DNA from: an uncultured bacterium
GTDB taxonomy: Bacteria; Bacillota; Clostridia; Christensenellales; UBA1242
Assembly (NCBI GenBank): GCA_949474265.1
Contig: CASXBC010000001.1
Location: 20,216-84,215, forward strand
Length of the DNA: 64,000 bases
Direction of reading: 5' to 3'
Made by a program: the position numbers and the translations under genes. The notes under the pieces were generated by a model. It was given only the letters and a program-made list of their open reading frames with translations. It had not been told where the DNA came from and ran no database searches. Positions 1 to 64,000 of this stretch are shown one piece after another. Positions within the stretch are counted from its first letter, which is position 1. Each line of letters starts with the position of its first letter.

Positions 1-3000
1 AGTTTAAGTTTTGTTGAGTTTACATCATAAAATCTGTTTTGTCCAGAAACTTTCATATAAACATTTACAGTGATTGTGCTACCTTGTATGTCAAAGTTTT
101 TATCAGTAAAGATATTTCCTTCTTCATCTATAAACGCACCACCGGCACCGCCTTCAACATCCTTATTGATTTCATAAGTAAACTTATATGCGTTTTCAGC
201 ATCTAAAGTCTTTGTTGCATCATTGTTTAATTTGAGTTTCTTTCCCCAAACCGTTCTTGGAATAACATAATAGAAGTCATCCGCTGATTTTTCTGCTTTG
301 AAATAGTTGTCAACCTTAAATTCAATGTTTCCACTCGTGTCAACACTGTCAGAAGTTAAGCTTGAATATTGAGTTCCAACTCTAAAGGTTTTAGACATTC
401 TATAATACATATTAGTATTGTTGAGTACAGAGCTGTTTATGTTGGTTTGTGTACCTTTATACAAGAAGTAAAGAGTTCTAGCTGTTGTGCTTTCAAGTCC
501 TGAAATCTCGCTATAGTCATTTATATTCAAAACAATCTCAGTCCCTGTGTATGCCGCAATGGTCTTATTTGCATAAACATCAGATACAACTCTTTCATAA
601 TATGTGCTCAACTCTTCATTTTTTGGAGTTGTTACAACAGTGTAAACTTTGTTTTCATCTACTAGATAATAGTTCTTCCCTGCAACTACTTTGCTGTCAG
701 ATGTCAATTTATATGACATTTCAAAATATGTCTTTTGAACAAAATACTTTGTTCCCTCAACAGGTTTTTCGACTGCTTTGTAATTGTAATTTTCATAGGT
801 ATAGAAAGTTTTACCTGAGTACTTTTCAGCGTTTTCTTTGTTGTATGTCACATAGTGATAGAATGGATTGGCTGCACTGCCATTATTAACTTGCTCATAG
901 TAAGACCTCATCTCACTTGCAATTGGAGCAGTAACAAGATTGTATACTCCATTTTCAAGCATATAATATTTCTTTCCAGAAATTGGCAATGTTTCATTAT
1001 CTGCAATCTTTCTATAGAAAGCAGAGCCTCGAATTGCGTTGTAAGTGCCTTCAGTAGTATCGCTCTTTAAGTAATATATTTTGTTGTTGACAATCAAAAC
1101 ATCTGTTGACTCTTGATATTTTTGAAGTTTTGAACTAGCTGCTGTCAAAACTTGCAAAGCCTTGCCATTATAAACAAAATCAATATCATCTTTTGTTGTT
1201 GTCTTTTCAAGAACAGTAAGCACAAAATCATTATTCGACCTAATTGTATTGCTTGGATATGGCTCTCTGCTGTTGAAATTGTGAGTCATCTTTTTGTATT
1301 TGTCAATAGTTGCAGAAATTGAAATGTATTCTGTTGTTCTATATTGACCTCTGTTTGACAAAGTCTCACATGCACTTGCTTCAGGAACTTCCTTAAAGGC
1401 ATTCAAGCTGTCAGAAATTGCAAATGTAACAGATTCGCCTGGGTCAAGCACAACTTCAAGCGTGTCGTTTAACAAAGTCTTCTTATCTGTTGGTCCACCA
1501 ACAACTGTGTTGTCTTTGACAACTTCATTAAATGTTGCAGCATTTTCAAGTCTGCTAATAGTAACAAACTTGCTTACAGTGGTTTTGTTTTCACCCTCAA
1601 CAAGATAAATCTTCATTTCAACATTTGCAAGTTTGTCGCTGTTGTTGAAATATATTGAGTCAATAACAGGCACCATAAAGTCTGCATCATTTGCATAAGG
1701 AGTTCCGTCTATAGGTGTTGCAGCTTCAGTTGCTGCAGCTTTTTCGTAATAACCTTCTTTCGCTACAAAATCACTTCCCGCAAAAGTTTTGAATTTTCCT
1801 GTATTTATATCAAAAGTATAGTAAGTTTTTGAAGAGTCAAATGTATGGTCAGTATCAACTGAAATAAAGTTTTTTGAATCCTTAATATAATACCCATTAG
1901 TCTTAACAAAAGCTGCACCTTCATACACTTTATATTGTCTTAAATTTGTGTCATAAGTGTAATATGTTTTGCTTTCAACTTTTGAATCGTCAGAAGTCTG
2001 AACATACTCTGCCGAAGCTTTTGCTGTTTGCACTCTTTCATAATATGTATGGTCTTTTTCAAAAGCTTCACCTTTAAAGATAACATAACTGCCATCTTTT
2101 TCTTCATAGTAAGTCTTTCCTGGATATTTAACAGTATCATTAGTTACTTTATAGCTATCTTCATAAACTTTTCCATTGTAGAACTTGTATTCTCCATTTG
2201 TCACAAGAGAGATGTTTCCCTCTTTATTAGTTTGAGCCCCTCTTACTGAGGTTCCAATAACTTTTCCATTGAGAAGATACTCTATCTTGTTTACCTTGAT
2301 GTCGTTTACTCTTGATTTATACTTTTCGGCAACATCCAAATTCAATCCCTTGATAGAATCTTCTCCCATAGCAGGAAACGCATAAGAAGAAATTCCTCTA
2401 AGAGTTACAAGAGCCTTCTTACTCTTATTGTTGTTATCTTCCGATGATTGTGACGAAATTGTTGGTGTTCTTGCTTCACCTTCTGCGGTGTAAACTTGTT
2501 CAATCACTAAATCATTTTCACCAACACCAGCCTTGGCATATTTCAAGTTTGTAAATGTTGTGAAGTTGTCTCCATTAGTAAACAAACCATAAATTGCAAT
2601 TCTTGAACCTTTTAAGTTCTCTTGTACATTATCCTCTGACTGATGGTCATCACTGAAGTAATTATTTTCATTGAAATTAACATCTGCTAGAATTGGATTT
2701 CCATACATTTCATCTTTTTCACCTGTCTCAACTTTAATTACAGGTTCACTGTCATCAGCAAACTTCCATTTTCCACTTGATTGCCAAATGTTGACACTTC
2801 CACTGCTAATTGACCCTATCTTTTTAATAACTGTGCCATAAGGCGTATCAGTTTCAGCAGACAGATATAATTTTGTCACACTTCCAGGGATGTTTAAAAT
2901 AGTGTCAGCCCAACCTTTTCCAGAGTTGTTGTTGTCTTCTCGGACATAATTGATTGTGCCAAGAAGTTGATACCATTGTTGGTCTGAGCCTTCATCTACT

Positions 3001-6000
3001 GCTATTTTGGCTGGAGCAACAGGCAAGTATTTCGCTCCAACAACGACTGCTTGTCCTTCTTGAACTATGTCTGTAGCTTCACCGTCAATAGTCAAAGAAT
3101 CAACAACCGGTTTTTCTGTTGCAGATAATGTGAAATAGAATCTAATCCTAAATCCATATTCATTTACACCATCAATGTAGAATTGCCTGTCTCCAAGCAT
3201 AAGTTCTTTAAGACTTACTTTAAATTCATCAAGCTTTTTATCAAGTTTTATTTCTTCTGGTATAGCAGGCTCATCATCTAAGTATAAAACGCTATCCAAG
3301 AAACTGTTGTATTTTGAGTCTCTGTCGCCTGAGTATTCATAAGTATACTCGAAAGTATTTGCATTGTTTAATGTGTTGTTTTTGTACATCTTTGCTTGAA
3401 TAGCTGACAAATTAAAGTTGTCAACCAATGAGCCCTCTTTGTTGTCTTTCTTCCAAAGATAGAACACATTTGCTTCATAGCCTTTTGAGTTGTCATCATT
3501 TTGAATTGAATAGGCAGATTCTTTATTGCTTGCGTATGACTGTCCACCAACAACCTCATTTGCACTTGTTGTGCTTGCAGTGCTGTTGTGTCTTGTCAAG
3601 AATGTTATGCTTGAGTTTGGCATAACTTTGAAAAGCAAGTTGTGAGCTATCACAATAGCCTCTGAATTTTCTCCAAAGTTTACTGTATAAGTTATTCTCA
3701 TCATGACGTGATTTCCGTCATTGTTTGCTCCTCTCGCACGAATTGAGAAGTCGACTTTTTTGCCTCCCTCAACTATATCTGAATAAGTGAGATAGTTTAA
3801 GTCAATTGAGCCAGATTCTACAATACCTTGTCTGTCAATTTCGTCAACACAGTTGAAGCCTGTGTTAAGTCCATTTGCACGAGGAGTAAGTCCTGTTTTG
3901 AAAATAACATCTTTTGTTGAGTCATAGTTTTGTGGAGCTTTTTTCAGGTCACTATGAATTTCATAAGCAGCTCTTGTTAAAGAATCATTTGGAGCTTGTG
4001 TGATTGCAAGACCAGGAAGTCCATAAATCTTCAAGTCAACATTTCCGCCAGAATCCTTGAAATTGTCTGTGTTTGCGGCACCAGAATTGCTATACTTGTG
4101 ACCTGTTCTTGCATTGTAAATACCAAAGTCAACTCCGTCCAAGAGTGAAAGTTCTTCTCCTGCATTGATTGTCTTTGCAGTGGGAGTTGTAGAGCTGTCT
4201 GAACTTTCAGAAACCCCAAACTCTGCCTTGAGATAAACAGCATATTGTGAGTTTGTGAAGATTGTTTGTCCATTTTCTCCGCCAACTTGAACAGCAATCT
4301 CATAGCGTTTTTCTTTCAAATAGTCAGAAGTGCTTAAAACAGTGTTTTCAATTTTTTTATAGCCATAAATTGTCTTTTGCAATAAGTCTTGCAAACAATC
4401 ATCCCAAGTTGAGCCAGAAAGCTTAATAGCATTTGAAAGTCCGCTTGCATCTGAGAATTTACCTTCCTGATAGTTGTCAATGCTTGCTCTGTAAACATAC
4501 CAAGGTGTCGCTACGTTGTTAACGCTCAAATAGATTGTCTGAACCACATCATCAACAATGCCACCACTATAATTGCTCTCGCAAACTTTTGCAGCATTCT
4601 TATCATTGCTCAAGAGTATTACTCCTGAATAAAGACTTTCAGGCTTGCTTGAATTAAATCCTCTGATTCCACTGAAATATCCAGCATAAGCATCACCTGA
4701 ATATGCTTTGATATATCTTACCCCATTTAACACTGCAAGTGTATCCTTAGCTTTGAGTGCTTTTGCTTGAGACTGAATGTATGAGTTTAATATCGTATCA
4801 GCAATATATCCGTCCTGAGTCTTATTCCATCCAATATTTGTGCCAAGTTTGATATAGTTTTCTTCGCTAAGTTTTATTGCTCTGTCGTCATAATACTTAA
4901 CAACAATTCTGCTTGTTAGGTTTGGAGCAGTAGTATAGATTTCTTCATCTGAAATAACATCATCTGTATTTCCCGCCTGAGCTCCTTCAAGACTTCTGTA
5001 AGTTGCAAAATACTTAAAGGTCTTAAAGCTCTTTCCAAGGTCAATATTGATGATTACCCCTCTATCATTCACAGTTATTGGAACAATTTTGTTTTCTGCT
5101 GTGTTTGCAGTGTTTGCCAATCTAACATAATAGGTCTCGCCAAGTAAAGCTGAGCCTTTAAAGTTGTAATTGAGCAATCTGTTCTCTGCAAAAATTTCCT
5201 GCTCTTCACTCTTTGCCAAATCTTCAGCATAGATTTCTTCTCTGTTTTGATTGTAATTTGGAGTGTTTGTAGAAACCTTAATTATTGGAGCATTAACCAC
5301 TTTCACAGTGTACAAAGCAGACACTTTGTTTACTGTAATTTTAAAGGTAACACTTTCAACTTTGCCAACATCCAAAAGAGTAAACTTAAGGTTAATCTCT
5401 CCGGTTAATGAGTTTGTAAGAATTGTTCTTGCTTTTTCGTCTGAAGTACTGTCAACATCTCCTGTCACTGTTTTGCCATTATCTACTTTCGAATAACTTA
5501 CTTTAAGATTGCTTGTAATGTCTGAAACAGAAACTGTCCATTTGTTTTGCACTCCACCTTCCTCACTGTTAGGTATATAAGGAACATAAGTATCCCCATC
5601 CTTCTTTGCAGTATAAACATTAACTCTGTTTTGAGCCTTTCCATCCTTATCTTTTGATGCAAAAGTTGCAGGAGTGTTGAAGAAGTTTTTGAAGTCAGTT
5701 GAAACATAACTTCCATCTAAATCAGCCTTAGTAGTTGCTGAAATGTATTCTTCTGATGAAGTATTTTCTTTTGCTTCATCTGGGTTTGGATAATTTGTAT
5801 TTATGATTACATTCTTTGCAATTTGGTATCTGTAAGATACTTGGAATCTTGAAATTTCTTTTCCTTTAAACATTCCAACAAGTGTGAGTGTTTTATAAAC
5901 ACTGTTCATCTCTTCTTCAACATCATCAGGAGTTATCTTCAACTCTGGATTGTTGTCTTGAAGAGAAGCCTTATCAACCAAGCTATAGCCATCACCTTTT

Positions 6001-9000
6001 CCAAATTTGTAAGTTGTATTTTCTGTTGCAATAAGTGAAACCTTTGATGGTTTTGCATCTTCGGAATAAATTTTTGGAGTTACTACTGAACCAACCTCAC
6101 CATCACCATTTATAATAATGACACTAAAAGGTCTTTGTCCATATCTCCACTCAGTATCTTGAACTTGTCTGCCAACATTTTCATCAAAATTCTTTGTGGC
6201 AACAAACTCAAGCTCAAATGAATAAAGTGACACATCTGACAGATTGTCTTTTGAAGCAGATTTGATAGTTACATCAAATTTAAGATTTACATCTTTTACA
6301 AGAGGAGCTATCTCCAATTTAATGTCGTCAAGATTGAGCTTGTCTTCCTCATCTGGAGTAAGCATCCCAGAGAGAACAATCATATCAGAAACTTTCAAGT
6401 TTACACGCTCATAATAATTTACACCAGCAGTAAATCCTTCATCTTCGCTAAACTCTGCAATTTGATATTTGCCGTCTTTCAGAACATAATAAGTTTTATT
6501 TATAAATCTGCGTTCATCATCTGTAAGAGGATAATATTCTCTGTAGAAATCATTGCCATTGGTAAGGCTCATGCCAACATCAAGTATTTTTCTGTTTTCA
6601 TCTTTTGTAGAAAGCTCAGTAATCAAGTTTTTAAAGGTGTAATGCTTTCCACTTGCAAGAGTTTTTTCTCCCAAAGTCCATTCAAAGTAACTTTCTGCTT
6701 TCAAGTTGATTTTAAACACGATGCCTTCGCTTGTGTAAATACCAAGTTCAAATGTGCTGTCTTTTGAAATGTTGTCTTTTGGGTTCAAAATAATTGTTTC
6801 ATAAGGATTATTTTTATATTTTTCATAATATTGAGTGTTTTCCTCAAAGTCAACCCCATCCTCAAACACAGCTTCAACATATTCTCCGTTTTCAATTACG
6901 TAATATGTTTTTGTTGAAACCCTGTTCTTGTCTGAAGTTGTGAAATATTCTTGAAGTCCCTTTTCCAGATATTCAACAATCAAGTCCTCAAGTTTTACTC
7001 CAATTTCTGCAGAGTAAACAGACTCTCCAACACTGATATTTTTGCTAAACCAGAGTTTTCCATCTTCAATCTTGTAGGTTTGATTTGGATTTTCTGATGG
7101 ATTTGCAAAGTAAACAACCAAATTTGTTTTTGTTTTTTCATCAACAATTGACGTTTCAATATTTGCATAAATCCAATCTGTTTCTTCAATAAGCACTTCA
7201 TTGCTGTCCAAAATGAGTGACTTGAGTTCTTCTGTGATAGGCATCTTAACAGTCACTTCAGTACCTTCTGCAATCCAAACCTTTTTAAATTTGAGAGCAT
7301 CAATAAGGTCAAGAGGATTGCCTTTGATATAAGAACCATAAGTTTCTCTATCACCTGTCACCTCTCCATCTTTCTCACGAACTGATGGGATAAAGATTTG
7401 CTCTTTGCTTCCAGCAATTATTGTTGCGTCATAGCTTGGAACATTATCTGCTCCAACTTTATTTTCATCTTTCACTTCACCACGATAAAGCGAAGTATCA
7501 TAAGTCTTTGCTTGGTTGAGCTTGAAAGTGTATTCCATTTCTGAGCCAACAACCTCAACATCATCAACACACCAATACTTTTGAATCACGATTGTTACTG
7601 CTGAATTTTTGTCGCTTTCAGACCTATAAGCAATAGATATATTTCTTCCATCAAATGAAACACTAACAGCATTTGAAGAAGCAGATTTCAATCTGTAGTT
7701 TTCTGTTATAACACCCTCTGGCAAAGTTGTCCAAAGGATTTTGTCAAATCTAGAGCCAGCAACTCTTCCGCTGTTTGAATTGTTGAATTTTTCATCCAAA
7801 TCAATTGTGTATGTCAAAGTTTCAGCATTGTAATAATGAGAATTAATATCCAAATACTCACCATAATTTTCGCTTGAACTTTCATTGTAAGGATAATTTA
7901 CATTTCCGATTTCAAAGTTTGAAACCACTTTAATTCTGTAATACCAGCTATAAGAATTTGAACTTACTGTTCCGGAAACCTTCATAGTGAATTTCAAAAG
8001 TATATAGCCTTCAAGTCCAGCTTCCATACTGTTGATATGGAGCATTCTGTCTGCGTCAGTGTATCTAGCAAGGTTGTTTAAATAGCCGTACGCATCAGAA
8101 ACAATTTCAACAGAAAACTCTCTTCTTGCTCCGGTCTCTTCAAGAAGTACTGAGTCATAGTAGAAACCTGCTTGAGGTGCATTTTTTTCAAAATAGCTTG
8201 CAAGGTATTCGGCACTTGGAGATTCTACAACAACGAAAGATGATTTTCCTTGTATGTAATAAGTTTTTGTAGGGTCAATTTCTGTGTCAGTAGTACGAGT
8301 GTATTCAGTTCCAATGTCATGCAAAATCTTATATGACTTGCCAGCAACCATTGTCTCATAAACACCCTCATTTTCAAGGTCGTTTGGATTTGCTGAAATC
8401 AATTTATCAAAGTCAACAAGACTGTTTCCATTTTCATCAGCAAAGATATTAAATTCGCCATTCTTGTTTGTGTAATAAACAAATTCGTTTCCTGTATTTG
8501 TTACTGTCACTCCAAGCACGAGATTTATTTCAAGTTTTGTAGTTCCGTCACTTACATCTGTTGAAACACTTATCTTATTGTCATGGTCAACAAATTCCAA
8601 ATTGTTTTTAGTAACAAGTTGATTTTGACTGTTTTTATCAATATATCTTCCTTCAACCGCTTTGATATTAAAGCCGTCAGCAATAGAGTATTGTCTGTCT
8701 TTGAGTATAAGAAGTCTAGTTTGTCCTTGATATTGAACAACTGATGCCTCTGGGAATACTTGCGTGATAAGTTCGTCTATGCTTGATTGATTGTAGCAAA
8801 CTGAGAATGCAATGGTTATTCTGTCTTTAGAACTGTATTTAACCACTTCCCTTGCATTGTCTTTGTCAACTTTTATCTTGACCGCATCCAATGCAGAATC
8901 AGTTGCATCATTTAATGAAAATGCTTGAATATAAGAATTCATAACATCTATATTTTTTCTGTCAACAAAAGCAAACTTTCCGCCACCATCAGCATCACTT

Positions 9001-12000
9001 CCGCTCTTAATTGTCAAAAATCCGTCATTATCCTTTCTCACATAAATGAGATTTTTTGCAGACAAGTAAGTTGTGCCTCCATCAAGAGAAACAGCTTCCT
9101 TCGTTCCGCCACCAGCAAGCTCTCTTATGTAAGAAGTCGCTTTCCAAACTGAATAATAGTTTGCAACATTTTCACTTGCCACTTGCGTCAAATCCAAAAT
9201 TGGATTTTCATCAAGTGAATTTACTTTTTCTTCAATAATAATATTTGGGTTTACATAAAGCTCAACTTCAGTATAGAAGGCATATTCAGACCTTACCCCA
9301 TAGTAGATTTTTATTGTAATTGATGTGTATTGTCTTACTGCAGCAATGTCAAGTCTAATTTCATCTGCAGAAACAACATTCAAGCTTGCAATCCCTTGCT
9401 TTTCAAAGAAAATACCACTTTCTTTTGAACCAAGGTCAAGCCCCTTTCCAACCAAAGCTTTTGCCCAAGAATATTTGCTTGAGTTGAAAACGAGATATTC
9501 ATCCAAATTGTAAGACTCATCTGCAAAAACGCTTACAGATTCATTTGGAGCATCCGTCAAATATTCTGAGTATTTTGTTTCATAATTTTCAAATGACCTG
9601 TTTACTTCAATGTCAGAAGTTAAATACAAATTGAGTGTAACGCTGTACAAATTGTTTGTACTGTTGATTCTGAAAGTAAGCTTTGTCTCTTTCAATGGAT
9701 TGATTGGAGCATTGAGCTTAAGCTTTGTAATAGGCACATTTGCATATTCAGTAATATTTTTTTGTTCGTTTACATTGCCTGCCTCATCATTGATTTGGAA
9801 CATCTTTTTCAGTTCAACGCCAAGAACTCCACTTTGGAAATCTTGAAGCCAAGTGCCATCAAAAACAATTTGATAGTCTGTGTTTGCATTACTGTTTCCT
9901 GTTGTGTAAATTCTAAACAAGTTGCTAAGTATGATTTCGTCATCTTCTGAGACATGTTTTGTGACAACAATTTTCGACTCATTTTTTGGAGCATCTTCAA
10001 ATCTGCTGTCATCCTCTGTATTTGTGACGTCTGTAGTTTTGTCATACTTGACATAGTCCAAACCTTCTGAGCTAACTTCAAATGTAAGCATTTCTGATTG
10101 CATTTCAACATTTGACAAAGTGTTGTCTGGATTTACTGCCATAACTTTTTCGTTGCCATTTTTTCTGTCAACGACATAAACTTTCAAATTTGTGCTTACA
10201 ACTTTTCCATTGGTAGAGTTGAAGTCTTTTATTTTGGCAGGGATACCCAAAGAGCCTGCCACCTCTTCATCAAACACCAAAACATTGTTTGAGTCTCTTC
10301 TTTCTTCATTAAATTGAACGCTGTATACGCCGTCAGTTGCTTTTATCTCTTGTCCAAATTGGTCAACAATTGTGTAAGTCAAAAGGCTGTTGAGGGCATC
10401 AATTGTCGCTTGATAGTTTTCTGCTGTCAAAGGCATTTGTCCCCAATCTATTTGAAGTCCATTTGCTCCAGAAGAAATTTGAACAACAATTGGATTTTCA
10501 GCTGAGTAATTTCCTGTTTCAGAATATTTTACTTTAAGTTCTTTTGGTTGTTGGAAATAAACATAGAAATAATCTACCACACCGTCATCAATTGGGTCAT
10601 TCATCCCAACAAGTTTTTCTCTTTCTTCTTTTCCATCATCATAAGTGAGCTTAAATGAAATTGCTTTTCCTTGGTCTACTGCGTTTTTCCCTGCAGTAAA
10701 GAAATCTTCATTGATGATAATGGTTCCTTCAAAAACTGCCATGTTGGCTGTTCTTTGGTCGACCAATTCTGCAAAACTTCCAAGTGACAAATATTGCTCT
10801 TGATAAGCATTGCCATCTCTGTCACAACAAATGACATTGAGAGTTTTTCCATACGCAGCCATAACTTTTTCAACATCTTTTGCAATGTCTTCGCTTGTAA
10901 GTTTGAGTGTGAATGTAATCATGTCTTTTGTTGAGCCGTCTTCGTTTTTGTTGATTGCTGGCAAATAGTATTGATTGTTATATTTTGCAGGCTCTCCGTT
11001 TTTGAATGAGAATGTTGGAGTCATATTTGAAATTGAAAGCGTGCTGTCAACATTTACTACTTTCGCTCCGCTAAAGCATACAAGTTGATATTTTGAAGGG
11101 TCTGTTGAGTCAGGAATGAGATTGCCGTTTACATCAGTTCTTACAAGGGCAGCAATGACAACCACTGAACCAGAATAACTTTTGTTTACTACAAGTCTGT
11201 TTCCAAACAACTCATAAAGTGTGTAGTTTTCTCTTGGAGTAACACCTGAAATATTGATGTTTTGTCCCCTGTAGTCCTTTGAGTAAACCACTCCTTCTTT
11301 GCAATTAAACACATCTTTGATGTCAACTGAGCCATCTCTTGTGTTGTCATAGAGAAAATATGCCACTCTTGTGTAAATGCTGTTTCCTATGTCTGCAGAA
11401 AGTTCAAGTTCTGCAGGGATAGGCTTGCCATTATCGTCATAGTTGATTACAAGGTCAAGACTGTCAGCTGTAAGTGAAACCGAGTTGTTTCCATCTTTTA
11501 CCAAAACATTTATTGACTCTTCTTGACCATTTTCAAAGAATCTTCTCCAAAGTCCTGTTTCATCCTTATGGAAGAAGTTGATTTCAAGTTTAAAAGTGTC
11601 CATAACAGAGCTTGAAGCAAAACTCCAATAGTAGTTGTTGTAGTCAATGTCTGCACCTGTTCTTGGCAAGATATAATATTCAACCCCCTCTGCCGCTTTA
11701 CTATAGTCAAAGTCTGGGTCAAAAGTTTCTTCTTCAACGACAACATTTCCTTCTTTTGTTGTCACCTTCATAACTCTTCCGCCAAGGATAGAGAAATCAG
11801 CTTTTCCTTTAGGAACTTTGATTCCCACTCTTCCAAGCAAAACCTGTGCAGGTTTTTTGCCACTATCAAAGATTGAAATCCCCAAACTCATGTCATTTGG
11901 TCTGTCTGTTGAATTTGTTGAAAGAGTAAAGTACTTATCTACAAAAACTTCAGCAAGCTCTTTGCTTGGCTCTACAATCACATCAGCAACTTCAATATCC

Positions 12001-12914
12001 AAAACCTTGATGTTTACACTTTGAGAAACAACCATTGCTGCATTTGCTTCATTTTGCAAGAATGCCACAATTTCGTCAGTTGTTGCATTTGGATTCTGGT
12101 CAAAGAAAAGTTTTTCAAAATAAGAATTTGAGAAAGCATAAGCATTGACAATAGAATACTTGTTCCCGCTGACTTCATCAGCATAGAAAGTGTAACTTCC
12201 ATCTTCATTTTCGTTGTAAGTAATATAATTTACTCCGTCGCTTCCCAAAACTTGATAAAACACTTTTTTGCTTGTGTTTTTATTATTAAACAAATACTTG
12301 CTGTTTTCTGGAGTAAACAAAGTGTCAATGTTGAAGGTTGAGCCAACAACGACATTTTGCATTTCATTTGCTTTTGCAATCGCTCCTGAGCCTACAGCTA
12401 AATTAATTTCTGACACAGGTGTGTCAACTGCGATAATTGCATTTCTGGTTGGCAATAAAATATTTTGAGATTTTGCAGTTATGTAAGAATATCCATCCAC
12501 ACTTCCGACAATTGAGCCATTTCTTCTAACAAGTTCGACCTTGAAAGGTTTGTTGAGTTCGACCTCGTTTGGAATAGTAATAACACCGTCTGTGATTTTG
12601 CCATTTCTTGTCACTCCGTTTTTAAGGCTTAAAGAAACTTTTGTTTCTGTCACTCCTTCAGTTGTGCAAGAGATTGTAAGTTCGCTGTCATCTGCCAAGA
12701 AAAACCAATTGTCTCCGTCAATATTTTCAGCAAAACCCTGACCATCAACCGTACGCATAAATGCCATATCTTCTGGGTCATTAATCTTATCATCAAGTCT
12801 TCCTGTCAAAAACAAAACTAAAGCTGTCGCACCGGCAACGCCAATAAGTGATGCAACAACTATCATAATCACTTTCCAAAGAGCAAGAGGGGCCCTTTTC
12901 TTAAAACCTTTCAT
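1..12914 (-). CDS. Giant (>=4,304 aa, 3' end beyond window) membrane-anchored, predicted extracytoplasmic protein of unknown function
   Basis: Minus-strand ATG at 12914 with GAGGA 7 nt upstream. The frame (codon first bases = 2 mod 3) is open wherever I translated it and is still open in the same frame at position 3. No track ORF lies in this frame; the gene is missing from the track because it has no stop in the window. N-terminus MKGFKKRAPLALWKVIMIVVASLIGVAGATALVLFLTG is a signal anchor. Confidence 0.85.
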   Translation of the reverse strand, partial: MKGFKKRAPLALWKVIMIVVASLIGVAGATALVLFLTGRLDDKINDPEDMAFMRTVDGQGFAENIDGDNWFFLADDSELTISCTTEGVTETKVSLSLKNGVTRNGKITDGVITIPNEVELNKPFKVELVRRNGSIVGSVDGYSYITAKSQNILLPTRNAIIAVDTPVSEINLAVGSGAIAKANEMQNVVVGSTFNIDTLFTPENSKYLFNNKNTSKKVFYQVLGSDGVNYITYNENEDGSYTFYADEVSGNKYSIVNAYAFSNSYFEKLFFDQNPNATTDEIVAFLQNEANAAMVVSQSVNIKVLDIEVADVIVEPSKELAEVFVDKYFTLSTNSTDRPNDMSLGISIFDSGKKPAQVLLGRVGIKVPKGKADFSILGGRVMKVTTKEGNVVVEEETFDPDFDYSKAAEGVEYYILPRTGADIDYNNYYWSFASSSVMDTFKLEINFFHKDETGLWRRFFENGQEESINVLVKDGNNSVSLTADSLDLVINYDDNGKPIPAELELSADIGNSIYTRVAYFLYDNTRDGSVDIKDVFNCKEGVVYSKDYRGQNINISGVTPRENYTLYELFGNRLVVNKSYSGSVVVIAALVRTDVNGNLIPDSTDPSKYQLVCFSGAKVVNVDSTLSISNMTPTFSFKNGEPAKYNNQYYLPAINKNEDGSTKDMITFTLKLTSEDIAKDVEKVMAAYGKTLNVICCDRDGNAYQEQYLSLGSFAELVDQRTANMAVFEGTIIINEDFFTAGKNAVDQGKAISFKLTYDDGKEEREKLVGMNDPIDDGVVDYFYVYFQQPKELKVKYSETGNYSAENPIVVQISSGANGLQIDWGQMPLTAENYQATIDALNSLLTYTIVDQFGQEIKATDGVYSVQFNEERRDSNNVLVFDEEVAGSLGIPAKIKDFNSTNGKVVSTNLKVYVVDRKNGNEKVMAVNPDNTLSNVEMQSEMLTFEVSSEGLDYVKYDKTTDVTNTEDDSRFEDAPKNESKIVVTKHVSEDDEIILSNLFRIYTTGNSNANTDYQIVFDGTWLQDFQSGVLGVELKKMFQINDEAGNVNEQKNITEYANVPITKLKLNAPINPLKETKLTFRINSTNNLYSVTLNLYLTSDIEVNRSFENYETKYSEYLTDAPNESVSVFADESYNLDEYLVFNSSKYSWAKALVGKGLDLGSKESGIFFEKQGIASLNVVSADEIRLDIAAVRQYTSITIKIYYGVRSEYAFYTEVELYVNPNIIIEEKVNSLDENPILDLTQVASENVANYYSVWKATSYIRELAGGGTKEAVSLDGGTTYLSAKNLIYVRKDNDGFLTIKSGSDADGGGKFAFVDRKNIDVMNSYIQAFSLNDATDSALDAVKIKVDKDNAREVVKYSSKDRITIAFSVCYNQSSIDELITQVFPEASVVQYQGQTRLLILKDRQYSIADGFNIKAVEGRYIDKNSQNQLVTKNNLEFVDHDNKISVSTDVSDGTTKLEINLVLGVTVTNTGNEFVYYTNKNGEFNIFADENGNSLVDFDKLISANPNDLENEGVYETMVAGKSYKILHDIGTEYTRTTDTEIDPTKTYYIQGKSSFVVVESPSAEYLASYFEKNAPQAGFYYDSVLLEETGARREFSVEIVSDAYGYLNNLARYTDADRMLHINSMEAGLEGYILLKFTMKVSGTVSSNSYSWYYRIKVVSNFEIGNVNYPYNESSSENYGEYLDINSHYYNAETLTYTIDLDEKFNNSNSGRVAGSRFDKILWTTLPEGVITENYRLKSASSNAVSVSFDGRNISIAYRSESDKNSAVTIVIQKYWCVDDVEVVGSEMEYTFKLNQAKTYDTSLYRGEVKDENKVGADNVPSYDATIIAGSKEQIFIPSVREKDGEVTGDRETYGSYIKGNPLDLIDALKFKKVWIAEGTEVTVKMPITEELKSLILDSNEVLIEETDWIYANIETSIVDEKTKTNLVVYFANPSENPNQTYKIEDGKLWFSKNISVGESVYSAEIGVKLEDLIVEYLEKGLQEYFTTSDKNRVSTKTYYVIENGEYVEAVFEDGVDFEENTQYYEKYKNNPYETIILNPKDNISKDSTFELGIYTSEGIVFKINLKAESYFEWTLGEKTLASGKHYTFKNLITELSTKDENRKILDVGMSLTNGNDFYREYYPLTDDERRFINKTYYVLKDGKYQIAEFSEDEGFTAGVNYYERVNLKVSDMIVLSGMLTPDEEDKLNLDDIKLEIAPLVKDVNLKFDVTIKSASKDNLSDVSLYSFELEFVATKNFDENVGRQVQDTEWRYGQRPFSVIIINGDGEVGSVVTPKIYSEDAKPSKVSLIATENTTYKFGKGDGYSLVDKASLQDNNPELKITPDDVEEEMNSVYKTLTLVGMFKGKEISRFQVSYRYQIAKNVIINTNYPNPDEAKENTSSEEYISATTKADLDGSYVSTDFKNFFNTPATFASKDKDGKAQNRVNVYTAKKDGDTYVPYIPNSEEGGVQNKWTVSVSDITSNLKVSYSKVDNGKTVTGDVDSTSDEKARTILTNSLTGEINLKFTLLDVGKVESVTFKITVNKVSALYTVKVVNAPIIKVSTNTPNYNQNREEIYAEDLAKSEEQEIFAENRLLNYNFKGSALLGETYYVRLANTANTAENKIVPITVNDRGVIINIDLGKSFKTFKYFATYRSLEGAQAGNTDDVISDEEIYTTAPNLTSRIVVKYYDDRAIKLSEENYIKLGTNIGWNKTQDGYIADTILNSYIQSQAKALKAKDTLAVLNGVRYIKAYSGDAYAGYFSGIRGFNSSKPESLYSGVILLSNDKNAAKVCESNYSGGIVDDVVQTIYLSVNNVATPWYVYRASIDNYQEGKFSDASGLSNAIKLSGSTWDDCLQDLLQKTIYGYKKIENTVLSTSDYLKEKRYEIAVQVGGENGQTIFTNSQYAVYLKAEFGVSESSDSSTTPTAKTINAGEELSLLDGVDFGIYNARTGHKYSNSGAANTDNFKDSGGNVDLKIYGLPGLAITQAPNDSLTRAAYEIHSDLKKAPQNYDSTKDVIFKTGLTPRANGLNTGFNCVDEIDRQGIVESGSIDLNYLTYSDIVEGGKKVDFSIRARGANNDGNHVMMRITYTVNFGENSEAIVIAHNLLFKVMPNSSITFLTRHNSTASTTSANEVVGGQSYASNKESAYSIQNDDNSKGYEANVFYLWKKDNKEGSLVDNFNLSAIQAKMYKNNTLNNANTFEYTYEYSGDRDSKYNSFLDSVLYLDDEPAIPEEIKLDKKLDEFKVSLKELMLGDRQFYIDGVNEYGFRIRFYFTLSATEKPVVDSLTIDGEATDIVQEGQAVVVGAKYLPVAPAKIAVDEGSDQQWYQLLGTINYVREDNNNSGKGWADTILNIPGSVTKLYLSAETDTPYGTVIKKIGSISSGSVNIWQSSGKWKFADDSEPVIKVETGEKDEMYGNPILADVNFNENNYFSDDHQSEDNVQENLKGSRIAIYGLFTNGDNFTTFTNLKYAKAGVGENDLVIEQVYTAEGEARTPTISSQSSEDNNNKSKKALVTLRGISSYAFPAMGEDSIKGLNLDVAEKYKSRVNDIKVNKIEYLLNGKVIGTSVRGAQTNKEGNISLVTNGEYKFYNGKVYEDSYKVTNDTVKYPGKTYYEEKDGSYVIFKGEAFEKDHTYYERVQTAKASAEYVQTSDDSKVESKTYYTYDTNLRQYKVYEGAAFVKTNGYYIKDSKNFISVDTDHTFDSSKTYYTFDINTGKFKTFAGSDFVAKEGYYEKAAATEAATPIDGTPYANDADFMVPVIDSIYFNNSDKLANVEMKIYLVEGENKTTVSKFVTISRLENAATFNEVVKDNTVVGGPTDKKTLLNDTLEVVLDPGESVTFAISDSLNAFKEVPEASACETLSNRGQYRTTEYISISATIDKYKKMTHNFNSREPYPSNTIRSNNDFVLTVLEKTTTKDDIDFVYNGKALQVLTAASSKLQKYQESTDVLIVNNKIYYLKSDTTEGTYNAIRGSAFYRKIADNETLPISGKKYYMLENGVYNLVTAPIASEMRSYYEQVNNGSAANPFYHYVTYNKENAEKYSGKTFYTYENYNYKAVEKPVEGTKYFVQKTYFEMSYKLTSDSKVVAGKNYYLVDENKVYTVVTTPKNEELSTYYERVVSDVYANKTIAAYTGTEIVLNINDYSEISGLESTTARTLYFLYKGTQTNINSSVLNNTNMYYRMSKTFRVGTQYSSLTSDSVDTSGNIEFKVDNYFKAEKSADDFYYVIPRTVWGKKLKLNNDATKTLDAENAYKFTYEINKDVEGGAGGAFIDEEGNIFTDKNFDIQGSTITVNVYMKVSGQNRFYDVNSTKLK

Positions 12915-13012
12915 ATCAAAATCCTCAATTTTTATTCGCCAAATTTCAAGTAAATCACAATTTCGCTTGAAGCTATCAATCAAAATTATTGTTTACATAT
13001 TTCGACAAATTA

Positions 13013-13041
13013 ATTATACATTTTTGACCTATTTTTCGCAA
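13013..13041 (-). promoter_or_regulatory. Sigma-A-type promoter for the giant gene (TTGCGA-17 nt-TATAAT with TG extension)
   Basis: Minus strand reads cTTGCGAaaaataggtcaaaaaTGTATAATtaa. -35 = 13041-13036, -10 = 13018-13013. Confidence 0.5.
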
Positions 13042-13117
13042 GTATTTAACAAAGTTTTTTATTTTAAATAAATTATATATAAATTAAGGCAAAAATCCGC
13101 CAAAAGCAATCTTTAAG

Positions 13118-13146
13118 TTGACATCAAAAAAAATATAGTTTATAAT
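13118..13146 (+). promoter_or_regulatory. Consensus sigma-A promoter TTGACA-17 nt-TATAAT
   Basis: TTGACA at 13118-13123, 17-nt spacer, TATAAT at 13141-13146. The ATG at 13153 lies 7 nt after the -10 with no Shine-Dalgarno sequence. Confidence 0.55.
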
Positions 13147-13152
13147 CTTTTT

Positions 13153-13899
13153 ATGAACACAAATTTTGGTATTTACAATTATTTAAACCTTATCAACCGC
13201 CGTGTTGCAAAGGCCTTTCGAAGCACAGGAAGAAATCCTCTACCTGCGGATTTTAAAATCACGACAGAAAGCATAAAAGAAAGGCTCTATCTCAATCAAA
13301 TGCAAGCTGACTTATCTTATCCAGAGTTTCTTTTTGAGGACAATCGTGATGTCAAAAAAAGATTTAAAGCCTCTGTTAAGCAAATCAAACAACTTCAAGC
13401 AATGCTCAAAGATGAAAACTTTACAAAAACAATGTCAAAAGAGTTTTTATCAAAGTTTTCAACTTACTTGAAGCTTCGTCTCTTTGTCACAAATTCAATT
13501 TTAAAAGAGTTTAAAAGATATTTCTTCAATGAAATTGATGCGTATGAAGAAATTTGTGCAATAAACACAATTTTCTTTGAACTTTTGGATGGCACTTTTG
13601 AGCCAGACTTTGATGTGAGATTTTATCTTGATGGTCTTGAAGAAAAGTATAAAATTTTCTATCAAGAAAGAGTAAGCCGTCTTGAAGAAAAGGTTTCTGA
13701 GAAAACCAAAAAGAAAAGAGCTGCAACAGAAAAATTACATCAGCAAGAAATAGATTTAAACGCTAAGGTGCTTAAGGCTGAAGCTAAAATAATTAAATCT
13801 GGGTTAAAAACCGAGAAAAAGGCTGAAAAAATTAAAAGCTCAAAAGAAGTTTTTAAGTTTAAACAAGCAAAAGATAAAAAAGAAAATGTAAAAAATTAA
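13153..13899 (+). CDS. Hypothetical protein with Lys/Glu-rich C-terminal tail
   Basis: 248-aa ORF in the track, with a consensus promoter directly upstream. I recognise no family. Confidence 0.65.
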   Translation: MNTNFGIYNYLNLINRRVAKAFRSTGRNPLPADFKITTESIKERLYLNQMQADLSYPEFLFEDNRDVKKRFKASVKQIKQLQAMLKDENFTKTMSKEFLSKFSTYLKLRLFVTNSILKEFKRYFFNEIDAYEEICAINTIFFELLDGTFEPDFDVRFYLDGLEEKYKIFYQERVSRLEEKVSEKTKKKRAATEKLHQQEIDLNAKVLKAEAKIIKSGLKTEKKAEKIKSSKEVFKFKQAKDKKENVKN

Positions 13900-13907
13900 G
13901 GAGAATC

Positions 13908-15488
13908 ATGATACAAGCAATAAACATCTCCCTTGCTTTTGGTGGGAGAAAACTATACAAAGATGTAAACTTGAAGTTTACCAAAGGCAACTGCTACGGC
14001 ATTATTGGTGCAAATGGTGCAGGAAAATCAACTTTTTTAAAAATATTAACAGGCGAACTTGAAGCAAACACAGGAGAGATTGTTATCACCCCTGGTGAAA
14101 GAATGTCTGTTTTGGAACAAAATCAAAACAAATATGACACCGAAACCGTGCTTGATACTGTCCTGCTTGGACACAAAAGGCTTATGGAAATCCAAAAAGA
14201 AAAAGATGCCCTTTATGCCAAACCAGACTTTTCTGATGAAGATGGACTGCGTGCAGGCGAGCTTGAGACCGAATTTGCCGAACTTGGTGGATGGGAAGCG
14301 GATGGCGAAGCAAAAACCTTGCTTCAAAATCTTGGTGTTGGAGAAGAATTGTTTTATGACACAATGGGCACTCTTGACTCAAAAATAAAAGTGAAAGTCT
14401 TGCTTGCTCAAGCTCTTTTTGGAAATCCAGATATATTGATTTTGGATGAGCCGACAAACAATCTTGACTTCAAAACAATCAGATGGCTTGAAAACTTTTT
14501 GTTGGACTTTGAAAACATTGTAATTATTGTCTCTCACAACAGACACTTCTTAAACAAGGTTTGCACTCATATTTGCGATGTTGACTTTGGTGAAATCAAT
14601 ATGTATCTTGGAAACTATGATTTTTGGTACGAAACAAGTCAGCTTCTTGCTAGACAAGCAAAAGACCAAAACAAAAAAGCAGAACAACGTGCAAAAGAAC
14701 TTAAGGAATTTATCGCAAGATTCTCTGCCAATGCTTCAAAATCAAAGCAAGCAACAAGCAGAAAGAAAGAACTTGAAAAACTTACCCTTGACGACTTTAG
14801 ACCTTCTTCAAGAAAATATCCTTATGTTGATTTCAAATATGAACAAGAAATTGGAAAAGAGATTTTGAAAGTTGAAGGCTTGACAAAAGCAGGTATGTTT
14901 AAAAACCTTTCGTTTACTGTTGAAAAAGACCAAAAGATTGTTTTCCTTTCTCAAAACAGTATGGTGCTAACAACTCTCTTCAACATTCTTGCAGGCAAAG
15001 AAGAAGCTGACAGTGGAAGTGTTCGCTGGGGAAAAACAATCAAGTCATCTTATCTCCCACAAGACAACAGAGAATATTTTGATGGTTGCCACCTTTCAAT
15101 TGTGGATTGGCTCAGACAATATTCAAAAGACAAAACAGAAAGCTATGTGAGAGGCTGGCTTGGAAGAATGCTTTTCTCTGGAGAGGAAAGCTTGAAAGAA
15201 GTCAATGTCCTTTCAGGTGGAGAAAAGGTAAGATGTATGCTTGCAAAGATAATGCTTGAATCTGGAAACGCATTGATTTTGGACGAACCTACAAACCACC
15301 TTGACCTTGAAAGCATAACCTCCCTCAACAAAGGAATGACAAACTTCAAAGGAGCAATGCTTTTTACAACAGGAGACCAAGAAATAATTGAAACTGTTGC
15401 AAACAGAATTATTGACATTGTTGATGAAAATACTATTATTGATAAACAAATGACTTACGAAGAATATATGGAAAAATATAAAAATTAA
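13908..15488 (+). CDS. ABC-F family ATPase (two nucleotide-binding domains, no transmembrane domain)
   Basis: Walker A GANGAGKST; signature LSGGEKVR in the second half; two tandem ABC domains joined by a charged linker; 526 aa. Confidence 0.9.
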   Translation: MIQAINISLAFGGRKLYKDVNLKFTKGNCYGIIGANGAGKSTFLKILTGELEANTGEIVITPGERMSVLEQNQNKYDTETVLDTVLLGHKRLMEIQKEKDALYAKPDFSDEDGLRAGELETEFAELGGWEADGEAKTLLQNLGVGEELFYDTMGTLDSKIKVKVLLAQALFGNPDILILDEPTNNLDFKTIRWLENFLLDFENIVIIVSHNRHFLNKVCTHICDVDFGEINMYLGNYDFWYETSQLLARQAKDQNKKAEQRAKELKEFIARFSANASKSKQATSRKKELEKLTLDDFRPSSRKYPYVDFKYEQEIGKEILKVEGLTKAGMFKNLSFTVEKDQKIVFLSQNSMVLTTLFNILAGKEEADSGSVRWGKTIKSSYLPQDNREYFDGCHLSIVDWLRQYSKDKTESYVRGWLGRMLFSGEESLKEVNVLSGGEKVRCMLAKIMLESGNALILDEPTNHLDLESITSLNKGMTNFKGAMLFTTGDQEIIETVANRIIDIVDENTIIDKQMTYEEYMEKYKN

Positions 15489-15508
15489 GGGTCTGCGACC
15501 CTTTTTTT
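15489..15508 (+). terminator. Rho-independent terminator after the ABC-F gene
   Basis: Stem GGGTC, loop tgc, stem GACCC, followed by a T7 run. Confidence 0.8.
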
Positions 15509-15813
15509 GTTTATTTTTAAATTATTTTTTATTTTAATTAATTATTTTTTTAATTAATTTTAAAAATATAAAACAAACAATAAAAATTGCTAAAAATTCG
15601 TTTTTTAGGCACTTGTAGCGTTTTTTTAATTAAAATTATTTTATATTTTTTTATTATTTAAAATTAAGAATATATTTAATTTTATTTTTTATTAATTAAT
15701 TATTATTTTTAAAAAAATTATTTAATATAATTAAAATATATTTTTAATTAATATTTTTCATATTATTATAAATTGTCAACCGACAAATAATTTAAAAAAA
15801 GTTAAAAATTGAA
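15509..15813. other. Extreme A+T tract (>90% A+T) with TTAATTAATT-type reiterations and no ORF
   Basis: By direct count, about 20 G/C bases in 15509-15780 and only about 2 G/C between 15621 and 15768. Motifs such as ttaattaatt and attatttttt recur. Confidence 0.6.
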
Positions 15814-15842
15814 TTGACTTTTCTTTTCTTTTAGCATAAAAT
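15814..15842 (+). promoter_or_regulatory. Candidate promoter for the glyQS leader (TTGACT-17 nt-TAAAAT)
   Basis: TTGACT at 15814-15819, TAAAAT at 15837-15842. Confidence 0.45.
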
Positions 15843-15848
15843 AAAAAC

Positions 15849-15991
15849 AGCAATGACGGAATTGGCAACTCCACCAGCTAGACGCTTGTCGGCGTAAAGA
15901 CATTTAATGAAGACAAGAATTTTCTTGTGAAGTAGGGTGGAACAGCGACCTTAAAACTCGCCCCTATGCTTAAACGGCATAGGGCTTTTTT
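15849..15991 (+). promoter_or_regulatory. T-box leader (tRNA-Gly type) with terminator/antiterminator switch upstream of glyQS
   Basis: T-box core AGTAGGGTGGAACAGCG at 15931-15947, whose UGGA bulge fits a U73 tRNA-Gly. Stem III ACAAGA/TCTTGT lies just upstream. Terminator CCCTATGC-ttaaacg-GCATAGGG plus T6 at 15962-15991; its 5' arm can alternatively pair with TAGGG of the T-box. GGC triplets are present, but Stem I is not canonical by eye. Confidence 0.7.
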
Positions 15992-16051
15992 ATTAAGTCG
16001 GTTTGCCAAAAAATTTAATTTGCGTCACAGACGCCAAAAAAGGAGAAGATT

Positions 16052-17443
16052 ATGGAACAAAAAGATTTAACAATGGACAAAATCCTCAATCTCTGCAAAA
16101 GCCGTGGTTTTGTTTTTCCTGGAAGTGAGATTTATGGAGGATTGGCAAACAGCTGGGATTATGGTCCAATCGGAAGCGAACTTAAGAAAAACATTAAAGA
16201 ACTTTGGTGGAAGAGATTTGTTCATGAAAATGAATACAATGTCGGCATTGATGCAGCAATCATTATGAACCCAAGAGTTTGGCAAGCAAGTGGACACCTC
16301 TCTGGTTTTTCTGACCCTCTTATTGATTGCAAAAACTGTAAGACTAGACACCGTGCAGATAAATTGATTGAAGATTATGTTGCTCAAAACAACATCTCTC
16401 TCAATGTTGGAGAACTCAACAACTCTGCTATGGAAAAATACATTGCAGACAACAAAATTAAATGTCCAAACTGTTCAAAGAGTGACTTTACCCCTCTGAG
16501 AAACTTCAACCTTATGTTTAAAACCTTTATGGGAGTTACGGAAGATTCAAAAAATGAAGTGTACTTAAGACCAGAAACAGCACAAGCAATGTTTGTGGAT
16601 TACAAAAATGTTGTTCGTACTCAAAGACCAAAGATGCCTTTTGGTATCGCTCAAATGGGAAGAAGTTTCAGAAATGAAATCACCCCAGGAAACTTTATCT
16701 TCCGCACTCGTGAGTTTGAACAAATGGAACTTGAGTTTTTCTGCAAGCCTGGCACTGACCTTGAATGGTTTAAATATTATAAAGAACAGATGAGAAATTG
16801 GCTTTATGATTTGGGAATTAAAAAAGAGAATCTTAGAGAAAGAGACCACTCAGCTGAAGAACTTTGCTTCTACAGCAAAGCAACTTGCGACTTTGAATTT
16901 TTGTTTCCATTTGGATGGGGCGAACTTTGGGGAATTGCTGACAGAACAGATTATGACCTCGCACAACATCAAACTTTTAGCGGAGAAAACATGGAGTATA
17001 TAGACCCAATCACAAACGAAAAATATATTCCTTATGTCGTTGAACCTGCTCTTGGAGTTGACAGAATGTTTTTGACTGTGCTTTGCAATGCTTATGATGA
17101 AGAAGTTGTTGGAGAAAATGACACAAGAGTTGTGTTGCACCTGCTTCCTGCTCTCGCACCTTACAAAGTTGCTGTGCTTCCTCTTTCAAAGAAATTATCT
17201 GATAAGGCACGTGAAGTTTACAGAAAACTTACAAAAGATTTCTGTTGCGATTATGACGAATCTGGCTCAATTGGAAAAAGATACCGTCGTGAAGATGAAA
17301 TAGGAACTCCTTTCTGCGTAACAGTTGATTTTGATACGCTTGAAGATGACACAGTGACAATACGTGACCGTGACACAATGCAACAAATCCGACTTCCAAT
17401 AGCAGAGCTTTCTGATTATATCAGCAAAGCAATCAAGTTTTAA
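16052..17443 (+). CDS. glyQS: Glycine--tRNA ligase, single-chain (alpha2) type
   Basis: 463 aa; N-terminus ...[27 protein letters not shown] is typical of GlyQS; RBS AAGGAG; T-box leader upstream. Confidence 0.95.
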
Positions 17444-17470
17444 TTTTTAGAAATATTTTATAAAAGAAAA

Positions 17471-17536
17471 AGAAGAGGTACTTGCCTCTTCTTTTTTAAT
17501 AAAAAACAACTCTTAAAAAAGGAGAGTTGTTTTTTG
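17471..17536. terminator. Two hairpin terminators between the convergent glyQS and small membrane-protein gene
   Basis: AGAAGAGG-tacttg-CCTCTTCT plus T-run (17471-17497). AACAACTCT-taaaaaagg-AGAGTTGTT flanked by A- and T-runs (17505-17536). Confidence 0.7.
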
Positions 17537-17546
17537 ATTTGAACTA

Positions 17547-17765
17547 TTAGATGTTCAAAAGTCTAAAGATGTGTTTTTGAGTAATCATGAATACAAGGTC
17601 CAAAATCCAGATAAGCCATCCGCCGAAAATTCTGATGATTCCAGCTACAACTTTTCCTTCTTGGAATCTTGTAACTACTCCAAGAATCCATGCTGTGAAT
17701 GGGATGATTGCAAGAATCAAGCTAACAATCCAATCCAACCCAAAGTAATCTTTCTTTGCTGCCAT
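17547..17765 (-). CDS. Small two-helix membrane protein (72 aa)
   Basis: The track ORF has two hydrophobic spans (IVSLILAIIPFTAWILGVV and GGWLIWILDLVFMI). Family not recognised. Confidence 0.55.
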   Translation of the reverse strand: MAAKKDYFGLDWIVSLILAIIPFTAWILGVVTRFQEGKVVAGIIRIFGGWLIWILDLVFMITQKHIFRLLNI

Positions 17766-17909
17766 AACACTTTCTCTCCTTTTTTAAAATTTGTAATTTT
17801 GTTACATTCTCATTTTAGACTATTGATAGAGAATTGTCAACAATTTCCAATCAATAAAATGTATGATTTTTGTTTCTGTTTCATTCATATTTTTAGCATA
17901 ATTATTTCT

Positions 17910-18638
17910 TTATCTAAACATGCTGTCTTTGCTTGTAAGAAAAGTCCAGCTAAGCAGGGTTTTGAAAAACACCGCCCAATAGGTGTACTTTGCACTATTT
18001 AAAAATTCTTCACAGGCTTTGCATTCTGGCTTTGACAAAATCTGTCCTAAAAACTTTAGTGCAAATTTGGAAGCTTCTTTCTCTATTTGGATTTCTCTAT
18101 ATTTAAGAAAAAGTGCAAAGATAAAAATCAAAATTCCTACACCCAAAAATCCAAGTCCAAGCACCAAGATATACATCTCTGGCAAGACATCCACCAAATA
18201 CAAAACGCTAAGCACAAGCCCAATTATCACAGCAGGCATAAAGAAAAGTCCAAAAATCCTGCCAATGTGTTTTCTTCTCCAATGCTTTCTAAGTTTGTCT
18301 CCTTGAGTGTCTTGAAGTGCATGTCCAAGCTCATGAGAAACTGTTGCAAGGGATGCTAAACTGTTTGAATACATTGTAGTCTGGCTTAAAGCCACAGTGC
18401 CAGCTCTGTAGTGGTCGTCATACTCAGCACATCTATCAATATTCAATTTGTTGTCAAACATGGCATTGTTTATTGCTTTTACATAATCGACAGTCCTAAT
18501 ACCTTGAGAATTTTGTACCTGTTGATACTGTTCAAGTTTTTCATAAAAGTTGTCGGATGCAAAACTTGCCACCGCCAAACAAAAGCAAAGCAAAACTCCA
18601 ACGACAACTATTGCCGCAATAATAATATAAGTTATCAT
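17910..18638 (-). CDS. Membrane zinc metallopeptidase, YugP-like (Zn_peptidase_2)
   Basis: HELGHALQ (HExxH) motif; N- and C-terminal transmembrane helices; 242 aa, typical of this family. Confidence 0.8.
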   Translation of the reverse strand: MITYIIIAAIVVVGVLLCFCLAVASFASDNFYEKLEQYQQVQNSQGIRTVDYVKAINNAMFDNKLNIDRCAEYDDHYRAGTVALSQTTMYSNSLASLATVSHELGHALQDTQGDKLRKHWRRKHIGRIFGLFFMPAVIIGLVLSVLYLVDVLPEMYILVLGLGFLGVGILIFIFALFLKYREIQIEKEASKFALKFLGQILSKPECKACEEFLNSAKYTYWAVFFKTLLSWTFLTSKDSMFR

Positions 18639-18735
18639 AATTTTATTATATCTATTTTAAAAAGTTAAATCAACCAATACTCAAGATTTTCTAATTACAA
18701 AACAATCAATAAGCATTCTTAAAAACAATTGTAGC

Positions 18736-20628
18736 TTAAGTAATCAGCAAAACTGTTTGCCCTTTATAGAGTTTTGTGCCTGCTGGTGGAAGTTGTTTTT
18801 TTACCACACTTCCATCTCCATCTATTTCATAGCAAAGCCCAAGTTTTTTTATTTCGGCAACTGCATTTGCTAAGCTATAGCCTGTCACTTCTGGCATAAT
18901 AACTTCTTCCAAAACAATATCAAGATTGTCTTTAGGGAAATTGTAGAAATCAAAAAGGGCAGAGAAAAATTGCTTGCCATAAGGTGCAGCAACTATTGAG
19001 CCATAATATGCACCTGCACTTGGCTCATCCACCATAATCATCATGAGATAGTCAGGATTGTCAGCTGGATAAGTGCCTATAAAACTTGAAATATATTTTC
19101 CTTGTGCAATGCCGCCTGTTTCACTATACTTTTGTGCTGTTCCTGTTTTTCCTCCAACATTGTAGCCTTCAACAAATGAATAATCCTGAATTTTATTTTC
19201 TGCCTTTTGCAAAAGAAAGTTTACTGTTTGTTGAGTTTTCTCTGAAACAACTCTTTCTTTTTTTACTTCTGGCTGATAAACCGTCTTGCCCCTTACATCA
19301 ACAATCTTATCAATCACAACAGGAGTTTTTAGAGTTCCGCTCGTTACACCTGCCACTGCGGTTAAAAGTTGAACAGGTGTAACTGCAATCGCATGACCAA
19401 AGCCCATTCTGGCAATATCTACATTTTTGACATTTGCTTTTGGCATAAGGATACCGCCACTTTCACCTTGAATGGTTATCCCGGTCTTTTTGCCAAGTCC
19501 AAACTTTTGCATGTAATAATAAAATTTGTCAACTCCTAGTCTCAATGCCAAATCCATAAAACAGCAGTTGCAGGAATTTCCAAAAGCCTCAGTCAAGGTC
19601 TGACTTCCATGTCCAATAGTTTTCCAACACTTGATTTTTTGCCCATCTACCATTCTAAAACCCGGGCAATAAAATTTGTCATTGAGCGAAGTTACGCCTT
19701 CTTCAAGAGCGGCTGCAACAGTCAATATTTTGAAAGTTGAGCCTGGCTCATAAGTGTCTGTGACCGCTTTCATTTTTGATTGTTCAAACAAAACTTGCAA
19801 ATCATCTCTAGGAACCTCATTTAAGTCAAAACTTGGCTTTGAAGATATTGCCAAAATCTCACTCGTTTTTGCGTTCATGACAATACCTGTCACAGCTTTT
19901 GCTTTTTGGTCTGTATAAGCTTGAGAAAGCACCTGTTCCAACAAAATTTGAATTTTGCTATTTACAGTAAGCATAACATCACTTCCAGCAATTCCATTTA
20001 CATAATAACGCATGCTCCCGCCAATCTCTTTTCCCTGCAAGTCACTTTGCACATAACTATATCCATCAGTGCCTTTGAGATAATCATTCAAATAAGCTTC
20101 AAGCCCAGATTGCCCCACATTATCGACAGATGAAAAGCCCAAAAGTTGTGTCAAAAGATTTCCGTAGACATAATATCTCCCCACATTTTCTGTAAGATAG
20201 ATACCTGCTAAATTTTCTTTGTAAATATTTTCAGCGACATCCGCTTCCACCTGCAATTTTAAAAGCACTTCTGAGACATTTTTCTTAGACACTTTTTCAA
20301 GGGTTTTTTCATAATCAAGTTCCAAAAGTCCTGAAAGTTTTTGAGCAGTTGTCTGTGCATCCACAACTTGTCTACCTCTAACATAGACATCATAAGTGGT
20401 GTAGCTAACTGCCAAAGTGTCGCCTGTTGCGTCAAAAAAAGAACCTCTAGGAGCGGTCAACGCCAAATCTCTGGTCCATTGGTCTGTTGCCCTCTGTTGA
20501 AGTTCTTTTCCATTTATTACCTGTACAACAAAAAGCCTTACACCAAGACTACAAAAGATAATCGCTATTGCTATAAAAACCACTTTGATTCTCTTTCGTA
20601 ACGAATGTAGCGTGTAAGGTTTTTGCAA
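18736..20628 (-). CDS. Class B penicillin-binding protein (FtsI/PBP2B-type transpeptidase) with C-terminal PASTA domain
   Basis: N-terminal membrane anchor; STFK, SCN (SxN) and KTGT active-site motifs; PASTA-like C-terminus; sits after rsmH and the FtsL-position gene. Confidence 0.9.
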   Translation of the reverse strand: MQKPYTLHSLRKRIKVVFIAIAIIFCSLGVRLFVVQVINGKELQQRATDQWTRDLALTAPRGSFFDATGDTLAVSYTTYDVYVRGRQVVDAQTTAQKLSGLLELDYEKTLEKVSKKNVSEVLLKLQVEADVAENIYKENLAGIYLTENVGRYYVYGNLLTQLLGFSSVDNVGQSGLEAYLNDYLKGTDGYSYVQSDLQGKEIGGSMRYYVNGIAGSDVMLTVNSKIQILLEQVLSQAYTDQKAKAVTGIVMNAKTSEILAISSKPSFDLNEVPRDDLQVLFEQSKMKAVTDTYEPGSTFKILTVAAALEEGVTSLNDKFYCPGFRMVDGQKIKCWKTIGHGSQTLTEAFGNSCNCCFMDLALRLGVDKFYYYMQKFGLGKKTGITIQGESGGILMPKANVKNVDIARMGFGHAIAVTPVQLLTAVAGVTSGTLKTPVVIDKIVDVRGKTVYQPEVKKERVVSEKTQQTVNFLLQKAENKIQDYSFVEGYNVGGKTGTAQKYSETGGIAQGKYISSFIGTYPADNPDYLMMIMVDEPSAGAYYGSIVAAPYGKQFFSALFDFYNFPKDNLDIVLEEVIMPEVTGYSLANAVAEIKKLGLCYEIDGDGSVVKKQLPPAGTKLYKGQTVLLIT

Positions 20629-20630
20629 GC

Positions 20631-21329
20631 TTAACCTCCAAACAACCCACTAAAGAAATTGCACAACTTATCAAACCAATTTGTTTTTTGTCCTGCTTGT
20701 CCAGCATCCAAAATATCTTCTGGATAAGTTTCAACAAACTCCATACCTTTTTTCGCTGAATCAAGGTCAGCTATGTTTTTTAAATATCTTGGCAAGTTCA
20801 CTTCATAATACTCATATTCAAGGTTTGCCAAATTTGCTGACATGTGGTCAATGATTATGACATTTGTTAAACATATTACTGCTGATATTCCCATGGCTAG
20901 TGACAAGAAAAGACTGAGTTTTTTCTTTGAGAGTTTCTTTTTTTGCTTCTCTGTCTTTGTTAGTTTGACAATTTTGGTGTTTTCTTGAATCAAATCATAG
21001 TTGGGTTTTTCTATTATTTTTTGACTAACTTCTTGCTTTTCAATTTTCTTTGGCTCTGGCTGTACTTCTTTCTCTTCATACTGCTTTTGAATAAGCTCTT
21101 CTTTCTCTTGCTCAAATTGCTCTAGCTTTTTCTCTTCTTCTTTTTTTCTAAATTCGGCTAAAGTCATGTTTTCAAAGGACGCAAGATATTTGTCGTTTTC
21201 GGTCATTTGGTCTTCAATAATTTCTGTTTGCTCAGTTTTGGCAAGCTCTTCAACTGATGTCTCAACTTCAGCAACTGTCTCAATTTTCTCTTCCGTTTTG
21301 GTTTGTTTTTCAGCAATTAGTCTGTCCAT
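20631..21329 (-). CDS. Bitopic membrane protein in the FtsL position, with long Glu/Lys-rich cytoplasmic N-terminus
   Basis: I place the start at ATG 21329 (AGGAGG RBS), not at the track's 21443, which overlaps rsmH. Single transmembrane helix LSLFLSLAMGISAVICLTNVIII. Lies between rsmH and the PBP. Confidence 0.6.
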   Translation of the reverse strand: MDRLIAEKQTKTEEKIETVAEVETSVEELAKTEQTEIIEDQMTENDKYLASFENMTLAEFRKKEEEKKLEQFEQEKEELIQKQYEEKEVQPEPKKIEKQEVSQKIIEKPNYDLIQENTKIVKLTKTEKQKKKLSKKKLSLFLSLAMGISAVICLTNVIIIDHMSANLANLEYEYYEVNLPRYLKNIADLDSAKKGMEFVETYPEDILDAGQAGQKTNWFDKLCNFFSGLFGG

Positions 21330-21366
21330 ATATCTTACTTTCCTCCTTTGTAATTTATTCTTTTCT

Positions 21367-22302
21367 TTACAATTTTTCAACCACCCTGAGTTTTGCACAA
21401 GTACTTCTGCTGTTTTCTTTTTGTTCTTGCTCTCCGGCAACAATTGGCTTTCGGTTTACAAGCCTTATACTCGCCTTATGTCCGCAAATACATATTGGCA
21501 CTTTGGGTGGGCAAATACACTCTGTGCTGTCAAGTTTAAAGACATTTTTGACAATTCTATCTTCAAGACTATGGAAGGTCAACACACAACCTCTGCCATT
21601 TTTGGCGAGCAAATTGACAAGCTCCTCAAGCACTTTATCCAAACCTTCGAGTTCGTCATTAACATAGATACGCAAAGCTTGAAAAACTTTTTTTGAAGCC
21701 CCACCTCTTGAAAACACAATCTTTTTGGGCATGCTGTTTTCAATAATTTCTCTAAGCTGAAAAGTTGTTTCTATTTCTTTTTTTTCTCTTTCAAGCAAAA
21801 TGTTTTTTGCAATATTTCTAGCAAATTCTTCTTCTCCATAGGTTTGAAATATTTTGACCAACTCTTCATAAGAAAAGGTGTTTACAATATCTTTTGCATT
21901 TAAAACATTTTCTTCTCTATCCATTCTCATGTCAAGGACACCATCATGCACAAAACTAAAACCTCTTTCCCCTTCATCAATTTGATAAGAGCTCACTCCA
22001 AGGTCAATCAAAAAACCATCTATTTTTTCTACCCCTAGTTCTTTCAAAATACTTGGAGCATCTTTGTAATTGGCTTTTGTAATGGTAACTTTATCTAAAT
22101 ATTTGGAAAGCGTTTGTGTGCTTTTGGCAATTGCATCCTCATCTCTGTCAAAAGCATAGAGATGACCATTTTTCAATCTCTTTGCAATCTCAAGAGAATG
22201 ACCGCCTCCACCAACAGTGCAATCAACATAAATTCCATCTTCTTTGATATTTAATCCATCCAAAACTTCCGCCATCATTATTGGCACATGTTTAAATTCC
22301 AT
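21367..22302 (-). CDS. rsmH: 16S rRNA (cytosine1402-N4)-methyltransferase
   Basis: MEFKHVPIMMAEVLDGLNIKEDGIYVDCTVGGGGHS is a typical RsmH/MraW N-terminus. Start at ATG 22302 with GAGG RBS; the track ORF extends 42 codons further upstream. Confidence 0.92.
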   Translation of the reverse strand: MEFKHVPIMMAEVLDGLNIKEDGIYVDCTVGGGGHSLEIAKRLKNGHLYAFDRDEDAIAKSTQTLSKYLDKVTITKANYKDAPSILKELGVEKIDGFLIDLGVSSYQIDEGERGFSFVHDGVLDMRMDREENVLNAKDIVNTFSYEELVKIFQTYGEEEFARNIAKNILLEREKKEIETTFQLREIIENSMPKKIVFSRGGASKKVFQALRIYVNDELEGLDKVLEELVNLLAKNGRGCVLTFHSLEDRIVKNVFKLDSTECICPPKVPICICGHKASIRLVNRKPIVAGEQEQKENSRSTCAKLRVVEKL

Positions 22303-22470
22303 CTTACCTCTTCTTTCTATATATAAGAATATCACAGTTTTCGCTTTTAGCAAAACAAAATAAGCGAGGATTTTCTCTTGTTCAACTTCAAAAAATTTAA
22401 AGTTTTTATAAATAAAGAAAACCTCCAACGAATTAGAAGTTCTCCTTATGTAACATATTAAAATGTTTTT

Positions 22471-25332
22471 CTAAAGCCCCAACATGTTTTTAAGAGCAGT
22501 TCCAACTTTGGAAGTTTGTCCAAACTTATTGTCAATTACTGTGACAAGCTCTTCCTTTTCTTCTTGACCATAGTTGTCATCCAAAAGGTTGTCGCCCTTG
22601 CTCTTAAGAAGAGAATCAAGGTTTTCAATAGCATTTACTTTCTCTTCTTCTGTCATATCAGCAAGAGAGTTTCCAATGCCATCTACAATATCTTCGAGAG
22701 TATTATCAAATGAAATTGTAAAGTCAACATTTTGCTCTATCTTTTTGGCAAGGTTGATTGCACTTTCAACCTTTGCCATCAAGACTTCAAAATCCAATTC
22801 TTCCGCATAATAGTCTGTAGCATTTAAAAATGCTTTAATATCATTTGCGTCTTTGTGTGGAGCATAAGAAGCAAAAACTTTGTTTGCTGTCAAATCATCT
22901 CCTGTCAAATACCAAATAACATTCATAAAAATGTTGTTAAACACTCCATCCTTACTTCCGTTGTTTAATGCGTTGATTTTCAGCAATTGCAATATTTTTC
23001 CATACTGAGAAATAGTAACTTCCTCTTCAGAAAGTACAACAGCCAAAATGCCTTCAATGGTCTCTATTGTGGCTTGTTTTGTTTGTTTGAGATTGCTTAT
23101 GTCTGTTTCAAAAACAAGTCCTGTTGTGTTTGTCAGACTTCTTACTGAGTCATCAAGCACATCAAACACATCTTTTGTGAGATTTTCAAACACCCTTGCA
23201 GTAAACACTTCATCCAAAATGCCACCAAGCCTATTGTTTTCAAGCATTGCTTTCATAGCTTTCTCAAGGTCACTTGTCTCTGACATGAGATACTTAATAT
23301 AGGTGTTGTCATAGCCTTCAATTTCACTTGTTCCATCTGGCTTTCTGCCTGAGTTGAGAAGTGACAAAGTTTGACCAATATGGTTAAATTCTTCAACCCA
23401 AACATGATAGTCATTTGCCTCAATTATCTTTTCAAAATTCAAAAGCGAAACATTGCTTGAAAGATTGTTGATTACTTTATCGAAAACCAAAGTTTTCAAG
23501 TCCATGCAATTAAGTTGATAGAAAGGCATAACTATTTTTGTCAAAAGCTTTGAATCTTCATATTTTAAAACAAACAACAGGCTATCAAAGATTTCGTTAA
23601 ATGAAACGCCTTCTTTTCCAAGGTCTGTAAGCCCCAAATCTTTTGCAAAATCAATAGGCTCAGCCAAGAAAGTGAAAAATTTTGTATAAGTGTCAAGAGT
23701 TATTTTTGTTGTGTCATCAATGGCTTCATAAACTTCATCGCCCAAAACATCCACCCCAAAGTTTTTTAATATATTGTCAAAAACATAAATTGGTTGAGCG
23801 TTTTCTTGAGGGATAGTTAAAAGGTCAATATTTCTAACAGTGTCAAAAGCCACACCTATTTTTTTCATTGTGGTATAAATGTCATCAACATTAGTAAGAG
23901 TCTCAACAATATCCTCAGAAGTTAAAATTTCCGAAAAATCAATATATCTATTCAAATCGACAATGCTATCCACAGCATAAAGCAAATCATCAATTGTTTT
24001 TGAAACATCTTCAATGTCTGTGTTGAGTTTTACTTCAAATTCTTTATCCTCAAATATTTTTGAAACTTCTGTTGAAGCTTTGTCTAAAAGAAAATTGAAA
24101 CTATCTTCGACAATATTTAACTTCATCACATTGTTTGCAATTTTTCCTACAGCAGAATTGTTGTCACTAACAAATTTCATAATCTGTGCAAAATCACTTT
24201 TGTTTTCAAGTGCATTATATTTATTTATTAAGTCATTTCTAAACACGCTTTCAACAGTATCAAGCATTTTAAAAACGTCTTGTTTTATATAATCGGCACA
24301 GTCAAAAGCTGAGTTAGCTAAAGAAGTTTGCAGTTCGGTAAAAATTTCATCAACAATTGTTGGAAAAGTAAAAGGCAGTTTTGTCTTTAGATTGCTGTAA
24401 TCCAAAATAAGAGTCTCAAAAGAATCAGATACGACAACCTCAAAAATGTTTCCATCCAAAACTTTCGTCAAGGCTTTTCTAAATTTTGTAAAATCTACGC
24501 TTGTGTACTGTTTTTTTCTTGCCGTATTGTATATATCAACAAAATCGTTGTAAGCATGTCCAAAGTTTGTTATTTCTTTTCTAAATACAATCTTTTCTCC
24601 TTTTACTTTAAAACTTGAAAGATTGTCAAAAAGTGCATTGTTAAGTCCAAAAATCCTAGGCAACTTTGCACAAGCACTCTTGTCCCAAGCCAAAATAATT
24701 TCATCAACTTGTGAAGGAACAGCCCCCTTGATAAAGTCTGAAATGTTTTTCATTTCGCCTTCTGAAGTAGCCTTTGTTGAGATGCTTTGTGTTGCGACTG
24801 TAAGTTCTTTATATGTTCCTGTAAGAGATGAGATTGGTCCAAACATAAGCACAATCATCATAAGCCCTTCAACAATACCCAAAATTGCACCATAAGCTCT
24901 GTAAGGTTTGTTTTCTTTGAAATCATCCTTTTTCTTGCCGAAAATAAGTCTAACTGTAATAAGGTAGGCAATATCAAAAATTATATAAACAAGTAAACAT
25001 AATATCAAAAAAATAATTGGTGACAAAACTGCATTTGGAAGATTTGTAACAAATGTGCTAGCACTGTCAAAAGCAGAAATATCAAAACTCTTGCTGATTA
25101 CTTTTAATATATATTCACTTACCGTGTACTTTCCATCATCAATAGGAAGAGTTATCCCCAAAATAGCATTTGTAACAACCTTTGTGATTAAGAAAGCGAC
25201 CACAATACTTCCAACCAAAAATCCAATGTGGATTGCCGAACGTTTAAGTCCTCTTACAAGTCCTGTTAAAAACCCAATAATAAGTGCCAAAAACAATATT
25301 CCCAGGCTGGACCAAAAAATTATTGTTGTCAT
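22471..25332 (-). CDS. CvpA-like membrane domain fused to a ~780-aa uncharacterised Asp/Asn/Leu/Phe-rich domain
   Basis: The first ~170 aa have 4 transmembrane helices resembling Colicin V production protein (CvpA). I recognise no family in the rest. 953 aa. Confidence 0.7.
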   Translation of the reverse strand: MTTIIFWSSLGILFLALIIGFLTGLVRGLKRSAIHIGFLVGSIVVAFLITKVVTNAILGITLPIDDGKYTVSEYILKVISKSFDISAFDSASTFVTNLPNAVLSPIIFLILCLLVYIIFDIAYLITVRLIFGKKKDDFKENKPYRAYGAILGIVEGLMMIVLMFGPISSLTGTYKELTVATQSISTKATSEGEMKNISDFIKGAVPSQVDEIILAWDKSACAKLPRIFGLNNALFDNLSSFKVKGEKIVFRKEITNFGHAYNDFVDIYNTARKKQYTSVDFTKFRKALTKVLDGNIFEVVVSDSFETLILDYSNLKTKLPFTFPTIVDEIFTELQTSLANSAFDCADYIKQDVFKMLDTVESVFRNDLINKYNALENKSDFAQIMKFVSDNNSAVGKIANNVMKLNIVEDSFNFLLDKASTEVSKIFEDKEFEVKLNTDIEDVSKTIDDLLYAVDSIVDLNRYIDFSEILTSEDIVETLTNVDDIYTTMKKIGVAFDTVRNIDLLTIPQENAQPIYVFDNILKNFGVDVLGDEVYEAIDDTTKITLDTYTKFFTFLAEPIDFAKDLGLTDLGKEGVSFNEIFDSLLFVLKYEDSKLLTKIVMPFYQLNCMDLKTLVFDKVINNLSSNVSLLNFEKIIEANDYHVWVEEFNHIGQTLSLLNSGRKPDGTSEIEGYDNTYIKYLMSETSDLEKAMKAMLENNRLGGILDEVFTARVFENLTKDVFDVLDDSVRSLTNTTGLVFETDISNLKQTKQATIETIEGILAVVLSEEEVTISQYGKILQLLKINALNNGSKDGVFNNIFMNVIWYLTGDDLTANKVFASYAPHKDANDIKAFLNATDYYAEELDFEVLMAKVESAINLAKKIEQNVDFTISFDNTLEDIVDGIGNSLADMTEEEKVNAIENLDSLLKSKGDNLLDDNYGQEEKEELVTVIDNKFGQTSKVGTALKNMLGL

Positions 25333-25395
25333 TGTATCTCCTTTAATTTATTTTGTTTAAAATTTCTTATTATATATATAAATCTAATTAAATCC

Positions 25396-26481
25396 TTAGC
25401 TTTTTGCAACTTTTCCATCAACTATATTGTAAATCTTTCCGTCAAGTTTTTTCTCATCTGTGCAAGTTATGAATGTCTGAGTGCGGTCAACAAACTTTAA
25501 GAGCCTTCTTTGTCTATCCAAATCAAGCTCGGAAAAGACATCATCCAAAAGCAAAATTGGATATTCTCCATTGATGTTGTACATGTTTTCAAGTTCGGCA
25601 AGTTTCAATGAAAGTCCCACTGTCCTTTGTTGACCTTGTGAGCCAAAGTTTTTTACTTCGACATCATTGAGAAAAATATCAATATCATCTCTATGTACAC
25701 CAACAGTAGTGTAACCTAGTTTAAAATCTTTTTCCAAGTTTTTCTTTAAAACTTTATCCATATTCTTCTCAAAGGTTTCATCAAGACTTACTCCGCATCC
25801 ACACTTGTAAACAAGAGACAACTGCTCTTTTCCTCCACTTAAAAATGAATGTGCCTTTTGAGCATAAGGGGCGATTTCTTTTACAAACTTTTCTCTTTCA
25901 AAGGCAATTATTTTTGCAGATGCTACAAGAGCCCTGTCCCAAATATCTATTGTATCCTTCACAACTTCAATAGTTTTGCTGTTTTTTAAAAGTTTGTTTC
26001 TATTTGCAAGAATTTTCTCATATCTTGAAAGTTGATAAAAATATCTCTTGTTGTTTTGAGAGATGTCTATGTCCATAAACTTTCTTCTTTCTTCTGGACT
26101 CTCTCTGACAAGCTTTAATTCCTGCGGTGAGAAAAATACAATGTTTATCTCCCCAATAAGTTCGCCCAATTTTTTTATGGGTAGCTTATTTATCTGAATA
26201 CTCTTCTTTTGAGAAGAAAACAATTTTATTTCTATCTCTTCATCTCTAAACTTTTTGTTTGCCAAAAGCTTTATGTAGGCACTTTCTTCTCCCCAAAAAA
26301 TAAGCTCTTTATCTTTGGTGGATTTAAAACTCTTTCCAATACAACAATAATAAATACTCTCAAGTAAATTTGTTTTTCCTTGAGCATTTTTTCCTATAAA
26401 AATATTTACCTTATCATCAAATTTAATTTTCAGGTCTTTATAATTCCTAAAATTTGACAAAACAAGTGAATCTATTTTCAT
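25396..26481 (-). CDS. recF: DNA replication and repair protein RecF
   Basis: MKIDSLVLSNFRNYKDL...GKNAQGKTNLLESIYY (Walker A); SMC-like signature near the C-terminus. Start at ATG 26481 (or 26490). Confidence 0.9.
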   Translation of the reverse strand: MKIDSLVLSNFRNYKDLKIKFDDKVNIFIGKNAQGKTNLLESIYYCCIGKSFKSTKDKELIFWGEESAYIKLLANKKFRDEEIEIKLFSSQKKSIQINKLPIKKLGELIGEINIVFFSPQELKLVRESPEERRKFMDIDISQNNKRYFYQLSRYEKILANRNKLLKNSKTIEVVKDTIDIWDRALVASAKIIAFEREKFVKEIAPYAQKAHSFLSGGKEQLSLVYKCGCGVSLDETFEKNMDKVLKKNLEKDFKLGYTTVGVHRDDIDIFLNDVEVKNFGSQGQQRTVGLSLKLAELENMYNINGEYPILLLDDVFSELDLDRQRRLLKFVDRTQTFITCTDEKKLDGKIYNIVDGKVAKS

Positions 26482-26664
26482 ACCTTGCATTATATCACAA
26501 AACCATACAATTTAAAAGCGGATAAAAGCTGTTTAATGATTAAAAATCCAAAATAGTTGAAAATTTTGTCTAAGATGAAATTTTTATGTAACAAAATTCT
26601 CTGCTCCTTTTACTTTTAAAAATCACTCATCCACTTTATTGCAATTTTTATAAGTCAAACTTAC

Positions 26665-26693
26665 TTGACAATTTTTTTTATTTTCAATATAAT
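26665..26693 (+). promoter_or_regulatory. Consensus sigma-A promoter for dnaA (TTGACA-17 nt-TATAAT)
   Basis: TTGACA at 26665-26670, TATAAT at 26688-26693, 26 nt before the dnaA ATG. Confidence 0.6.
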
Positions 26694-26719
26694 TTTTTTG
26701 TTTAATCGGAGAAATAACT

Positions 26720-28081
26720 ATGCAAGATTTTGAAATGATATGGCAACAAATACTCGAGAAGTTGCAAATAAGAATATCCTCAGTGTCGTTTATGCTTTGG
26801 ATAAAAACAATAAAACCTGTTGAGATAGATGAAAATGGAAATTTTGTTATCGCAGCTCAATCTGTATCTGCCAAAAACCAAATTTTAAGAAATTTCTCAG
26901 ACAAAATAAGTGACTGTGCTTTTGAAGTTATGCAAAAAGAAATAAAACTCATTGTGCTTGACCAAAACGAAGAAATTGAATATCTTAAAAACAAAAAGAC
27001 AGAAGAAAAAAACATTGTTGAAAAACAAGAGAAAAATCCTTTCAATGAAGAATTTACTTTTGACAACTTTGTCGTTGGAAAAAGCAACCAATTTGTCTAT
27101 GCTGCAGCTCAGGCTGTTGCACAAAACCCTGGAAATGATTTAAACCCTCTTTTTATTTATGGAAATTCTGGTCTTGGAAAAACACACCTAATGCACGCCA
27201 TTGGCAACTATATAAGAAATCACTCACCTGAACTTAAAATCAAATACATCACTTGTGAGCAATTTACAAACTCTTATGTAACCTGTCTACAATCTCAAGC
27301 AAAAACAAAATCAATAATTGCCTTTAGAGAGATGTACAGAAATCTTGATGTTCTTATGGTGGATGACATTCAATTTCTCTCTAGAGGTAAAGAAATCCAA
27401 GAAGAGTTTTTCAATACTATAAACGAACTTAAAATGGCAAACAAACATATCGTGGTTTGCTCTGATAGACCACCAAGAGAAATGCCAACTCTTGAAGAAA
27501 GACTTAGAACAAGACTTTCTGCTGGGCTTGTTCATGACATTTCAAAACCTGACCTTGAAACAAGAATTGCTATTCTTCACAAAAAAAGCCAAGTAGAAAA
27601 ATACTATGTTGATGACGAAGTAATAAACTATATTGCCGAGCATGTTGATTCAAATGTGAGAGAACTTACCGGTAAACTTAAAGAGGTTTATTTCTTAGCA
27701 AAGATTTCTGGCAAAAAATCAGCGACACTTGAAGATGTTGTAGAGATTTTTAAAAATCAAAAAGAAGAACTGAAAAATGAACTCACTCCAGACAAGATTA
27801 TTGATGTAGTTTGTGACTATTTCAATATCACAAAAGATGATATTGTTGGAAAAAAGAAGAGCAAAGAAATTGTTGAACCTAGAATGATTGCTATCTATCT
27901 TATTAGTGAACTTCTTAGTCTGCCTCTTGTCAATATTGGAAAGGTTTTTGGAGGTAGAGACCACACCACAATTATGCACTCAAGAGACAAAATTTCAGAA
28001 GACATAAAAGTCAACAGAAAGACACAAACTCTTGTCAATGAGATAAAAACCATCTTAATGGAAGAAGTCTCTGTTGGTTAA
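26720..28081 (+). CDS. dnaA: Chromosomal replication initiator protein DnaA
   Basis: AAA+ Walker A GNSGLGKTHL; C-terminal DnaA signature ...VFGGRDHTTIMHSRDKI; 453 aa. Confidence 0.97.
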   Translation: MQDFEMIWQQILEKLQIRISSVSFMLWIKTIKPVEIDENGNFVIAAQSVSAKNQILRNFSDKISDCAFEVMQKEIKLIVLDQNEEIEYLKNKKTEEKNIVEKQEKNPFNEEFTFDNFVVGKSNQFVYAAAQAVAQNPGNDLNPLFIYGNSGLGKTHLMHAIGNYIRNHSPELKIKYITCEQFTNSYVTCLQSQAKTKSIIAFREMYRNLDVLMVDDIQFLSRGKEIQEEFFNTINELKMANKHIVVCSDRPPREMPTLEERLRTRLSAGLVHDISKPDLETRIAILHKKSQVEKYYVDDEVINYIAEHVDSNVRELTGKLKEVYFLAKISGKKSATLEDVVEIFKNQKEELKNELTPDKIIDVVCDYFNITKDDIVGKKKSKEIVEPRMIAIYLISELLSLPLVNIGKVFGGRDHTTIMHSRDKISEDIKVNRKTQTLVNEIKTILMEEVSVG

Positions 28082-28149
28082 AAGTTTAAAAACTAAGCTT
28101 AACTATTTTAAAATTTATTTTATATTAATCTTCGTTGGAAAGTCCAAGA

Positions 28150-28405
28150 AAAATCTATCCACAGAAAATACGTTCAAATGTGCATAAAGCCGAAGTTATC
28201 CACACAGTTATACTCCTTTATGTGGATAACTTAAAATTTTTAGAAACAATATATATTGTGTCACTTCTGACTAAAGAAACAATATATATTGTAAATTAGG
28301 ACTAAACCAGCTTCAAAATTGTCAACTTTTATTACACCTATACACATTTCCACAGCGACTTATAATTATAATTAATATTAAATTAAAATTTTAAATAATA
28401 TTCGT
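28150..28405. promoter_or_regulatory. oriC candidate in the dnaA-dnaN spacer: DnaA-box cluster plus AT-rich unwinding region
   Basis: Perfect TTATCCACA at 28196-28204 and perfect TGTGGATAA at 28221-28229. One-mismatch boxes CTATCCACA (28155-28163) and TGTGCATAA (28179-28187). Weaker ATTTCCACA at 28346-28354. Pure A/T run tataattataattaatattaaattaaaattttaaataatatt at 28361-28403. Confidence 0.75.
28242..28292. repeat. Direct repeat of an 18-mer (AGAAACAATATATATTGT), each copy containing the 14-bp perfect palindrome ACAATATATATTGT
   Basis: Copies at 28242-28259 and 28275-28292 are identical and 33 bp apart. They lie between the DnaA boxes and the AT-rich region. Confidence 0.85.
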
Positions 28406-28543
28406 TTGCATGCTCGCAAGCGAGTGTGATATAATAATTTCGTCAAAGGTTGGAGACTCTTTTTGAAATAAGAATTTTGTTATTTTGAGAAGAGGAACAA
28501 TCAAAAAAATAAATAGGGATAATAGCCCCTTAAGGAGAAGAGT

Positions 28544-29644
28544 ATGTTAGTTAGTTGTCACGGTATAGACCTTTCAGATGCTTTTTTAAGCGTAAGTAAG
28601 GCCATTTCAAACAAAATCACAAATCCAATTTTGGAAGGTATCAAAATTGTTGCTGAAGATGACACTCTCACTTTGAGTGCAACAGACACAGACCTTTCAA
28701 TTGAAAGAAAAATTAAGGCAAATATTAAGACTGAAGGTGAAGCTGTTGTTCCTGGAAAGTTTATCACAGAGTTTATCAAAAAACTTACCAATGAAATGAT
28801 AGAGCTTGAACTCAATGAAAAGAATCAAATGTTAATCAAATATGACGACAGTCAGAGTATCATTCAATGTTATAATGTTTTGGAATATCCTGCATTTAAA
28901 GCAATTGACACAATGCAGTATTTCGGAATTTCAAAGAAAGACCTCAAAACAATTATCAATAAAACAATTTTTTCTGTTGCTGTTGATGATTCAAGACCAA
29001 TTCTCAAAGGTGTGCTTTTTGATATTGAAGGAAACACACTTAATGCCATTGCTCTTGACGGATATAGACTTGCAAAGGTTAAGAAAACTATTGTTTCAAA
29101 TTTGAATATGAATATAGTTATCCCTGCAAAGAGCTTATCAGAAATTTCAAGACTTTTGGATGATAGCAATGATATACTCAATGTTTATGTGGATAAGACA
29201 ACCTTGATGGTTGATTTTGGAGACACTAAACTTACAACAAGACTTCTTGAAGGAGATTTTGTAAACTACAAGCAAATCATTGCAGCAAACTATGAGACTG
29301 TTTGTGTTATCAACAAAGGACAGTTTGAAGATGCACTTGAAAGAGCTTCTCTTCTTTCAAAAGTTGGGCAAGGAAATTGTGTTAAGTTTGAAGTTAAGGA
29401 AAAAAATCTTTGCATCACTTCAAATTCAGAACTTGGTAATGTTAAAGAAAATGTCCCTGTCAACATGAATGGAAAAGAGCTTTTGATTGCTTTTAATGCA
29501 AGATACTTTATTGAAAATTTGAAAGCAACCTCAGATGAATTTGTAAAAATCTGTTTCAATGCTCCTGCAAACCCTTGTGTGATTGTTCCTGTTGAAGGTG
29601 ATGAATTTTTGTATTTAATTTTGCCTGTTCGCATGATTGGTTAA
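28544..29644 (+). CDS. dnaN: DNA polymerase III beta sliding clamp
   Basis: 366 aa immediately after dnaA/oriC. Three-domain clamp length; N-terminal pattern ...ISNKITNPILEGIKIVAEDDTLTLSATD; AAGGAG RBS. Confidence 0.95.
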   Translation: MLVSCHGIDLSDAFLSVSKAISNKITNPILEGIKIVAEDDTLTLSATDTDLSIERKIKANIKTEGEAVVPGKFITEFIKKLTNEMIELELNEKNQMLIKYDDSQSIIQCYNVLEYPAFKAIDTMQYFGISKKDLKTIINKTIFSVAVDDSRPILKGVLFDIEGNTLNAIALDGYRLAKVKKTIVSNLNMNIVIPAKSLSEISRLLDDSNDILNVYVDKTTLMVDFGDTKLTTRLLEGDFVNYKQIIAANYETVCVINKGQFEDALERASLLSKVGQGNCVKFEVKEKNLCITSNSELGNVKENVPVNMNGKELLIAFNARYFIENLKATSDEFVKICFNAPANPCVIVPVEGDEFLYLILPVRMIG

Positions 29645-29669
29645 AAATCAAGTTAGTTTAAGATTTAAT

Positions 29670-29704
29670 AAAAAAAAACACCAACGATTGTTGGTGTTTT
29701 TTTA
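29670..29704. terminator. Bidirectional terminator between dnaN and the dCMP deaminase gene
   Basis: A-run, then ACACCAAC-gatt-GTTGGTGT, then T-run. Confidence 0.85.
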
Positions 29705-29714
29705 TTTCTATGTA

Positions 29715-30185
29715 TTAAACTTTTAAAGAAATCTCTTTTCCACTCATTTTGTATTGCCTGCAAACTATACCGGCGTTTTCAAGCATTTTTGCAGAAGCTT
29801 TTGTAGAATCAGTGTCAGCATACTTGTTTGAAACATAAACCATTTCTTTTATTCCGCTTTGAACAATTGCTTTGCAACACTCATTGCAGGGAAATAATGT
29901 CACATATATTGTACAACCTCTAAGGTCTGCACGAGAATTTAAAATAGCGTTGAGCTCAGCATGAACAACATAAGGATACTTTGTATCAAGAAGATTTCCC
30001 TCTCTTCCCCAAGGATAAAGCTTGTCGTTGTCATCCTTGCTAAATGGAAATCCGTTATACCCTAATGAGATAATCTTTTTATCTGTATTGACTATACAGG
30101 CACCAACTTGTGTGCTTGGGTCTTTGCTTCTGAAAGCAGACATCATAGCCACACCCATAAAATACTCTTCCCAAGAAATAATCAT
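29715..30185 (-). CDS. dCMP deaminase (ComEB-type cytidine/deoxycytidylate deaminase)
   Basis: Zinc-binding motifs HAELNAI and PCNECCKAI; 156 aa. Confidence 0.85.
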   Translation of the reverse strand: MIISWEEYFMGVAMMSAFRSKDPSTQVGACIVNTDKKIISLGYNGFPFSKDDNDKLYPWGREGNLLDTKYPYVVHAELNAILNSRADLRGCTIYVTLFPCNECCKAIVQSGIKEMVYVSNKYADTDSTKASAKMLENAGIVCRQYKMSGKEISLKV

Positions 30186-30277
30186 AATTTTTTACCCCTT
30201 TTCATTATCACACACAAAGCTTGCTGATGTCAAACAAATAAAATTCATAATATGACAGAAATTGCGTGCAATTGCAG

Positions 30278-30306
30278 TTGACAAAACTGAATTTATTTTA
30301 TATAAT
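30278..30306 (+). promoter_or_regulatory. Consensus promoter for the rpmH operon (TTGACA-17 nt-TATAAT)
   Basis: TTGACA at 30278-30283, TATAAT at 30301-30306. Confidence 0.6.
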
Positions 30307-30366
30307 TGACCGTAAACCATTTTGCAATAGGATTTTGTGCAAATTGAGATAAAGAAGGAGAATATT

Positions 30367-30501
30367 ATGAAAAGAACATATCAACCAAAGAAAAGACAAA
30401 GACAAAAAGTTCATGGTTTTCGTCAAAGAATGAGAACAAATGGCGGAAGAAATGTTTTGAAAAGAAGAAGAAACAGAGGCAGAAAGAAAATTGCTGCTTA
30501 A
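30367..30501 (+). CDS. rpmH: 50S ribosomal protein L34
   Basis: Not in the track (44 aa). Translation: [53 protein letters not shown]. Confidence 0.95.
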
Positions 30502-30512
30502 AGAAGAATGGT

Positions 30513-30845
30513 ATGGAGCATAGATTAAGGAAAAACAACCAATTTAGTTTTATCTATAAAAAGGGCGAAAGATTTTTTAGCGAACATTTCACCCTTTTTG
30601 CTCTTAAAAGCAAGTATGAAAACTATAGAATTGGATTTTCTATAAGTAAAAAACTTGGAAAAGCAAACAAGAGAAATAAGCTTAAAAGAAGATTGAAGGA
30701 AATTTCAAGGAGAGACTTAAATATTCCTTCTTTTTGTAATTTTGTGGTTTTGGCAAAAGAGGGAGCTTGTGAACTCTCCTTTGACCAAATAAAAAAAGAA
30801 ATGATAAAGTTGTTTGGAAAGTATGAAAGCAAAAAAAATAATTAA
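30513..30845 (+). CDS. rnpA: Ribonuclease P protein component
   Basis: 110 aa, basic, directly after rpmH; N-terminal pattern LRKNNQFSFIYKKG. Confidence 0.9.
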   Translation: MEHRLRKNNQFSFIYKKGERFFSEHFTLFALKSKYENYRIGFSISKKLGKANKRNKLKRRLKEISRRDLNIPSFCNFVVLAKEGACELSFDQIKKEMIKLFGKYESKKNN

Positions 30846-31086
30846 AAGAATTTTGTTGTTTCCTGTTTATCTTTTTAAGTGGCTTATTTCACCACTCATT
30901 CCTCATTGTTGCATCTTCACTCCAACCTGCTCAAATTATATGATTAAAGCAGTTGATGAATTTGGTTTTTTCAAGGGAGTTTTTCTTGGAACCAAAAGGC
31001 TTTTTAGATGTGTGCCTTGGCAAAAGAAAAGAGGCTATGACCCTGTGCCGATAAATATTAAAGGAGATAACTTATGGATTTTATAA
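30823..31086 (+). CDS. yidD: Membrane protein insertion efficiency factor YidD
   Basis: Conserved ISPLIPHCCIFTPTCSNYMIKAV...RCVPW motif. The start could be 30814 or 30823. Confidence 0.85.
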   Translation: MKAKKIIKRILLFPVYLFKWLISPLIPHCCIFTPTCSNYMIKAVDEFGFFKGVFLGTKRLFRCVPWQKKRGYDPVPINIKGDNLWIL

Positions 31087-32576
31087 GCACTGCCCTTGTA
31101 AATTTGAAACAACCAACAGGAATGTGGGTTAAGATTTTAAATGCGTTTAAAGGTGCTGGCTCATATATTGTTGCAGTGATTTTGATTGCACTGATTATCA
31201 GAGTTATTTTTTCTGTTGTTGATGTTGTCAATAAAAAAGTCAACATGAAAAACATGAAGATAAATGAAAAAATGAGACCAGAGCTTGAGGCTATACAAAA
31301 AAAGTATGGAAATGACCCAAAGGTCATGCAAATGAAGCAAAACGAAATTTACAAGAAATATCAATTTAGTATGATGGGCTCTTGCCTTCCAATGCTAGTT
31401 ACTATGGTTTTACAATTTGTTGTATTTTTGACTCTTTGGAATTCACTCCAAGCAGTTGCAAATTACAATATTGCAGAAAAGTATGAAAACATGAAAAATG
31501 TTTACGTTTCGGTAATAGAGCTTAATGATGAAACAGTTTATGCTGATTTGCAACAAAATTTGAAAGATGCTATTGACAATCAGCAAGAATATGAACTTAA
31601 TGCCTCGGTAGATACAAAGAAAGGAACCTTTACAATTACTTTAACAATTGGCAATGACAAATATATTTATGAAGATATTGCATTGAAAAAAGATAGCGGA
31701 CTTAAAGAGACTTACGAACTTTTGCAAAAGTATGTGCTTGAGCCAGAGACACCTGAAGTAACTCCTCCTGAAGAGACTGAGCAAACAAGAGTTTCACTTG
31801 CAGCAGAAGAAGGAGAAGGTGAGCAAGAGCCAACTGCTCCAACAGTTGAGTATATTGACACAGGCTTTAATAAAATATTTAAAGAACTTGCAGAAAGAAC
31901 TGCAGAAGAATATTATCTTGACACACAAGAAGGCTTTTTGTGGATAAAGAACTTCTATAAAGCTGATTCACCAGCAAGTCCATTGTTTACTAAAAAAGAA
32001 ATCAAAAGTTATCTTTCAAAATTCTATTCAGATGACGAAAAAGCTCTTCAGAAAGATTTTGATTATGAGGGAGCAATTTTTGATAGTGTTGTAACTGCAG
32101 GTATAGGACAAAAGAAACTCGGAGCAAATGGATATTATATTTTGACAATTTTGGCTGTTGCAATTTCAGTGCTTTCTATGTGGTTGTCAAACTTTATGAT
32201 GAGAGATAAAAATGCTCCGAAGAAAAAACAATCTTGGGCTATGTATGTGATTATGCCACTTATTTTTGGTATCTTTACTTTTATGTACACAAGTTTGTTT
32301 GCGGTATACATCATAGTTGGACAACTTGTTATGGTGGCACTCACTCCACTCACTTCAATACTTGTAAAGAAGTGGATTGCTTATGATGAGACAAAAAAGA
32401 AAAAGGCTGAAGTTGTAGTTGATTACAGAAGAGATGATGTAAAAAACACTAGAAAGATGTCATCTCCAAAAGATAAAAAAGAAGAAGTGATTGAAGTTGA
32501 CTATAGAAGAAAAGATAATGTTGGTCAATTTAGCTCAGTTAATAAACAAACAAAAAAGAAAAAGAAGGATAAATAA
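31074..32576 (+). CDS. yidC: YidC/Oxa1-family membrane insertase with a large extracytoplasmic insertion and a Lys-rich tail
   Basis: Conserved core (MRPELEAIQKKYGNDPKVMQMKQNEIYKKYQFSMMGSCLPML...; FLWIKNFYKADSP). About 180 extra aa between these blocks. C-terminal KKKKKDK tail. 500 aa. Confidence 0.88.
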   Translation: MDFISTALVNLKQPTGMWVKILNAFKGAGSYIVAVILIALIIRVIFSVVDVVNKKVNMKNMKINEKMRPELEAIQKKYGNDPKVMQMKQNEIYKKYQFSMMGSCLPMLVTMVLQFVVFLTLWNSLQAVANYNIAEKYENMKNVYVSVIELNDETVYADLQQNLKDAIDNQQEYELNASVDTKKGTFTITLTIGNDKYIYEDIALKKDSGLKETYELLQKYVLEPETPEVTPPEETEQTRVSLAAEEGEGEQEPTAPTVEYIDTGFNKIFKELAERTAEEYYLDTQEGFLWIKNFYKADSPASPLFTKKEIKSYLSKFYSDDEKALQKDFDYEGAIFDSVVTAGIGQKKLGANGYYILTILAVAISVLSMWLSNFMMRDKNAPKKKQSWAMYVIMPLIFGIFTFMYTSLFAVYIIVGQLVMVALTPLTSILVKKWIAYDETKKKKAEVVVDYRRDDVKNTRKMSSPKDKKEEVIEVDYRRKDNVGQFSSVNKQTKKKKKDK

Positions 32577-32587
32577 TCCTTCTTTTT

Positions 32588-33625
32588 TTAAAACATTTGT
32601 GTAAGTATTGCCCAAGTGTTTTTTCCAACAATTCCATCAACTGTGAGGTTGTTGTAGCTTTGAAAGGTTTCAACAGCGGTCTTTGTTCTTGAGCCAAAAA
32701 TTCCGTCAATATTGCCAACAGGAATAAGCTGACTTTCGAGAAGTTGTTGCAAAAATTTGACATAACTTCCTCTAGCACCTTGCCTAAGTGTAGGATAATC
32801 AGGTAAAGTGAGAAGATATTTCCAAGTTGTGTTTCCAACAATTCCGTCTGATGCGATTGAGTTTGTGGTTTGGAAATTGCGTACGGCATTTTCTGTGCCG
32901 CTGCCGAAAATTCCATCAATAGCAATATTGTATCCGTAACTAGTGAGGATAAATTGTAAAAGATAGACGAAGTTTCCCCTTGAGCCGTTTCGTAGCAATG
33001 GGTAATTTGCTAAATTATCTCTTGCAATAAAACTTGTGTTTAAAAAGTCACAGACTCCCAAACAAGCTTCCTCCCCTACTTCTGTTTGAAATAGAGGATT
33101 TATCATAAGTCTTGCTTCACGCAAGTTTGTCATAAAGCCTGCTTCAATCAAAGAGGCTGTGCAGTTTACACTTGAGAGCATTGCTACATCAAGGTTTTTA
33201 ACCCCTCTTCCATTTTGTTGTGTGCCTTGAATAAGATTGTTGTATATGTCTGTTGCAAGCTGTTGGCTTTGGTTGGCTTTTTGATTTCTTATAGAATAAA
33301 AAGTTTCAACACCAGAAGCATTGTTGAAGGATGTTCCATCCCCTGCTGCATTGTAAGCAAAAGTTACCAAAAGTGTGAGATTTTGCCTGTTGACTCTTCT
33401 TACCCTCTCTGAGAGTGATATATCTTGAAGTTCTGGTTTTACATCAAAGACAGAAAAACTGTTTCTCATGCACGCTTCAATAAATTTGTTTTTTGCAGCT
33501 CTATTAAACTCATTTTCGTAGATTTGTCTATTTAAGCCAGGAAGCACAGGAGTCCTCTTTCCAAGGGTTGGAGGATTGACACCATGTTCATCATTGGCTC
33601 CTATATAAAAATTATCGTTTGCCAT
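32588..33625 (-). CDS. N-acetylmuramoyl-L-alanine amidase (Amidase_3-like) with two C-terminal PG_binding_1 repeats
   Basis: The N-terminal 200 aa resemble a type-3 amidase. Two repeats of ...G.RG..V..LQ..L...G......DGIFGS.T..AV..FQ......DGIVG..TW. No N-terminal signal peptide. Confidence 0.8.
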   Translation of the reverse strand: MANDNFYIGANDEHGVNPPTLGKRTPVLPGLNRQIYENEFNRAAKNKFIEACMRNSFSVFDVKPELQDISLSERVRRVNRQNLTLLVTFAYNAAGDGTSFNNASGVETFYSIRNQKANQSQQLATDIYNNLIQGTQQNGRGVKNLDVAMLSSVNCTASLIEAGFMTNLREARLMINPLFQTEVGEEACLGVCDFLNTSFIARDNLANYPLLRNGSRGNFVYLLQFILTSYGYNIAIDGIFGSGTENAVRNFQTTNSIASDGIVGNTTWKYLLTLPDYPTLRQGARGSYVKFLQQLLESQLIPVGNIDGIFGSRTKTAVETFQSYNNLTVDGIVGKNTWAILTQMF

Positions 33626-33819
33626 TTTGTCTCCTTTAATTTCTTTTTTATATATGTAAATTAGAAATTTTTGTTGCCAAGAAAAGCAAATTATCTTTAA
33701 ATAACTTTATCAAAATAAACCAATTTAATTAAAATATAATATATCTATTCATCTTCGACAAATTCAGAAAAATTTACAAAAAAAAATATAAATATTTACA
33801 AAATATTACAAAATAAAAA

Positions 33820-33848
33820 TTGCATTATATTTTGAAATATGCTATAAT
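33820..33848 (+). promoter_or_regulatory. Candidate promoter for the Spo0A_C-like gene (TTGCAT-17 nt-TATAAT)
   Basis: TTGCAT at 33820-33825, TATAAT at 33843-33848. This leaves a ~210-nt leader before the ATG at 34063. Confidence 0.45.
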
Positions 33849-34062
33849 ATTAATGTATTTATTAGAGATAAGTTTCAAGAAAATTTGTCCTAATACAATT
33901 GCAAAATTTAATATAGATTTGAGTTGGCTTACTTGAGAAGTTAATTGGAACTTCTATACATAATATTTCACTTGAAATAATTTTTGCTCTGGAATTTTTT
34001 GATTCCAATAGTTTTTTGTTGCCAAAATTCAAGACTATATTTTAAAAGGAGAACGCGATAAA

Positions 34063-34452
34063 ATGAGTGAATTTGATTTAAACAATGCGAGAAGGGTGAT
34101 AAAATTGGCACTTATAAAAATTGGTATAAGATGCGACCTGTTGGGCTTTTCATATCTTTGTTATGCTGCTGAACTTGTCATTGAGAAACCAAATAGAATT
34201 CATAAGTTGTGCAGTTGTCTTTACAAGGAAATCGCAGAAAAGTTTTCTAGTAGCGAGAATTGTGTAGAAAGAGGCATAAGACATGTTATTGAAATTACTT
34301 ATTTAAACAAAGGCTTCATGGAATTGAACAGAATGTTTAACATCCCTCTTTACACTTTGGACTCTAAACCTACCGCTGGAGAACTTATCAGATTGGTTTC
34401 TGAATATTTCGTCCTTGGACTGTACAAGCAGGATTTGCCTTGTGCAGTGTAA
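34063..34452 (+). CDS. Stand-alone Spo0A C-terminal (DNA-binding effector) domain protein with no receiver domain
   Basis: LYKEIAEKFSSSENCVERGIRHVIEITYLNKGFMELNRMFNIPLYTLDSKPTAGELIRLVSEYF aligns by eye with B. subtilis Spo0A [44 protein letters not shown]...KPTNSEFIAMVADKL. 129 aa. AAGGAG RBS. Confidence 0.8.
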   Translation: MSEFDLNNARRVIKLALIKIGIRCDLLGFSYLCYAAELVIEKPNRIHKLCSCLYKEIAEKFSSSENCVERGIRHVIEITYLNKGFMELNRMFNIPLYTLDSKPTAGELIRLVSEYFVLGLYKQDLPCAV

Positions 34453-34457
34453 AATAT

Positions 34458-34487
34458 AAAGACAGCTTTCGACTGTCCTTTTTATTT
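34458..34487 (+). terminator. Terminator after the Spo0A_C-like gene
   Basis: GACAG-ctttcga-CTGTC followed by cttttt atttt. Confidence 0.65.
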
Positions 34488-34664
34488 TTATAGCGTTTGA
34501 GTTTTAAAAATAAATAAATTTTATCGTTGTTTTCTTTGATTTTATCAACGATTTTTTTTATTTTACAGATGACAGTTTTTAAAAGACTGTCTTTGACCAA
34601 AAAATTGATTTGCTTTTTGCTGGCTTTGGTGTTAAAATATGAAAGTTGATAAAAGGAAAATAAA

Positions 34665-35918
34665 ATGTATTACGGATATGAAATAGATGACAAGCTTATT
34701 TCTCTTGCAGAAGAGACAGAGAGAGAACTTAAAGATATTTTTGCAGAACTTGATGAGCTTTGCATGAAAAATAGTGCAAAAGTTTTGAAAGCCTTTCAAG
34801 AAACAAAAGTTTCTTATACTGATTTTGCTGAAGTAAATGGTTATGGTTTTTATGATGCAGGCAGGGATAAAATTGAAGCAATTTTTGCTAATGTTTTTGG
34901 TGCTGAAGATGCTCTTGTAAGACCACAGATTATGTCAGGCACTCATGCTTTGGCACTTACTTTTTCAGGGCTTTTAAAATATGGTGAAACCATGCTTTCA
35001 ATCTCTGGCACACCTTATGATTCACTCCAAACAATTATTGGTATAGCTGGAGACAGCAGAAACTCATTGATTGCAAATGGCATCAAATATGAAGAAATTG
35101 AACTTGTGAATGATGATTTTGACATACCAAAAATTGTTGAGCGGTTGAAGAAAAACGATGTCAAACTTGTTGAAATTCAAAGGTCACGAGGCTATGCTCA
35201 CAGAAAAAGCTTGACCATTGAAAAAATTGAAAAGGTTTGTAAGGCAATAAGAGAAGTAAACTCCTCTTGCATTATCATGGTGGACAACTGCTATGGTGAC
35301 TTTGTGGAAGAAAAAGAGCCAACACAAGTTGGTGCTGACCTTATTGTCGGCTCTCTCATGAAAAACCTTGGAGGTGGAATTGTCAGAAGTGGCGGCTATA
35401 TAGTTGGAAAGAAAGAATATATTTTTGATGTGGCAGAAAGATTCTCAGCACCAGGAACAGGAAAAGACCTTGGTGCAAATTTCAATGAAAACATGTCATA
35501 TTTTCAAGGGATATATCTTGCTCCAAGAGCAGTTTGTTCAAGTCTTAAAACAATGGTGTTTGCCAGCAGGATTTTGGAAAAATTAGGTTTTTCTGTTGAC
35601 CCTTTATATTATGAAAAGAGAACAGATATAGTGCAAGCTATTGATTTGTTTACCCCTGAAGCAATGATTAAATTTCATGTGGGGATTCAAAAAGGCTCTC
35701 CTATAGACAGCTTTGTGACCCCTGTTCCTGCACCAATGCCGGGTTATCCTCATGAAGAAGTTATGGCAGCAGGCACATTTATTCAAGGCTCAACAATAGA
35801 GTTATCTTGTGATGGCCCAATGGTCGAGCCTTACACTGCTTATATGCAAGGTAGCCTAACTTATGAATATGGAAAGCTGGGCATCATGATAGGCCTTCAA
35901 GAAATGCTTTATAAATAG
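34665..35918 (+). CDS. YnbB-like PLP-dependent enzyme (Met_gamma_lyase / aluminium-resistance family)
   Basis: 417 aa. The N-terminal pattern ...KVLKAFQETKVSYTDF...NGYGFYDAGRDKIEAIFANVFGAEDALVRPQIMSGTHAL is characteristic of this family. Confidence 0.8.
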   Translation: MYYGYEIDDKLISLAEETERELKDIFAELDELCMKNSAKVLKAFQETKVSYTDFAEVNGYGFYDAGRDKIEAIFANVFGAEDALVRPQIMSGTHALALTFSGLLKYGETMLSISGTPYDSLQTIIGIAGDSRNSLIANGIKYEEIELVNDDFDIPKIVERLKKNDVKLVEIQRSRGYAHRKSLTIEKIEKVCKAIREVNSSCIIMVDNCYGDFVEEKEPTQVGADLIVGSLMKNLGGGIVRSGGYIVGKKEYIFDVAERFSAPGTGKDLGANFNENMSYFQGIYLAPRAVCSSLKTMVFASRILEKLGFSVDPLYYEKRTDIVQAIDLFTPEAMIKFHVGIQKGSPIDSFVTPVPAPMPGYPHEEVMAAGTFIQGSTIELSCDGPMVEPYTAYMQGSLTYEYGKLGIMIGLQEMLYK

Positions 35919-35945
35919 AAAAAACACCTATAAGGGTGTTTTTTA
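35918..35945. terminator. Bidirectional terminator
   Basis: A-run, then AACACC-tataag-GGTGTT, then T-run. Confidence 0.7.
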
Positions 35946-36623
35946 TTTTATAATCAATTTAGAAGAAGTTTCAAAAGTTTTGATTATTAATTGATTTTGT
36001 AAAGGGGAAGTCGCTTTGCTTTTTAATACATAAGGATTTGTGATTGTAAACAGATTGTCAAGTTTATATTTGCATACAGGAGTGAAAGGTAAACTAGGTG
36101 CTGGACTAGAAAACTTTTCAACGTTTTCTGATATGTCTCCGCACTTTCCAGACCAAGTGCCGTCTTTTTCCTGTAAAAGGAAATGAAAGTCAATTAAGTC
36201 ATTAGTTATTTCATTTTTGGCAAAATACATTGCAATGTTGTATTGGTTGTCTTTTAATATTTTGGTAGGTTCAGCTTTCTCTATAAGTAATCCTGTTTGA
36301 GTTATGAAATTTAACATCTCCTCACGAGATTTTTCAATGCAACTCATATCAAATTCTCCAAATGGGCTTCGGAGCATAAATCTCAAGTCATCAAGACCAA
36401 GAGTTTTAATTTGAGCGTTTGTAAGATTGAAGCTAGCATGTTCAAAACAATTTACCAAAACTGAATATTTTTGATATGGTTCGTCTCCACGGCTTGCAAC
36501 ATAACCAAGCTTTACTATATCACTTAATTTCTTAATTATTGGTTTACGCATGAATATTCTGCCTTCCAAACTAAAGTCAAATAAAATTTTTTCATCATTT
36601 GCCCAATTTATATTGTTATTCAT
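35943..36623 (-). CDS. Hypothetical protein, paralog B, with NCF-x-HA / DFHF / W-x-GK-x-G motifs (possible papain-fold Cys/His enzyme)
   Basis: Start placed at ATG 36623 (AAGGGAG RBS), overlapping the upstream stop as ATGA. Shares motif blocks with the upstream gene. Confidence 0.65.
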   Translation of the reverse strand: MNNNINWANDEKILFDFSLEGRIFMRKPIIKKLSDIVKLGYVASRGDEPYQKYSVLVNCFEHASFNLTNAQIKTLGLDDLRFMLRSPFGEFDMSCIEKSREEMLNFITQTGLLIEKAEPTKILKDNQYNIAMYFAKNEITNDLIDFHFLLQEKDGTWSGKCGDISENVEKFSSPAPSLPFTPVCKYKLDNLFTITNPYVLKSKATSPLQNQLIIKTFETSSKLIIK

Positions 36624-37165
36624 TTTGTTTTCTCCCTTGAAACATCTTTTTCGCATGCCTTTGGTTGTGAAATTTTGTAGCATCCATAGAAAGACATATT
36701 GTTCATTTTCATATCTAAATAAGGAAATTTTTTAACGCTGGTTGTAAAACCTTCTTTGCCAACCCAAACGGATTTTCCGTTCTTTAGTTTTTCTTCTCTA
36801 TAAAAATGGAAATCCCTTGACATGAGGTTATCTTGAAAAAATATAGCAACTTTTGCAGCTCCTTTTTCAATAGGACTGTCATAATTGCATATTTCAAAAC
36901 TTAACCCTACCTTCTCAACAAAATTTTTTATGTCTGCAATAGCTTGTGCTTGAGTACCGTTTTTTAAGAATGCTTTAAAAGTTTTTTTGTCATCTTTATC
37001 CAATTTTAATTTTTTTATTTGTTTATTAGTAAAATTGAAAATGGCGTGAAAAAAACAATTGGTAAACTCAGCTGTGCTTAATTTGTACCTTTGAAAGCGT
37101 CTTGAGCCAACTTTTTCTTCTTGTAAAAAGTTTTTTAGTTTTGCAATTGTTTTTTCTGATGTCAT
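36620..37165 (-). CDS. Hypothetical protein, paralog A, of the same family
   Basis: TNCFFHAIFNFTNKQIKKLKL and DFHFYREEKLKNGKSVWVGKEG align with VNCFEHASFNLTNAQIKTLGL and DFHFLLQEKDGTWSGKCG of the downstream gene. First ATG at 37165 (the track uses TTG at 37171). Confidence 0.65.
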   Translation of the reverse strand: MTSEKTIAKLKNFLQEEKVGSRRFQRYKLSTAEFTNCFFHAIFNFTNKQIKKLKLDKDDKKTFKAFLKNGTQAQAIADIKNFVEKVGLSFEICNYDSPIEKGAAKVAIFFQDNLMSRDFHFYREEKLKNGKSVWVGKEGFTTSVKKFPYLDMKMNNMSFYGCYKISQPKACEKDVSREKTK

Positions 37166-37300
37166 AATCAAATATTACCGCAAAACTATAGATATGTCAA
37201 TACTGATTGTTTTCTTATTTATATATCTGTTAAATAATTTGCAACACTGTTGCTTTTTTTTGAGATTTTTGTTAAAATACTTTTCATAAGAAGTAAGAAA

Positions 37301-38641
37301 ATGAAAAATGATGTTGTTGTTTCAATTTCGACTCCACTTGGTAAAGGTGCAGTTGCAATAGTGAGGATGAGTGGTCAAGGGTCTTTGGATGTGGCTCTTA
37401 AACTTTTTTATTGTGACAAACTTCAAATCGAAAAAGTTTTGCCTAGATTTATGTATTTTGGAAAGCTGAGCCTTGGAAACAATGTCTTTGAAGAATGTCT
37501 TATGGTTTATTTTAAGGCACCATTTTCTTATACAGGCGAAGATATAGTAGAGTTTCAAATTCATGGTGGCGTTTTGCTTGCACAAAAAGTTGTTGAAAGA
37601 TGTCTGGAATGTGGAGCGAGAATGGCAGAGGCTGGCGAATATTCAAAGCGTGCGTTCCTCAATGGAAAAATTACCCTCGACAAAGCAGAAGCTATTATTG
37701 GCGAAATAAATGCAGAAACTGAGGGAGAGCTTAGCAGTAGTTTACAAGTGACAAATGGAAAACTTGCAAACACAGTGCTTGAACAGCAAGAAAAACTGAC
37801 CACACTCTTGGCAGAGATTGAAGTTGGAATGGATTATCCAGATGAAACAGAAGAGCTTGGATTAAAATTGGATTCTTTAAAACGATTGCAAGAAGTTGAA
37901 GATGAGATTGATGAAATTCTTGCACAATCAAAAAGTGCAACCTATCTTAAAAACGGCATTAATGTAGCTCTTGTTGGAAAGACTAATGTTGGAAAGAGTA
38001 GTGTTATGAATGCTCTTTTGGGAGAAGACAGAGCAATTGTCACAGACATTCAAGGAACAACTCGTGACAGTATAACTGAAAGTTTTATTCACAAAGGAAT
38101 CAAAATTAATTTGATTGATACTGCAGGTATAAGACAAACTGATGATGTCGTGGAAAGTATAGGGATTAACAAAAGTAAGCAAACTTTGGCAGAAGCAGAT
38201 GTTGTGCTTTTTGTTTTGGACGGAAGTGAAAAAGAATCTGAAGAGGACAGAGAGATAGAAAAACTTTTAGAGTTTTCAAAATGTATATATGTAATCAACA
38301 AATCAGATAAAAAAAGATTGGTTGAAAAAAAGAAAAACGAAGTTGAAATTTCTGCTTTGGAAAATACAAATATCTCACTTTTGAAGGATAAGATTGTCAA
38401 TTTTGTCATTGACAATGAAATTGATTTCAACAGTCTTGTGCTTACGAATGAGAGACAGTTGCAAATTTTGAAAGATGCAAGAGCTGTCGTTGAAGAGATA
38501 AAACAAACACAGTTTTTGTCTATTGATATTTTGTCAATGCTTGTAAAAAAACTTTGGCAAACATTAGGAAAGATAACGGGTAACACAGAAAATGAAAACA
38601 TCATAAATTTGATTTTTTCAAAGTTTTGTTTGGGTAAATAA
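37301..38641 (+). CDS. mnmE: tRNA modification GTPase MnmE
   Basis: Start at ATG 37301 (MKNDVVVSISTPLGKGAVAIVRMSG). G-domain GKTNVGKSS and DTAGIR. C-terminal FCLGK motif. Confidence 0.95.
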   Translation: MKNDVVVSISTPLGKGAVAIVRMSGQGSLDVALKLFYCDKLQIEKVLPRFMYFGKLSLGNNVFEECLMVYFKAPFSYTGEDIVEFQIHGGVLLAQKVVERCLECGARMAEAGEYSKRAFLNGKITLDKAEAIIGEINAETEGELSSSLQVTNGKLANTVLEQQEKLTTLLAEIEVGMDYPDETEELGLKLDSLKRLQEVEDEIDEILAQSKSATYLKNGINVALVGKTNVGKSSVMNALLGEDRAIVTDIQGTTRDSITESFIHKGIKINLIDTAGIRQTDDVVESIGINKSKQTLAEADVVLFVLDGSEKESEEDREIEKLLEFSKCIYVINKSDKKRLVEKKKNEVEISALENTNISLLKDKIVNFVIDNEIDFNSLVLTNERQLQILKDARAVVEEIKQTQFLSIDILSMLVKKLWQTLGKITGNTENENIINLIFSKFCLGK

Positions 38642-38643
38642 GG

Positions 38644-40524
38644 ATGAAAAATAGAGATGTAGAGAGTTTTGATAGTATTGTAATTGGAGCAGGTCATGCT
38701 GGCTGTGAAGCTGCTCTTGCTTTGTCACGCACCAACAACAAAACACTCTTGCTTACCATAAGTCTTGATGCAATTGCTTTTTTGGCATGTAATCCATCAA
38801 TTGGTGGAACGGCAAAAGGTCAACTTGTTGGAGAGATTGATGCTCTTGGTGGACAAATGGGAATCAATGCCGACAAAACGGCAATCCAAATCAGAATGCT
38901 CAACAGTGGAAAAGGTCCAGCCGTGCAAAGTTTGAGGGCCCAGGCTGATAAGAATGCTTATCATGTTGAGATGAAAAAGACTCTTGAAGAAGAGAAAAAT
39001 CTTTTTGTCAGACAAGGCGAAGTTGTTGATATAGAGCTTGACGGAGACTTTAAGATTGTTACAACTCAACTTGGGCAAAAGTTTAAAGCCAAAAGCTTGG
39101 TGTTTGCCACAGGAGTTTATTTAAAAAGCGAAATCATTATTGGTCAGTGCAGGGAAGCGGTCGGTCCAAACGGCTTTAAAAGAAGTGGCACTCTTTCTGA
39201 CAGTTTGTCAAAACTTGGAATAAAGCTTTTAAGATTTAAAACGGGAACCCCTGTGCGTCTGCATGGACGCAGTGTGGATTATTCAAAGATGGAAATTCAG
39301 TATGGTGATGACAAGATAATGCCTTTTTCATTTATGAGTGAGCAGTCCCCTAAAAACAAAACTGTTTGCTATTTGACCTATACCACACCACAAACTCATC
39401 AAATAATAATGGACAATTTGGATAAAGCCCCTGCCATTTCTGGAGAGATAAAGGGCATTGGTCCAAGATACTGTCCGTCTATTGAAACAAAAGTTGTCAG
39501 ATTTGCTGACAAAGAAAGACATCAATTGTTTTTGGAGCCAGAAGCGCTTGACACACAAGAGTTGTATTTGCAAGGCTTTAGCACATCCATGCCTGCGGAT
39601 ATTCAACAGGAAATGGTACATTCTGTGATTGGGCTTGAAAATGCTGAGATAATGAGAGATGCTTATGCTATTGAATATGACTGCATTGAGCCAACACAAC
39701 TTAAGCCAACGCTAGAACTAAAATCAATTCAAGGTCTGTTTTTTGCTGGACAGATAAATGGAACAAGTGGTTATGAAGAAGCTGCGGCTCAAGGGCTTAT
39801 TGCTGGGATTAATGCCAATTTGTATAACCACAACAAAGACCAATTGGTTTTGAAGAGAAGTGATGCTTATATAGGTGTTTTGATTGATGATATTGTTACG
39901 AAAGGAACAAATGAGCCTTACCGAATGATGACAAGTCGTGCAGAATATAGATTGTTGCTTAGGCAAGACAATGCTGATGTTAGATTGACTGAGATTGGAA
40001 GAAAAGTTGGTCTTGTTAGTGATGATAGATACAAAAAGTTTCTTGCAAAACAAGAGATGATGAGTCAGATAGAAGAAAAACTGCAGAGAAAAGTTAAGGT
40101 TGATGAGGTTTTTATAAAGCTTTTTGAAGAAAATGGTGAAAGTATTCCAAAAGAAAGTATGAAACTGCGTGAAATGATGAGAAGAAATAACATTGACATT
40201 TTCAAGCTTGACAATGCCTATAATTTGTTTGATGAAACAGAAAAACCATTTTTGGATTTTGTGAACGTCAATATAAAATATGAAGGCTATTTAAAACAAC
40301 AGCAAGAAGATGTTGACAAAATGCTGGCAAATGAAAATATTTTTATTCCAGAGACCTTTAATTATAAAGGTGCGAAAGGATTGAGAACTGAAGCTATTGA
40401 AAAATTGGACGCTATCCGTCCACTCAATCTCGGACAAGCCTCAAGAATTTCTGGTGTGTCCCCTGCAGACATTGCTGTGCTTTCAGTTTTGGTAAAAAAA
40501 TTTAAAGACGAGAATGGTAGATGA
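38644..40524 (+). CDS. mnmG: tRNA uridine 5-carboxymethylaminomethyl modification enzyme MnmG (GidA)
   Basis: FAD-binding N-terminus VIGAGHAGCEAA; 626 aa; conserved along its full length. Confidence 0.97.
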   Translation: MKNRDVESFDSIVIGAGHAGCEAALALSRTNNKTLLLTISLDAIAFLACNPSIGGTAKGQLVGEIDALGGQMGINADKTAIQIRMLNSGKGPAVQSLRAQADKNAYHVEMKKTLEEEKNLFVRQGEVVDIELDGDFKIVTTQLGQKFKAKSLVFATGVYLKSEIIIGQCREAVGPNGFKRSGTLSDSLSKLGIKLLRFKTGTPVRLHGRSVDYSKMEIQYGDDKIMPFSFMSEQSPKNKTVCYLTYTTPQTHQIIMDNLDKAPAISGEIKGIGPRYCPSIETKVVRFADKERHQLFLEPEALDTQELYLQGFSTSMPADIQQEMVHSVIGLENAEIMRDAYAIEYDCIEPTQLKPTLELKSIQGLFFAGQINGTSGYEEAAAQGLIAGINANLYNHNKDQLVLKRSDAYIGVLIDDIVTKGTNEPYRMMTSRAEYRLLLRQDNADVRLTEIGRKVGLVSDDRYKKFLAKQEMMSQIEEKLQRKVKVDEVFIKLFEENGESIPKESMKLREMMRRNNIDIFKLDNAYNLFDETEKPFLDFVNVNIKYEGYLKQQQEDVDKMLANENIFIPETFNYKGAKGLRTEAIEKLDAIRPLNLGQASRISGVSPADIAVLSVLVKKFKDENGR

Positions 40525-41216
40525 AAAATTTGAAGAAAGTATTTGAAAAATATGGAATTTCATTATCAGAAGAGCAAGAGACTCAGTTTGATAAATATTT
40601 TTCTATGCTTATTGAAACAAATAAGGTTTTAAATCTGACTGCAATAACTGAAGAGCAAGAGGTTTTAATAAAACATTTTTTAGACAGTGCATTGCCATTT
40701 GCTTACATTCCTCAAAATTCAAAAGTTGTAGATGTTGGCTCTGGGGCTGGATTTCCAGCCTTGCCACTTAAGATTGTTAGACCAGACTTGAATGTCTGTA
40801 TGGTTGACAGCTTAAATAAAAGAATAAACTTCTTGAGCAATGTTATTTCAGAGTTAAAGTTAAAGGATGCAACTGCTGTACACTCTCGTGCAGAGGATTT
40901 CGCAAAGGAAAATAGAGAAAAGTTTGATGTTGCTGTAGCTAGAGCGGTGGCAAGCTTAAACACCCTTGTTGAATATTTGCTGCCTTTAATAAAAGTTGGA
41001 GGTATTGCTGTTATTTATAAATCTTCAAAATTGCAAGAAGAAATTGAAGTGGCGAAAAAAGCAATTGCGGTTTTGGGTGGAAAAATAACTGAAGTTGTAA
41101 ATTTTGTAATAGAAGAAAGTTTGGAGCGTAATGTTTTAATAATAAAAAAGATTGGAAAAACACCTCCAAAATATCCGAGAGATAAAAACAAGCCAAAACT
41201 TATGCCAATAAGTTGA
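40521..41216 (+). CDS. rsmG: 16S rRNA (guanine527-N7)-methyltransferase RsmG (GidB)
   Basis: SAM motif VVDVGSGAGFPALPLKI; ATGA overlap with mnmG. Confidence 0.92.
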   Translation: MKNLKKVFEKYGISLSEEQETQFDKYFSMLIETNKVLNLTAITEEQEVLIKHFLDSALPFAYIPQNSKVVDVGSGAGFPALPLKIVRPDLNVCMVDSLNKRINFLSNVISELKLKDATAVHSRAEDFAKENREKFDVAVARAVASLNTLVEYLLPLIKVGGIAVIYKSSKLQEEIEVAKKAIAVLGGKITEVVNFVIEESLERNVLIIKKIGKTPPKYPRDKNKPKLMPIS

Positions 41217-41340
41217 AAATTGTTTTTGTTATAACAAAATGTTAATTTAATTATCAAAAATAGGTGATTTTGTAAAATTCTGCCTATTTTTCTTTATTTT
41301 TTTCTATTATTCTTGTATAATTTATAAAAAGGAATAAGAA

Positions 41341-42168
41341 ATGGGAAAGATTATTGCGTTTGCAAACCAAAAAGGTGGTGTCGGAAAAACCACCACTTGT
41401 GTCAATGTTGCAACTTATATGGCACTTATGGGCAAAAAAGTTTTGATTTTGGATATGGACCCACAAGGTAATGCAACTAGTGGCGTTGGAATCAGTAAAA
41501 CTAAAGATTTAAAAACAATTTATGACCTTATTGATGGCGAAAGTGCTTATGAGGATGTAATAAAAACTACTATTGTAGAAAATTTGTATTTGATACCTTC
41601 TACTGTTGACCTTGCTGGTGCAGAAGTAGAGCTTATTGCTCTTCCTCAAAGAGAAAAAATTATCAAAAAAATTTTGGATGAAATTAAGGCTAGTTATGAT
41701 TTTATTTTGATTGACTGCCCTCCTTCACTTGGACTTATCACTGTCAATGCTCTTACAGCATCAGATAGTGTGCTTATACCAATACAGTGTGAGTTTTTTG
41801 CACTTGAAGGTTTAACTCAACTTATGAATACCATAAGATTGATAAAGTATCGTGAATTTAATCCAAACCTTGATATTGAAGGTGTTGTAATGACAATGAA
41901 AGATAAGCGTTTTAATCTTACTACTCAGGTAAGCAATGAAATTGTTAAGTTTTTCAAGCAAAAGGTTTATCTTACAACAATTCCAAGAAATGTTAGGCTT
42001 GCTGAAGCACCAAGTCATGGTTTGCCGGTAGCTCTTTATGATGCAAATTCAAAAGGTGCAGAAGCTTATTTAAGTCTTACAGAAGAAATTTTAAAACGCA
42101 ACAAAGTGCCTTTTACAAAAATTTCAAAGGTAAGAAAGATTAAGTTTAAGGGAGAAAGTGATGAGTAA
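41341..42168 (+). CDS. parA: Chromosome partitioning ATPase ParA/Soj
   Basis: Deviant Walker A: KIIAFANQKGGVGKTTT. Confidence 0.92.
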   Translation: MGKIIAFANQKGGVGKTTTCVNVATYMALMGKKVLILDMDPQGNATSGVGISKTKDLKTIYDLIDGESAYEDVIKTTIVENLYLIPSTVDLAGAEVELIALPQREKIIKKILDEIKASYDFILIDCPPSLGLITVNALTASDSVLIPIQCEFFALEGLTQLMNTIRLIKYREFNPNLDIEGVVMTMKDKRFNLTTQVSNEIVKFFKQKVYLTTIPRNVRLAEAPSHGLPVALYDANSKGAEAYLSLTEEILKRNKVPFTKISKVRKIKFKGESDE

Positions 42169-43102
42169 TAATAGAGGCTTAGGAAGAGGGCTTGAAGCTC
42201 TTTTTGGTGCGTTCAATGAGGATAATAGTTATAAAAATGTAACTAATCAAAAGGCGGATAAAACCAATGGTGTTTTGGAATTGGAAATCTCAAAAATCAA
42301 ACCAAATCCAAATCAGCCAAGAAAAAACTTTGATATAGATGCACTTAATGAGCTTGCATCTTCTATAAAAGTTCATGGAATAGTTCAGCCTATTGTTGTA
42401 AATAAGCAAGCGGATGGAGAATATCTCATAATAGCTGGTGAAAGAAGATGGAGAGCTGCAAATATTTGTGGTCTTAAAACAGTGCCTGTTATTGTTAAGA
42501 ATTATACAGACAAGCAAGTTAAAGAAATTAGTATTATAGAAAACTTACAAAGAGAAGATTTAAATCCTATTGAAGCAGCAAGAGCGATAAAAGAACTTAT
42601 GGATGAATATGGTCTTACTCAAGAAACTGTTTCAGAAAGAATAGGAAAAAGCCGTTCTAATATAGCCAACACTTTGAGATTGCTTTCTCTCTATCCTGAT
42701 GTAATAAAGTTGGTTGAAGAAGGGAAGTTGTCTTCAGGTCATGCAAGATGTTTGGTTGTTATTAATGACAAAAACGAACAAATTAAGCTAGCGCAAGCAG
42801 TTATTTCTAAAAATTTAAATGTTAGAGACCTTGAAAAGCTTGTTAAAAACCTTACAAATCCAACAAAGAAGGTTGTAGTCAAAGAAGAGCAGTCTATTGA
42901 ACTAAAAGAGCTTATTAATCAAATGCAAAAAACGTTTGCAACAAAAGTTTCTGCCATTGGCAATGACAACAAGGGAAGAATTTATATAGATTATTATTCA
43001 AGAGATGATTTAGATAGAATAGCAGAGCTTTTGGAATTGTTAAACAAAAAAGAAATGACTCTACAGGACCTTCAAAACTATAATAGAAGAAATGGTAAAT
43101 AG
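42161..43102 (+). CDS. parB: Chromosome partitioning protein ParB/Spo0J
   Basis: GLGRGLEALF N-terminus; ParB box IIAGERRWRAA; helix-turn-helix TQETVSERIGKSRSNIANTLRLL. Start at ATG 42161. Confidence 0.92.
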   Translation: MSNNRGLGRGLEALFGAFNEDNSYKNVTNQKADKTNGVLELEISKIKPNPNQPRKNFDIDALNELASSIKVHGIVQPIVVNKQADGEYLIIAGERRWRAANICGLKTVPVIVKNYTDKQVKEISIIENLQREDLNPIEAARAIKELMDEYGLTQETVSERIGKSRSNIANTLRLLSLYPDVIKLVEEGKLSSGHARCLVVINDKNEQIKLAQAVISKNLNVRDLEKLVKNLTNPTKKVVVKEEQSIELKELINQMQKTFATKVSAIGNDNKGRIYIDYYSRDDLDRIAELLELLNKKEMTLQDLQNYNRRNGK

Positions 43103-43113
43103 TTTTAAAATAA

Positions 43114-43129
43114 TGTTTCACGTGAAACA
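43114..43129. promoter_or_regulatory. parS site, perfect 16-bp palindrome TGTTTCACGTGAAACA
   Basis: Exact match to the Firmicute parS consensus tGTTNCACGTGAAACa. Begins 12 nt after the parB stop and is followed by a T-run. Confidence 0.85.
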
Positions 43130-43240
43130 TTATTTTTTTGTCTAATTGTAACAATATGCTAATTATTTGCTTAGATTTGCTTGCACTCTATTAAAGTTAT
43201 AAGAAATTACTATTATAAATCTTAAAAATATATTTTTAAT

Positions 43241-43256
43241 TGTTTCACGTGAAACA
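43241..43256. promoter_or_regulatory. Second perfect parS site, TGTTTCACGTGAAACA
   Basis: Identical 16-mer 127 bp downstream of the first. Confidence 0.85.
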
Positions 43257-43374
43257 TTTTTTATTCAAAACATATAGCCATTCATAGCACAAATTCTATA
43301 TTAAAATTTGTCAATAATTTGACTAAATATTGGTCTTCATGATATAATGTCTTAAACTTTAACGGAGGTAAAAT

Positions 43375-43917
43375 ATGAAAAGTTTACAAGGAACAAAAAC
43401 CGAACAAAATCTTAAAGATGCGTTTGCTGGAGAAAGTCAAGCAAGAAACAAATATACTTATTTCGCATCAAGAGCAAAGAAAGATGGATATGAACAAATC
43501 GCATCTATTTTTACTGAAACAGCAGACAATGAGAAAGAACATGCAAAAATGTGGTTTAAAGAACTTCACGGAGGAAGTGTTCCAGAAACATACGAAAACT
43601 TGCTTGATGCTGCAGCTGGTGAAAGAGGTGAATGGACAGAAATGTATAAGAGAATGGCTGAGGAAGCTAGAGCCGAAGGCTTTGATGCTATTGCATACAA
43701 ATTTGAAGCAGTTGCTGCAATTGAGAAGAGACATGAAGAAAGATACACTAAATTAGCAGAGCTTGTTAAAGAGAAGAAAGTGTTTGCAAAATCAGAAAAG
43801 AAAATGTGGATTTGCAGAAATTGTGGTCATGTTTATGTAGGAGAAAATGCACCAAAGGTTTGTCCTGTTTGTGCTCATGAGCAAGCATATTTTCAAGTGT
43901 TGAATGAAGAATTTTAA
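43375..43917 (+). CDS. rbr: Rubrerythrin
   Basis: Ferritin-like diiron N-domain (TEQNLKDAFAGESQARNKY, EKEHAKMW) plus a C-terminal rubredoxin CRNCG...CPVC. Confidence 0.92.
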   Translation: MKSLQGTKTEQNLKDAFAGESQARNKYTYFASRAKKDGYEQIASIFTETADNEKEHAKMWFKELHGGSVPETYENLLDAAAGERGEWTEMYKRMAEEARAEGFDAIAYKFEAVAAIEKRHEERYTKLAELVKEKKVFAKSEKKMWICRNCGHVYVGENAPKVCPVCAHEQAYFQVLNEEF

Positions 43918-44010
43918 TTATCATACAGTTATATTTTTATAACATTATAATTGTAAATTTCTTTTAAACAATTAATTTGACAATTTTAGTTTAGAAAGTT
44001 TAATAATATA

Positions 44011-44040
44011 TTGACAAGGTTGATAGAATTGTGTTAATAT
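44011..44040 (+). promoter_or_regulatory. Promoter for tRNA-Ser (TTGACA, 18-nt spacer, TG-extended TAATAT)
   Basis: TTGACA at 44011-44016; gTGtTAATAT ending at 44040. Confidence 0.5.
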
Positions 44041-44073
44041 AACAACGCAAGAGTATATCAATCTTGTTTATGT

Positions 44074-44164
44074 GGAGAGTTACTCAAGAGGTCGAAGAGG
44101 CTCCCCTGCTAAGGGAGTAGGGTTGTAACAGGCCGCGAGAGTTCGAATCTCTCACTCTCCGCCA
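44074..44164 (+). tRNA. tRNA-Ser (anticodon GCU), class II with long variable arm and encoded CCA
   Basis: Acceptor GGAGAGT/ACTCTCC. Anticodon stem CTCCC/GGGAG with loop CT-GCT-AA. T-arm GAGAG-TTCGAAT-CTCTC. 3' end G-CCA. Confidence 0.9.
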
Positions 44165-44169
44165 TAATG

Positions 44170-44208
44170 AACACACATCCTGAAGATAAATGTGGATGTG
44201 TGTTTTTT
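44170..44208 (+). terminator. Terminator after tRNA-Ser
   Basis: 11-bp stem AACACACATCC/GGATGTGTGTT followed by a T-run. Confidence 0.85.
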
Positions 44209-44284
44209 ATTTTTTTGAGGATTGTTGAAAACTGAGTGGAAATTAGTTTTGTCGTTTTGGATTATTAGAAAATATAATAATTAT

Positions 44285-45235
44285 ATGAAGTTAATTGAAA
44301 AAATCGAAGTACTTAAAAAGTTTGTTGGACATACACCGCTTTTAAACATAGAATGCAAGTACAAAAATCAAACAAAACATATTCAATGCAAAGCGGAGTG
44401 GATGAATCCAAGCGGAAGTATCAAAGACCGTCCAGCTGTTTATATGTTGGAAGATGCAATATTAAAAGGAAAATTAAAAGAGGGGCAGACCATTTGCGAA
44501 ACAACAAGTGGAAATATGGGCTTGTCGTTGGCATGGATTGCGAATTACTTGAAGATGGAGGTTATTATATGTATGCCGAAATTTATGAGTGATGAGCGAA
44601 AGAAACTTCTCTCTATGTATGGTGCAAAACTTATTTTAACTGACAGTTTTGAAGAAGCTTTTTCAAAAGCGGAAGAATTTGGGAGAAGCGGAGCATTTCT
44701 TCCATTGCAATTTGAAAATAGTGTCAATATTTTGGCACATGAAAATTCTACAGCAAAAGAAATTGAAGCTCAGACAAAATTATTTCCAGCCTTTGTTTCT
44801 GGTGTTGGTACAGGAGGAACTCTTATTGGGGTTGGGGGTTATTTAAAAAGAAAATACAAAACAAAGGTGGTTGCTCTTGAGCCTTATGAAAGTAAATTGC
44901 TTTCACAGCATGACCTTTTGGGGAAACATAAAATTCAAGGTCTTGCTGACCACATTATCCCACAAAACTATCATAGCGAAGTGGTAGATGAAATTGTCAG
45001 CATAAAGAGTGATGATGCAATTGCTATGTCTCAAAAATTATCTCACGAGTTTGGACTGTGCGTGGGTATTTCAAGTGGTGCAAATTTTTTGGCGACAGTC
45101 TTATTTGGTGACGACAACACAATTACGCTGTTTCCTGACGATAACAAAAAATATATTTCTACCGAGCTTGCGGTGCCTATTCAAAGCGAACTTGTTGATG
45201 AAATTGAGTTAATAGACTTCAAGATTACGCAATGA
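44285..45235 (+). CDS. cysK: Cysteine synthase / O-acetylserine sulfhydrylase family PLP enzyme
   Basis: Start at ATG 44285 (MKLIEKIEVLKKFVGHTPLL). PLP-lysine motif NPSGSIKDRPA. TSGNMG and GVGTGGT loops. Confidence 0.85.
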   Translation: MKLIEKIEVLKKFVGHTPLLNIECKYKNQTKHIQCKAEWMNPSGSIKDRPAVYMLEDAILKGKLKEGQTICETTSGNMGLSLAWIANYLKMEVIICMPKFMSDERKKLLSMYGAKLILTDSFEEAFSKAEEFGRSGAFLPLQFENSVNILAHENSTAKEIEAQTKLFPAFVSGVGTGGTLIGVGGYLKRKYKTKVVALEPYESKLLSQHDLLGKHKIQGLADHIIPQNYHSEVVDEIVSIKSDDAIAMSQKLSHEFGLCVGISSGANFLATVLFGDDNTITLFPDDNKKYISTELAVPIQSELVDEIELIDFKITQ

Positions 45236-45749
45236 TTTTGAACATTAAAATTGTTATTAAATTATAAGCATTGATACTTAAATTAGATTGATGTAATAAA
45301 AAATATTGTAAAATAATTTCACTTTTATCTTTTTGATGATGTGAAATTTTTATATAATCTATATGCTAACAAACAATTTGTTTTATAATAGAAATATGAA
45401 AAAGTTAAAGTTTTTAAAGCAAAGCCGGAACATAAAGATTGATTGTTAAAAGCAAATATGATTATTCATGAAATAATTAAAATAGTGAGGCGAGACTACT
45501 TGCAGAGATGTTTGAAAGGGGTTGTTTTTTTGAAGAGGCTGAGTTTCGTTTTTGACTTTACCATAGTGCAAAGCAATGATAAAATCAAACCTTTTGTTCT
45601 TTGTTGGGATTTTTAAGAGGTTTATTTCTTCAAAAAAGAGATTTTACATAATTTAAAGATTGATTAATAACAGCTTTTGATGCTTTTGTAAGCTTGTTTT
45701 TATTTGGGATTTCTTGGTGGCTGTGATAAAATAAAAAAGAGGCATTATT

Positions 45750-46231
45750 ATGAATTTTATAGATTATGAGCCAAGATATAAGGATGCAATCTTTGAATTG
45801 GAAGCAAAACAATGGGGTGCTGGGTCTGATTCGGATGATATTATGCAGAATTTAGAAAAATATAATATTAAACTGATTGAAAACAACGGGGGGGGATTTG
45901 TGGATGTGCCATTTGGCATGTACAAGATGCTAAAGTTTGTTTTATTGACATGGTCTTGCTTGCCCCAGAAATTCAGCATCAAGGATATGGCAGTAAGTTG
46001 ATGAAAATAATAATTGACTTTGCAATTGCTGAAAAATGTCAAACTGTCGAATGCGAAGCTATTGATTGTTTGGGAAAGACTAATATAGAAAATCTATTAA
46101 ACAAATTTAATTTTGTTGAAAAGTATAAAGTAGAGAATTATTGGGGAAAGAGTTGCCCAGACTTTCATTGTAAAGAATGTGGACAGTGTCCTTGTGTTTG
46201 TTCCATGAGAAAATTTGTTAAGGTTTTATAA
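45750..46231 (+). pseudogene. GNAT-family acetyltransferase with Cys-rich tail, frame-shifted at a G8 tract (G9 would give an intact 160-aa ORF)
   Basis: Track ORFs 45750-46001 and 45950-46231 are two frames of one gene. G8 lies at 45888-45895. The downstream frame opens at 45881 and reads ...GGICGCAIWHVQDAKVCFIDMVLLAPEIQHQGYGSKLM (GNAT motif A). Confidence 0.75.
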
Positions 46232-46269
46232 GCTAAAAATTATCACTTTTAGGAGGTTATCCCAAATTA

Positions 46270-46713
46270 ATGTATTGGTTTAATTATGCTGCAGCAGTTG
46301 TGATTTTCGCTATGATGATACCCAATTTTATTTATGCAAAAAAACAAGCGGGACAACAACAAACTCTTTATGGAAATAAGATTATGGAGATTTTGGAGAA
46401 GATAGGTCGCATTGGTTGTATCTTTTGCATGTTGTGTAATTTTCCAGATTGGCAAGAATGGTTTTGGTTTGACCAGGGCAGAACAGTTTTTATTTTTGTA
46501 AATGCTGGTCTAGTTGTCTTGTATTATGTTTTTTGGATAATTTGCTGGAAGAGAAGAGGGAAATTGAGGGCTTTGTCACTTTCAATTATTCCTACTGTGA
46601 TTTTTGTTTTTAGCGGAATTGTGCTGTCATATATTCCACTTATTGTGTTTTCAGTCTTATTTGGTGCGACACATATTTATTTGAGTATAAAAAGAGAAAA
46701 GTTCTTGAGTTGA
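46270..46713 (+). CDS. Hypothetical integral membrane protein (about 4 transmembrane helices)
   Basis: 147-aa track ORF with hydrophobic spans; GGAGG upstream. Confidence 0.6.
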   Translation: MYWFNYAAAVVIFAMMIPNFIYAKKQAGQQQTLYGNKIMEILEKIGRIGCIFCMLCNFPDWQEWFWFDQGRTVFIFVNAGLVVLYYVFWIICWKRRGKLRALSLSIIPTVIFVFSGIVLSYIPLIVFSVLFGATHIYLSIKREKFLS

Positions 46714-46757
46714 AGCGTTTTAAACGCAATTATAGTTGAATTCGTTGTGAGGTATTT

Positions 46758-47081
46758 ATGAAAGTTTACAATAAGTTGGTTAGAGATAGAATTCCAGAGA
46801 TAATTGAAAGAAATAATGAAGTTTGTCACACAAGAGTATTGACGGAAGAAGAATATCTGATTGAATTAAACAAAAAACTTCAAGAAGAGATGATTGAGTA
46901 TTTGCAGTCAGGAGAAGTTGAAGAGCTTGCTGATTTGGAAGAGGTTTTGAGAGCTATTCTTGATGTAAAGAAAGTTTTGTATAGTGATTTTGAAAAAATC
47001 AGAAACGAAAAGGTTGAAAAAAGAGGTGCATTCAAAAAGAAGATTTTTCTAGAAAATGTTGACGAAAAAGGCTTTAAATAA
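46758..47081 (+). CDS. MazG-like / PRA-PH-like all-alpha NTP pyrophosphohydrolase (COG4997-type)
   Basis: MKVYNKLVRDRIPEII... and EELADLEEVL acidic metal-binding helix; 107 aa. Confidence 0.7.
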   Translation: MKVYNKLVRDRIPEIIERNNEVCHTRVLTEEEYLIELNKKLQEEMIEYLQSGEVEELADLEEVLRAILDVKKVLYSDFEKIRNEKVEKRGAFKKKIFLENVDEKGFK

Positions 47082-47115
47082 CAAATTTTAAATAAAAGTG
47101 AGTAGATAAAAATTT

Positions 47116-47765
47116 ATGAAAACAATAAAAACAATTGATTTATGGACAGAACGAAAAGAAAACCATTATGAGTGTTTTAATGGAGCTTTTGTGGACGGCT
47201 TTGAAAATGGGGGGGGATTCCGTTTGAAAGTTTTAAAGTTGTCAAAAATTGCAACTGCAGAATAAGTTGCGACAAAGAGAATTTCAACATTTCAAATAAG
47301 CACAATGCAATTATTTTTTATAAAAGAAATGAGCCTGTTAGATTGCTTGTTGCAAATCAAAAAACAGATATTGAAAAATGTGTGGAAATTGCATTAAATC
47401 AGTTGTTTGAGGGAGCACCACTTTCAAAGTTGTTTAAGAGAAATAATATAGAAATGACATATTTAGATTTGAAAGAAAAACCTGTTTTCAACAATGCAGA
47501 CAAGTCAAAAGAAATTGATGTTGGCTCATGTGACAGGTGGAATTTGCTTTATAATATGCTAAAGGGAAGTTATACTGAAAGCCAAACAAATTATGGAAAT
47601 TTTGGCAGCTCTAAATATGAATTTATACCAGAGATTTCAATAGAATACAATTTGAAAATCGAAGATGAAATCTTTTGCATTAAGCACTCTTGTGCGTTTG
47701 TAAATGATATAGAAACAAGACTTATTCCAATTCAAGATTTTTCTAAGTTGACAGAAATGAGTTAG
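47116..47765 (+). pseudogene. Hypothetical gene frame-shifted at a second G8 tract (G9 would give an intact 216-aa ORF)
   Basis: The ATG at 47116 reads MKTIKTIDLWTERKENHYECFNGAFVDGFENGGG and stops 16 codons after G8 (47209-47216). The +1 frame is open from the tract to 47765 (IPFESFKVVKNCNC...), continuous with track ORF 47343-47765. Confidence 0.65.
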
Positions 47766-47807
47766 ATATTATGCAAAAAATTATATTTCAAGAAAAAGTA
47801 TAAAAAA

Positions 47808-47831
47808 CTTTCAATATTTGAAAGGTTTTTT
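47808..47831 (+). terminator. Terminator
   Basis: CTTTCAA-tat-TTGAAAG followed by gTTTTTT. Confidence 0.65.
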
Positions 47832-48034
47832 ATTTTATTGAAAGAATATCACACAAGAGCAGAAAAAATATTGAAAATTAATTGTTGCTATGAAAAAGCT
47901 GATTTATTTTAAAATTTTCATTGTTACAAAAGTTAAATTCTAGTAACATTTTTTGCTTTTGTTTGTTAAAAATTATGCAAATATCTTCTTGAGTGATATA
48001 ATTAAAAATAGAAGATAAAGTTAAGGAGGAACTA

Positions 48035-49237
48035 ATGAATTTTTTTAAAAAGCTTTATTGCAGAACCTATCAAAGTACGTTTAGGTTGATGTTGCCAATT
48101 TTGCCATACAGACAACCAAATGCTTTGAGAAACAACGAAGAGATTGTTGATGTCCTTAGTGAGAATAATGTTGAGAGTGTGATTTTGGTTACTGACAAAG
48201 GGATTCGTGGGCTTGGACTTACCAATGCTCTAGAGAAAGCAATAACAGACAGTGGAATTAAACTTTCAGTTTATGATAAGACTGTTGCAAATCCAACAAC
48301 TGAAAATGTCGAGGAAGCGGTTGACCTTTACAAGAAGAAAGGTTGTCAAGCGATTATTGCTTTTGGTGGTGGAAGTGCTATGGACTGTGCAAAAGCAACA
48401 GGTGCAAGGATTGCAAGACCTAAAAAGCCTCTTAGCAAAATGAAAGGTGTTTTGAAAGTTGGCAAAAAATTGCCATTGCTAATTGCAATTCCAACAACAG
48501 CAGGCACAGGCAGTGAGACTACTCTTGCAGCAGTGATAACTGACAGCGAGACCAGACATAAATATGCTATAAATGACTTTCCACTTATCCCACGCTATGC
48601 AGCACTTATGAGCGAGCTTACAGTAGGACTTCCAAAGTCTATTACTGCGACAACAGGTATGGATGCTCTTACTCATGCCATTGAAGCTTATATTGGAAGA
48701 AGCACCACAAAAGAAACCAGAAGGCGTGCTCTTTTTGCGGTTAAGACAATTTTTGAAAATATTGAAACCGCTTACAATGATGGACAAAACATTCAAGCGA
48801 GAGAAAATATGTTGCAAGCATCTTATTCTGCAGGACTTGCATTTACGGTTTCGTATGTTGGCTATGTGCATGCAGTTGCTCATTCTCTTGGTGGAAAATA
48901 TAATGTCCCTCATGGACTTGCCAATGCAATCATTCTTCCTTATGTTCTTAAGAGATATGGAAAAAAGATTTATAAGAAGCTTTGGAAAATGGGCGTGTAC
49001 TCTGGTCTTTTTGACAAGGAGACCTCCTATGAAAATGGGGCAAAATTGTTTATTGAAAAGATTGAAACTTTGAACAAAAATATGAATATAGGCACTCAAA
49101 TTGCAGAGATAAAAGAAGAGGACATCCCTGCTCTCGCAAAGACGGCAGAGAAAGAAGGAAATCCACTTTACCCTGTGCCTGTGCTTTGGACTGCGAAACA
49201 ACTTGAAGAGATTTATAGAGAGGTGAAAAATGGATAA
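48035..49237 (+). CDS. Iron-containing (group III) alcohol dehydrogenase
   Basis: 400 aa. GGGS(A)MDCAK and the His-rich metal-site region HAVAHSLGG...HG are typical of the Fe-ADH family. AAGGAGG RBS. Confidence 0.88.
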   Translation: MNFFKKLYCRTYQSTFRLMLPILPYRQPNALRNNEEIVDVLSENNVESVILVTDKGIRGLGLTNALEKAITDSGIKLSVYDKTVANPTTENVEEAVDLYKKKGCQAIIAFGGGSAMDCAKATGARIARPKKPLSKMKGVLKVGKKLPLLIAIPTTAGTGSETTLAAVITDSETRHKYAINDFPLIPRYAALMSELTVGLPKSITATTGMDALTHAIEAYIGRSTTKETRRRALFAVKTIFENIETAYNDGQNIQARENMLQASYSAGLAFTVSYVGYVHAVAHSLGGKYNVPHGLANAIILPYVLKRYGKKIYKKLWKMGVYSGLFDKETSYENGAKLFIEKIETLNKNMNIGTQIAEIKEEDIPALAKTAEKEGNPLYPVPVLWTAKQLEEIYREVKNG

Positions 49238-50606
49238 GGATTATATTTTATCATGTTTTGAAAAACAAAAAAAAGGTTTGAAAGAAAACCCTCTTCGCTT
49301 TTATAAAAACAGAATCACAGCTTTAAAGACTCTTCAAAAAAACATCAAACTTATGGAAGATGAAATTTGTGAAGCTTTGAAAAAAGATTTAAACAAAAGC
49401 AAGACAGAGAGCTATATGTCAGAAATTGGGCTTGTGCAAAGCGAGATTTCATACATGATTAGGCATTGCAAAAAGTTTGCAAAACCAAAACGTGTGATGA
49501 CACCAATATCTCAATTTGTATCAAAATCTTATAAGCTTGCTTGCCCTTATGGAGTTGTGCTTATTATCAGCCCATGGAATTATCCTTTTATGCTTTCAAT
49601 TGAACCGCTTGTGGATGCAATTGCAGCAGGCAACTGTGTTGTGCTTAAACCAAGTGCGACATCATCCAATGTTTGTGAAGTGATTTCAAAACTGATTGAA
49701 AAAACTTTTCCACCAGAGCAAGTCGTTGTGGTGCAAGGAGGAAGAGAACAAAGTTCGTTTCTTTTGGAGTTGGACTTTGACCACATCTTTTTCACAGGCA
49801 GCATGAGAGTAGGAAAAGAAGTTTTGGAGAAAGCGTCTCAAAACTTTATTCCTGTCACACTTGAGCTTGGTGGAAAAAGCCCTTGTATTGTGGATGAGAC
49901 AGCAAATCTTGCTTTGGCAGCAAAGAGAATTGTCTTTGGAAAATTTTTAAACTGCGGTCAAACTTGTGTTGCTCCTGATTATCTTTATTGCTCAAGCAAG
50001 ATAAAGGACAAGCTTATCAAAGAGATTGAAAAGCAAATTGTTTTGCAATACACAGACAATGCTATTGAAAATGAAAACTATCCAAAGCTGATAAATCAAA
50101 GACAGTTTGATTCGGTTAAAAAACTTATTAAAGCTGATAATGTCTTGTTTGGCGGAAAGTATGATGAGGAGAAACTTAAGATTGAGCCAACAATACTCAA
50201 TTCAAATTTTGATGCAGAAGATATGGAAGAAGAGATTTTTGGACCCGTGCTTCCTGTCGTGACTTTTGATAGTCTTGATGAAGCGATTGATAAAGTAAAT
50301 TCTTTGAAAAAACCGCTTGCACTTTATATCTTTTCATCGTCTAAGAAAAACCAAAACAGAGTTGTTGGGTTGTGTGATTTTGGCGGAGGATGTGTCAATG
50401 ACACCATCATTCATCTTGCAACTTCAAACATGGGATTTGGTGGTCTGAAATCGAGTGGAATGGGTGCTTATCATGGAAAGGTAGGCTTTGATACTTTTTC
50501 ACACTACAAAAGCATAGTTGATAAAAAAACATGGATTGATTTGCCAATGCGTTATCAACCACACACAAAAATGAAATATAAACTTATAAAATGGTTTTTG
50601 AAATAG
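49230..50606 (+). CDS. NAD(P)-dependent aldehyde dehydrogenase, class-3-like (fatty/aromatic aldehyde type)
   Basis: ELGGKSP and catalytic Cys in GQTCVAPDY; 458 aa; 8-nt overlap with the ADH gene. Confidence 0.88.
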   Translation: MDKDYILSCFEKQKKGLKENPLRFYKNRITALKTLQKNIKLMEDEICEALKKDLNKSKTESYMSEIGLVQSEISYMIRHCKKFAKPKRVMTPISQFVSKSYKLACPYGVVLIISPWNYPFMLSIEPLVDAIAAGNCVVLKPSATSSNVCEVISKLIEKTFPPEQVVVVQGGREQSSFLLELDFDHIFFTGSMRVGKEVLEKASQNFIPVTLELGGKSPCIVDETANLALAAKRIVFGKFLNCGQTCVAPDYLYCSSKIKDKLIKEIEKQIVLQYTDNAIENENYPKLINQRQFDSVKKLIKADNVLFGGKYDEEKLKIEPTILNSNFDAEDMEEEIFGPVLPVVTFDSLDEAIDKVNSLKKPLALYIFSSSKKNQNRVVGLCDFGGGCVNDTIIHLATSNMGFGGLKSSGMGAYHGKVGFDTFSHYKSIVDKKTWIDLPMRYQPHTKMKYKLIKWFLK

Positions 50607-50614
50607 GAGGCATG

Positions 50615-51322
50615 ATGAAAAACGGAAAGTTTGAAAACAATCTTGAAAAAATGTTTTTTATTTCAGACATAATTCTTATGCTTTGGATTCTTGCAGGAGA
50701 TGTTTGTTATATTGTTTTGGACGGTCTTGTGTTAAAGAGCCTGACAAGTGCTTTGTTTGTTGTGCTTGGATTGGTAAACTTATCTTATGTTGTTTTAAGA
50801 CAAAACAAATCTTTGAAATTTCCTATTATAATGGTTGTTGGGCTTGTGTTTGCAATGTGCGGAGATATTGTATTGGAAGTGGAGTTTGTTGTAGGGGCGG
50901 TATTGTTTGCTGTAGGACATGTTTTCTATTTTGTGGCATATTGCTTTTTGCAAAAGTTTAAGTGGATTGACCTTGTTTTTGGTGCTGTAATTTTCGTGCC
51001 ATCAGTTTTGTTTATAACTCTTGCACCTATTTTTGATTTTGGTGGTATTTTAATGGAGATTGTTTGTGTTGTTTATGCAGTAATAATCTCTTGTATGGTT
51101 GGAAAATCAATATCAAACCTTGTGTCAAAACGTAACTTGCAGAATTTAATAATTATGATTGGAAGCATATTATTCTTCTTTTCAGACCTCATGTTGCTCC
51201 TAAATGTATTTGCTTCTCTTCCAAGAGTTGTTGGAGTTTTGTGTCTTGCCACATACTATCCAGCAGAGTGGCTTTTGGGATTTTCAATATTTCTTCACAG
51301 CTCTGCAAAAGAAGAAAAATAA
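50615..51322 (+). CDS. YhhN-family membrane protein (lysoplasmalogenase family)
   Basis: Eight hydrophobic helices. Family motifs MCGDIVLE and AVGHVFYF. GGAGG precedes the ATGs at 50612/50615 (the track start at 50591 overlaps aldh). Confidence 0.78.
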   Translation: MKNGKFENNLEKMFFISDIILMLWILAGDVCYIVLDGLVLKSLTSALFVVLGLVNLSYVVLRQNKSLKFPIIMVVGLVFAMCGDIVLEVEFVVGAVLFAVGHVFYFVAYCFLQKFKWIDLVFGAVIFVPSVLFITLAPIFDFGGILMEIVCVVYAVIISCMVGKSISNLVSKRNLQNLIIMIGSILFFFSDLMLLLNVFASLPRVVGVLCLATYYPAEWLLGFSIFLHSSAKEEK

Positions 51323-51330
51323 ATAATAAA

Positions 51331-51356
51331 AGACACAAATTGCTTGTGTCTTTTTT
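51331..51356. terminator. Bidirectional terminator
   Basis: AGACACAA-attgc-TTGTGTCT followed by T6. Confidence 0.85.
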
Positions 51357-51359
51357 GTT

Positions 51360-52259
51360 CTATAAATCTCTACCTTTTTCTTTATACTTTGCATCAGACT
51401 TGAATGCTTTTGAAGAAAATTCTTTGTCTGGCATTTTCAAAGTTGACATATCTAAATTTTTGATTGGCATAACAAAGCTTTTCATAATAGGCAGAGCATC
51501 TTTTATGCCAGCAAGCACAGGCATAAAATTGTGTTTGAGCATAAGCCCATCCAAGAGTCTTTTCATGCCAAGCCCATCTTTGGTTATGTTTGGGTTAGTA
51601 AGCATAATTGCATTAAGTTTTTGATTGAATTGATTTGCAATCAAAATGCCTGTTGGTCCACACTTTGGCAAAATAGGCAAAATGCTTGACACATAGTTTA
51701 TTGATGAAATTGCAAGTGTTGGACATAATGCACCAAACAAAGCAATTCTCTCAAGCAGGTTTCTAAGCAGTGGACTATCTTCATAAGCAAGGTCATCAAG
51801 ATGAAGCCAAACATTCCATTCTTTGTAAACATAGTTTACAAAATCTGGATGTCCCACTTTGACAATTTCTGCGAGTCGTGTTTTGTGGATAATGTTGTTT
51901 TCATCAATGCGAAGTTCTCTTTCTTCAATATCCAAAAATGCTTGTTGAGATTTTCCAACGATATTAAAAGTGATTTTAAAGTTGAGTATCAAATTTTCAA
52001 GCACTCTTGTTGCAAGCACAACATTTCCTTTTCTCCATTGAAAAAATTTAATTTCTTTTATAAGAAAGTCTTGCAGTTCTGGTTTGATTTTGTAGGTTCC
52101 AAAAACAGAAAAGTCTCCAACCAACTTGTTTTCAAATTTTATTTGGTCATAAAGTATGCGAAGATAATCTTTGAGTGCAGGGGTTGAATCAATAACTTCT
52201 TGGTCTCCACCAAATCTATAGTCATCAAGCTTAAAATTTTTCTTGTTAAAAGTAGCCAT
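51360..52259 (-). CDS. Hypothetical protein (299 aa)
   Basis: Track ORF with AAGGAA RBS. Family not recognised. Confidence 0.6.
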   Translation of the reverse strand: MATFNKKNFKLDDYRFGGDQEVIDSTPALKDYLRILYDQIKFENKLVGDFSVFGTYKIKPELQDFLIKEIKFFQWRKGNVVLATRVLENLILNFKITFNIVGKSQQAFLDIEERELRIDENNIIHKTRLAEIVKVGHPDFVNYVYKEWNVWLHLDDLAYEDSPLLRNLLERIALFGALCPTLAISSINYVSSILPILPKCGPTGILIANQFNQKLNAIMLTNPNITKDGLGMKRLLDGLMLKHNFMPVLAGIKDALPIMKSFVMPIKNLDMSTLKMPDKEFSSKAFKSDAKYKEKGRDL

Positions 52260-52404
52260 ATATATTCCTTTTTTTCTTATGATTATTATACATTACAAAT
52301 TTCAAACTTGCCAATTAAATGACTATGTATTTATTTGAAAATATCATTTAATGTGTTAAGATATAATTTATAAAGAGCTGAAATAAAAGGAATAATTTGG
52401 TATT

Positions 52405-52968
52405 ATGGAATTGGAAAGAGAAAATCTTAAAGAACTTTCTTTTAACATCAATTTTGTTTTAGATGAAAAGTCTCTCAAAAAAGTAAAGTTGTTCAATGCA
52501 AAACTATGTAAAAAAGTCAATTCAGAGATAAATTTTGAAGAGGGCTGTGTTCCACATATTACAATATTACTTTTTAAGGTCAAAGCAGAGGATGCTGAAA
52601 AAGTTTGCAATATTGTTTGGGATTTTACTTCAAACATAAAGTTTTCAGAGGTAAAATTTAAGCTGAGAAAAATAAGAGTAACAAACAATTATATTATGCT
52701 TGATGTTGAAAACTGTGAAGAGCTTATCAAAATAAGTGAGGCATTAGAAAATTTGATAAGACCTTATACAATTAGATTTTCTCATTGGCCAAAAAGCAGA
52801 GACAACCGTCCACACATCACTCTTGGATATTGCAGAGATGTAAAGATGTCGGCGAAATTATTTGATGGAAAAACATTGTCTTTGACGGTCAAACCTATTG
52901 CACTTCGTCTTAGTGATAAATATGCTCATGGCACTGTGCATGGGGGATTTAAAATTAAATTGTTGTAA
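52405..52968 (+). CDS. 2H phosphoesterase superfamily protein (LigT / cyclic phosphodiesterase-like)
   Basis: Two H-x-T motifs, VPHITILL and RPHITLGY, about 90 aa apart. Confidence 0.72.
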   Translation: MELERENLKELSFNINFVLDEKSLKKVKLFNAKLCKKVNSEINFEEGCVPHITILLFKVKAEDAEKVCNIVWDFTSNIKFSEVKFKLRKIRVTNNYIMLDVENCEELIKISEALENLIRPYTIRFSHWPKSRDNRPHITLGYCRDVKMSAKLFDGKTLSLTVKPIALRLSDKYAHGTVHGGFKIKLL

Positions 52969-53050
52969 TTGGCTTGATTTGAAAAGACAGGAGAAAAGTC
53001 CTTAAAACTACTTACCATTAAGATACAATCATCAATTTTGGCAAATTGAA

Positions 53051-53079
53051 AAAAGACTAGGGTACCCCTAGTCTTTTTT
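53051..53079. terminator. Bidirectional terminator
   Basis: GACTAGGG-tac-CCCTAGTC flanked by A- and T-runs. Confidence 0.8.
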
Positions 53080-54490
53080 ATTTAAGTTTTTCTTTTAAAA
53101 TTTCTTCTGCTTTGACTGCGTTTGCCTTTCCACGACTTTCTTTCATGACCTGACCGACAAACCATTTTAAAAGTTTTTCTGGCTCCGCACCATTTTGATA
53201 ATCTGACACTGCTTTTGGATTTTTTTCAATAATTGAAACAATCATTTCTTCAAGTTCGGTTTCAGACAGATTGCCTCCAAGTGTTTTTGCCAAAGCTTCA
53301 ACATCAACATTTTCGTTCCAAGCTTTTGTAAAAATTGTTTTTGCAACGCTACGATTTAGTTTTCCATCATCCATAAGATTTATTATCTTTGCCATATCAT
53401 CAGGCGAGATTTTTATCATATTGTCATCTTTTGACAAACTTGAGATTTCTCCCAAAAGCCAATTTGAGATTGCTTTAGCATTGCTACAAAGTTTGAGAGT
53501 TTTTTCAAAAAAATCAATCAGATTTTGGTCTTTGACAATAATGCTTGCCTCATAATCAGAAAGTCCTAGTGAAAGATATTTTTCTTTAAGCTCTTCTGGA
53601 AGCATAGGAATTTCTCTTCTTATTTCATCAACAACAGTTTTTGAAACTTCCACAGCAAGAAGGTCTGGGTCAGGGAAGTAGCGATAGTCTTGTGCATTTT
53701 CTTTTTTTCGCATGGTGTAACTTTCTTGTGCATTGTCATCCCAACGTCTTGTCTCTTGTTCAATGACGCCACCTTTTGAGAGGATGTTTTTTTGTCTTTC
53801 AATTTCATAGTTTATGGCACGATAGACAGCCTTAAAGCCCATAATATTTTTCATTTCGACCTTTGTGCCAAAAGCAGAACTGCCTTTTGGTTTGATTGAA
53901 ACATTGACATCAGCTCTCATTTGCCCTTTTTCAATTTCGCAGTCAGCGACACCTGTAAAGATGTAAACTTGTCTGAGCTTTTCCAAAAACTCCACAGCCT
54001 CTTCAGCAGATTCTAAGTGAGGTTCTTGCAAAGCTTCAGTTACAAGTTCAATAAGTGGCACACCTCCTCGGTTGTAATCAATCATTGTGACAGAACCATC
54101 CGAAGAGTGAATGAGCTTTCCTGCATCCTCTTCTAGATGAATTCTGTTTATTGGTATTTCTTTTTCTCCAACTTTCAAATGTCCACCAAGACAGATTGGT
54201 CTGACCATTTGGCTTATTTGATAAGCTTTTGGAAGGTCTGGATAGAAATAGTTTTTTCTTTCAAACACAGAAAGTTCATTTATCTGACAACCAAGAGCAA
54301 GCCCTGCTTTGATTGCAAGTTTCAACGCCTCTTTATTTAGTGTTGGCAAAGCACCAGGAAGCCCTAGACAAACAGGGCAACAGTGTGTGTTTGGTTGTCC
54401 GCCAAACTCGTTTTTGCAAGGACAAAAAACTTTGGTCTTGGTTTTAAGTTCTGCATGGACTTCAAGTCCAATAACTACATCATATTCCAT
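53078..54490 (-). CDS. gatB: Asp/Glu-tRNA(Asn/Gln) amidotransferase subunit B
   Basis: Start MEYDVVIGLEVHAELKTKTKVFC at 54490 (GGAGG RBS); conserved along its full length. Confidence 0.95.
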   Translation of the reverse strand: MEYDVVIGLEVHAELKTKTKVFCPCKNEFGGQPNTHCCPVCLGLPGALPTLNKEALKLAIKAGLALGCQINELSVFERKNYFYPDLPKAYQISQMVRPICLGGHLKVGEKEIPINRIHLEEDAGKLIHSSDGSVTMIDYNRGGVPLIELVTEALQEPHLESAEEAVEFLEKLRQVYIFTGVADCEIEKGQMRADVNVSIKPKGSSAFGTKVEMKNIMGFKAVYRAINYEIERQKNILSKGGVIEQETRRWDDNAQESYTMRKKENAQDYRYFPDPDLLAVEVSKTVVDEIRREIPMLPEELKEKYLSLGLSDYEASIIVKDQNLIDFFEKTLKLCSNAKAISNWLLGEISSLSKDDNMIKISPDDMAKIINLMDDGKLNRSVAKTIFTKAWNENVDVEALAKTLGGNLSETELEEMIVSIIEKNPKAVSDYQNGAEPEKLLKWFVGQVMKESRGKANAVKAEEILKEKLK

Positions 54491-55904
54491 GCACACCTCC
54501 TTCAATTGCGTGAGCGATTTGATAAATAGTTTTTTCGTCAAACTCTTTGCCCATTATTTGAACAGCAAGTGGCATTCCGTTTTCGCCTTTTTCATGAGGA
54601 ACGCTGATTGCAGGCAGTTTCATCATGTTTGCAGGTATTGTAAAATAATCTTCTTTATACATGCTGATAGGGTCTTTCTTTTCGCCAAGCTTAAAGGCTG
54701 TTCCGGTTGTTGTAGGCAAAAGAATTGCGTCACAGACAGAAAATATCTTTTTGCTTTCATCAATCAATGCTTGTTGCACTGCTTTTGCTTTGATGTAATA
54801 GGCATCAAAAAAGCCAGAGGAAAGCACAAAGTTTCCAAGCATAATTCTTCTTTTGACTTCTTTTCCAAAGCCGGCACTCCTGCTTTTTGAATAAGTCTCA
54901 TTTATATCTGCACCTTCAACACGTTTTGTATACTTGATTCCATCAAAGCGTCCTAAGTTGCTTGTTGCTTCTGCTGGGGCAATGATGTAATAACAAGGCA
55001 ATGCCAATGAAAAGGATGGCATTGAAACTTTCACAAATTCAGCACCTTTGTTTTTTAAAACTTCAATGGCACTCTTGTAAGCTTTTTCACTTTCCATTCC
55101 ACAGAGCATGGCTTCAACTTCATTTACAAGACCAATCTTTATGCTTTTGATAGGCTTTTCAATGTTTTGCAAGAAATCTATAGGTGCAGCAATTGATGTT
55201 TCATCATGAGTGCATTTTCCTGCAAGCACTTCAAGAGCATAAGCATTGTCGGCAACGGTTTTTGTCATTGGTCCAACTTGTTCTATAGAGCTTGAAAATG
55301 CCACCACACCAAATCTTGACACCCTGCCATATGTTGGTTTTATTCCGACAATTCCATTGTAAGCACTTGGCTGTCTTATAGAACCGCCGGTGTCTGTGCC
55401 AAGAGCAAGGGGAGCAAGTCCGAGAGCTACGGAGGTTGCACTTCCACCACTGCTTCCACCAGGCACTCTGTCAAAGTCAAGGGCATTGTGGGTAAGACCA
55501 AAAGCAGAATTTTCTGTTGAACTTCCCATTGCAAATTCGTCCATGTTGGCTCTTGCAATAATTATTGCACCCGCTTCCAACAGTTTTTGAACTACAGTCG
55601 AACAATATTGTGCGACATAGTTTTCAAGAAATTTTGAAGAGCAAGTGCATTTTTTTCCTTCATAGAAAATATTGTCTTTGATGATTACAGGAATGCCTGC
55701 AAGTTTGCCGTCAAAGCCTTCAGATATTTTCTTATCCATTGCTTTTGCGTTTTCAATTGCATCATCAAAAATTTCAAGAAGAGCATTATATTCTTTTTTC
55801 TCTTCACATCTTGCGACAAAGTATCTTGTAAGTTCTTCACTTGTCACTTTGTGAGTTTTTATCATGTCAACAAGTTGAAGTAGACTATATTTTTCGTATT
55901 GCAT
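54480..55904 (-). CDS. gatA: Asp/Glu-tRNA(Asn/Gln) amidotransferase subunit A
   Basis: Amidase signature GGSSGGSATSVA. Start MQYEKYSLLQL at 55904 (GGAGGAGG RBS). Confidence 0.95.
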   Translation of the reverse strand: MQYEKYSLLQLVDMIKTHKVTSEELTRYFVARCEEKKEYNALLEIFDDAIENAKAMDKKISEGFDGKLAGIPVIIKDNIFYEGKKCTCSSKFLENYVAQYCSTVVQKLLEAGAIIIARANMDEFAMGSSTENSAFGLTHNALDFDRVPGGSSGGSATSVALGLAPLALGTDTGGSIRQPSAYNGIVGIKPTYGRVSRFGVVAFSSSIEQVGPMTKTVADNAYALEVLAGKCTHDETSIAAPIDFLQNIEKPIKSIKIGLVNEVEAMLCGMESEKAYKSAIEVLKNKGAEFVKVSMPSFSLALPCYYIIAPAEATSNLGRFDGIKYTKRVEGADINETYSKSRSAGFGKEVKRRIMLGNFVLSSGFFDAYYIKAKAVQQALIDESKKIFSVCDAILLPTTTGTAFKLGEKKDPISMYKEDYFTIPANMMKLPAISVPHEKGENGMPLAVQIMGKEFDEKTIYQIAHAIEGGVHGI

Positions 55905-55905
55905 A

Positions 55906-56196
55906 TTAGTCCTCCTCCAGCATTTGCGAAACAGCAAATGCACCTTTTCTTGTTTTTGGGCTGTTTATTAAAGCCAACTCTTGTGGCATACTCTGTTCTG
56001 GAACATCCTCTCTAAGTTCTTCAAATTTGTGGCTTTTATAAATCAACTTGTTTTCTGTTTTTGCAAGTTTAATTTCATCAACCATATCCAAAATAGTTTG
56101 AAATTCTTGTGAAAAAGCCTCAAGCTCCGCTTCTTCAAATTCGAGTGCTGAAAGGGTGGCAAGTTTTTTCATTTCTTCAAGAGTAATCTTTTCCAT
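55906..56196 (-). CDS. gatC: Asp/Glu-tRNA(Asn/Gln) amidotransferase subunit C
   Basis: 96 aa; sits between aspS and gatA; typical GatC size and pattern. Confidence 0.88.
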   Translation of the reverse strand: MEKITLEEMKKLATLSALEFEEAELEAFSQEFQTILDMVDEIKLAKTENKLIYKSHKFEELREDVPEQSMPQELALINSPKTRKGAFAVSQMLEED

Positions 56197-56207
56197 AAAT
56201 CCTCCAA

Positions 56208-57968
56208 CTAACTTTTGCTTCTTATTTTAATATGGACATCTCTAAGTTGTGCTTCTGTTACAAAACCAGGGGCACCCATCATGACATCTTGAGCTTTTGA
56301 GTTCATAGGAAAAGCAACAACTTCTCTTATGCTTTTTTCATCCAAGAGCAACATTATCATTCTGTCAATTCCTGGGGCAATTCCTGCGTGAGGAGGTGCA
56401 CCATATTGGAAAGCAGTGTACAAGGCTCCAAATTTTTCTTTTATAGTTTCTTCTCCGTATCCACAAATTTCAAATGCTTTGAGCATAATATCTGGGTCAT
56501 AGTTTCTTACAGCTCCGGAAGAAAGCTCTATTCCATTTACAATAATATCATATTGATATGCCAATATGTCAAGTGGCTGTTGAGTTTTCAAAGCTTCAAG
56601 TCCGCCTTGTGGCATTGTAAAAGGGTTATGACAGAAATCTATCTTATCTTCTTCCTCATCATATTCAAACATAGGAAAATCCACAATCCAACAGAACTTG
56701 TAAATTCCTTCTTGCAAAAGTTCAAGTTTTTCGCAAAGCATGGTGCGAAGTAAACCCATTATTTTGCAGGCAAGTTTCCATTTGTCTGCAATTATGAAAA
56801 GACAATCTCCGCTCTTTCCACCGCTTACAGACAAAAGTTCTTGGACTTCACGCTCAGTCATAAACTTGATGATTGGACCTGTAAGAGTCATATCCTCTTC
56901 AACTTTTACCCAAGCAAGACCTTTTGCTCCACACTCAAGTGCATAAGCTGTCAAATCTTCAAATGCTTTTTTTGAAAGTTTGCTTGCCTGAGGTGCTGTA
57001 ATGCACTTTACTGTTTTTTTAGCAAAAGCTCCAAAAGTGGTATCTCTATAAACTTCAGTTATGTCGCAGATTTTAAGAGGGTTTCTAAGGTCAGGTTTGT
57101 CTGTGCCATAGGTGTCCATTGCAGCTTTGTAAGTTATTCTTGTGAAAGGGACACTATCAATTTTGTATTTTCCATATTTCTCAAAGATAGCTGGAAGCAC
57201 TTGTTCCATAATAGCAAATACGTCTTCTTGAGTTGTGAAACTCATCTCCATATCAAGTTGATAAAATTCTCCAGGGCAACGGTCTGCTCTTGCATCTTCA
57301 TCTCTAAAGCATGGTGCAATTTGAAAATATCTATCCATTCCGCTGACCATCAGAAGTTGTTTAAACTGCTGAGGTGCTTGTGGAAGAGCATAAAACTGCC
57401 CATGGTGCAATCTGCTTGGCACAAGATAATCTCTTGCTCCTTCTGGAGAGGATGCGGTGAGGATTGGAGTTTGAAATTCATCAAAACCAAGCTCAAACAT
57501 CAGCTTTCGGATTTCACGAATGACCTCACATCTAAAAAGGATGTTGTCTTGCATCTTCTTGTTTCTAAGGTCCAAATATCTGTATTTAAGCCTAATATCT
57601 TCACTCGTATCTGTTGAAGAGTCAATTTCAAAAGGCAAAACACTTTTGCAGGCACTGAGAAGTTTTGTCTCGTCAACCACAACTTCAATCTCTCCTGTTG
57701 AGATTTTGCTGTTGTAAGTATCTTCATCACGAAGTCTAACTTTTCCTTTGACAGTGATGACAGATTCTTTTGAGAGTTTTATATCAGGCAAGTTGTAATA
57801 AACAATTTGAGTTTTTCCATAGCGGTCTCTTAAGTCGACAAAAGTGATGCCGCCATGGTCACGGATTGTGTCAATCCAACCAGATAATGTGACCTGTTGC
57901 CCATCATCAGTTTTTCTAAGGGCACCGCAGGTGTGCGTTCTGTAAACGCTTTTAAAAGATTTTTCCAT
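56208..57968 (-). CDS. aspS: Aspartate--tRNA ligase (context suggests the non-discriminating type)
   Basis: 586 aa; class IIb motifs (FRDEDARADR, GIDRMIMLL); first gene of the aspS-gatCAB operon. Confidence 0.95.
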   Translation of the reverse strand: MEKSFKSVYRTHTCGALRKTDDGQQVTLSGWIDTIRDHGGITFVDLRDRYGKTQIVYYNLPDIKLSKESVITVKGKVRLRDEDTYNSKISTGEIEVVVDETKLLSACKSVLPFEIDSSTDTSEDIRLKYRYLDLRNKKMQDNILFRCEVIREIRKLMFELGFDEFQTPILTASSPEGARDYLVPSRLHHGQFYALPQAPQQFKQLLMVSGMDRYFQIAPCFRDEDARADRCPGEFYQLDMEMSFTTQEDVFAIMEQVLPAIFEKYGKYKIDSVPFTRITYKAAMDTYGTDKPDLRNPLKICDITEVYRDTTFGAFAKKTVKCITAPQASKLSKKAFEDLTAYALECGAKGLAWVKVEEDMTLTGPIIKFMTEREVQELLSVSGGKSGDCLFIIADKWKLACKIMGLLRTMLCEKLELLQEGIYKFCWIVDFPMFEYDEEEDKIDFCHNPFTMPQGGLEALKTQQPLDILAYQYDIIVNGIELSSGAVRNYDPDIMLKAFEICGYGEETIKEKFGALYTAFQYGAPPHAGIAPGIDRMIMLLLDEKSIREVVAFPMNSKAQDVMMGAPGFVTEAQLRDVHIKIRSKS

Positions 57969-58240
57969 TTTCTTCTCCTTAACAAAAAACAGCCACTCAT
58001 CCTAAGATTTTAGGACGAATGACTGTATCCGCGGTGCCACCTAAATTATTGCTTAAAGCAATCACTTTTGTTGTCTTCAATCAAAGACATCTGCTGTAAC
58101 GGGCAGGACCGGCTCTCCCTACTTTTTTCATTTCAGGATGCAACTCCGAAGTGTTATTCGCACAAGTATGAATATTGCTTTTCACCAACTGCAACTCTCT
58201 GAAAGACATGGTCTTGTGTTACTTCTCTTCATCATAGTTT
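57969..58240 (-). promoter_or_regulatory. T-box leader upstream of aspS-gatCAB; specifier position reads AAC (Asn)
   Basis: Minus strand carries K-turn UGAUGA, AGAGAG bulge and distal loop UUGGUGAAAAG. Specifier loop 3' side is CGAAU-AAC-A (AAC = 58155-58153). T-box AAUUUAGGUGGCACCGCG at 58047-58030. Terminator CATTCGTCCTAA/TTAGGATGAGTG plus U-run at 58022-57984. Confidence 0.8.
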
Positions 58241-58245
58241 TTCTC

Positions 58246-58274
58246 ATTCTAGCATTGAAAATATCTTTTGTCAA
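58246..58274 (-). promoter_or_regulatory. Promoter of the aspS leader (TTGACA-17 nt-TAGAAT)
   Basis: -35 at 58274-58269, -10 at 58251-58246 on the minus strand. Confidence 0.55.
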
Positions 58275-58292
58275 CACTTTTTTTAAAATAAT

Positions 58293-58622
58293 TTATTCAT
58301 CAAGCTCTTTTAAATTTTTTCCATACAACTCTATTATGCTGTCCAATTTGATTTTTGTTTTGACGATTGTCAAAGTTTTTTCTATCAAATCTACCTTTGA
58401 AACCATGCCACAACATTTGACATATTCATCCTTACAAAAATAAACTACTTCAATTATTTCTCCAATTTTGATTTGATTAAATTTAAAGGAGAGTTCTTCT
58501 GCTGTGTCTGAAGTTAGAGTTTTACGCTCCACAACAACTTTTTGTTTTTGTCTTATCAAATCATAGTAGCCTCTAAGTGGGCTGAAAGCCATAAACTGTT
58601 TTGCTCGCTCTGCTCTATCCAT
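58293..58622 (-). CDS. YolD-like protein
   Basis: Small protein immediately downstream of, and overlapping, a Y-family polymerase gene, as in B. subtilis uvrX-yolD. Start at ATG 58622 with GGAGG RBS. Confidence 0.65.
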   Translation of the reverse strand: MDRAERAKQFMAFSPLRGYYDLIRQKQKVVVERKTLTSDTAEELSFKFNQIKIGEIIEVVYFCKDEYVKCCGMVSKVDLIEKTLTIVKTKIKLDSIIELYGKNLKELDE

Positions 58623-59871
58623 TGTGACCTCCAATCAAATTGTTTCTTTTTCGTGCCGTGGATTTTTCTTTAAGGCTTGAGCCACGCACTATAGAATTTT
58701 TGCCATATTTCTCTTTTATATCAAGCACAGCTCTTTGCATATTGAATTCTTTTTCTTCATCTGCAAAATCGGTAAAAAGTGACAGCGTTTCAAACTCGTC
58801 ATCAACAACATTGTTGAAACTTATGTTGAGTCGTCTTATGGGATAGTTTGGATTTGTTGTCTTTCGGTAGTATTCTTCAAAGTATTGTGTCAACACTTTG
58901 CTAGAGTTTGTATAAAGCGGCAACTTCATGCTTCCACCCGTTGACTTTATTATGTCTTTTGAATAAGAAATTGACAGTGAGATTGAATTTGTTACCAAGT
59001 GCTTTTCAATCAATTCAAGTTCGAGATTATCAACCATTTCAACAAGCACAAGAAGAGCGTCTTCAAAGTTGTAATCTTCAAACAAAACCTGACCTGTTGA
59101 GATTGAATTTGATTTAGTTTTGTAAGTGTGTATATCTTCAATTGTGCAAGGCTCTTTTCCATTGGCGTGGTCTATAAGAAGCTCGGCATTTATTCCAAAC
59201 TCTTTGTACAAAAGCTTTTCATCACAATGTGCCAAATCATACAAGTCCTCAACACCAAATCTTGCAAGCCTTTTTGCAATGCCACGGCCAATTCCCCAAA
59301 TGTCAGTGATAGGTTTGTGATGCCAGATTGTCTTTTTGAAAAGCTCTTCATCTAAAAATCCCATGTGGTCATCCACATGTTTGGCTGTGATGTCAAGAGC
59401 AACTTTTGTCAAAAATAGATTTGGTCCAATGCCAACGGTTGCACAAATTTTTGTTTCATTAAATATGTCATCTAGGATTTTTTTTGCAAGTTCTTTTGCA
59501 GTGAGCTTGTAAAGTTTTAGATAATGAGTTACATCCAAAAAACACTCATCAATAGAATATATGTGAATGTCATCTTTGCTGACATATTTGAGGTATATTC
59601 CATATATGTTTGCGGAATATTCCATATATAGATGCATTCTTGGTTTTGCAGTTATAAACTCCACATCTTTGGGTATTTCATACATTCTGCAACGGTTTCG
59701 GATGCCAAGTGATTTCATCGCAGGGGTTATTGCAAGACACACAGTGCCTTCGCTTCGCTCTGGGTCTGCGACAACAAGGTTGACTTTAAAGGGGTCAAGA
59801 CCACGCTCTGCACACTCTACAGACGCAAAAAAACTTTTTAAATCAATACACAAATAAGTTTTCTCTTCCAC
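58615..59871 (-). CDS. Y-family (UmuC/UvrX/DinB-like) translesion DNA polymerase
   Basis: N-terminus YLCIDLKSFFASVECAERGLDP...VVADPERSEGTVCLAITPAMKSLGI; SIDECFLDVT catalytic motif; 418 aa. Confidence 0.9.
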   Translation of the reverse strand: MEEKTYLCIDLKSFFASVECAERGLDPFKVNLVVADPERSEGTVCLAITPAMKSLGIRNRCRMYEIPKDVEFITAKPRMHLYMEYSANIYGIYLKYVSKDDIHIYSIDECFLDVTHYLKLYKLTAKELAKKILDDIFNETKICATVGIGPNLFLTKVALDITAKHVDDHMGFLDEELFKKTIWHHKPITDIWGIGRGIAKRLARFGVEDLYDLAHCDEKLLYKEFGINAELLIDHANGKEPCTIEDIHTYKTKSNSISTGQVLFEDYNFEDALLVLVEMVDNLELELIEKHLVTNSISLSISYSKDIIKSTGGSMKLPLYTNSSKVLTQYFEEYYRKTTNPNYPIRRLNISFNNVVDDEFETLSLFTDFADEEKEFNMQRAVLDIKEKYGKNSIVRGSSLKEKSTARKRNNLIGGHNG

Positions 59872-59990
59872 TATTCTATTATATCAAAATCTATATTGAT
59901 TATCAAAAATAAAAGCGTCATTTATGTATTTTGAAAAAAATTTAAGATATGTTATAATTTTAATGATAATTGGGAGATGGCAAAAAGATT

Positions 59991-60626
59991 ATGTTTGAAA
60001 GAAGAAAAATTCTTAAGAAACTGAGAAAAAGTCCAGCATACAAGGATGCGGCGACATTCGATTATGACAAAGAAGGCAGAGTGCAAATAAATGTTGGACT
60101 TAAGGATGCTGATGACTTTTTTTCACCTTATGCTTACAAAACTTACGAACTTTTAAATTCTGGAGTAACAGAACATATTGATATGTCAGAGGGGCAAATT
60201 CCAATCACTGAGTCAATTACTTTAGAAATTTACACAGAAGAAAAGACGACGAACGAGGAGAAAAAAAGAATAAGAAGTGCTGTTAAAAGGCATTATGCAG
60301 AGATGGTTGTTTCTGTAAAAAGACAACTTAAAATCAACACATGGAAAGGACTTATCTTGTCAGCAATAGGCGTAGTAATTTTATTTGCTGAGGCTTTTCT
60401 TTATGCAAAACTTTCAAACTTGTATCTTGACACAATTATGGCTGTGATAGGCTGGATGTTTCTTTGGGATGGCATGGAGGTGTTTCTTTGGGATAGAAGT
60501 GATTTGCGAAGAAAAGAAATAAAATGCTATCGTCTTATGAATGCCAAAGTTCACATCCGTCAATATAGCAAGAAAATCCAAAGACAATATGGGATTGGCG
60601 AGTTTGAAGATGATGAAGAAGATTAG
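59991..60626 (+). CDS. Hypothetical membrane protein with two C-terminal transmembrane helices
   Basis: Track ORF, with the start placed at ATG 59991. Hydrophobic spans GLILSAIGVVILFAEAFLYA and IMAVIGWMFLW. Confidence 0.55.
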   Translation: MFERRKILKKLRKSPAYKDAATFDYDKEGRVQINVGLKDADDFFSPYAYKTYELLNSGVTEHIDMSEGQIPITESITLEIYTEEKTTNEEKKRIRSAVKRHYAEMVVSVKRQLKINTWKGLILSAIGVVILFAEAFLYAKLSNLYLDTIMAVIGWMFLWDGMEVFLWDRSDLRRKEIKCYRLMNAKVHIRQYSKKIQRQYGIGEFEDDEED

Positions 60627-60678
60627 ATAAAGAGCGAATTTGCAAATTGCTTATGATAAAATATAAATGGAGATTAAA

Positions 60679-61527
60679 ATGAAAATTATAGAAGTTGAAA
60701 CAAAGTGGCGGGGGGTACTAAGAGGGAGTCTTTATGGAGAACAATATAAAGACACTTGTGTAATCATTACAAATGGAACTTGCGGAAATATCTTTGAAAA
60801 CAAATTTTTACAGGTTGTTGGAGAAGAGTTGGAAAAGCATAAAATCTCATTTATTTACGCCCACAACAGCGGTGCGTTTCATAGAATTGACACAAGAACA
60901 AAAAGTGGAAGACCTATTGGTTGTACTTACGAACTTTTTGACAATTGTTTAGACGATTTGCAGGCGTATGTGACATTCGCAAAAGAAAACGGATTTAAGC
61001 ACATCGTTTTAGGCGGACATTCTTACGGAGCAAACAAAGTTGTTTATTATCTTTCAAAAAATCAAAATGAGATAATAGATAAATATATTTTGATTTCACC
61101 AACAGATACAGAAAATTTGAAAGACCATGAAAAGTTGTCAGCAGACGAACTTATGCCAATTGCTCTTAAGTTTAAAGAAGAAAACATGCTTGACGAGTTG
61201 TTGCCAATTGCATTTGACAATTACAATCTCTATACGGCTCGTGCATTTTTAGATTTTGTTCAAAATAAAAATTCCAAGAATTTACCTATCTACTCTGAAA
61301 ATGGGAATTGGGAACAGTTGAAAACTATCAATCAAGTTGGGCTATTTGTTATGGGAGAAAAAGACAGCTTTGCCTTTGGAGATGCACAAAAGCACCTTCA
61401 AATGATTAATAACAATAGCAAAAGCAAAAATAATATTGTAAGAGTTGTTGAAAGTGCAGGACACACCTTCAGAAATAAAGAAAAAGAACTTGCACAGACA
61501 ATCTTAGAATTTGTAAAAGAGATATAA
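60679..61527 (+). CDS. Alpha/beta-fold hydrolase
   Basis: Nucleophile elbow GGHSYG (G-x-S-x-G); C-terminal GH in VESAGHTF. Start at 60679 (GGAGA RBS) or 60667. Confidence 0.72.
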   Translation: MKIIEVETKWRGVLRGSLYGEQYKDTCVIITNGTCGNIFENKFLQVVGEELEKHKISFIYAHNSGAFHRIDTRTKSGRPIGCTYELFDNCLDDLQAYVTFAKENGFKHIVLGGHSYGANKVVYYLSKNQNEIIDKYILISPTDTENLKDHEKLSADELMPIALKFKEENMLDELLPIAFDNYNLYTARAFLDFVQNKNSKNLPIYSENGNWEQLKTINQVGLFVMGEKDSFAFGDAQKHLQMINNNSKSKNNIVRVVESAGHTFRNKEKELAQTILEFVKEI

Positions 61528-61533
61528 CAAAAA

Positions 61534-61563
61534 AACGAACTTAAGAAACAAGTTCGTTTTTTT
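61534..61563. terminator. Bidirectional terminator
   Basis: AACGAACTT-aagaaac-AAGTTCGTT followed by a T-run. Confidence 0.85.
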
Positions 61564-61606
61564 AATGATTATAAATTTGTGGATTGCCAGCAATTTTATT
61601 TTTGAT

Positions 61607-62479
61607 TCAGTCTCTATATTCTTTTGGGAATACAATGAGGTATCTTTTTGGCTCTTCACCTTTTGAAAGTGTTGTCACTCTGTCATCTTCTTGAAGTGCA
61701 AGGTGCAAAATTCTTCTTTCACTTGCTTCCATTGGTTCAAACTTGAAATATCTTCCACTTTTTGCCACTTTGTCAGCAGTTCTTTTTGCAAGAGCAACAA
61801 GAGCTTCGTTTCTCTTTTGACGATAGTTTTCAACATCAAGGATTGCTCTCTTTTTGTTTTCATTTTTGCAAACAAGAGACATAAGGTGAGAAAGTGCCAT
61901 CATGCAATCTCCGTGATGTCCAATAAGGTCGTTGAGATTTTCTCCGAGAAGATTGTATCTTACAACTCTGTCCTCTTCCACTCTTTCAATTTGTCCTTCA
62001 GTGCCAAGGGCATCCAAAACACCGTTTACAAACTCTTCAGCAGAAAGTTTTTTCTCGGATTTTTCAGTTTTTTCATTTTCTTCAGCTTCAGCCTCTTCTG
62101 TTTTCACAACCTCTTTCTCGGCTTTCTTTTCTTGTTTTGCCTCAGCCTTTTCAGTTTTCTTAACTTCTTTAGCTTCCGCTTTTTCCGCTTTCTTTTCAGC
62201 CTTTTCTTCGCTTTCGGTTTGTTCAATTTTTGCTTTTACAAACTTTTCTGCAAAGTCTTCATCATTTTCTTCTTCTTTGATTTTTGCTTTGAGCTTTTCT
62301 CTCTTTTCATATTTTTCAAGAGCATCTTCTGAGATGGAAACAAGAACTTTCGCTTTTTTCAAGAAACCACCTTCATTCAAGATTTTGATGTCAACATCTT
62401 CTCTTGCTGCTTTAAGCTCTAAAAGAGCATTTTGGACTGCCTGTTCGATTGATTTCCCTGTTGCTTCACACGATTTCAT
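61607..62479 (-). CDS. khpB: Jag/KhpB RNA-binding protein (Jag_N, KH, R3H) with a Glu/Lys/Ala-rich insert
   Basis: Jag_N start MKSCEATGKSIEQAVQNALLELK. C-terminal R3H region ...FKFEPMEASERRILHLALQEDDRVTTLSKGEEPKRYLIV. About 90 aa of AEKKAEK-type repeats between them. Confidence 0.85.
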   Translation of the reverse strand: MKSCEATGKSIEQAVQNALLELKAAREDVDIKILNEGGFLKKAKVLVSISEDALEKYEKREKLKAKIKEEENDEDFAEKFVKAKIEQTESEEKAEKKAEKAEAKEVKKTEKAEAKQEKKAEKEVVKTEEAEAEENEKTEKSEKKLSAEEFVNGVLDALGTEGQIERVEEDRVVRYNLLGENLNDLIGHHGDCMMALSHLMSLVCKNENKKRAILDVENYRQKRNEALVALAKRTADKVAKSGRYFKFEPMEASERRILHLALQEDDRVTTLSKGEEPKRYLIVFPKEYRD

Positions 62480-62612
62480 TTTTTGTTTTCTCCTTTTTCA
62501 CTAGTCAAAATTACTTTACCACATTTAAGCAGAAACATCAAACTTTTTTTGCATTTGTTTTGAAATTGCTTTTATTTGTGTTATGATACAAGAAAAATTG
62601 GGAGGTGAATTT

Positions 62613-63158
62613 ATGTTGGTTGTTATGTCAGGTGTTTCTGGTGTTGGCAAAAACACTATTATTAGAAGGCTTATGGATGAATATTCAAATATGCATTTCT
62701 TCAAATCTGCAACAACAAGACCAATTAGACCGGGAGAAGATATTTATATAAGTTTGACAGAAGAAGAGTTTTTGGCGGCAAAGGAAAGGGGAGAATTCTT
62801 TGAGACTGTTGAAGCTCATGGCTACCATTATGGCACATTTAAAAAAGACCTTCAAAGGTTTATTGACGAACCGCAAAATATCTTTATCAAAGATATCGAG
62901 GTGCTTGGGAATAGAGAGTTTAGAAAGTTTTTGAGAGGGAAGGCAAAGGTTTTATCAATTTTCTTGGAAGCTCCAGATGATGTACTCTTTGATAGGCTTG
63001 TTAAGAGAGGAGAATCAGAAGAAAGAGCAAGAGTTAGAATTTCTCGTTCAAAAATGGAAAGGGAGTATAAAAAGGATTATGACCTTATTATTGAAAACTT
63101 GGATATTGAAAAAACACTTTCAATGATTAGGGAAAGGTTTAAGAAAGAAGGATATTAA
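62613..63158 (+). CDS. Guanylate kinase-family protein (divergent)
   Basis: Start MLVVMSGVSGVGKNT (P-loop) at 62613 after GGGAGG. ATTRPIRPGE and EAHGYHYGT motifs. Confidence 0.72.
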   Translation: MLVVMSGVSGVGKNTIIRRLMDEYSNMHFFKSATTRPIRPGEDIYISLTEEEFLAAKERGEFFETVEAHGYHYGTFKKDLQRFIDEPQNIFIKDIEVLGNREFRKFLRGKAKVLSIFLEAPDDVLFDRLVKRGESEERARVRISRSKMEREYKKDYDLIIENLDIEKTLSMIRERFKKEGY

Positions 63159-63163
63159 AAATA

Positions 63164-63199
63164 AGACCACACTCAAGCAAGAGTGTGGTCTTTGATTTT
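63164..63199. terminator. Bidirectional terminator
   Basis: 11-bp stem AGACCACACTC/GAGTGTGGTCT with loop aagcaa. Confidence 0.8.
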
Positions 63200-63204
63200 G
63201 AAAT

Positions 63205-64000
63205 TTATTTTGATTTAACTCTACCAAGGTCGATATTGTCGACATCACGAGGTTGAAGCTCTTTGACAGGGTTTTCTCCTTTTTCATGACGATAATCTTT
63301 GCCAAAGCGGTTTATGTGTTCGTCAATAACTTTGTGGCTGGCATTATCTTTCACAGGTTTGTTTACCTTTTTCTGATATGAGAAAAAGTCCGCTTTATCT
63401 TCAAGGTCGTTGATGTTTATATAGCCTTCTCTGTGAGCTGTGTTTTCAACTGTGTTTTTAAGAATTTTTCTGATATATTCAATGTTGGACTTAAACTTGA
63501 TAAGTTCTGGGAATTCTCCAACCGGGATGACTTCTTGCCAATCCTTCTTTTCATATTTTTTAAGGTTGTTCACTGATGCATGAAGGTGGGCGATTTCTTG
63601 TTCCAAAAGCATCTCCCAAATTCCTTTGATACGGGTGTCTGTTTCGTCGCACATCATCGAATAATAAAGATAACATTCAATATATTCGTGCATCAAACAC
63701 ATTTCAAACCAACTCGGATTTGGGTCGATGAGACTGCCATATTGGCTGACATGTTGCTCTTCAACCATACCAATTTCGGTGTAGAGTTCTCTTCCTTTTT
63801 GATTGCGGTAAAATGCACCAAGATTCATATAGTAGTTCATTGTTTGTTGCTCGGCAGCAGTGATGATATTTACTGCACAAACTGTAAATGGGTCAGCTTT
63901 CTTGTTTGAGATTGGATTCTTTACGCTGTCAAATGGATGACGGTGATGTGCTACTGTTGGTCTGCCAGGGGTTACGTCTGTGTAATTTCCAACATAATCC
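63205..64000 (-). CDS. Ferritin-like (ExxH diiron-type) protein, 5' end beyond the window
   Basis: The frame is open upstream of the track's Met (63840) all the way to position 64000 (...HHRHPFDSVKNPISNKKADPFTVCAVNIITAAEQQT-MNYY...). EEQH and EQEIAHL motifs. Confidence 0.6.
   Translation of the reverse strand, partial: DYVGNYTDVTPGRPTVAHHRHPFDSVKNPISNKKADPFTVCAVNIITAAEQQTMNYYMNLGAFYRNQKGRELYTEIGMVEEQHVSQYGSLIDPNPSWFEMCLMHEYIECYLYYSMMCDETDTRIKGIWEMLLEQEIAHLHASVNNLKKYEKKDWQEVIPVGEFPELIKFKSNIEYIRKILKNTVENTAHREGYININDLEDKADFFSYQKKVNKPVKDNASHKVIDEHINRFGKDYRHEKGENPVKELQPRDVDNIDLGRVKSK

Follow-up and report, generated by a model that had tools for sequence, protein, structure and literature searches.

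The locus examined here raises two questions: whether the first 12.9 kb of the analysed DNA (64,000 nucleotides from an uncultured bacterium, hereafter the window) encode a single giant protein, and what kind of protein it would be. A giant minus-strand gene starting from the ATG at 12914 had been proposed from reading the letters of the sequence (hereafter the original prediction). We translated the reverse complement computationally. From 12914 to 3, the frame showed 4,304 codons and no stop, beginning with MKGFKKRAPLALWKVIMIVVASLIGVAGATALVLFLTGRLDDK. Given the base composition of the window, 7.3% of codons are expected to be stops, and the log10 probability of 4,304 stop-free codons is -141. 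In the remaining frames of positions 1-12914, no ORF of 150 aa or more was found. The giant gene is missing from the ORF track because the ORF tool drops ORFs that run off the source.

The gene was then completed on the basis of public contigs. Their gene calls showed that it continues for 693 codons and a stop past the left edge of the window, giving a complete product of 4,997 aa from the ATG at 12914, or of 5,020 aa if an alternative start further upstream is taken. In a genome of low GC content, the whole gene occupies about 15 kb. It was found on at least 11 independently assembled public contigs (NCBI MAGs, Logan, JGI and ENA); CAQKCE010000001.1 (GCA_948819365.1) and JGI 3300012559 Ga0157521_1317 are among them. 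Five public loci are identical to the window across 9,762 nt, and a sixth locus differs by 2 nt. Since identical loci were assembled independently, a chimeric assembly is excluded, which settles the concern about misassembly attached to the original prediction. The features of the gene and its surroundings are listed in Table 1. The promoter-like site lies about 100 nt 5' of the start codon. An extended -10 element was also read by eye at this site; it was unsupported by the promoter scan and was dropped.

Table 1. Positions of the giant gene, its parts and its adjoining features in the window.
Feature	Coordinates	Strand	Basis
Giant gene, codons 1-4304	3..12914	-	Stop-free frame; length from gene calls of identical public contigs
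Shine-Dalgarno GAGGA, 7 nt 5' of ATG 12914	12922..12926	-	Upstream sequence read
Promoter-like site, sigma-70-type, TTGCGA-17-TATAAT	13013..13041	-	10/12 consensus positions; consensus match only
Sole hydrophobic segment, aa 7-40, predicted N-in signal-anchor TM helix	12795..12896	-	Hydropathy scan, AF2, homologs
aa 1-1200, TM helix then about 10-11 predicted beta-sandwich (Ig-like) domains	9315..12914	-	AF2, Foldseek, conservation profile
aa 2201-3400, further predicted beta-sandwich domains	2715..6314	-	AF2, Foldseek vs PDB and BFVD
KTYY...YYE modules 1-2, aa 1480-1496 and 1547-1578	8181..8477	-	Low-occupancy insertion; iterated HMM
KTYY...YYE modules 3-4, aa 1999-2034 and 2137-2172	6399..6920	-	Iterated HMM
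KTYY...YYE modules 5-7, aa 3597-3727, tandem, period about 48 aa	1734..2126	-	Iterated HMM, occupancy profile
KTYY...YYE modules 8-10, aa 3978-4110, tandem, period about 50 aa	585..983	-	Iterated HMM, occupancy profile
248-aa gene, divergent from giant gene	13153..13899	+	Soluble product, Lys-rich C-terminal tail

The window is an oriC region with dnaA, dnaN, yidC, mnmEG, rsmG and parAB. The host has features of Firmicutes, among them a T-box leader and a PBP with PASTA domains, and the window gives no hint of an outer membrane. The GC and GC3 of the giant gene are the same as those of the neighbouring housekeeping genes; horizontal acquisition was considered and rejected, because the composition equals that of the neighbours. 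The gene is single-copy and stands in a conserved chromosomal neighbourhood close to oriC. The giant gene is real, native and chromosomal. In its product, V, N, S, K, T, E, D and Y each account for 6.6-8.3% of the residues and Cys for 0.26% (11 residues), in agreement with the Thr/Asn/Asp/Val/Tyr/Lys-rich and nearly Cys-free composition that had been described.

The N-terminus was analyzed to place the protein in the cell. The basic stretch KGFKKR precedes the hydrophobic segment, within which AF2 puts a helix at aa 12-36. The anchor motif (L/A)LWK is kept across the giant family, with W13 and G28 invariant, and the anchor architecture is common to 34 homologs, that is, all full-length members. 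The proposal that a basic stretch and one hydrophobic helix leave the bulk of the chain outside the cell is therefore supported by the hydropathy, the 34 homologs and the AF2 helix. When the protein is divided into blocks of 50 aa, the N-terminal one is among the best conserved, and this argues that the anchor is retained and not discarded as a leader. The 34 full-length homologs showed neither LPxTG in the last 80 aa nor a C-terminal TM segment; this result on sorting signals refers to the homologs, as the C-terminus of the window protein itself lies outside the window. A conserved ending in the family reads YYVKVGxxYYLIxVTF. No lipobox was found; the thioester CxEQ is absent from all 41 sequences, and there is no RTX motif GGxGxD in the window protein and its five closest relatives.

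It is worth noting that the N-terminus allows another interpretation, in which a Sec signal peptide would be cleaved after A27-G28-A29 and the chain would be released or would rebind the cell non-covalently. The released Ig-like chain would then act in a matrix or biofilm. The AXA-like A-G-A motif (aa 27-29) inside the hydrophobic stretch is a possible signal-peptidase site, and no family member carries any other anchoring signal. The hydrophobic stretch, however, passes the putative cleavage site and continues to about aa 36-40, and its approximately 25-30 hydrophobic residues are long for the h-region of a signal peptide. Moreover, the highly conserved N-terminal block with its invariant residues is unlike typical leader peptides. 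We regard secretion as quite improbable and proceed with a chain that is predicted to be tethered by its N-terminal helix.

Sequence searches gave little indication of what the tethered chain consists of. No Pfam family exceeded its threshold in the window protein (the best, PKD_3, reached 9.8 bits against a cutoff of 26.3 bits), and NCBIfam gave no match. Twelve giant-family members had no Pfam match at E<=0.01, and no PHROGs family was found at E<=0.01. Against PDB sequences there was no match for the single sequence and none at E<=1 for the family profile (3,906 positions). By sequence, the protein could not be placed in the bacterial Ig-like, cadherin-like, FN3 or PKD families of Pfam and NCBIfam.

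Structure prediction was more informative. Two AF2 tiles, 2,400 residues or 48% of the giant protein, were modelled. The model of aa 1-1200, the best-conserved part across the family according to the conservation profile, had a pLDDT of 80.8, and Foldseek against PDB matched it to Ig-like arrays with E values of 1e-15 to 1e-9. The model of aa 2201-3400 had a pLDDT of 71.3 and a pTM of 0.57. An insertion specific to the lineage, at about aa 2700-2850 and modelled with low confidence, interrupts the domains of this tile. The tile also contains the most conserved motif of the family, which is RARGANNDGNHVMMRITY in the window protein (aa 3055-3076, coordinates 3687-3752). For both tiles the top Foldseek matches were all multi-Ig-like arrays, with a probability of about 1.0 and an identity of 7-10%. 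They include titin 3b43, protocadherins, DSCAM, the S-layer proteins SbsB, Sap and EA1, hydin-type ciliary proteins, the Ig domains of PrgB and, in BFVD, phage Ig/PKD/BACON proteins. These matches are generic, with TM-scores of 0.1-0.25 that are low because the domain orientations differ. By AF2 and Foldseek together, both tiles fall into the Ig-like beta-sandwich structural class, and the modelled 2,400 residues are predicted to form consecutive domains of this fold. With 48% of the protein modelled, no ligand-binding, lectin or enzymatic domain was found.

The statement of the original prediction that no adhesin domain could be named thus holds by sequence (Pfam, NCBIfam and PDB sequences); by fold, the two modelled tiles are unexceptional strings of Ig-like beta-sandwiches. 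Matches to well-known Ig-like families had been taken in advance as counting against novelty, and on that reckoning the Ig-like fold in both tiles removes part of it. What is new is a giant family without recognition by domain databases; the Ig-like fold type itself is already known. Structure prediction here turns sequence "dark matter" into an interpretable, apparently membrane-tethered chain of what would be dozens of Ig-like domains.

Several known classes were considered and rejected. The LPxTG sortase-anchored class was rejected because the 34 full-length homologs have no C-terminal LPxTG or TM segment, and the T1SS RTX giant adhesins because there is no GGxGxD and no tandem repeat and the genome context is of the Firmicutes type. 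A Firmicutes S-layer protein would be expected by its SLH or CWB2 domain, and there was neither, nor a Pfam match of any kind. A bacterial alpha-2-macroglobulin was rejected on the absence of CxEQ from 41 sequences and of a lipobox; its Foldseek matches were weak (probability 0.5-0.8). For a phage structural protein (tail fibre or Hoc-like), no PHROGs family matched at E<=0.01 and the neighbours are housekeeping genes; the BFVD matches are generic Ig, PKD and BACON arrays.

Repeats were analyzed at the levels of DNA and of protein profiles. The DNA of the giant gene showed no tandem repeats and no meaningful direct repeats, and none of the long exact tandem repeats whose absence had been claimed was detected. 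Internal repeats were not detectable in the sequence of the conserved core: of the 861 pairs of tiles compared with hhalign, the insertion modules alone gave matches, and these were to one another. With neither DNA repeats nor core repeats by profile-profile comparison, the protein is not a simple repeat-expanded adhesin, as had been suspected. Each domain is different in sequence, yet conserved position by position among orthologs. It runs counter to the rule that bacterial surface proteins of giant size consist of repeat arrays.

A recurring (G/S)K-x-YY...YYE motif had been described as a mark of the protein body. The peptides quoted for it lie where they had been placed (aa 4077-4109 at 686-588, with aa 3978 starting at 983 and aa 3598 at 2123). 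An iterated HMM and the occupancy profile showed that the motif is real, with 10 copies in the window protein. It is not the body plan, however, since all copies lie within lineage-specific insertions of this subclade. The window protein and its nearest relatives carry 10, 6, 5, 4, 1 and 1 copies, and the other members none. Modules 3-4 sit in a unit that is duplicated and about 110 aa long (aa 1983-2094 vs 2117-2233; hhalign probability 96.5%). The insertion with modules 5-7 occurs in under 10% of the family, and that with modules 8-10 in under 10-25%. Two identities of the module were tried and rejected: a choline- or cell-wall-binding repeat (Choline_bind_1, E=0.94) and LPD18 (19 bits against a cutoff of 26.8 bits, in one segment only). 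Neither recurred in 10 other module-bearing segments.

The extent of the family was examined by an exhaustive HMMER search, which gave 40 matches among 1.84 billion representative proteins. Of these relatives, 34 are 3,782-5,670 aa long and colinear. In a word index of 5.8 billion proteins, aa 2313-3287 and the last 250 aa encoded in the window remained unmatched, and the protein's own cluster is seemingly unreachable there. With the C-terminal 600 aa as query, GTDB genomes and JGI metagenomes yielded no relatives but the distant L001 and L002. Giants of other species were reached via the cls gene (cardiolipin synthase) of the closest relative; they are 4,739 and 4,897/4,902 aa long and 42-47% identical to the window protein. 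The species of loci L016-L018 was seen in 194 sample blocks. The family is marked by a K/R-rich N-terminus with LSLWK and a TM anchor, by homology that is colinear along most of the chain, and by motifs such as GANNDGNHVMMR and NDTLE; the window protein bears these marks and belongs to it. An orphan gene is ruled out by this conserved family, which is small (about 40 representative clusters) and comes from uncultured Clostridia. None of the 10 family clusters checked has a public name, and nothing relevant to the family was found in the literature. It merits a domain-family definition, by which fragmented MAG copies would become recognisable.

The giant protein is 54% identical to its closest ortholog. 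In the same pair of genomes, ABC-F is 97%, GlyRS 95%, the 248-aa protein 77% and the Zn-peptidase 72% identical. Judged from these identities, the giant gene diverges much faster than its neighbours. The insertions and deletions of the family are concentrated in the C-terminal half. The 248-aa gene adjoins the giant gene in every relative examined; its product had no match in Pfam, PHROGs or PDB, and a profile search against PDB gave none either.

On the other side of the giant gene, cls lies directly downstream in seven of eight species-level loci. The two genes overlap or are spaced by 20-30 nt in most loci and by about 300 nt in L012; cls is absent from the L013 locus. The giant gene and cls are probably co-transcribed in relatives. 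These facts bear on the possibility that the protein is a core envelope scaffold or ruler, that is, a non-crystalline coat or wall-associated scaffold and not an adhesin. By analogy with hydin, titin and gp210, every unique Ig-like domain would have its own fixed place, and the membrane anchoring might have to do with cardiolipin-rich domains that the co-transcribed cls makes. The non-repetitive core, the domains that are colinear one by one among about 34 orthologs at 25-55% identity, the single copy in a conserved neighbourhood near oriC and the tight downstream coupling of cls in relatives all speak for such a scaffold. The top structural matches, which include hydin-type ciliary scaffolds and the S-layer proteins SbsB, Sap and EA1, do so as well, and the pTM of 0.57 in the model of aa 2201-3400 suggests a certain compactness in the packing of its domains. 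Typical adhesins are repetitive, variable in copy number and often encoded by accessory genes; a non-repetitive, positionally conserved protein in a core neighbourhood agrees no less well with a structural scaffold than with an adhesin. A scaffold, however, would have to do without SLH, CWB2 or another wall-binding domain. Rapid divergence and large lineage-specific insertions would be unusual for a protein with fixed partners, synteny inside a narrow clade may reflect shared ancestry only, and cls is missing from L013. We therefore consider the scaffold possible, if doubtful. The more specific idea of a lineage-specific "molecular ruler", a bacterial equivalent of hydin or titin in which about 45 fixed-position Ig-like domains would be TM-anchored and would depend on cls-made cardiolipin for assembly or localisation, seems rather unlikely.

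The same gene order could also point to a lipid-transfer protein of the bridge-like kind (AsmA/TamB/YhdP or VPS13-like), which would transport the cardiolipin made by cls, as the N-terminal TM anchor, the very long beta-rich body and the adjacent cls of relatives would allow. Both models, however, consist of discrete beta-sandwich domains and not of an uninterrupted beta-taco groove. Among the best 50 Foldseek matches listed there was no structure of AsmA, TamB or VPS13, and Pfam gave no AsmA, DUF490 or Chorein match. The host is, in addition, of the Firmicutes type, and the window holds no sign of an outer membrane. We give this idea almost no credence.

Another neighbour could point to a role in mating. 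A gene for a VirD4/TraG-like coupling ATPase (a T4SS coupling protein, 661-667 aa) is a conserved neighbour 3-4 genes downstream in seven loci (L009, L011, L013 and L015-L018), and the Ig-like domains of PrgB are among the Foldseek matches, at rank 23. By analogy with enterococcal PrgB, the giant protein could be a mating or aggregation adhesin paired with this ATPase. Those loci, however, contain no VirB4, relaxase, VirB6/VirB8-like or hydrolase genes, and the coupling protein gene is on the strand opposite to the giant gene. The neighbourhood is housekeeping, chromosomal and conserved across species, and thus no mobile element. The match with PrgB reflects a generic Ig-like similarity, with 8% identity. 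A mating adhesin is accordingly very improbable.

The reading that we favour, and that is probably correct, is that of an N-terminally anchored surface fibril of about 5,000 residues, predicted to serve as an adhesin or surface spacer. With its positive-inside N-terminus, the helix would stay in the membrane and serve as a signal anchor, and Sec would export the other approximately 4,950 residues (about 40-50 beta-sandwich domains). The exported chain would span the Gram-positive wall and extend beyond it; fully extended, the fibril would have a length of the order of 0.15-0.2 micrometres. The conserved, membrane-proximal N-terminal third would be a stalk or wall-spanning base. The insertion-rich and fast-diverging C-terminal half, bearing the Tyr-rich KTYY...YYE modules, would be the exposed part that contacts ligands, particles, host surfaces or other cells. 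For such a fibril, the fast divergence, the indels of the C-terminal half and the expansion of modules in one subclade may be counted as surface-like evolution. The adhesin or spacer would serve a rare lineage of uncultured Clostridia, for which it is a candidate determinant of attachment to, or spacing from, the surroundings.

The proposed fibril was compared with known systems. Giant Ig-like adhesins of the SiiE, LapA/LapF, MpIBP and BapA type are acidic, Cys-poor strings of beta-sandwiches with thousands of residues. They form long surface fibrils of near-identical tandem repeats recognised by Pfam (Big, cadherin-like), and in their diderm hosts they leave the cell via T1SS, with RTX signals at the C-terminus. 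The giant protein shares with these adhesins a very large, acidic and Cys-poor beta-sandwich chain, and differs in having no core repeats, Pfam matches or RTX motif, in its predicted N-terminal TM anchor and in its Firmicutes-type genome. Sortase-anchored proteins such as PrgB (8beg) and the MSCRAMMs resemble it in their Ig-like stalk domains and in an inferred location on the Gram-positive surface. The giant family, however, lacks the C-terminal LPxTG, TM segment or basic tail and the YSIRK signal, and the giant protein is about 5-10 times larger and would be tethered N-terminally instead of C-terminally.

The S-layer proteins SbsB (4aq1), Sap (9g93) and EA1 (8opr), among the best Foldseek matches of aa 1-1200 (E 1e-12 to 1e-10), are likewise chains of divergent Ig-like domains on the Firmicutes surface. 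S-layer proteins of Bacillus and Geobacillus, however, have 600-900 aa, are anchored to the wall by SLH and form lattices, whereas the giant protein has about 5,000 aa and a predicted TM anchor and no SLH or CWB2. Unique Ig-like domains conserved by position, amounting to thousands of residues, are also found in hydin-type proteins (7som, 9ijj), titin (3b43) and an NPC component (9hcj_10), which are top Foldseek matches of both tiles. With 7-10% identity and no sequence relationship, the likeness to these scaffolds is an architectural analogy only, and they are eukaryotic and intracellular or of the nuclear envelope, unlike the giant bacterial protein. The conserved pairing of the giant gene with cls in relatives is a candidate lead.

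Giant proteins of Omnitrophota and other phyla are reported to be longer than 30,000 aa and to span the membrane with numerous TM regions, and most of them to carry SecA DEAD helicase domains (West-Roberts et al., 10.1101/2023.11.21.568195). Like these, the protein described here is a very large, mostly unannotated metagenomic protein whose domains became recognisable only after structure prediction. It differs from them in its size of about 5,000 aa, its one TM segment and its domains, which are predicted to be beta-sandwiches only.

The minus-strand frame that opens at the ATG at 12914 was translated to the left edge of the window (reverse complement of 3-12914). It begins MKGFKKRAPLALWKVIMIVVASLIGVAGATALVLFLTGRLDDK and contains 4,304 codons with zero stops, so that the single giant ORF of at least this length claimed in the original prediction was borne out. 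At the base composition of the window (34% GC), 7.3% of codons are expected to be stops, and an open frame of 4,304 codons would arise by chance with a probability of about 1e-141. The ORF listing contained no ORF of 150 aa or longer in the other frames within window 1-12914; the giant gene itself is missing from the ORF track because the listing tool omits ORFs running off the sequence. The three peptides quoted in the prediction were correct in sequence and coordinates, and the composition described there (rich in Thr, Asn, Asp, Val, Tyr and Lys, nearly Cys-free) agrees with the computed one: V, N, S, K, T, E, D and Y each account for 6.6-8.3% of the 4,304 residues, with 11 Cys and a pI of 4.7.

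Upstream lies a divergent 248-aa gene, the product of which is identical on at least 11 public contigs. Among the sources are two NCBI MAGs, assemblies of ERR2136580 and ERR2136552 from Logan and ENA, and a JGI contig of 271 kb. In all six loci shown, the adjoining giant gene has a called length of 4,997 aa when the start is the counterpart of the ATG at 12914, or of 5,020 aa when an alternative start further upstream is used; its last 693 codons fall outside the window. Five of the six match the window exactly across the 9,762 nt in common; in the sixth, two bases differ. The giant gene is therefore not an assembly chimera, a risk that the prediction had raised. Because it has a Shine-Dalgarno sequence and a promoter-like site (Table), and because it does not differ in GC content (35.6%) or GC3 (0.285) from the neighbouring housekeeping genes, we concluded that this gene of some 15 kb is real and native. 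The window carries a Firmicutes-type origin region (dnaA, dnaN, recF, yidC, mnmE, mnmG, rsmG, parA, parB and rsmH), together with a PASTA-domain PBP, gatAB and a T-box leader upstream of aspS.

The 4,304 residues gave no match above threshold in Pfam or NCBIfam, none in PHROGs at E<=0.01 and none among PDB sequences at E<=1. Pfam likewise gave no match at E<=0.01 for twelve family members that together comprise about 48,000 residues, and a 3,906-position profile of the family had none among PDB sequences at E<=1. As had been anticipated, no standard adhesin domain can be named from these libraries. An exhaustive HMMER search of 1.84 billion representative proteins with aa 2301-3300 returned only 40 matches, 34 of them 3,782-5,670 aa long; most of the remainder look like fragments without the N-terminus. 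Scanning GTDB genomes with the C-terminal 600 aa turned up a remote relative in a MAG labelled 'uncultured Clostridia bacterium' (locus L001), a complete and colinear ORF of 4,094 aa with the same N-terminus and 23-32% identity. No name from any source was attached to the 10 family clusters checked, each of 1-3 members. By sequence, we regard the family as new to Pfam, NCBIfam, PHROGs and PDB sequences.

In the full-length members the matched region lies at colinear positions. At their N-terminus, K/R-rich residues precede a conserved (L/A)(S/A)LWK motif and a lone hydrophobic segment, and many of them end in a shared strand resembling YYVKVGxxYYLIxVTF; none has an LPxTG motif or a C-terminal TM segment. 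In the full-length alignment the conserved core peaks at aa 1-700, ~2550-2600, ~3050-3100 and ~4250-4300, is broken up by lineage-specific insertions, and includes family-wide invariant motifs, among them the three in the Table.

Two tiles, together 48% of the protein, were modelled by AlphaFold2 with 18 homologs. The model of aa 1-1200 (mean pLDDT 80.8, pTM 0.40) shows a helix at aa 12-36 and then about 10-11 beta-sandwich domains; that of aa 2201-3400 (mean pLDDT 71.3, pTM 0.57) is likewise beta-rich, with low confidence in the insertion at 2700-2850. Foldseek matched both to multi-domain Ig-like arrays in the PDB at 7-10% identity: nuclear-pore component 9hcj_10, hydin-type ciliary central-apparatus proteins (7som, 9ijj, 7sqc), titin I65-I70, protocadherins, DSCAM, contactins, the S-layer proteins SbsB, Sap and EA1, the PrgB Ig-like domains and, weakly, alpha-2-macroglobulins. 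BFVD matches were generic phage Ig, PKD and BACON proteins. These models predict Ig-like beta-sandwich domains across the modelled 48%. Extrapolated at about 105 aa per domain, the whole protein would have some 40-50 domains and measure roughly 0.15-0.2 micrometres when extended. The predicted novelty thus holds for the sequence, but the modelled architecture is familiar at the fold level. No enzymatic, pore or beta-taco fold was among the PDB and BFVD matches listed for the two tiles, and bridge-like lipid transfer, for which the fold is unsuited, is extremely improbable.

The protein would share its way of working with giant Ig-domain surface proteins; its N-terminal tether, unique domains and core synteny are unusual. 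It failed the defining tests for all the named families considered: Big, cadherin, FN3 and PKD HMMs, LPxTG surface proteins, RTX/T1SS, SLH/CWB2 and AsmA/TamB, and the thioester test for alpha-2-macroglobulin. The Omnitrophota giants described by West-Roberts et al. (10.1101/2023.11.21.568195), with lengths above 30,000 aa, many TM regions and SecA domains, are of a different kind.

Neither tandem nor meaningful direct DNA repeats were detected in the giant gene, and when 43 overlapping tiles of 200 aa were compared profile to profile (861 pairs), no parts of the conserved core resembled one another. The view that this is not a simple repeat-expanded adhesin was thereby upheld. Only insertions resemble each other (e.g. 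aa 1983-2094 and 2117-2233, probability 96.5%). The recurring motif noticed earlier proved real, with 10 copies of a ~33-aa module (K-T-Y-Y-x(3-5)-G-x-Y...YYE(K/R)) in four clusters, but it is not the body plan: every copy lies within a low-occupancy insertion region of the alignment. Since the three nearest relatives have 6, 5 and 4 copies, two others one each and the other members none, the module represents a recent, subclade-specific expansion. It has no Pfam family; a sub-threshold match of one segment to LPD18 did not recur in other copies, and this identity was rejected. The domain order is non-repetitive and conserved by position. A non-repetitive, colinear protein encoded at a core location would also suit an envelope scaffold or ruler, which we consider possible though rather unlikely.

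We favour, with some reserve, an anchored surface fibril acting as an adhesin or spacer. The lone hydrophobic helix with a basic stretch before it was found as predicted and is the same in full-length relatives; the location of the bulk outside the cell is the inferred part. Export would be Sec-dependent, and the helix would be retained as a signal anchor, a reading supported by the positive-inside rule and by the N-terminal block being unusually well conserved, with W13 and G28 invariant. The small-residue run in the helix (Table) may serve oligomerisation by offering a surface for helix-helix packing, or it may instead act as an AXA-like site and keep cleavage alive as a rival; secretion after cleavage at A27-G28-A29 is improbable, as the hydrophobic stretch extends beyond that site. 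In the anchored fibril, the conserved membrane-proximal part would form a stalk, the long fibril would reach out through the wall, and the variable distal half would offer Tyr-rich modules for contacts.

Between the window genome and its closest relative (P0001), identity is 97% for ABC-F, 95% for GlyRS, 77% for the 248-aa protein and 72% for a Zn-peptidase, and only 54% for the giant protein. In another species, the cardiolipin synthase (cls) is 87% identical to that of P0001 and the giant 42% identical to the window protein. The giant protein thus drifts fast, yet keeps its length and order, a pattern typical of exposed surface proteins. In one widely sampled species, whose cls occurs in 194 blocks of the collection, the giant protein is either 4,902 or 4,897 aa long; apart from one 5-aa indel, the two versions (L017 and L018, partial giant gene) are identical across 3,322 aa. 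It is worth noting that five assemblies (L003-L007) under four sources (NCBI, Logan, JGI, ENA) show zero differences from window 3153-12914 over 9,762 nt, although the gene is fast-evolving; one strain seems to turn up in different samples.

The neighbourhood was surveyed at eight species-level loci (L001, L002, L009/L010, L011, L012, L013, L014/L015, L016-L018). An ABC-F ATPase gene and the ~248-aa gene, oriented away from the giant gene, lie upstream wherever that side is visible. The 248-aa protein and its orthologs (242-254 aa) are soluble with a Lys-rich C-terminal tail; neither Pfam nor PHROGs matched the protein, nor the PDB a five-sequence profile. The -10 hexamer of the sigma-70 consensus upstream of this gene (Table) ends 6 nt before the start codon, and transcription may start at or beside the ATG, giving a leaderless mRNA. 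Downstream, among the relatives, seven of the eight loci carry cls (2x PLDc_2), overlapping the giant gene stop or 20-30 nt from it in most loci and ~300 nt in L012; L013 has a 310-aa membrane protein instead. The giant gene-cls synteny is conserved in the relatives. On contigs long enough, small conserved ORFs without Pfam matches (multi-TM, ~170-226 aa; 181/182 aa; 153 aa) follow, and then, on the opposite strand, a VirD4/TraG-like coupling ATPase, kept in several species a few genes downstream. No VirB4 or relaxase is visible at these loci; with the coupling protein an orphan and no other T4SS component, an adhesin of a T4SS-type system is highly improbable. The region beyond the giant gene-cls pair looks like an integration hot spot. 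One strain has a phage-integrase-bearing insertion immediately past cls, and another species has Gp10_C-domain proteins and a 1,505-aa RHS/YD-shell protein past the coupling ATPase (Table).

Coordinates of features in the window, the giant protein and related loci
Feature	Location	Strand	Remark
Invariant motif RARGANNDGNHVMMRITY	aa 3055-3076		window protein
Invariant motif NDTLEVVL	aa 3816-3823		window protein
Invariant motif GAFIDEEGNIFT			window protein
Small-residue run A21-S-L-I-G25-V-A-G28-A29	12834-12852, aa 21-29	minus	TM helix; small-xxx-small spacing
Shine-Dalgarno GAGGA	7 nt upstream of ATG 12914	minus	sequence
Promoter-like site TTGCGA-17-TATAAT	~100 nt upstream of giant gene ATG	minus	consensus match
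Sigma-70 consensus TTGACA-17-TATAAT	13118-13146	plus	perfect 12/12; upstream of ATG 13153
248-aa gene	13153-13899	plus	divergent from giant gene
248-aa orthologs	L009 5025-5771; L011 5070-5816; L012 1512-2276; L013 4981-5709		always divergent from giant gene
Orphan VirD4/TraG-like type IV coupling ATPase	L009 23683-25683; L011 26317-28302; L013 22069-24069		661-667 aa
Orphan coupling ATPase, further loci	L015 15334-17337; L016-L018 13539-15539		
Phage-integrase-bearing insertion	L014 11678-13111 onwards		past cls
Gp10_C-domain and RHS/YD-shell proteins	L017 16093-21449		past coupling ATPase
953-aa ORF	22471-25332	minus	between recF and rsmH
YidC-like ORF	31074-32576	plus	500 aa
Aspartyl-tRNA synthetase gene	56208-57968	minus	
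T-box leader	58008-58244	minus	139 bits

Elsewhere in the window, the sole Pfam signal of the 953-aa ORF is N-terminal (aa 12-183) and falls below threshold, scoring 26.7 bits for CvpA/Colicin_V where the cutoff is 29.3 bits; its other ~770 residues have none. The YidC-like ORF is unusually long for a Firmicutes YidC, and its 60KD_IMP match is restricted to aa 31-135. The T-box leader lies upstream of the aspartyl-tRNA synthetase gene, which gatA and gatB follow downstream.

Follow-up and report, generated by a model that had tools for sequence, protein, structure and literature searches.

A poly-G tract that probably acts as a slippage-driven ON/OFF switch in a GNAT acetyltransferase gene of an uncultured gut Clostridia bacterium

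Within the window (the whole 64-kb stretch of DNA analyzed here), a gene for a GNAT-type acetyltransferase is thrown out of frame by a run of eight Gs, and comparison with other assemblies makes it likely that this run is a hypermutable contingency tract, that is, a slippage-driven ON/OFF switch in a maintained gene. The finding that carries this reading is that otherwise identical clones, compared over 5.6 kb, differ solely in the number of Gs at this site, which upholds the assignment of the tract to the slipped-strand contingency type made in an earlier note on this DNA. A poly-G contingency locus is in itself of a known kind; the lineage is one for which the literature searched holds no earlier description.

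The tract lies in the sequence aaactgattgaaaacaacGGGGGGGGattt (positions 45860-45899). As the earlier note had it, the G8 breaks the reading frame of the gene. Two ORFs result: an upstream one of 83 aa, which contains KLIENNGGGFVDV, ends in ...IENNGGGFVDV...AVS and terminates out of frame at 46001, and a downstream one of 93 aa, whose frame is -1 with respect to the first. One G more (G9) or two fewer (G6) fuses both frames into a single 160-aa protein, and the G9 reading, which the note had predicted to restore the gene, matches the Pfam family Acetyltransf_1. The tract corresponds to codons 47-49 of the 160 and so falls in the gene's first third; gain or loss of one G shifts the reading frame. 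It is also one of the two longest G runs of the window, as stated before, since only two runs of at least 7 Gs occur there and both are G8. The features of the locus and of the related sites elsewhere in the genome are listed in Table 1.

Table 1. Positions of the GNAT locus, its neighbors and other tract-bearing sites (C-numbers, contigs of the genome; other positions, window)
Feature	Position	Strand	State or evidence
Promoter-like site, TTGGGA / 17 nt / TAAAAT, TG before the -10	45704..45732	+	Consensus scan, 9/12 matches; putative function
Shine-Dalgarno-like AAGAGG, 7 nt ahead of ATG 45750	45737..45742	+	Sequence
GNAT codons 1-46, MNFIDYEPRY...KLIENN, 5' of the tract	45750..45887	+	Identical or nearly so in 20/20 other assemblies
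Poly-G tract (C1:66103-66110 of the genome)	45888..45895	+	G8, predicted OFF here; G9, predicted ON; G7-G11 in other assemblies
OFF product, 83 aa, without acetyl-CoA-binding motif A	45750..46001	+	Same product (P0012) called on 9 contigs
Downstream ORF, 93 aa	45950..46231	+	-1 frame relative to the 83-aa ORF
GNAT residues 50-160 and stop; motif A QHQGYGS, strands beta3-beta7	45896..46231	+	-1 frame relative to the start
Cx2Cx4CxC motif (C141, C144, C149, C151)	46169..46201	+	Alignment; putative metal binding
GNAT stop codon TAA	46229-46231		
107-aa gene	46758..47081		Whole in the window
A run in the 107-aa gene	~46866-46877		
Second-tract gene	47116-47765		Broken into ORFs 47116..47265 (49 aa) and 47343..47765 (140 aa)
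Second poly-G tract, 1.3 kb downstream	47209..47216	+	G8, predicted OFF; splits a 216-aa hypothetical protein
Aldehyde dehydrogenase ORF	49230..50606		
A8 run in the aldehyde dehydrogenase ORF	49267-49274		In frame
NUDIX	C1:5527		C8, predicted OFF
NUDIX	C13:13132		G8, predicted OFF
NUDIX	C1:138407		9, predicted OFF
HD-domain	C2:14221		G10, predicted OFF
HD-domain	C5:7593		Tract present, no ON/OFF call
MBL-fold hydrolase	C8:9897		G8, predicted OFF
ATP-grasp	C11:13025		C10, predicted OFF
PNPOx-like	C20:8304		G9, predicted OFF
Gene without named family	C46:128		G8, predicted OFF
tmk	C1:130496 (130496-130504)		G9, predicted ON
Alpha/beta hydrolase	C2:104783		G9, predicted ON
Ser_hydrolase	C18:5635		G9, predicted ON
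SDR (GAGGGIG loop)	C19:13066		G9, predicted ON
607-aa ORF	C12:21846		C9, predicted ON
TTGATA-N9-G(8-11)-TATACT promoter tracts (outside the window)	C36:2954-2961, C31:1865-1873, C17:17330-17338, C45:1971-1980, C21:14702-14712		
TTGATA-N9-G(8-11)-TATACT promoter tracts, remainder (outside the window)	C1:150117-150126, C13:29998-30008, C22:18-27, C29:8255-8265		

We judged the switch by comparing independent public assemblies, whose contigs were fetched via the 90%-identity protein clusters holding the two ORF pieces and whose tracts were then read on the DNA. The clusters contained 16 distinct products. Among them were the intact 167-aa proteins P0005 and P0007, encoded by at least 10 contigs, as well as fragments read in each of the wrong frames. 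The comparison with other strains, which the earlier note had proposed as a check, gave tracts from G7 to G11 in the 20 other assemblies: G7 in one (L022), G8 in eight (L011-L017 and L023), G9 in seven (L006-L010, L018, and L019), G10 in three (L001, L020, and L021), and G11 in one (L024). The seven G9 assemblies encode intact P0005 or P0007 and carry the ON alleles; the 13 others, together with the window, carry OFF alleles.

The differences in tract length turned out to separate clones that are otherwise alike. Assemblies L007 (G9, JGI 3300006147) and L023 (G8, JGI 3300006145) have no substitution in 5,599 nt, the tract being their sole difference, and the same holds over the same length for L001 (G10) and L006 (G9). 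The G11 contig (L024, 710 bp) has no substitution over about 708 nt relative to the L001/L006 clone; these three assemblies represent three samples of a single ENA study. One substitution in 3,585 nt separates L022 (G7) from L018 (G9). A/T runs of at least 7 nt, of which there are 8 to 10 per stretch, were unchanged between the pairs that differ in the tract.

Under the mechanism that we infer from these alleles, slipped-strand mispairing at replication would add or remove Gs. At G9, three Gly codons would form the turn of the beta2-beta3 hairpin and the full enzyme of 160 or 167 aa, presumably an active one, would be made. At G7, G8, G10, or G11, translation would stop after 59 to 84 residues, before the acetyl-CoA-binding motif, and the gene would be OFF. 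A population would then hold ON and OFF subclones for the GNAT enzyme, heritable and presumably reversible, arising at some presumed rate within a lineage and perhaps of adaptive benefit. Counting against such a switch, the GNAT protein is a cytoplasmic enzyme, whereas contingency genes typically encode surface or restriction-modification proteins, and mutL and mutS are intact, unlike in Campylobacter and Helicobacter.

We then considered whether the gene could be a fixed pseudogene, a former switch or a mere mutational hotspot, permanently off in the window's lineage and on its way to loss through genome reduction. We regard this as unlikely, even though the window's clone itself offers some grounds for it. 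All 8 of 8 assemblies of that clone, some of which share runs or studies, are G8: L012-L017 have no substitution relative to the window in up to 5.4 kb, and L011 has four in 5.4 kb. Judged by the assembled sequences, OFF is thus the majority state of this clone, as reproduced among assemblies, a uniformity that a selected or locked OFF state would explain no less well than a switch. The pseudogene reading also draws on the small genome (1.1 Mb at 97.8% completeness), on the OFF state of about 11 of the roughly 16 intragenic tracts by the longest-ORF criterion, and on the absence of the GNAT gene from 38 of the 40 other species of the genus sampled. Against it, a second lesion was found nowhere in the gene: the downstream frame was free of extra stops and indels in 21 of 21 versions of the gene. 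Uniform G8 accompanied by decay of the downstream frame, the outcome that the earlier note had named as fatal to a switch, is therefore not what was found. Between the two lineages, moreover, the gene diverges by about 1.7%, versus about 4.6% for its 5-kb surroundings. Finally, slippage by one added G is enough to restore the gene, and exactly such changes were seen in sister clones.

The second poly-G tract of the window bears on the same question. L012-L015 share the window's G8 at this site, whereas L011 has G9 and an unbroken gene of 216 aa, so that G8 tracts do change within the window's clone. In the sister lineage the site reads GGCGAG and the gene is intact, at 214 aa; the second tract therefore arose, recently, in the window's lineage. 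A side observation is that its context, GAAAAT-G8-ATT (E-N-G-G-G-I), mirrors that of the GNAT tract, GAAAACAAC-G8-ATT, and that of the tract at C8:9897, GAAAAC-G8-ATTTG.

Further observations support the view, at the level of sequence, that the GNAT gene is real and selectively maintained: the pN/pS ratio was about 0.2 to 0.3, a value derived from only 8 to 12 substitutions per pair, and the promoter-like and Shine-Dalgarno-like sites of Table 1 precede the gene. As to the stop codon, the window's lineage has TAA, most sister-lineage sequences have CAA, and L020 has TAG; CAA in place of TAA gives a 7-residue extension and hence a protein of 167 instead of 160 aa. The gene is rare within the genus: outside this species it was found in one other, where it is 32% identical and has no tract.

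An assembly or sequencing artefact, with a true tract of G9 everywhere and its length miscalled, is a still less probable explanation of the G8. Poly-G is error prone on Illumina, and several of the comparison contigs have a coverage of only 4 to 11x, as taken from the contig names. Against this, G8 recurs in the eight assemblies of the window's clone from at least three pipelines (ENA, JGI, Logan, and NCBI MAGs), a reproducibility that argues against random miscalling, and other G9 tracts of the same genome were called in frame (those of tmk, the alpha/beta hydrolase, and the 607-aa ORF). The deviations include shorter as well as longer tracts (G7 to G11), and A/T runs of similar length are constant between the same contigs, so that the generic homopolymer miscalling doubted in the earlier note is indeed improbable. 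The control offered there, an in-frame A9 run in the aldehyde dehydrogenase gene, holds as to the frame but not as to the length, the run being A8. Nor could errors produce the surplus of long G/C runs seen across the genome. A uniform G9, the other refuting outcome named in the earlier note, was likewise not borne out at the level of assemblies.

Recoding by RNA polymerase slippage or by ribosomes that shift by -1 at G GGG GGA, by which a G8 gene would be dimmed rather than off, possibly on top of a DNA switch, is highly improbable: a -1 shift there would yield exactly ...NNGGGICGC..., and other bacteria are known to show transcriptional slippage at homopolymers, but the 80 nt 3' of the tract fold no better than shuffled sequences (z = -0.14) and thus offer no stimulatory structure, GGG-type slippery sites are poor shifters, and the observed variation in DNA length suffices to explain both ON and OFF.

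The protein encoded by the ON form is, by its sequence and its predicted structure, a genuine member of the GNAT superfamily. The G9 reading matched Acetyltransf_1 (PF00583) with an E value of 1.7e-9 and a score of 38.4 bits, the cut-off being 20.7, and the natural ON allele also has Pfam hits on record. AlphaFold2 modelled P0005, a natural G9 allele, with a pLDDT of 93.7, and Foldseek with this model retrieved many GNAT structures (E values of 2e-9 to 1e-7, TM about 0.7). The beta4/alpha3 motif A that the earlier note had recognized in the G9 frame (Q/R-x-x-G-x-G/A) is present as QHQGYGS at residues 76-82. The nearest folds are those of RimI/Ard1-type N-alpha-acetyltransferases (PDB 5isv, 2cnm, and 4pv6) and of the Elizabethkingia GNAT 6ao7, with TM scores of 0.70 to 0.73, identities of 12 to 19% and, unlike the protein studied here, no Cx2Cx4CxC tail. 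No characterized close relative was found, the best PDB sequence match having an E value of 0.19. An identity as RimI (TIGR01575) is not supported: although it was the best NCBIfam match, the match was weak, at 21.4 bits versus an equivalog cut-off of 86.4.

Relatives of this GNAT protein are few, 85 at E<1e-3 among 1.8 billion representatives. In an alignment of 26 family members, C144, C149, and C151 were invariant and C141 was kept in at least 90%. The Cys-rich tail, which had been thought unusual, is accordingly not a peculiarity of this protein; the Cx2Cx4CxC motif is the hallmark of a small GNAT subfamily. It is probably a metal-binding knuckle, and neither a solved structure nor a named family having such a GNAT tail was found. 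The GGG encoded by the tract is, by comparison with 25 homologues, a one-residue insertion specific to the window's species. In the P0005 model it falls in a hairpin loop, at the turn between the strands of residues 39-44 and 50-59. A species-specific insertion of one residue in a hairpin loop is what would be expected of an acquired switch.

The GNAT tract has many counterparts in its genome (1.11 Mb in 52 contigs, 34.5% GC, 97.8% complete). The lengths of G/C runs are bimodally distributed, with 200 runs of length 5 and 8, 2, 8, 18, 5, and 4 runs of lengths 6 to 11, respectively. Thirty-five runs of at least 8 were observed, versus about 1 expected from the decay of lengths 2 to 5 and 3 to 5 in fourth-order Markov simulations, while lengths 6 and 7 were depleted and long A/T runs strongly so. 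Such a bimodal distribution is the signature of genomes that keep poly-G/C contingency tracts. About 15 of the 35 tracts lie within -35/-10 promoter spacers, and about 16 to 18 are intragenic, mostly in genes for small cytoplasmic enzymes (three NUDIX, two HD, GNAT, MBL-fold, ATP-grasp, and hydrolases).

The putative states of the intragenic tracts were assigned by the longest-ORF criterion and by Pfam searches with the pieces as they stand. The tracts assigned as OFF have lengths of 8, 9, or 10, and the corresponding ON lengths would be 9, 8, or 10, depending on the gene, so that miscalls would not all run the same way. Other tract-bearing genes were compared through the lengths of the members of their protein clusters, which served as a proxy. 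Three of them, the genes for the alpha/beta hydrolase, the Ser_hydrolase, and the SDR, have truncated or alternative-frame products in other assemblies, starting at the tract (P0111, P0112, P0115, P0121, P0124, and P0117). A separate observation concerns the essential gene tmk, whose in-frame G9 is confined to the window's lineage: the encoded sequence is ALRGGE there and ALREGE in all other strains, which indicates that a single A-to-G change made the G9. The use of tmk as a never-varying control was abandoned, as the other strains have REGE, not RGGE.

Among the promoter tracts, nine share the architecture TTGATA-N9-G(8-11)-TATACT, in which the spacer grows from 17 nt at G8 to 20 nt at G11, the optimal 17 nt being reached at G8 only. 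Downstream of these nine promoters are genes for giant surface proteins with signal peptides, of more than 600 to more than 1,600 aa and with Listeria-Bacteroides-type repeats, many of them located at contig ends. TTGACA-type promoters with a C9 precede the genes for two paralogous proteins of 325 to 328 aa and a radical-SAM-like gene, and other tract promoters lie ahead of genes for an SDR, a lipoprotein, and a membrane protein resembling glycosyltransferases. Promoter-spacer phase variation is familiar from the poly-G of porA and the poly-C of opc in Neisseria meningitidis. The nine promoters resemble those of Neisseria in that the tract length sets the -35/-10 spacing, whereas the GNAT tract is translational. 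Among the 41 genomes of the genus sampled, the nine-copy architecture was found in this species only. When JGI metagenome contigs were scanned for the motif of these promoter tracts, three matches were obtained, and the one inspected (L036) appeared unrelated. An exact scan of such contigs, a set that excludes records close to the window's genome, for the flank of the GNAT tract followed by G7 gave no match.

The number of overlapping G8 hits per genome ranged from 0 to 75 across 41 species of the genus with similar genome sizes, and was highest in the window's genome. Loss of mismatch repair was considered as a cause and rejected, since both mutL and mutS are present: mutL occurs in 40 of the 41 genomes of the genus, this one included, and in 32 of the 32 of high quality, while mutS, broken only by a contig end, adjoins mutL in the window's genome. 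Campylobacter is not known to have mismatch repair of the MutS/MutL type; Neisseria and Haemophilus phase-vary with mismatch repair present. Also rejected was an alternative genetic code in which TGA is read as Trp, as in the JGI gene calls on L023, where several products are lengthened, since TGA closes 51 open frames of at least 300 codons. The range of tract loads among sister species, taken together with the new tracts (E to G in tmk and the second tract in place of GGCGAG), suggests a recent, lineage-specific gain.

The closest parallel among known systems is the "phasome" of poly-G contingency genes in Campylobacter jejuni and C. coli (PMC6321876, PMC8355987, PMC8437040). As there, G/C homopolymers of about 8 to 11 nt occur within and between genes, tens of them in a small AT-rich genome, the reading frame sets ON or OFF, and tract length varies among otherwise identical isolates. 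The targets in Campylobacter are mostly genes for surface-glycan modification, flagella, and restriction-modification, whereas here many are small cytoplasmic enzymes (GNAT, NUDIX, HD); and, unlike Campylobacter, the host here is an uncultured gut member of the Clostridia, of Gram-positive type, that has mutS and mutL. Helicobacter canadensis and H. pylori have been described as having some 29 coding regions per genome associated with tracts, which are of both the translational and the promoter kind (PMC2823697, PMC2715451). Both kinds are found here too, but in another phylum and in other sets of genes, and the switching of C-terminal sequences was not seen in the tracts studied here. Simple sequence repeats have likewise been surveyed in Neisseria meningitidis (PMC5084427). 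For a gut commensal, a pilus of Bifidobacterium breve is switched ON and OFF by slippage at an intragenic poly-G, and ON variants are selected in vivo (PMC9187656). B. breve is, however, an actinobacterium with two such pilus loci only, compared with about 35 tracts here and an enzyme as the product of the gene in question. In the full-text literature searched, the Bifidobacterium case was the only example among commensals, and no description was found for the present lineage.

On the broader question of what the GNAT tract belongs to, we hold the chances to be evenly balanced that it is one switch of a dense poly-G/C phasome, with about 35 tracts per 1.1 Mb and thus a density at least that of Campylobacter, which would have evolved independently in an uncultured, presumably Christensenellales-like genus of genome-reduced gut Clostridia that keeps MutS and MutL. 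Such a system would randomize giant surface proteins together with house-cleaning and modifying enzymes (three NUDIX, two HD, GNAT, MBL-fold, and ATP-grasp). If this is true, it would amount to bet-hedging in metabolism or in the nucleotide pool, beyond antigenic variation alone, with phage or toxic metabolites as the threats that it perhaps meets. Taken as a single locus, the GNAT switch is of moderate interest, and the genome-wide system is the more interesting lead.

Phase variation by slippage is a textbook matter for a few pathogens and scarcely documented in the anaerobic Clostridia that dominate gut communities. The GNAT locus offers a clean case, verifiable in metagenomes, that leads to a system extending over the whole genome and including enzyme genes. 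Since switched genes are annotated in MAGs as pseudogenes or split ORFs, gene-content and metabolic inferences drawn from such genomes would be systematically off. The ON or OFF state could be read from existing metagenomes, and one could ask what in the host selects each.

A smaller point concerns the islet in which the GNAT gene lies. No Pfam or NCBIfam family was matched by its neighbors, a 147-aa membrane protein and the 107- and 216-aa proteins. The gene for the 107-aa protein shows a further homopolymer frameshift polymorphism, in this case in an A run: it is whole in the window and in L007, L008, L018, and L020, and an A6/A7 difference splits it into pieces of 46 and 63 aa in L001 and L006, which belong to one clone.
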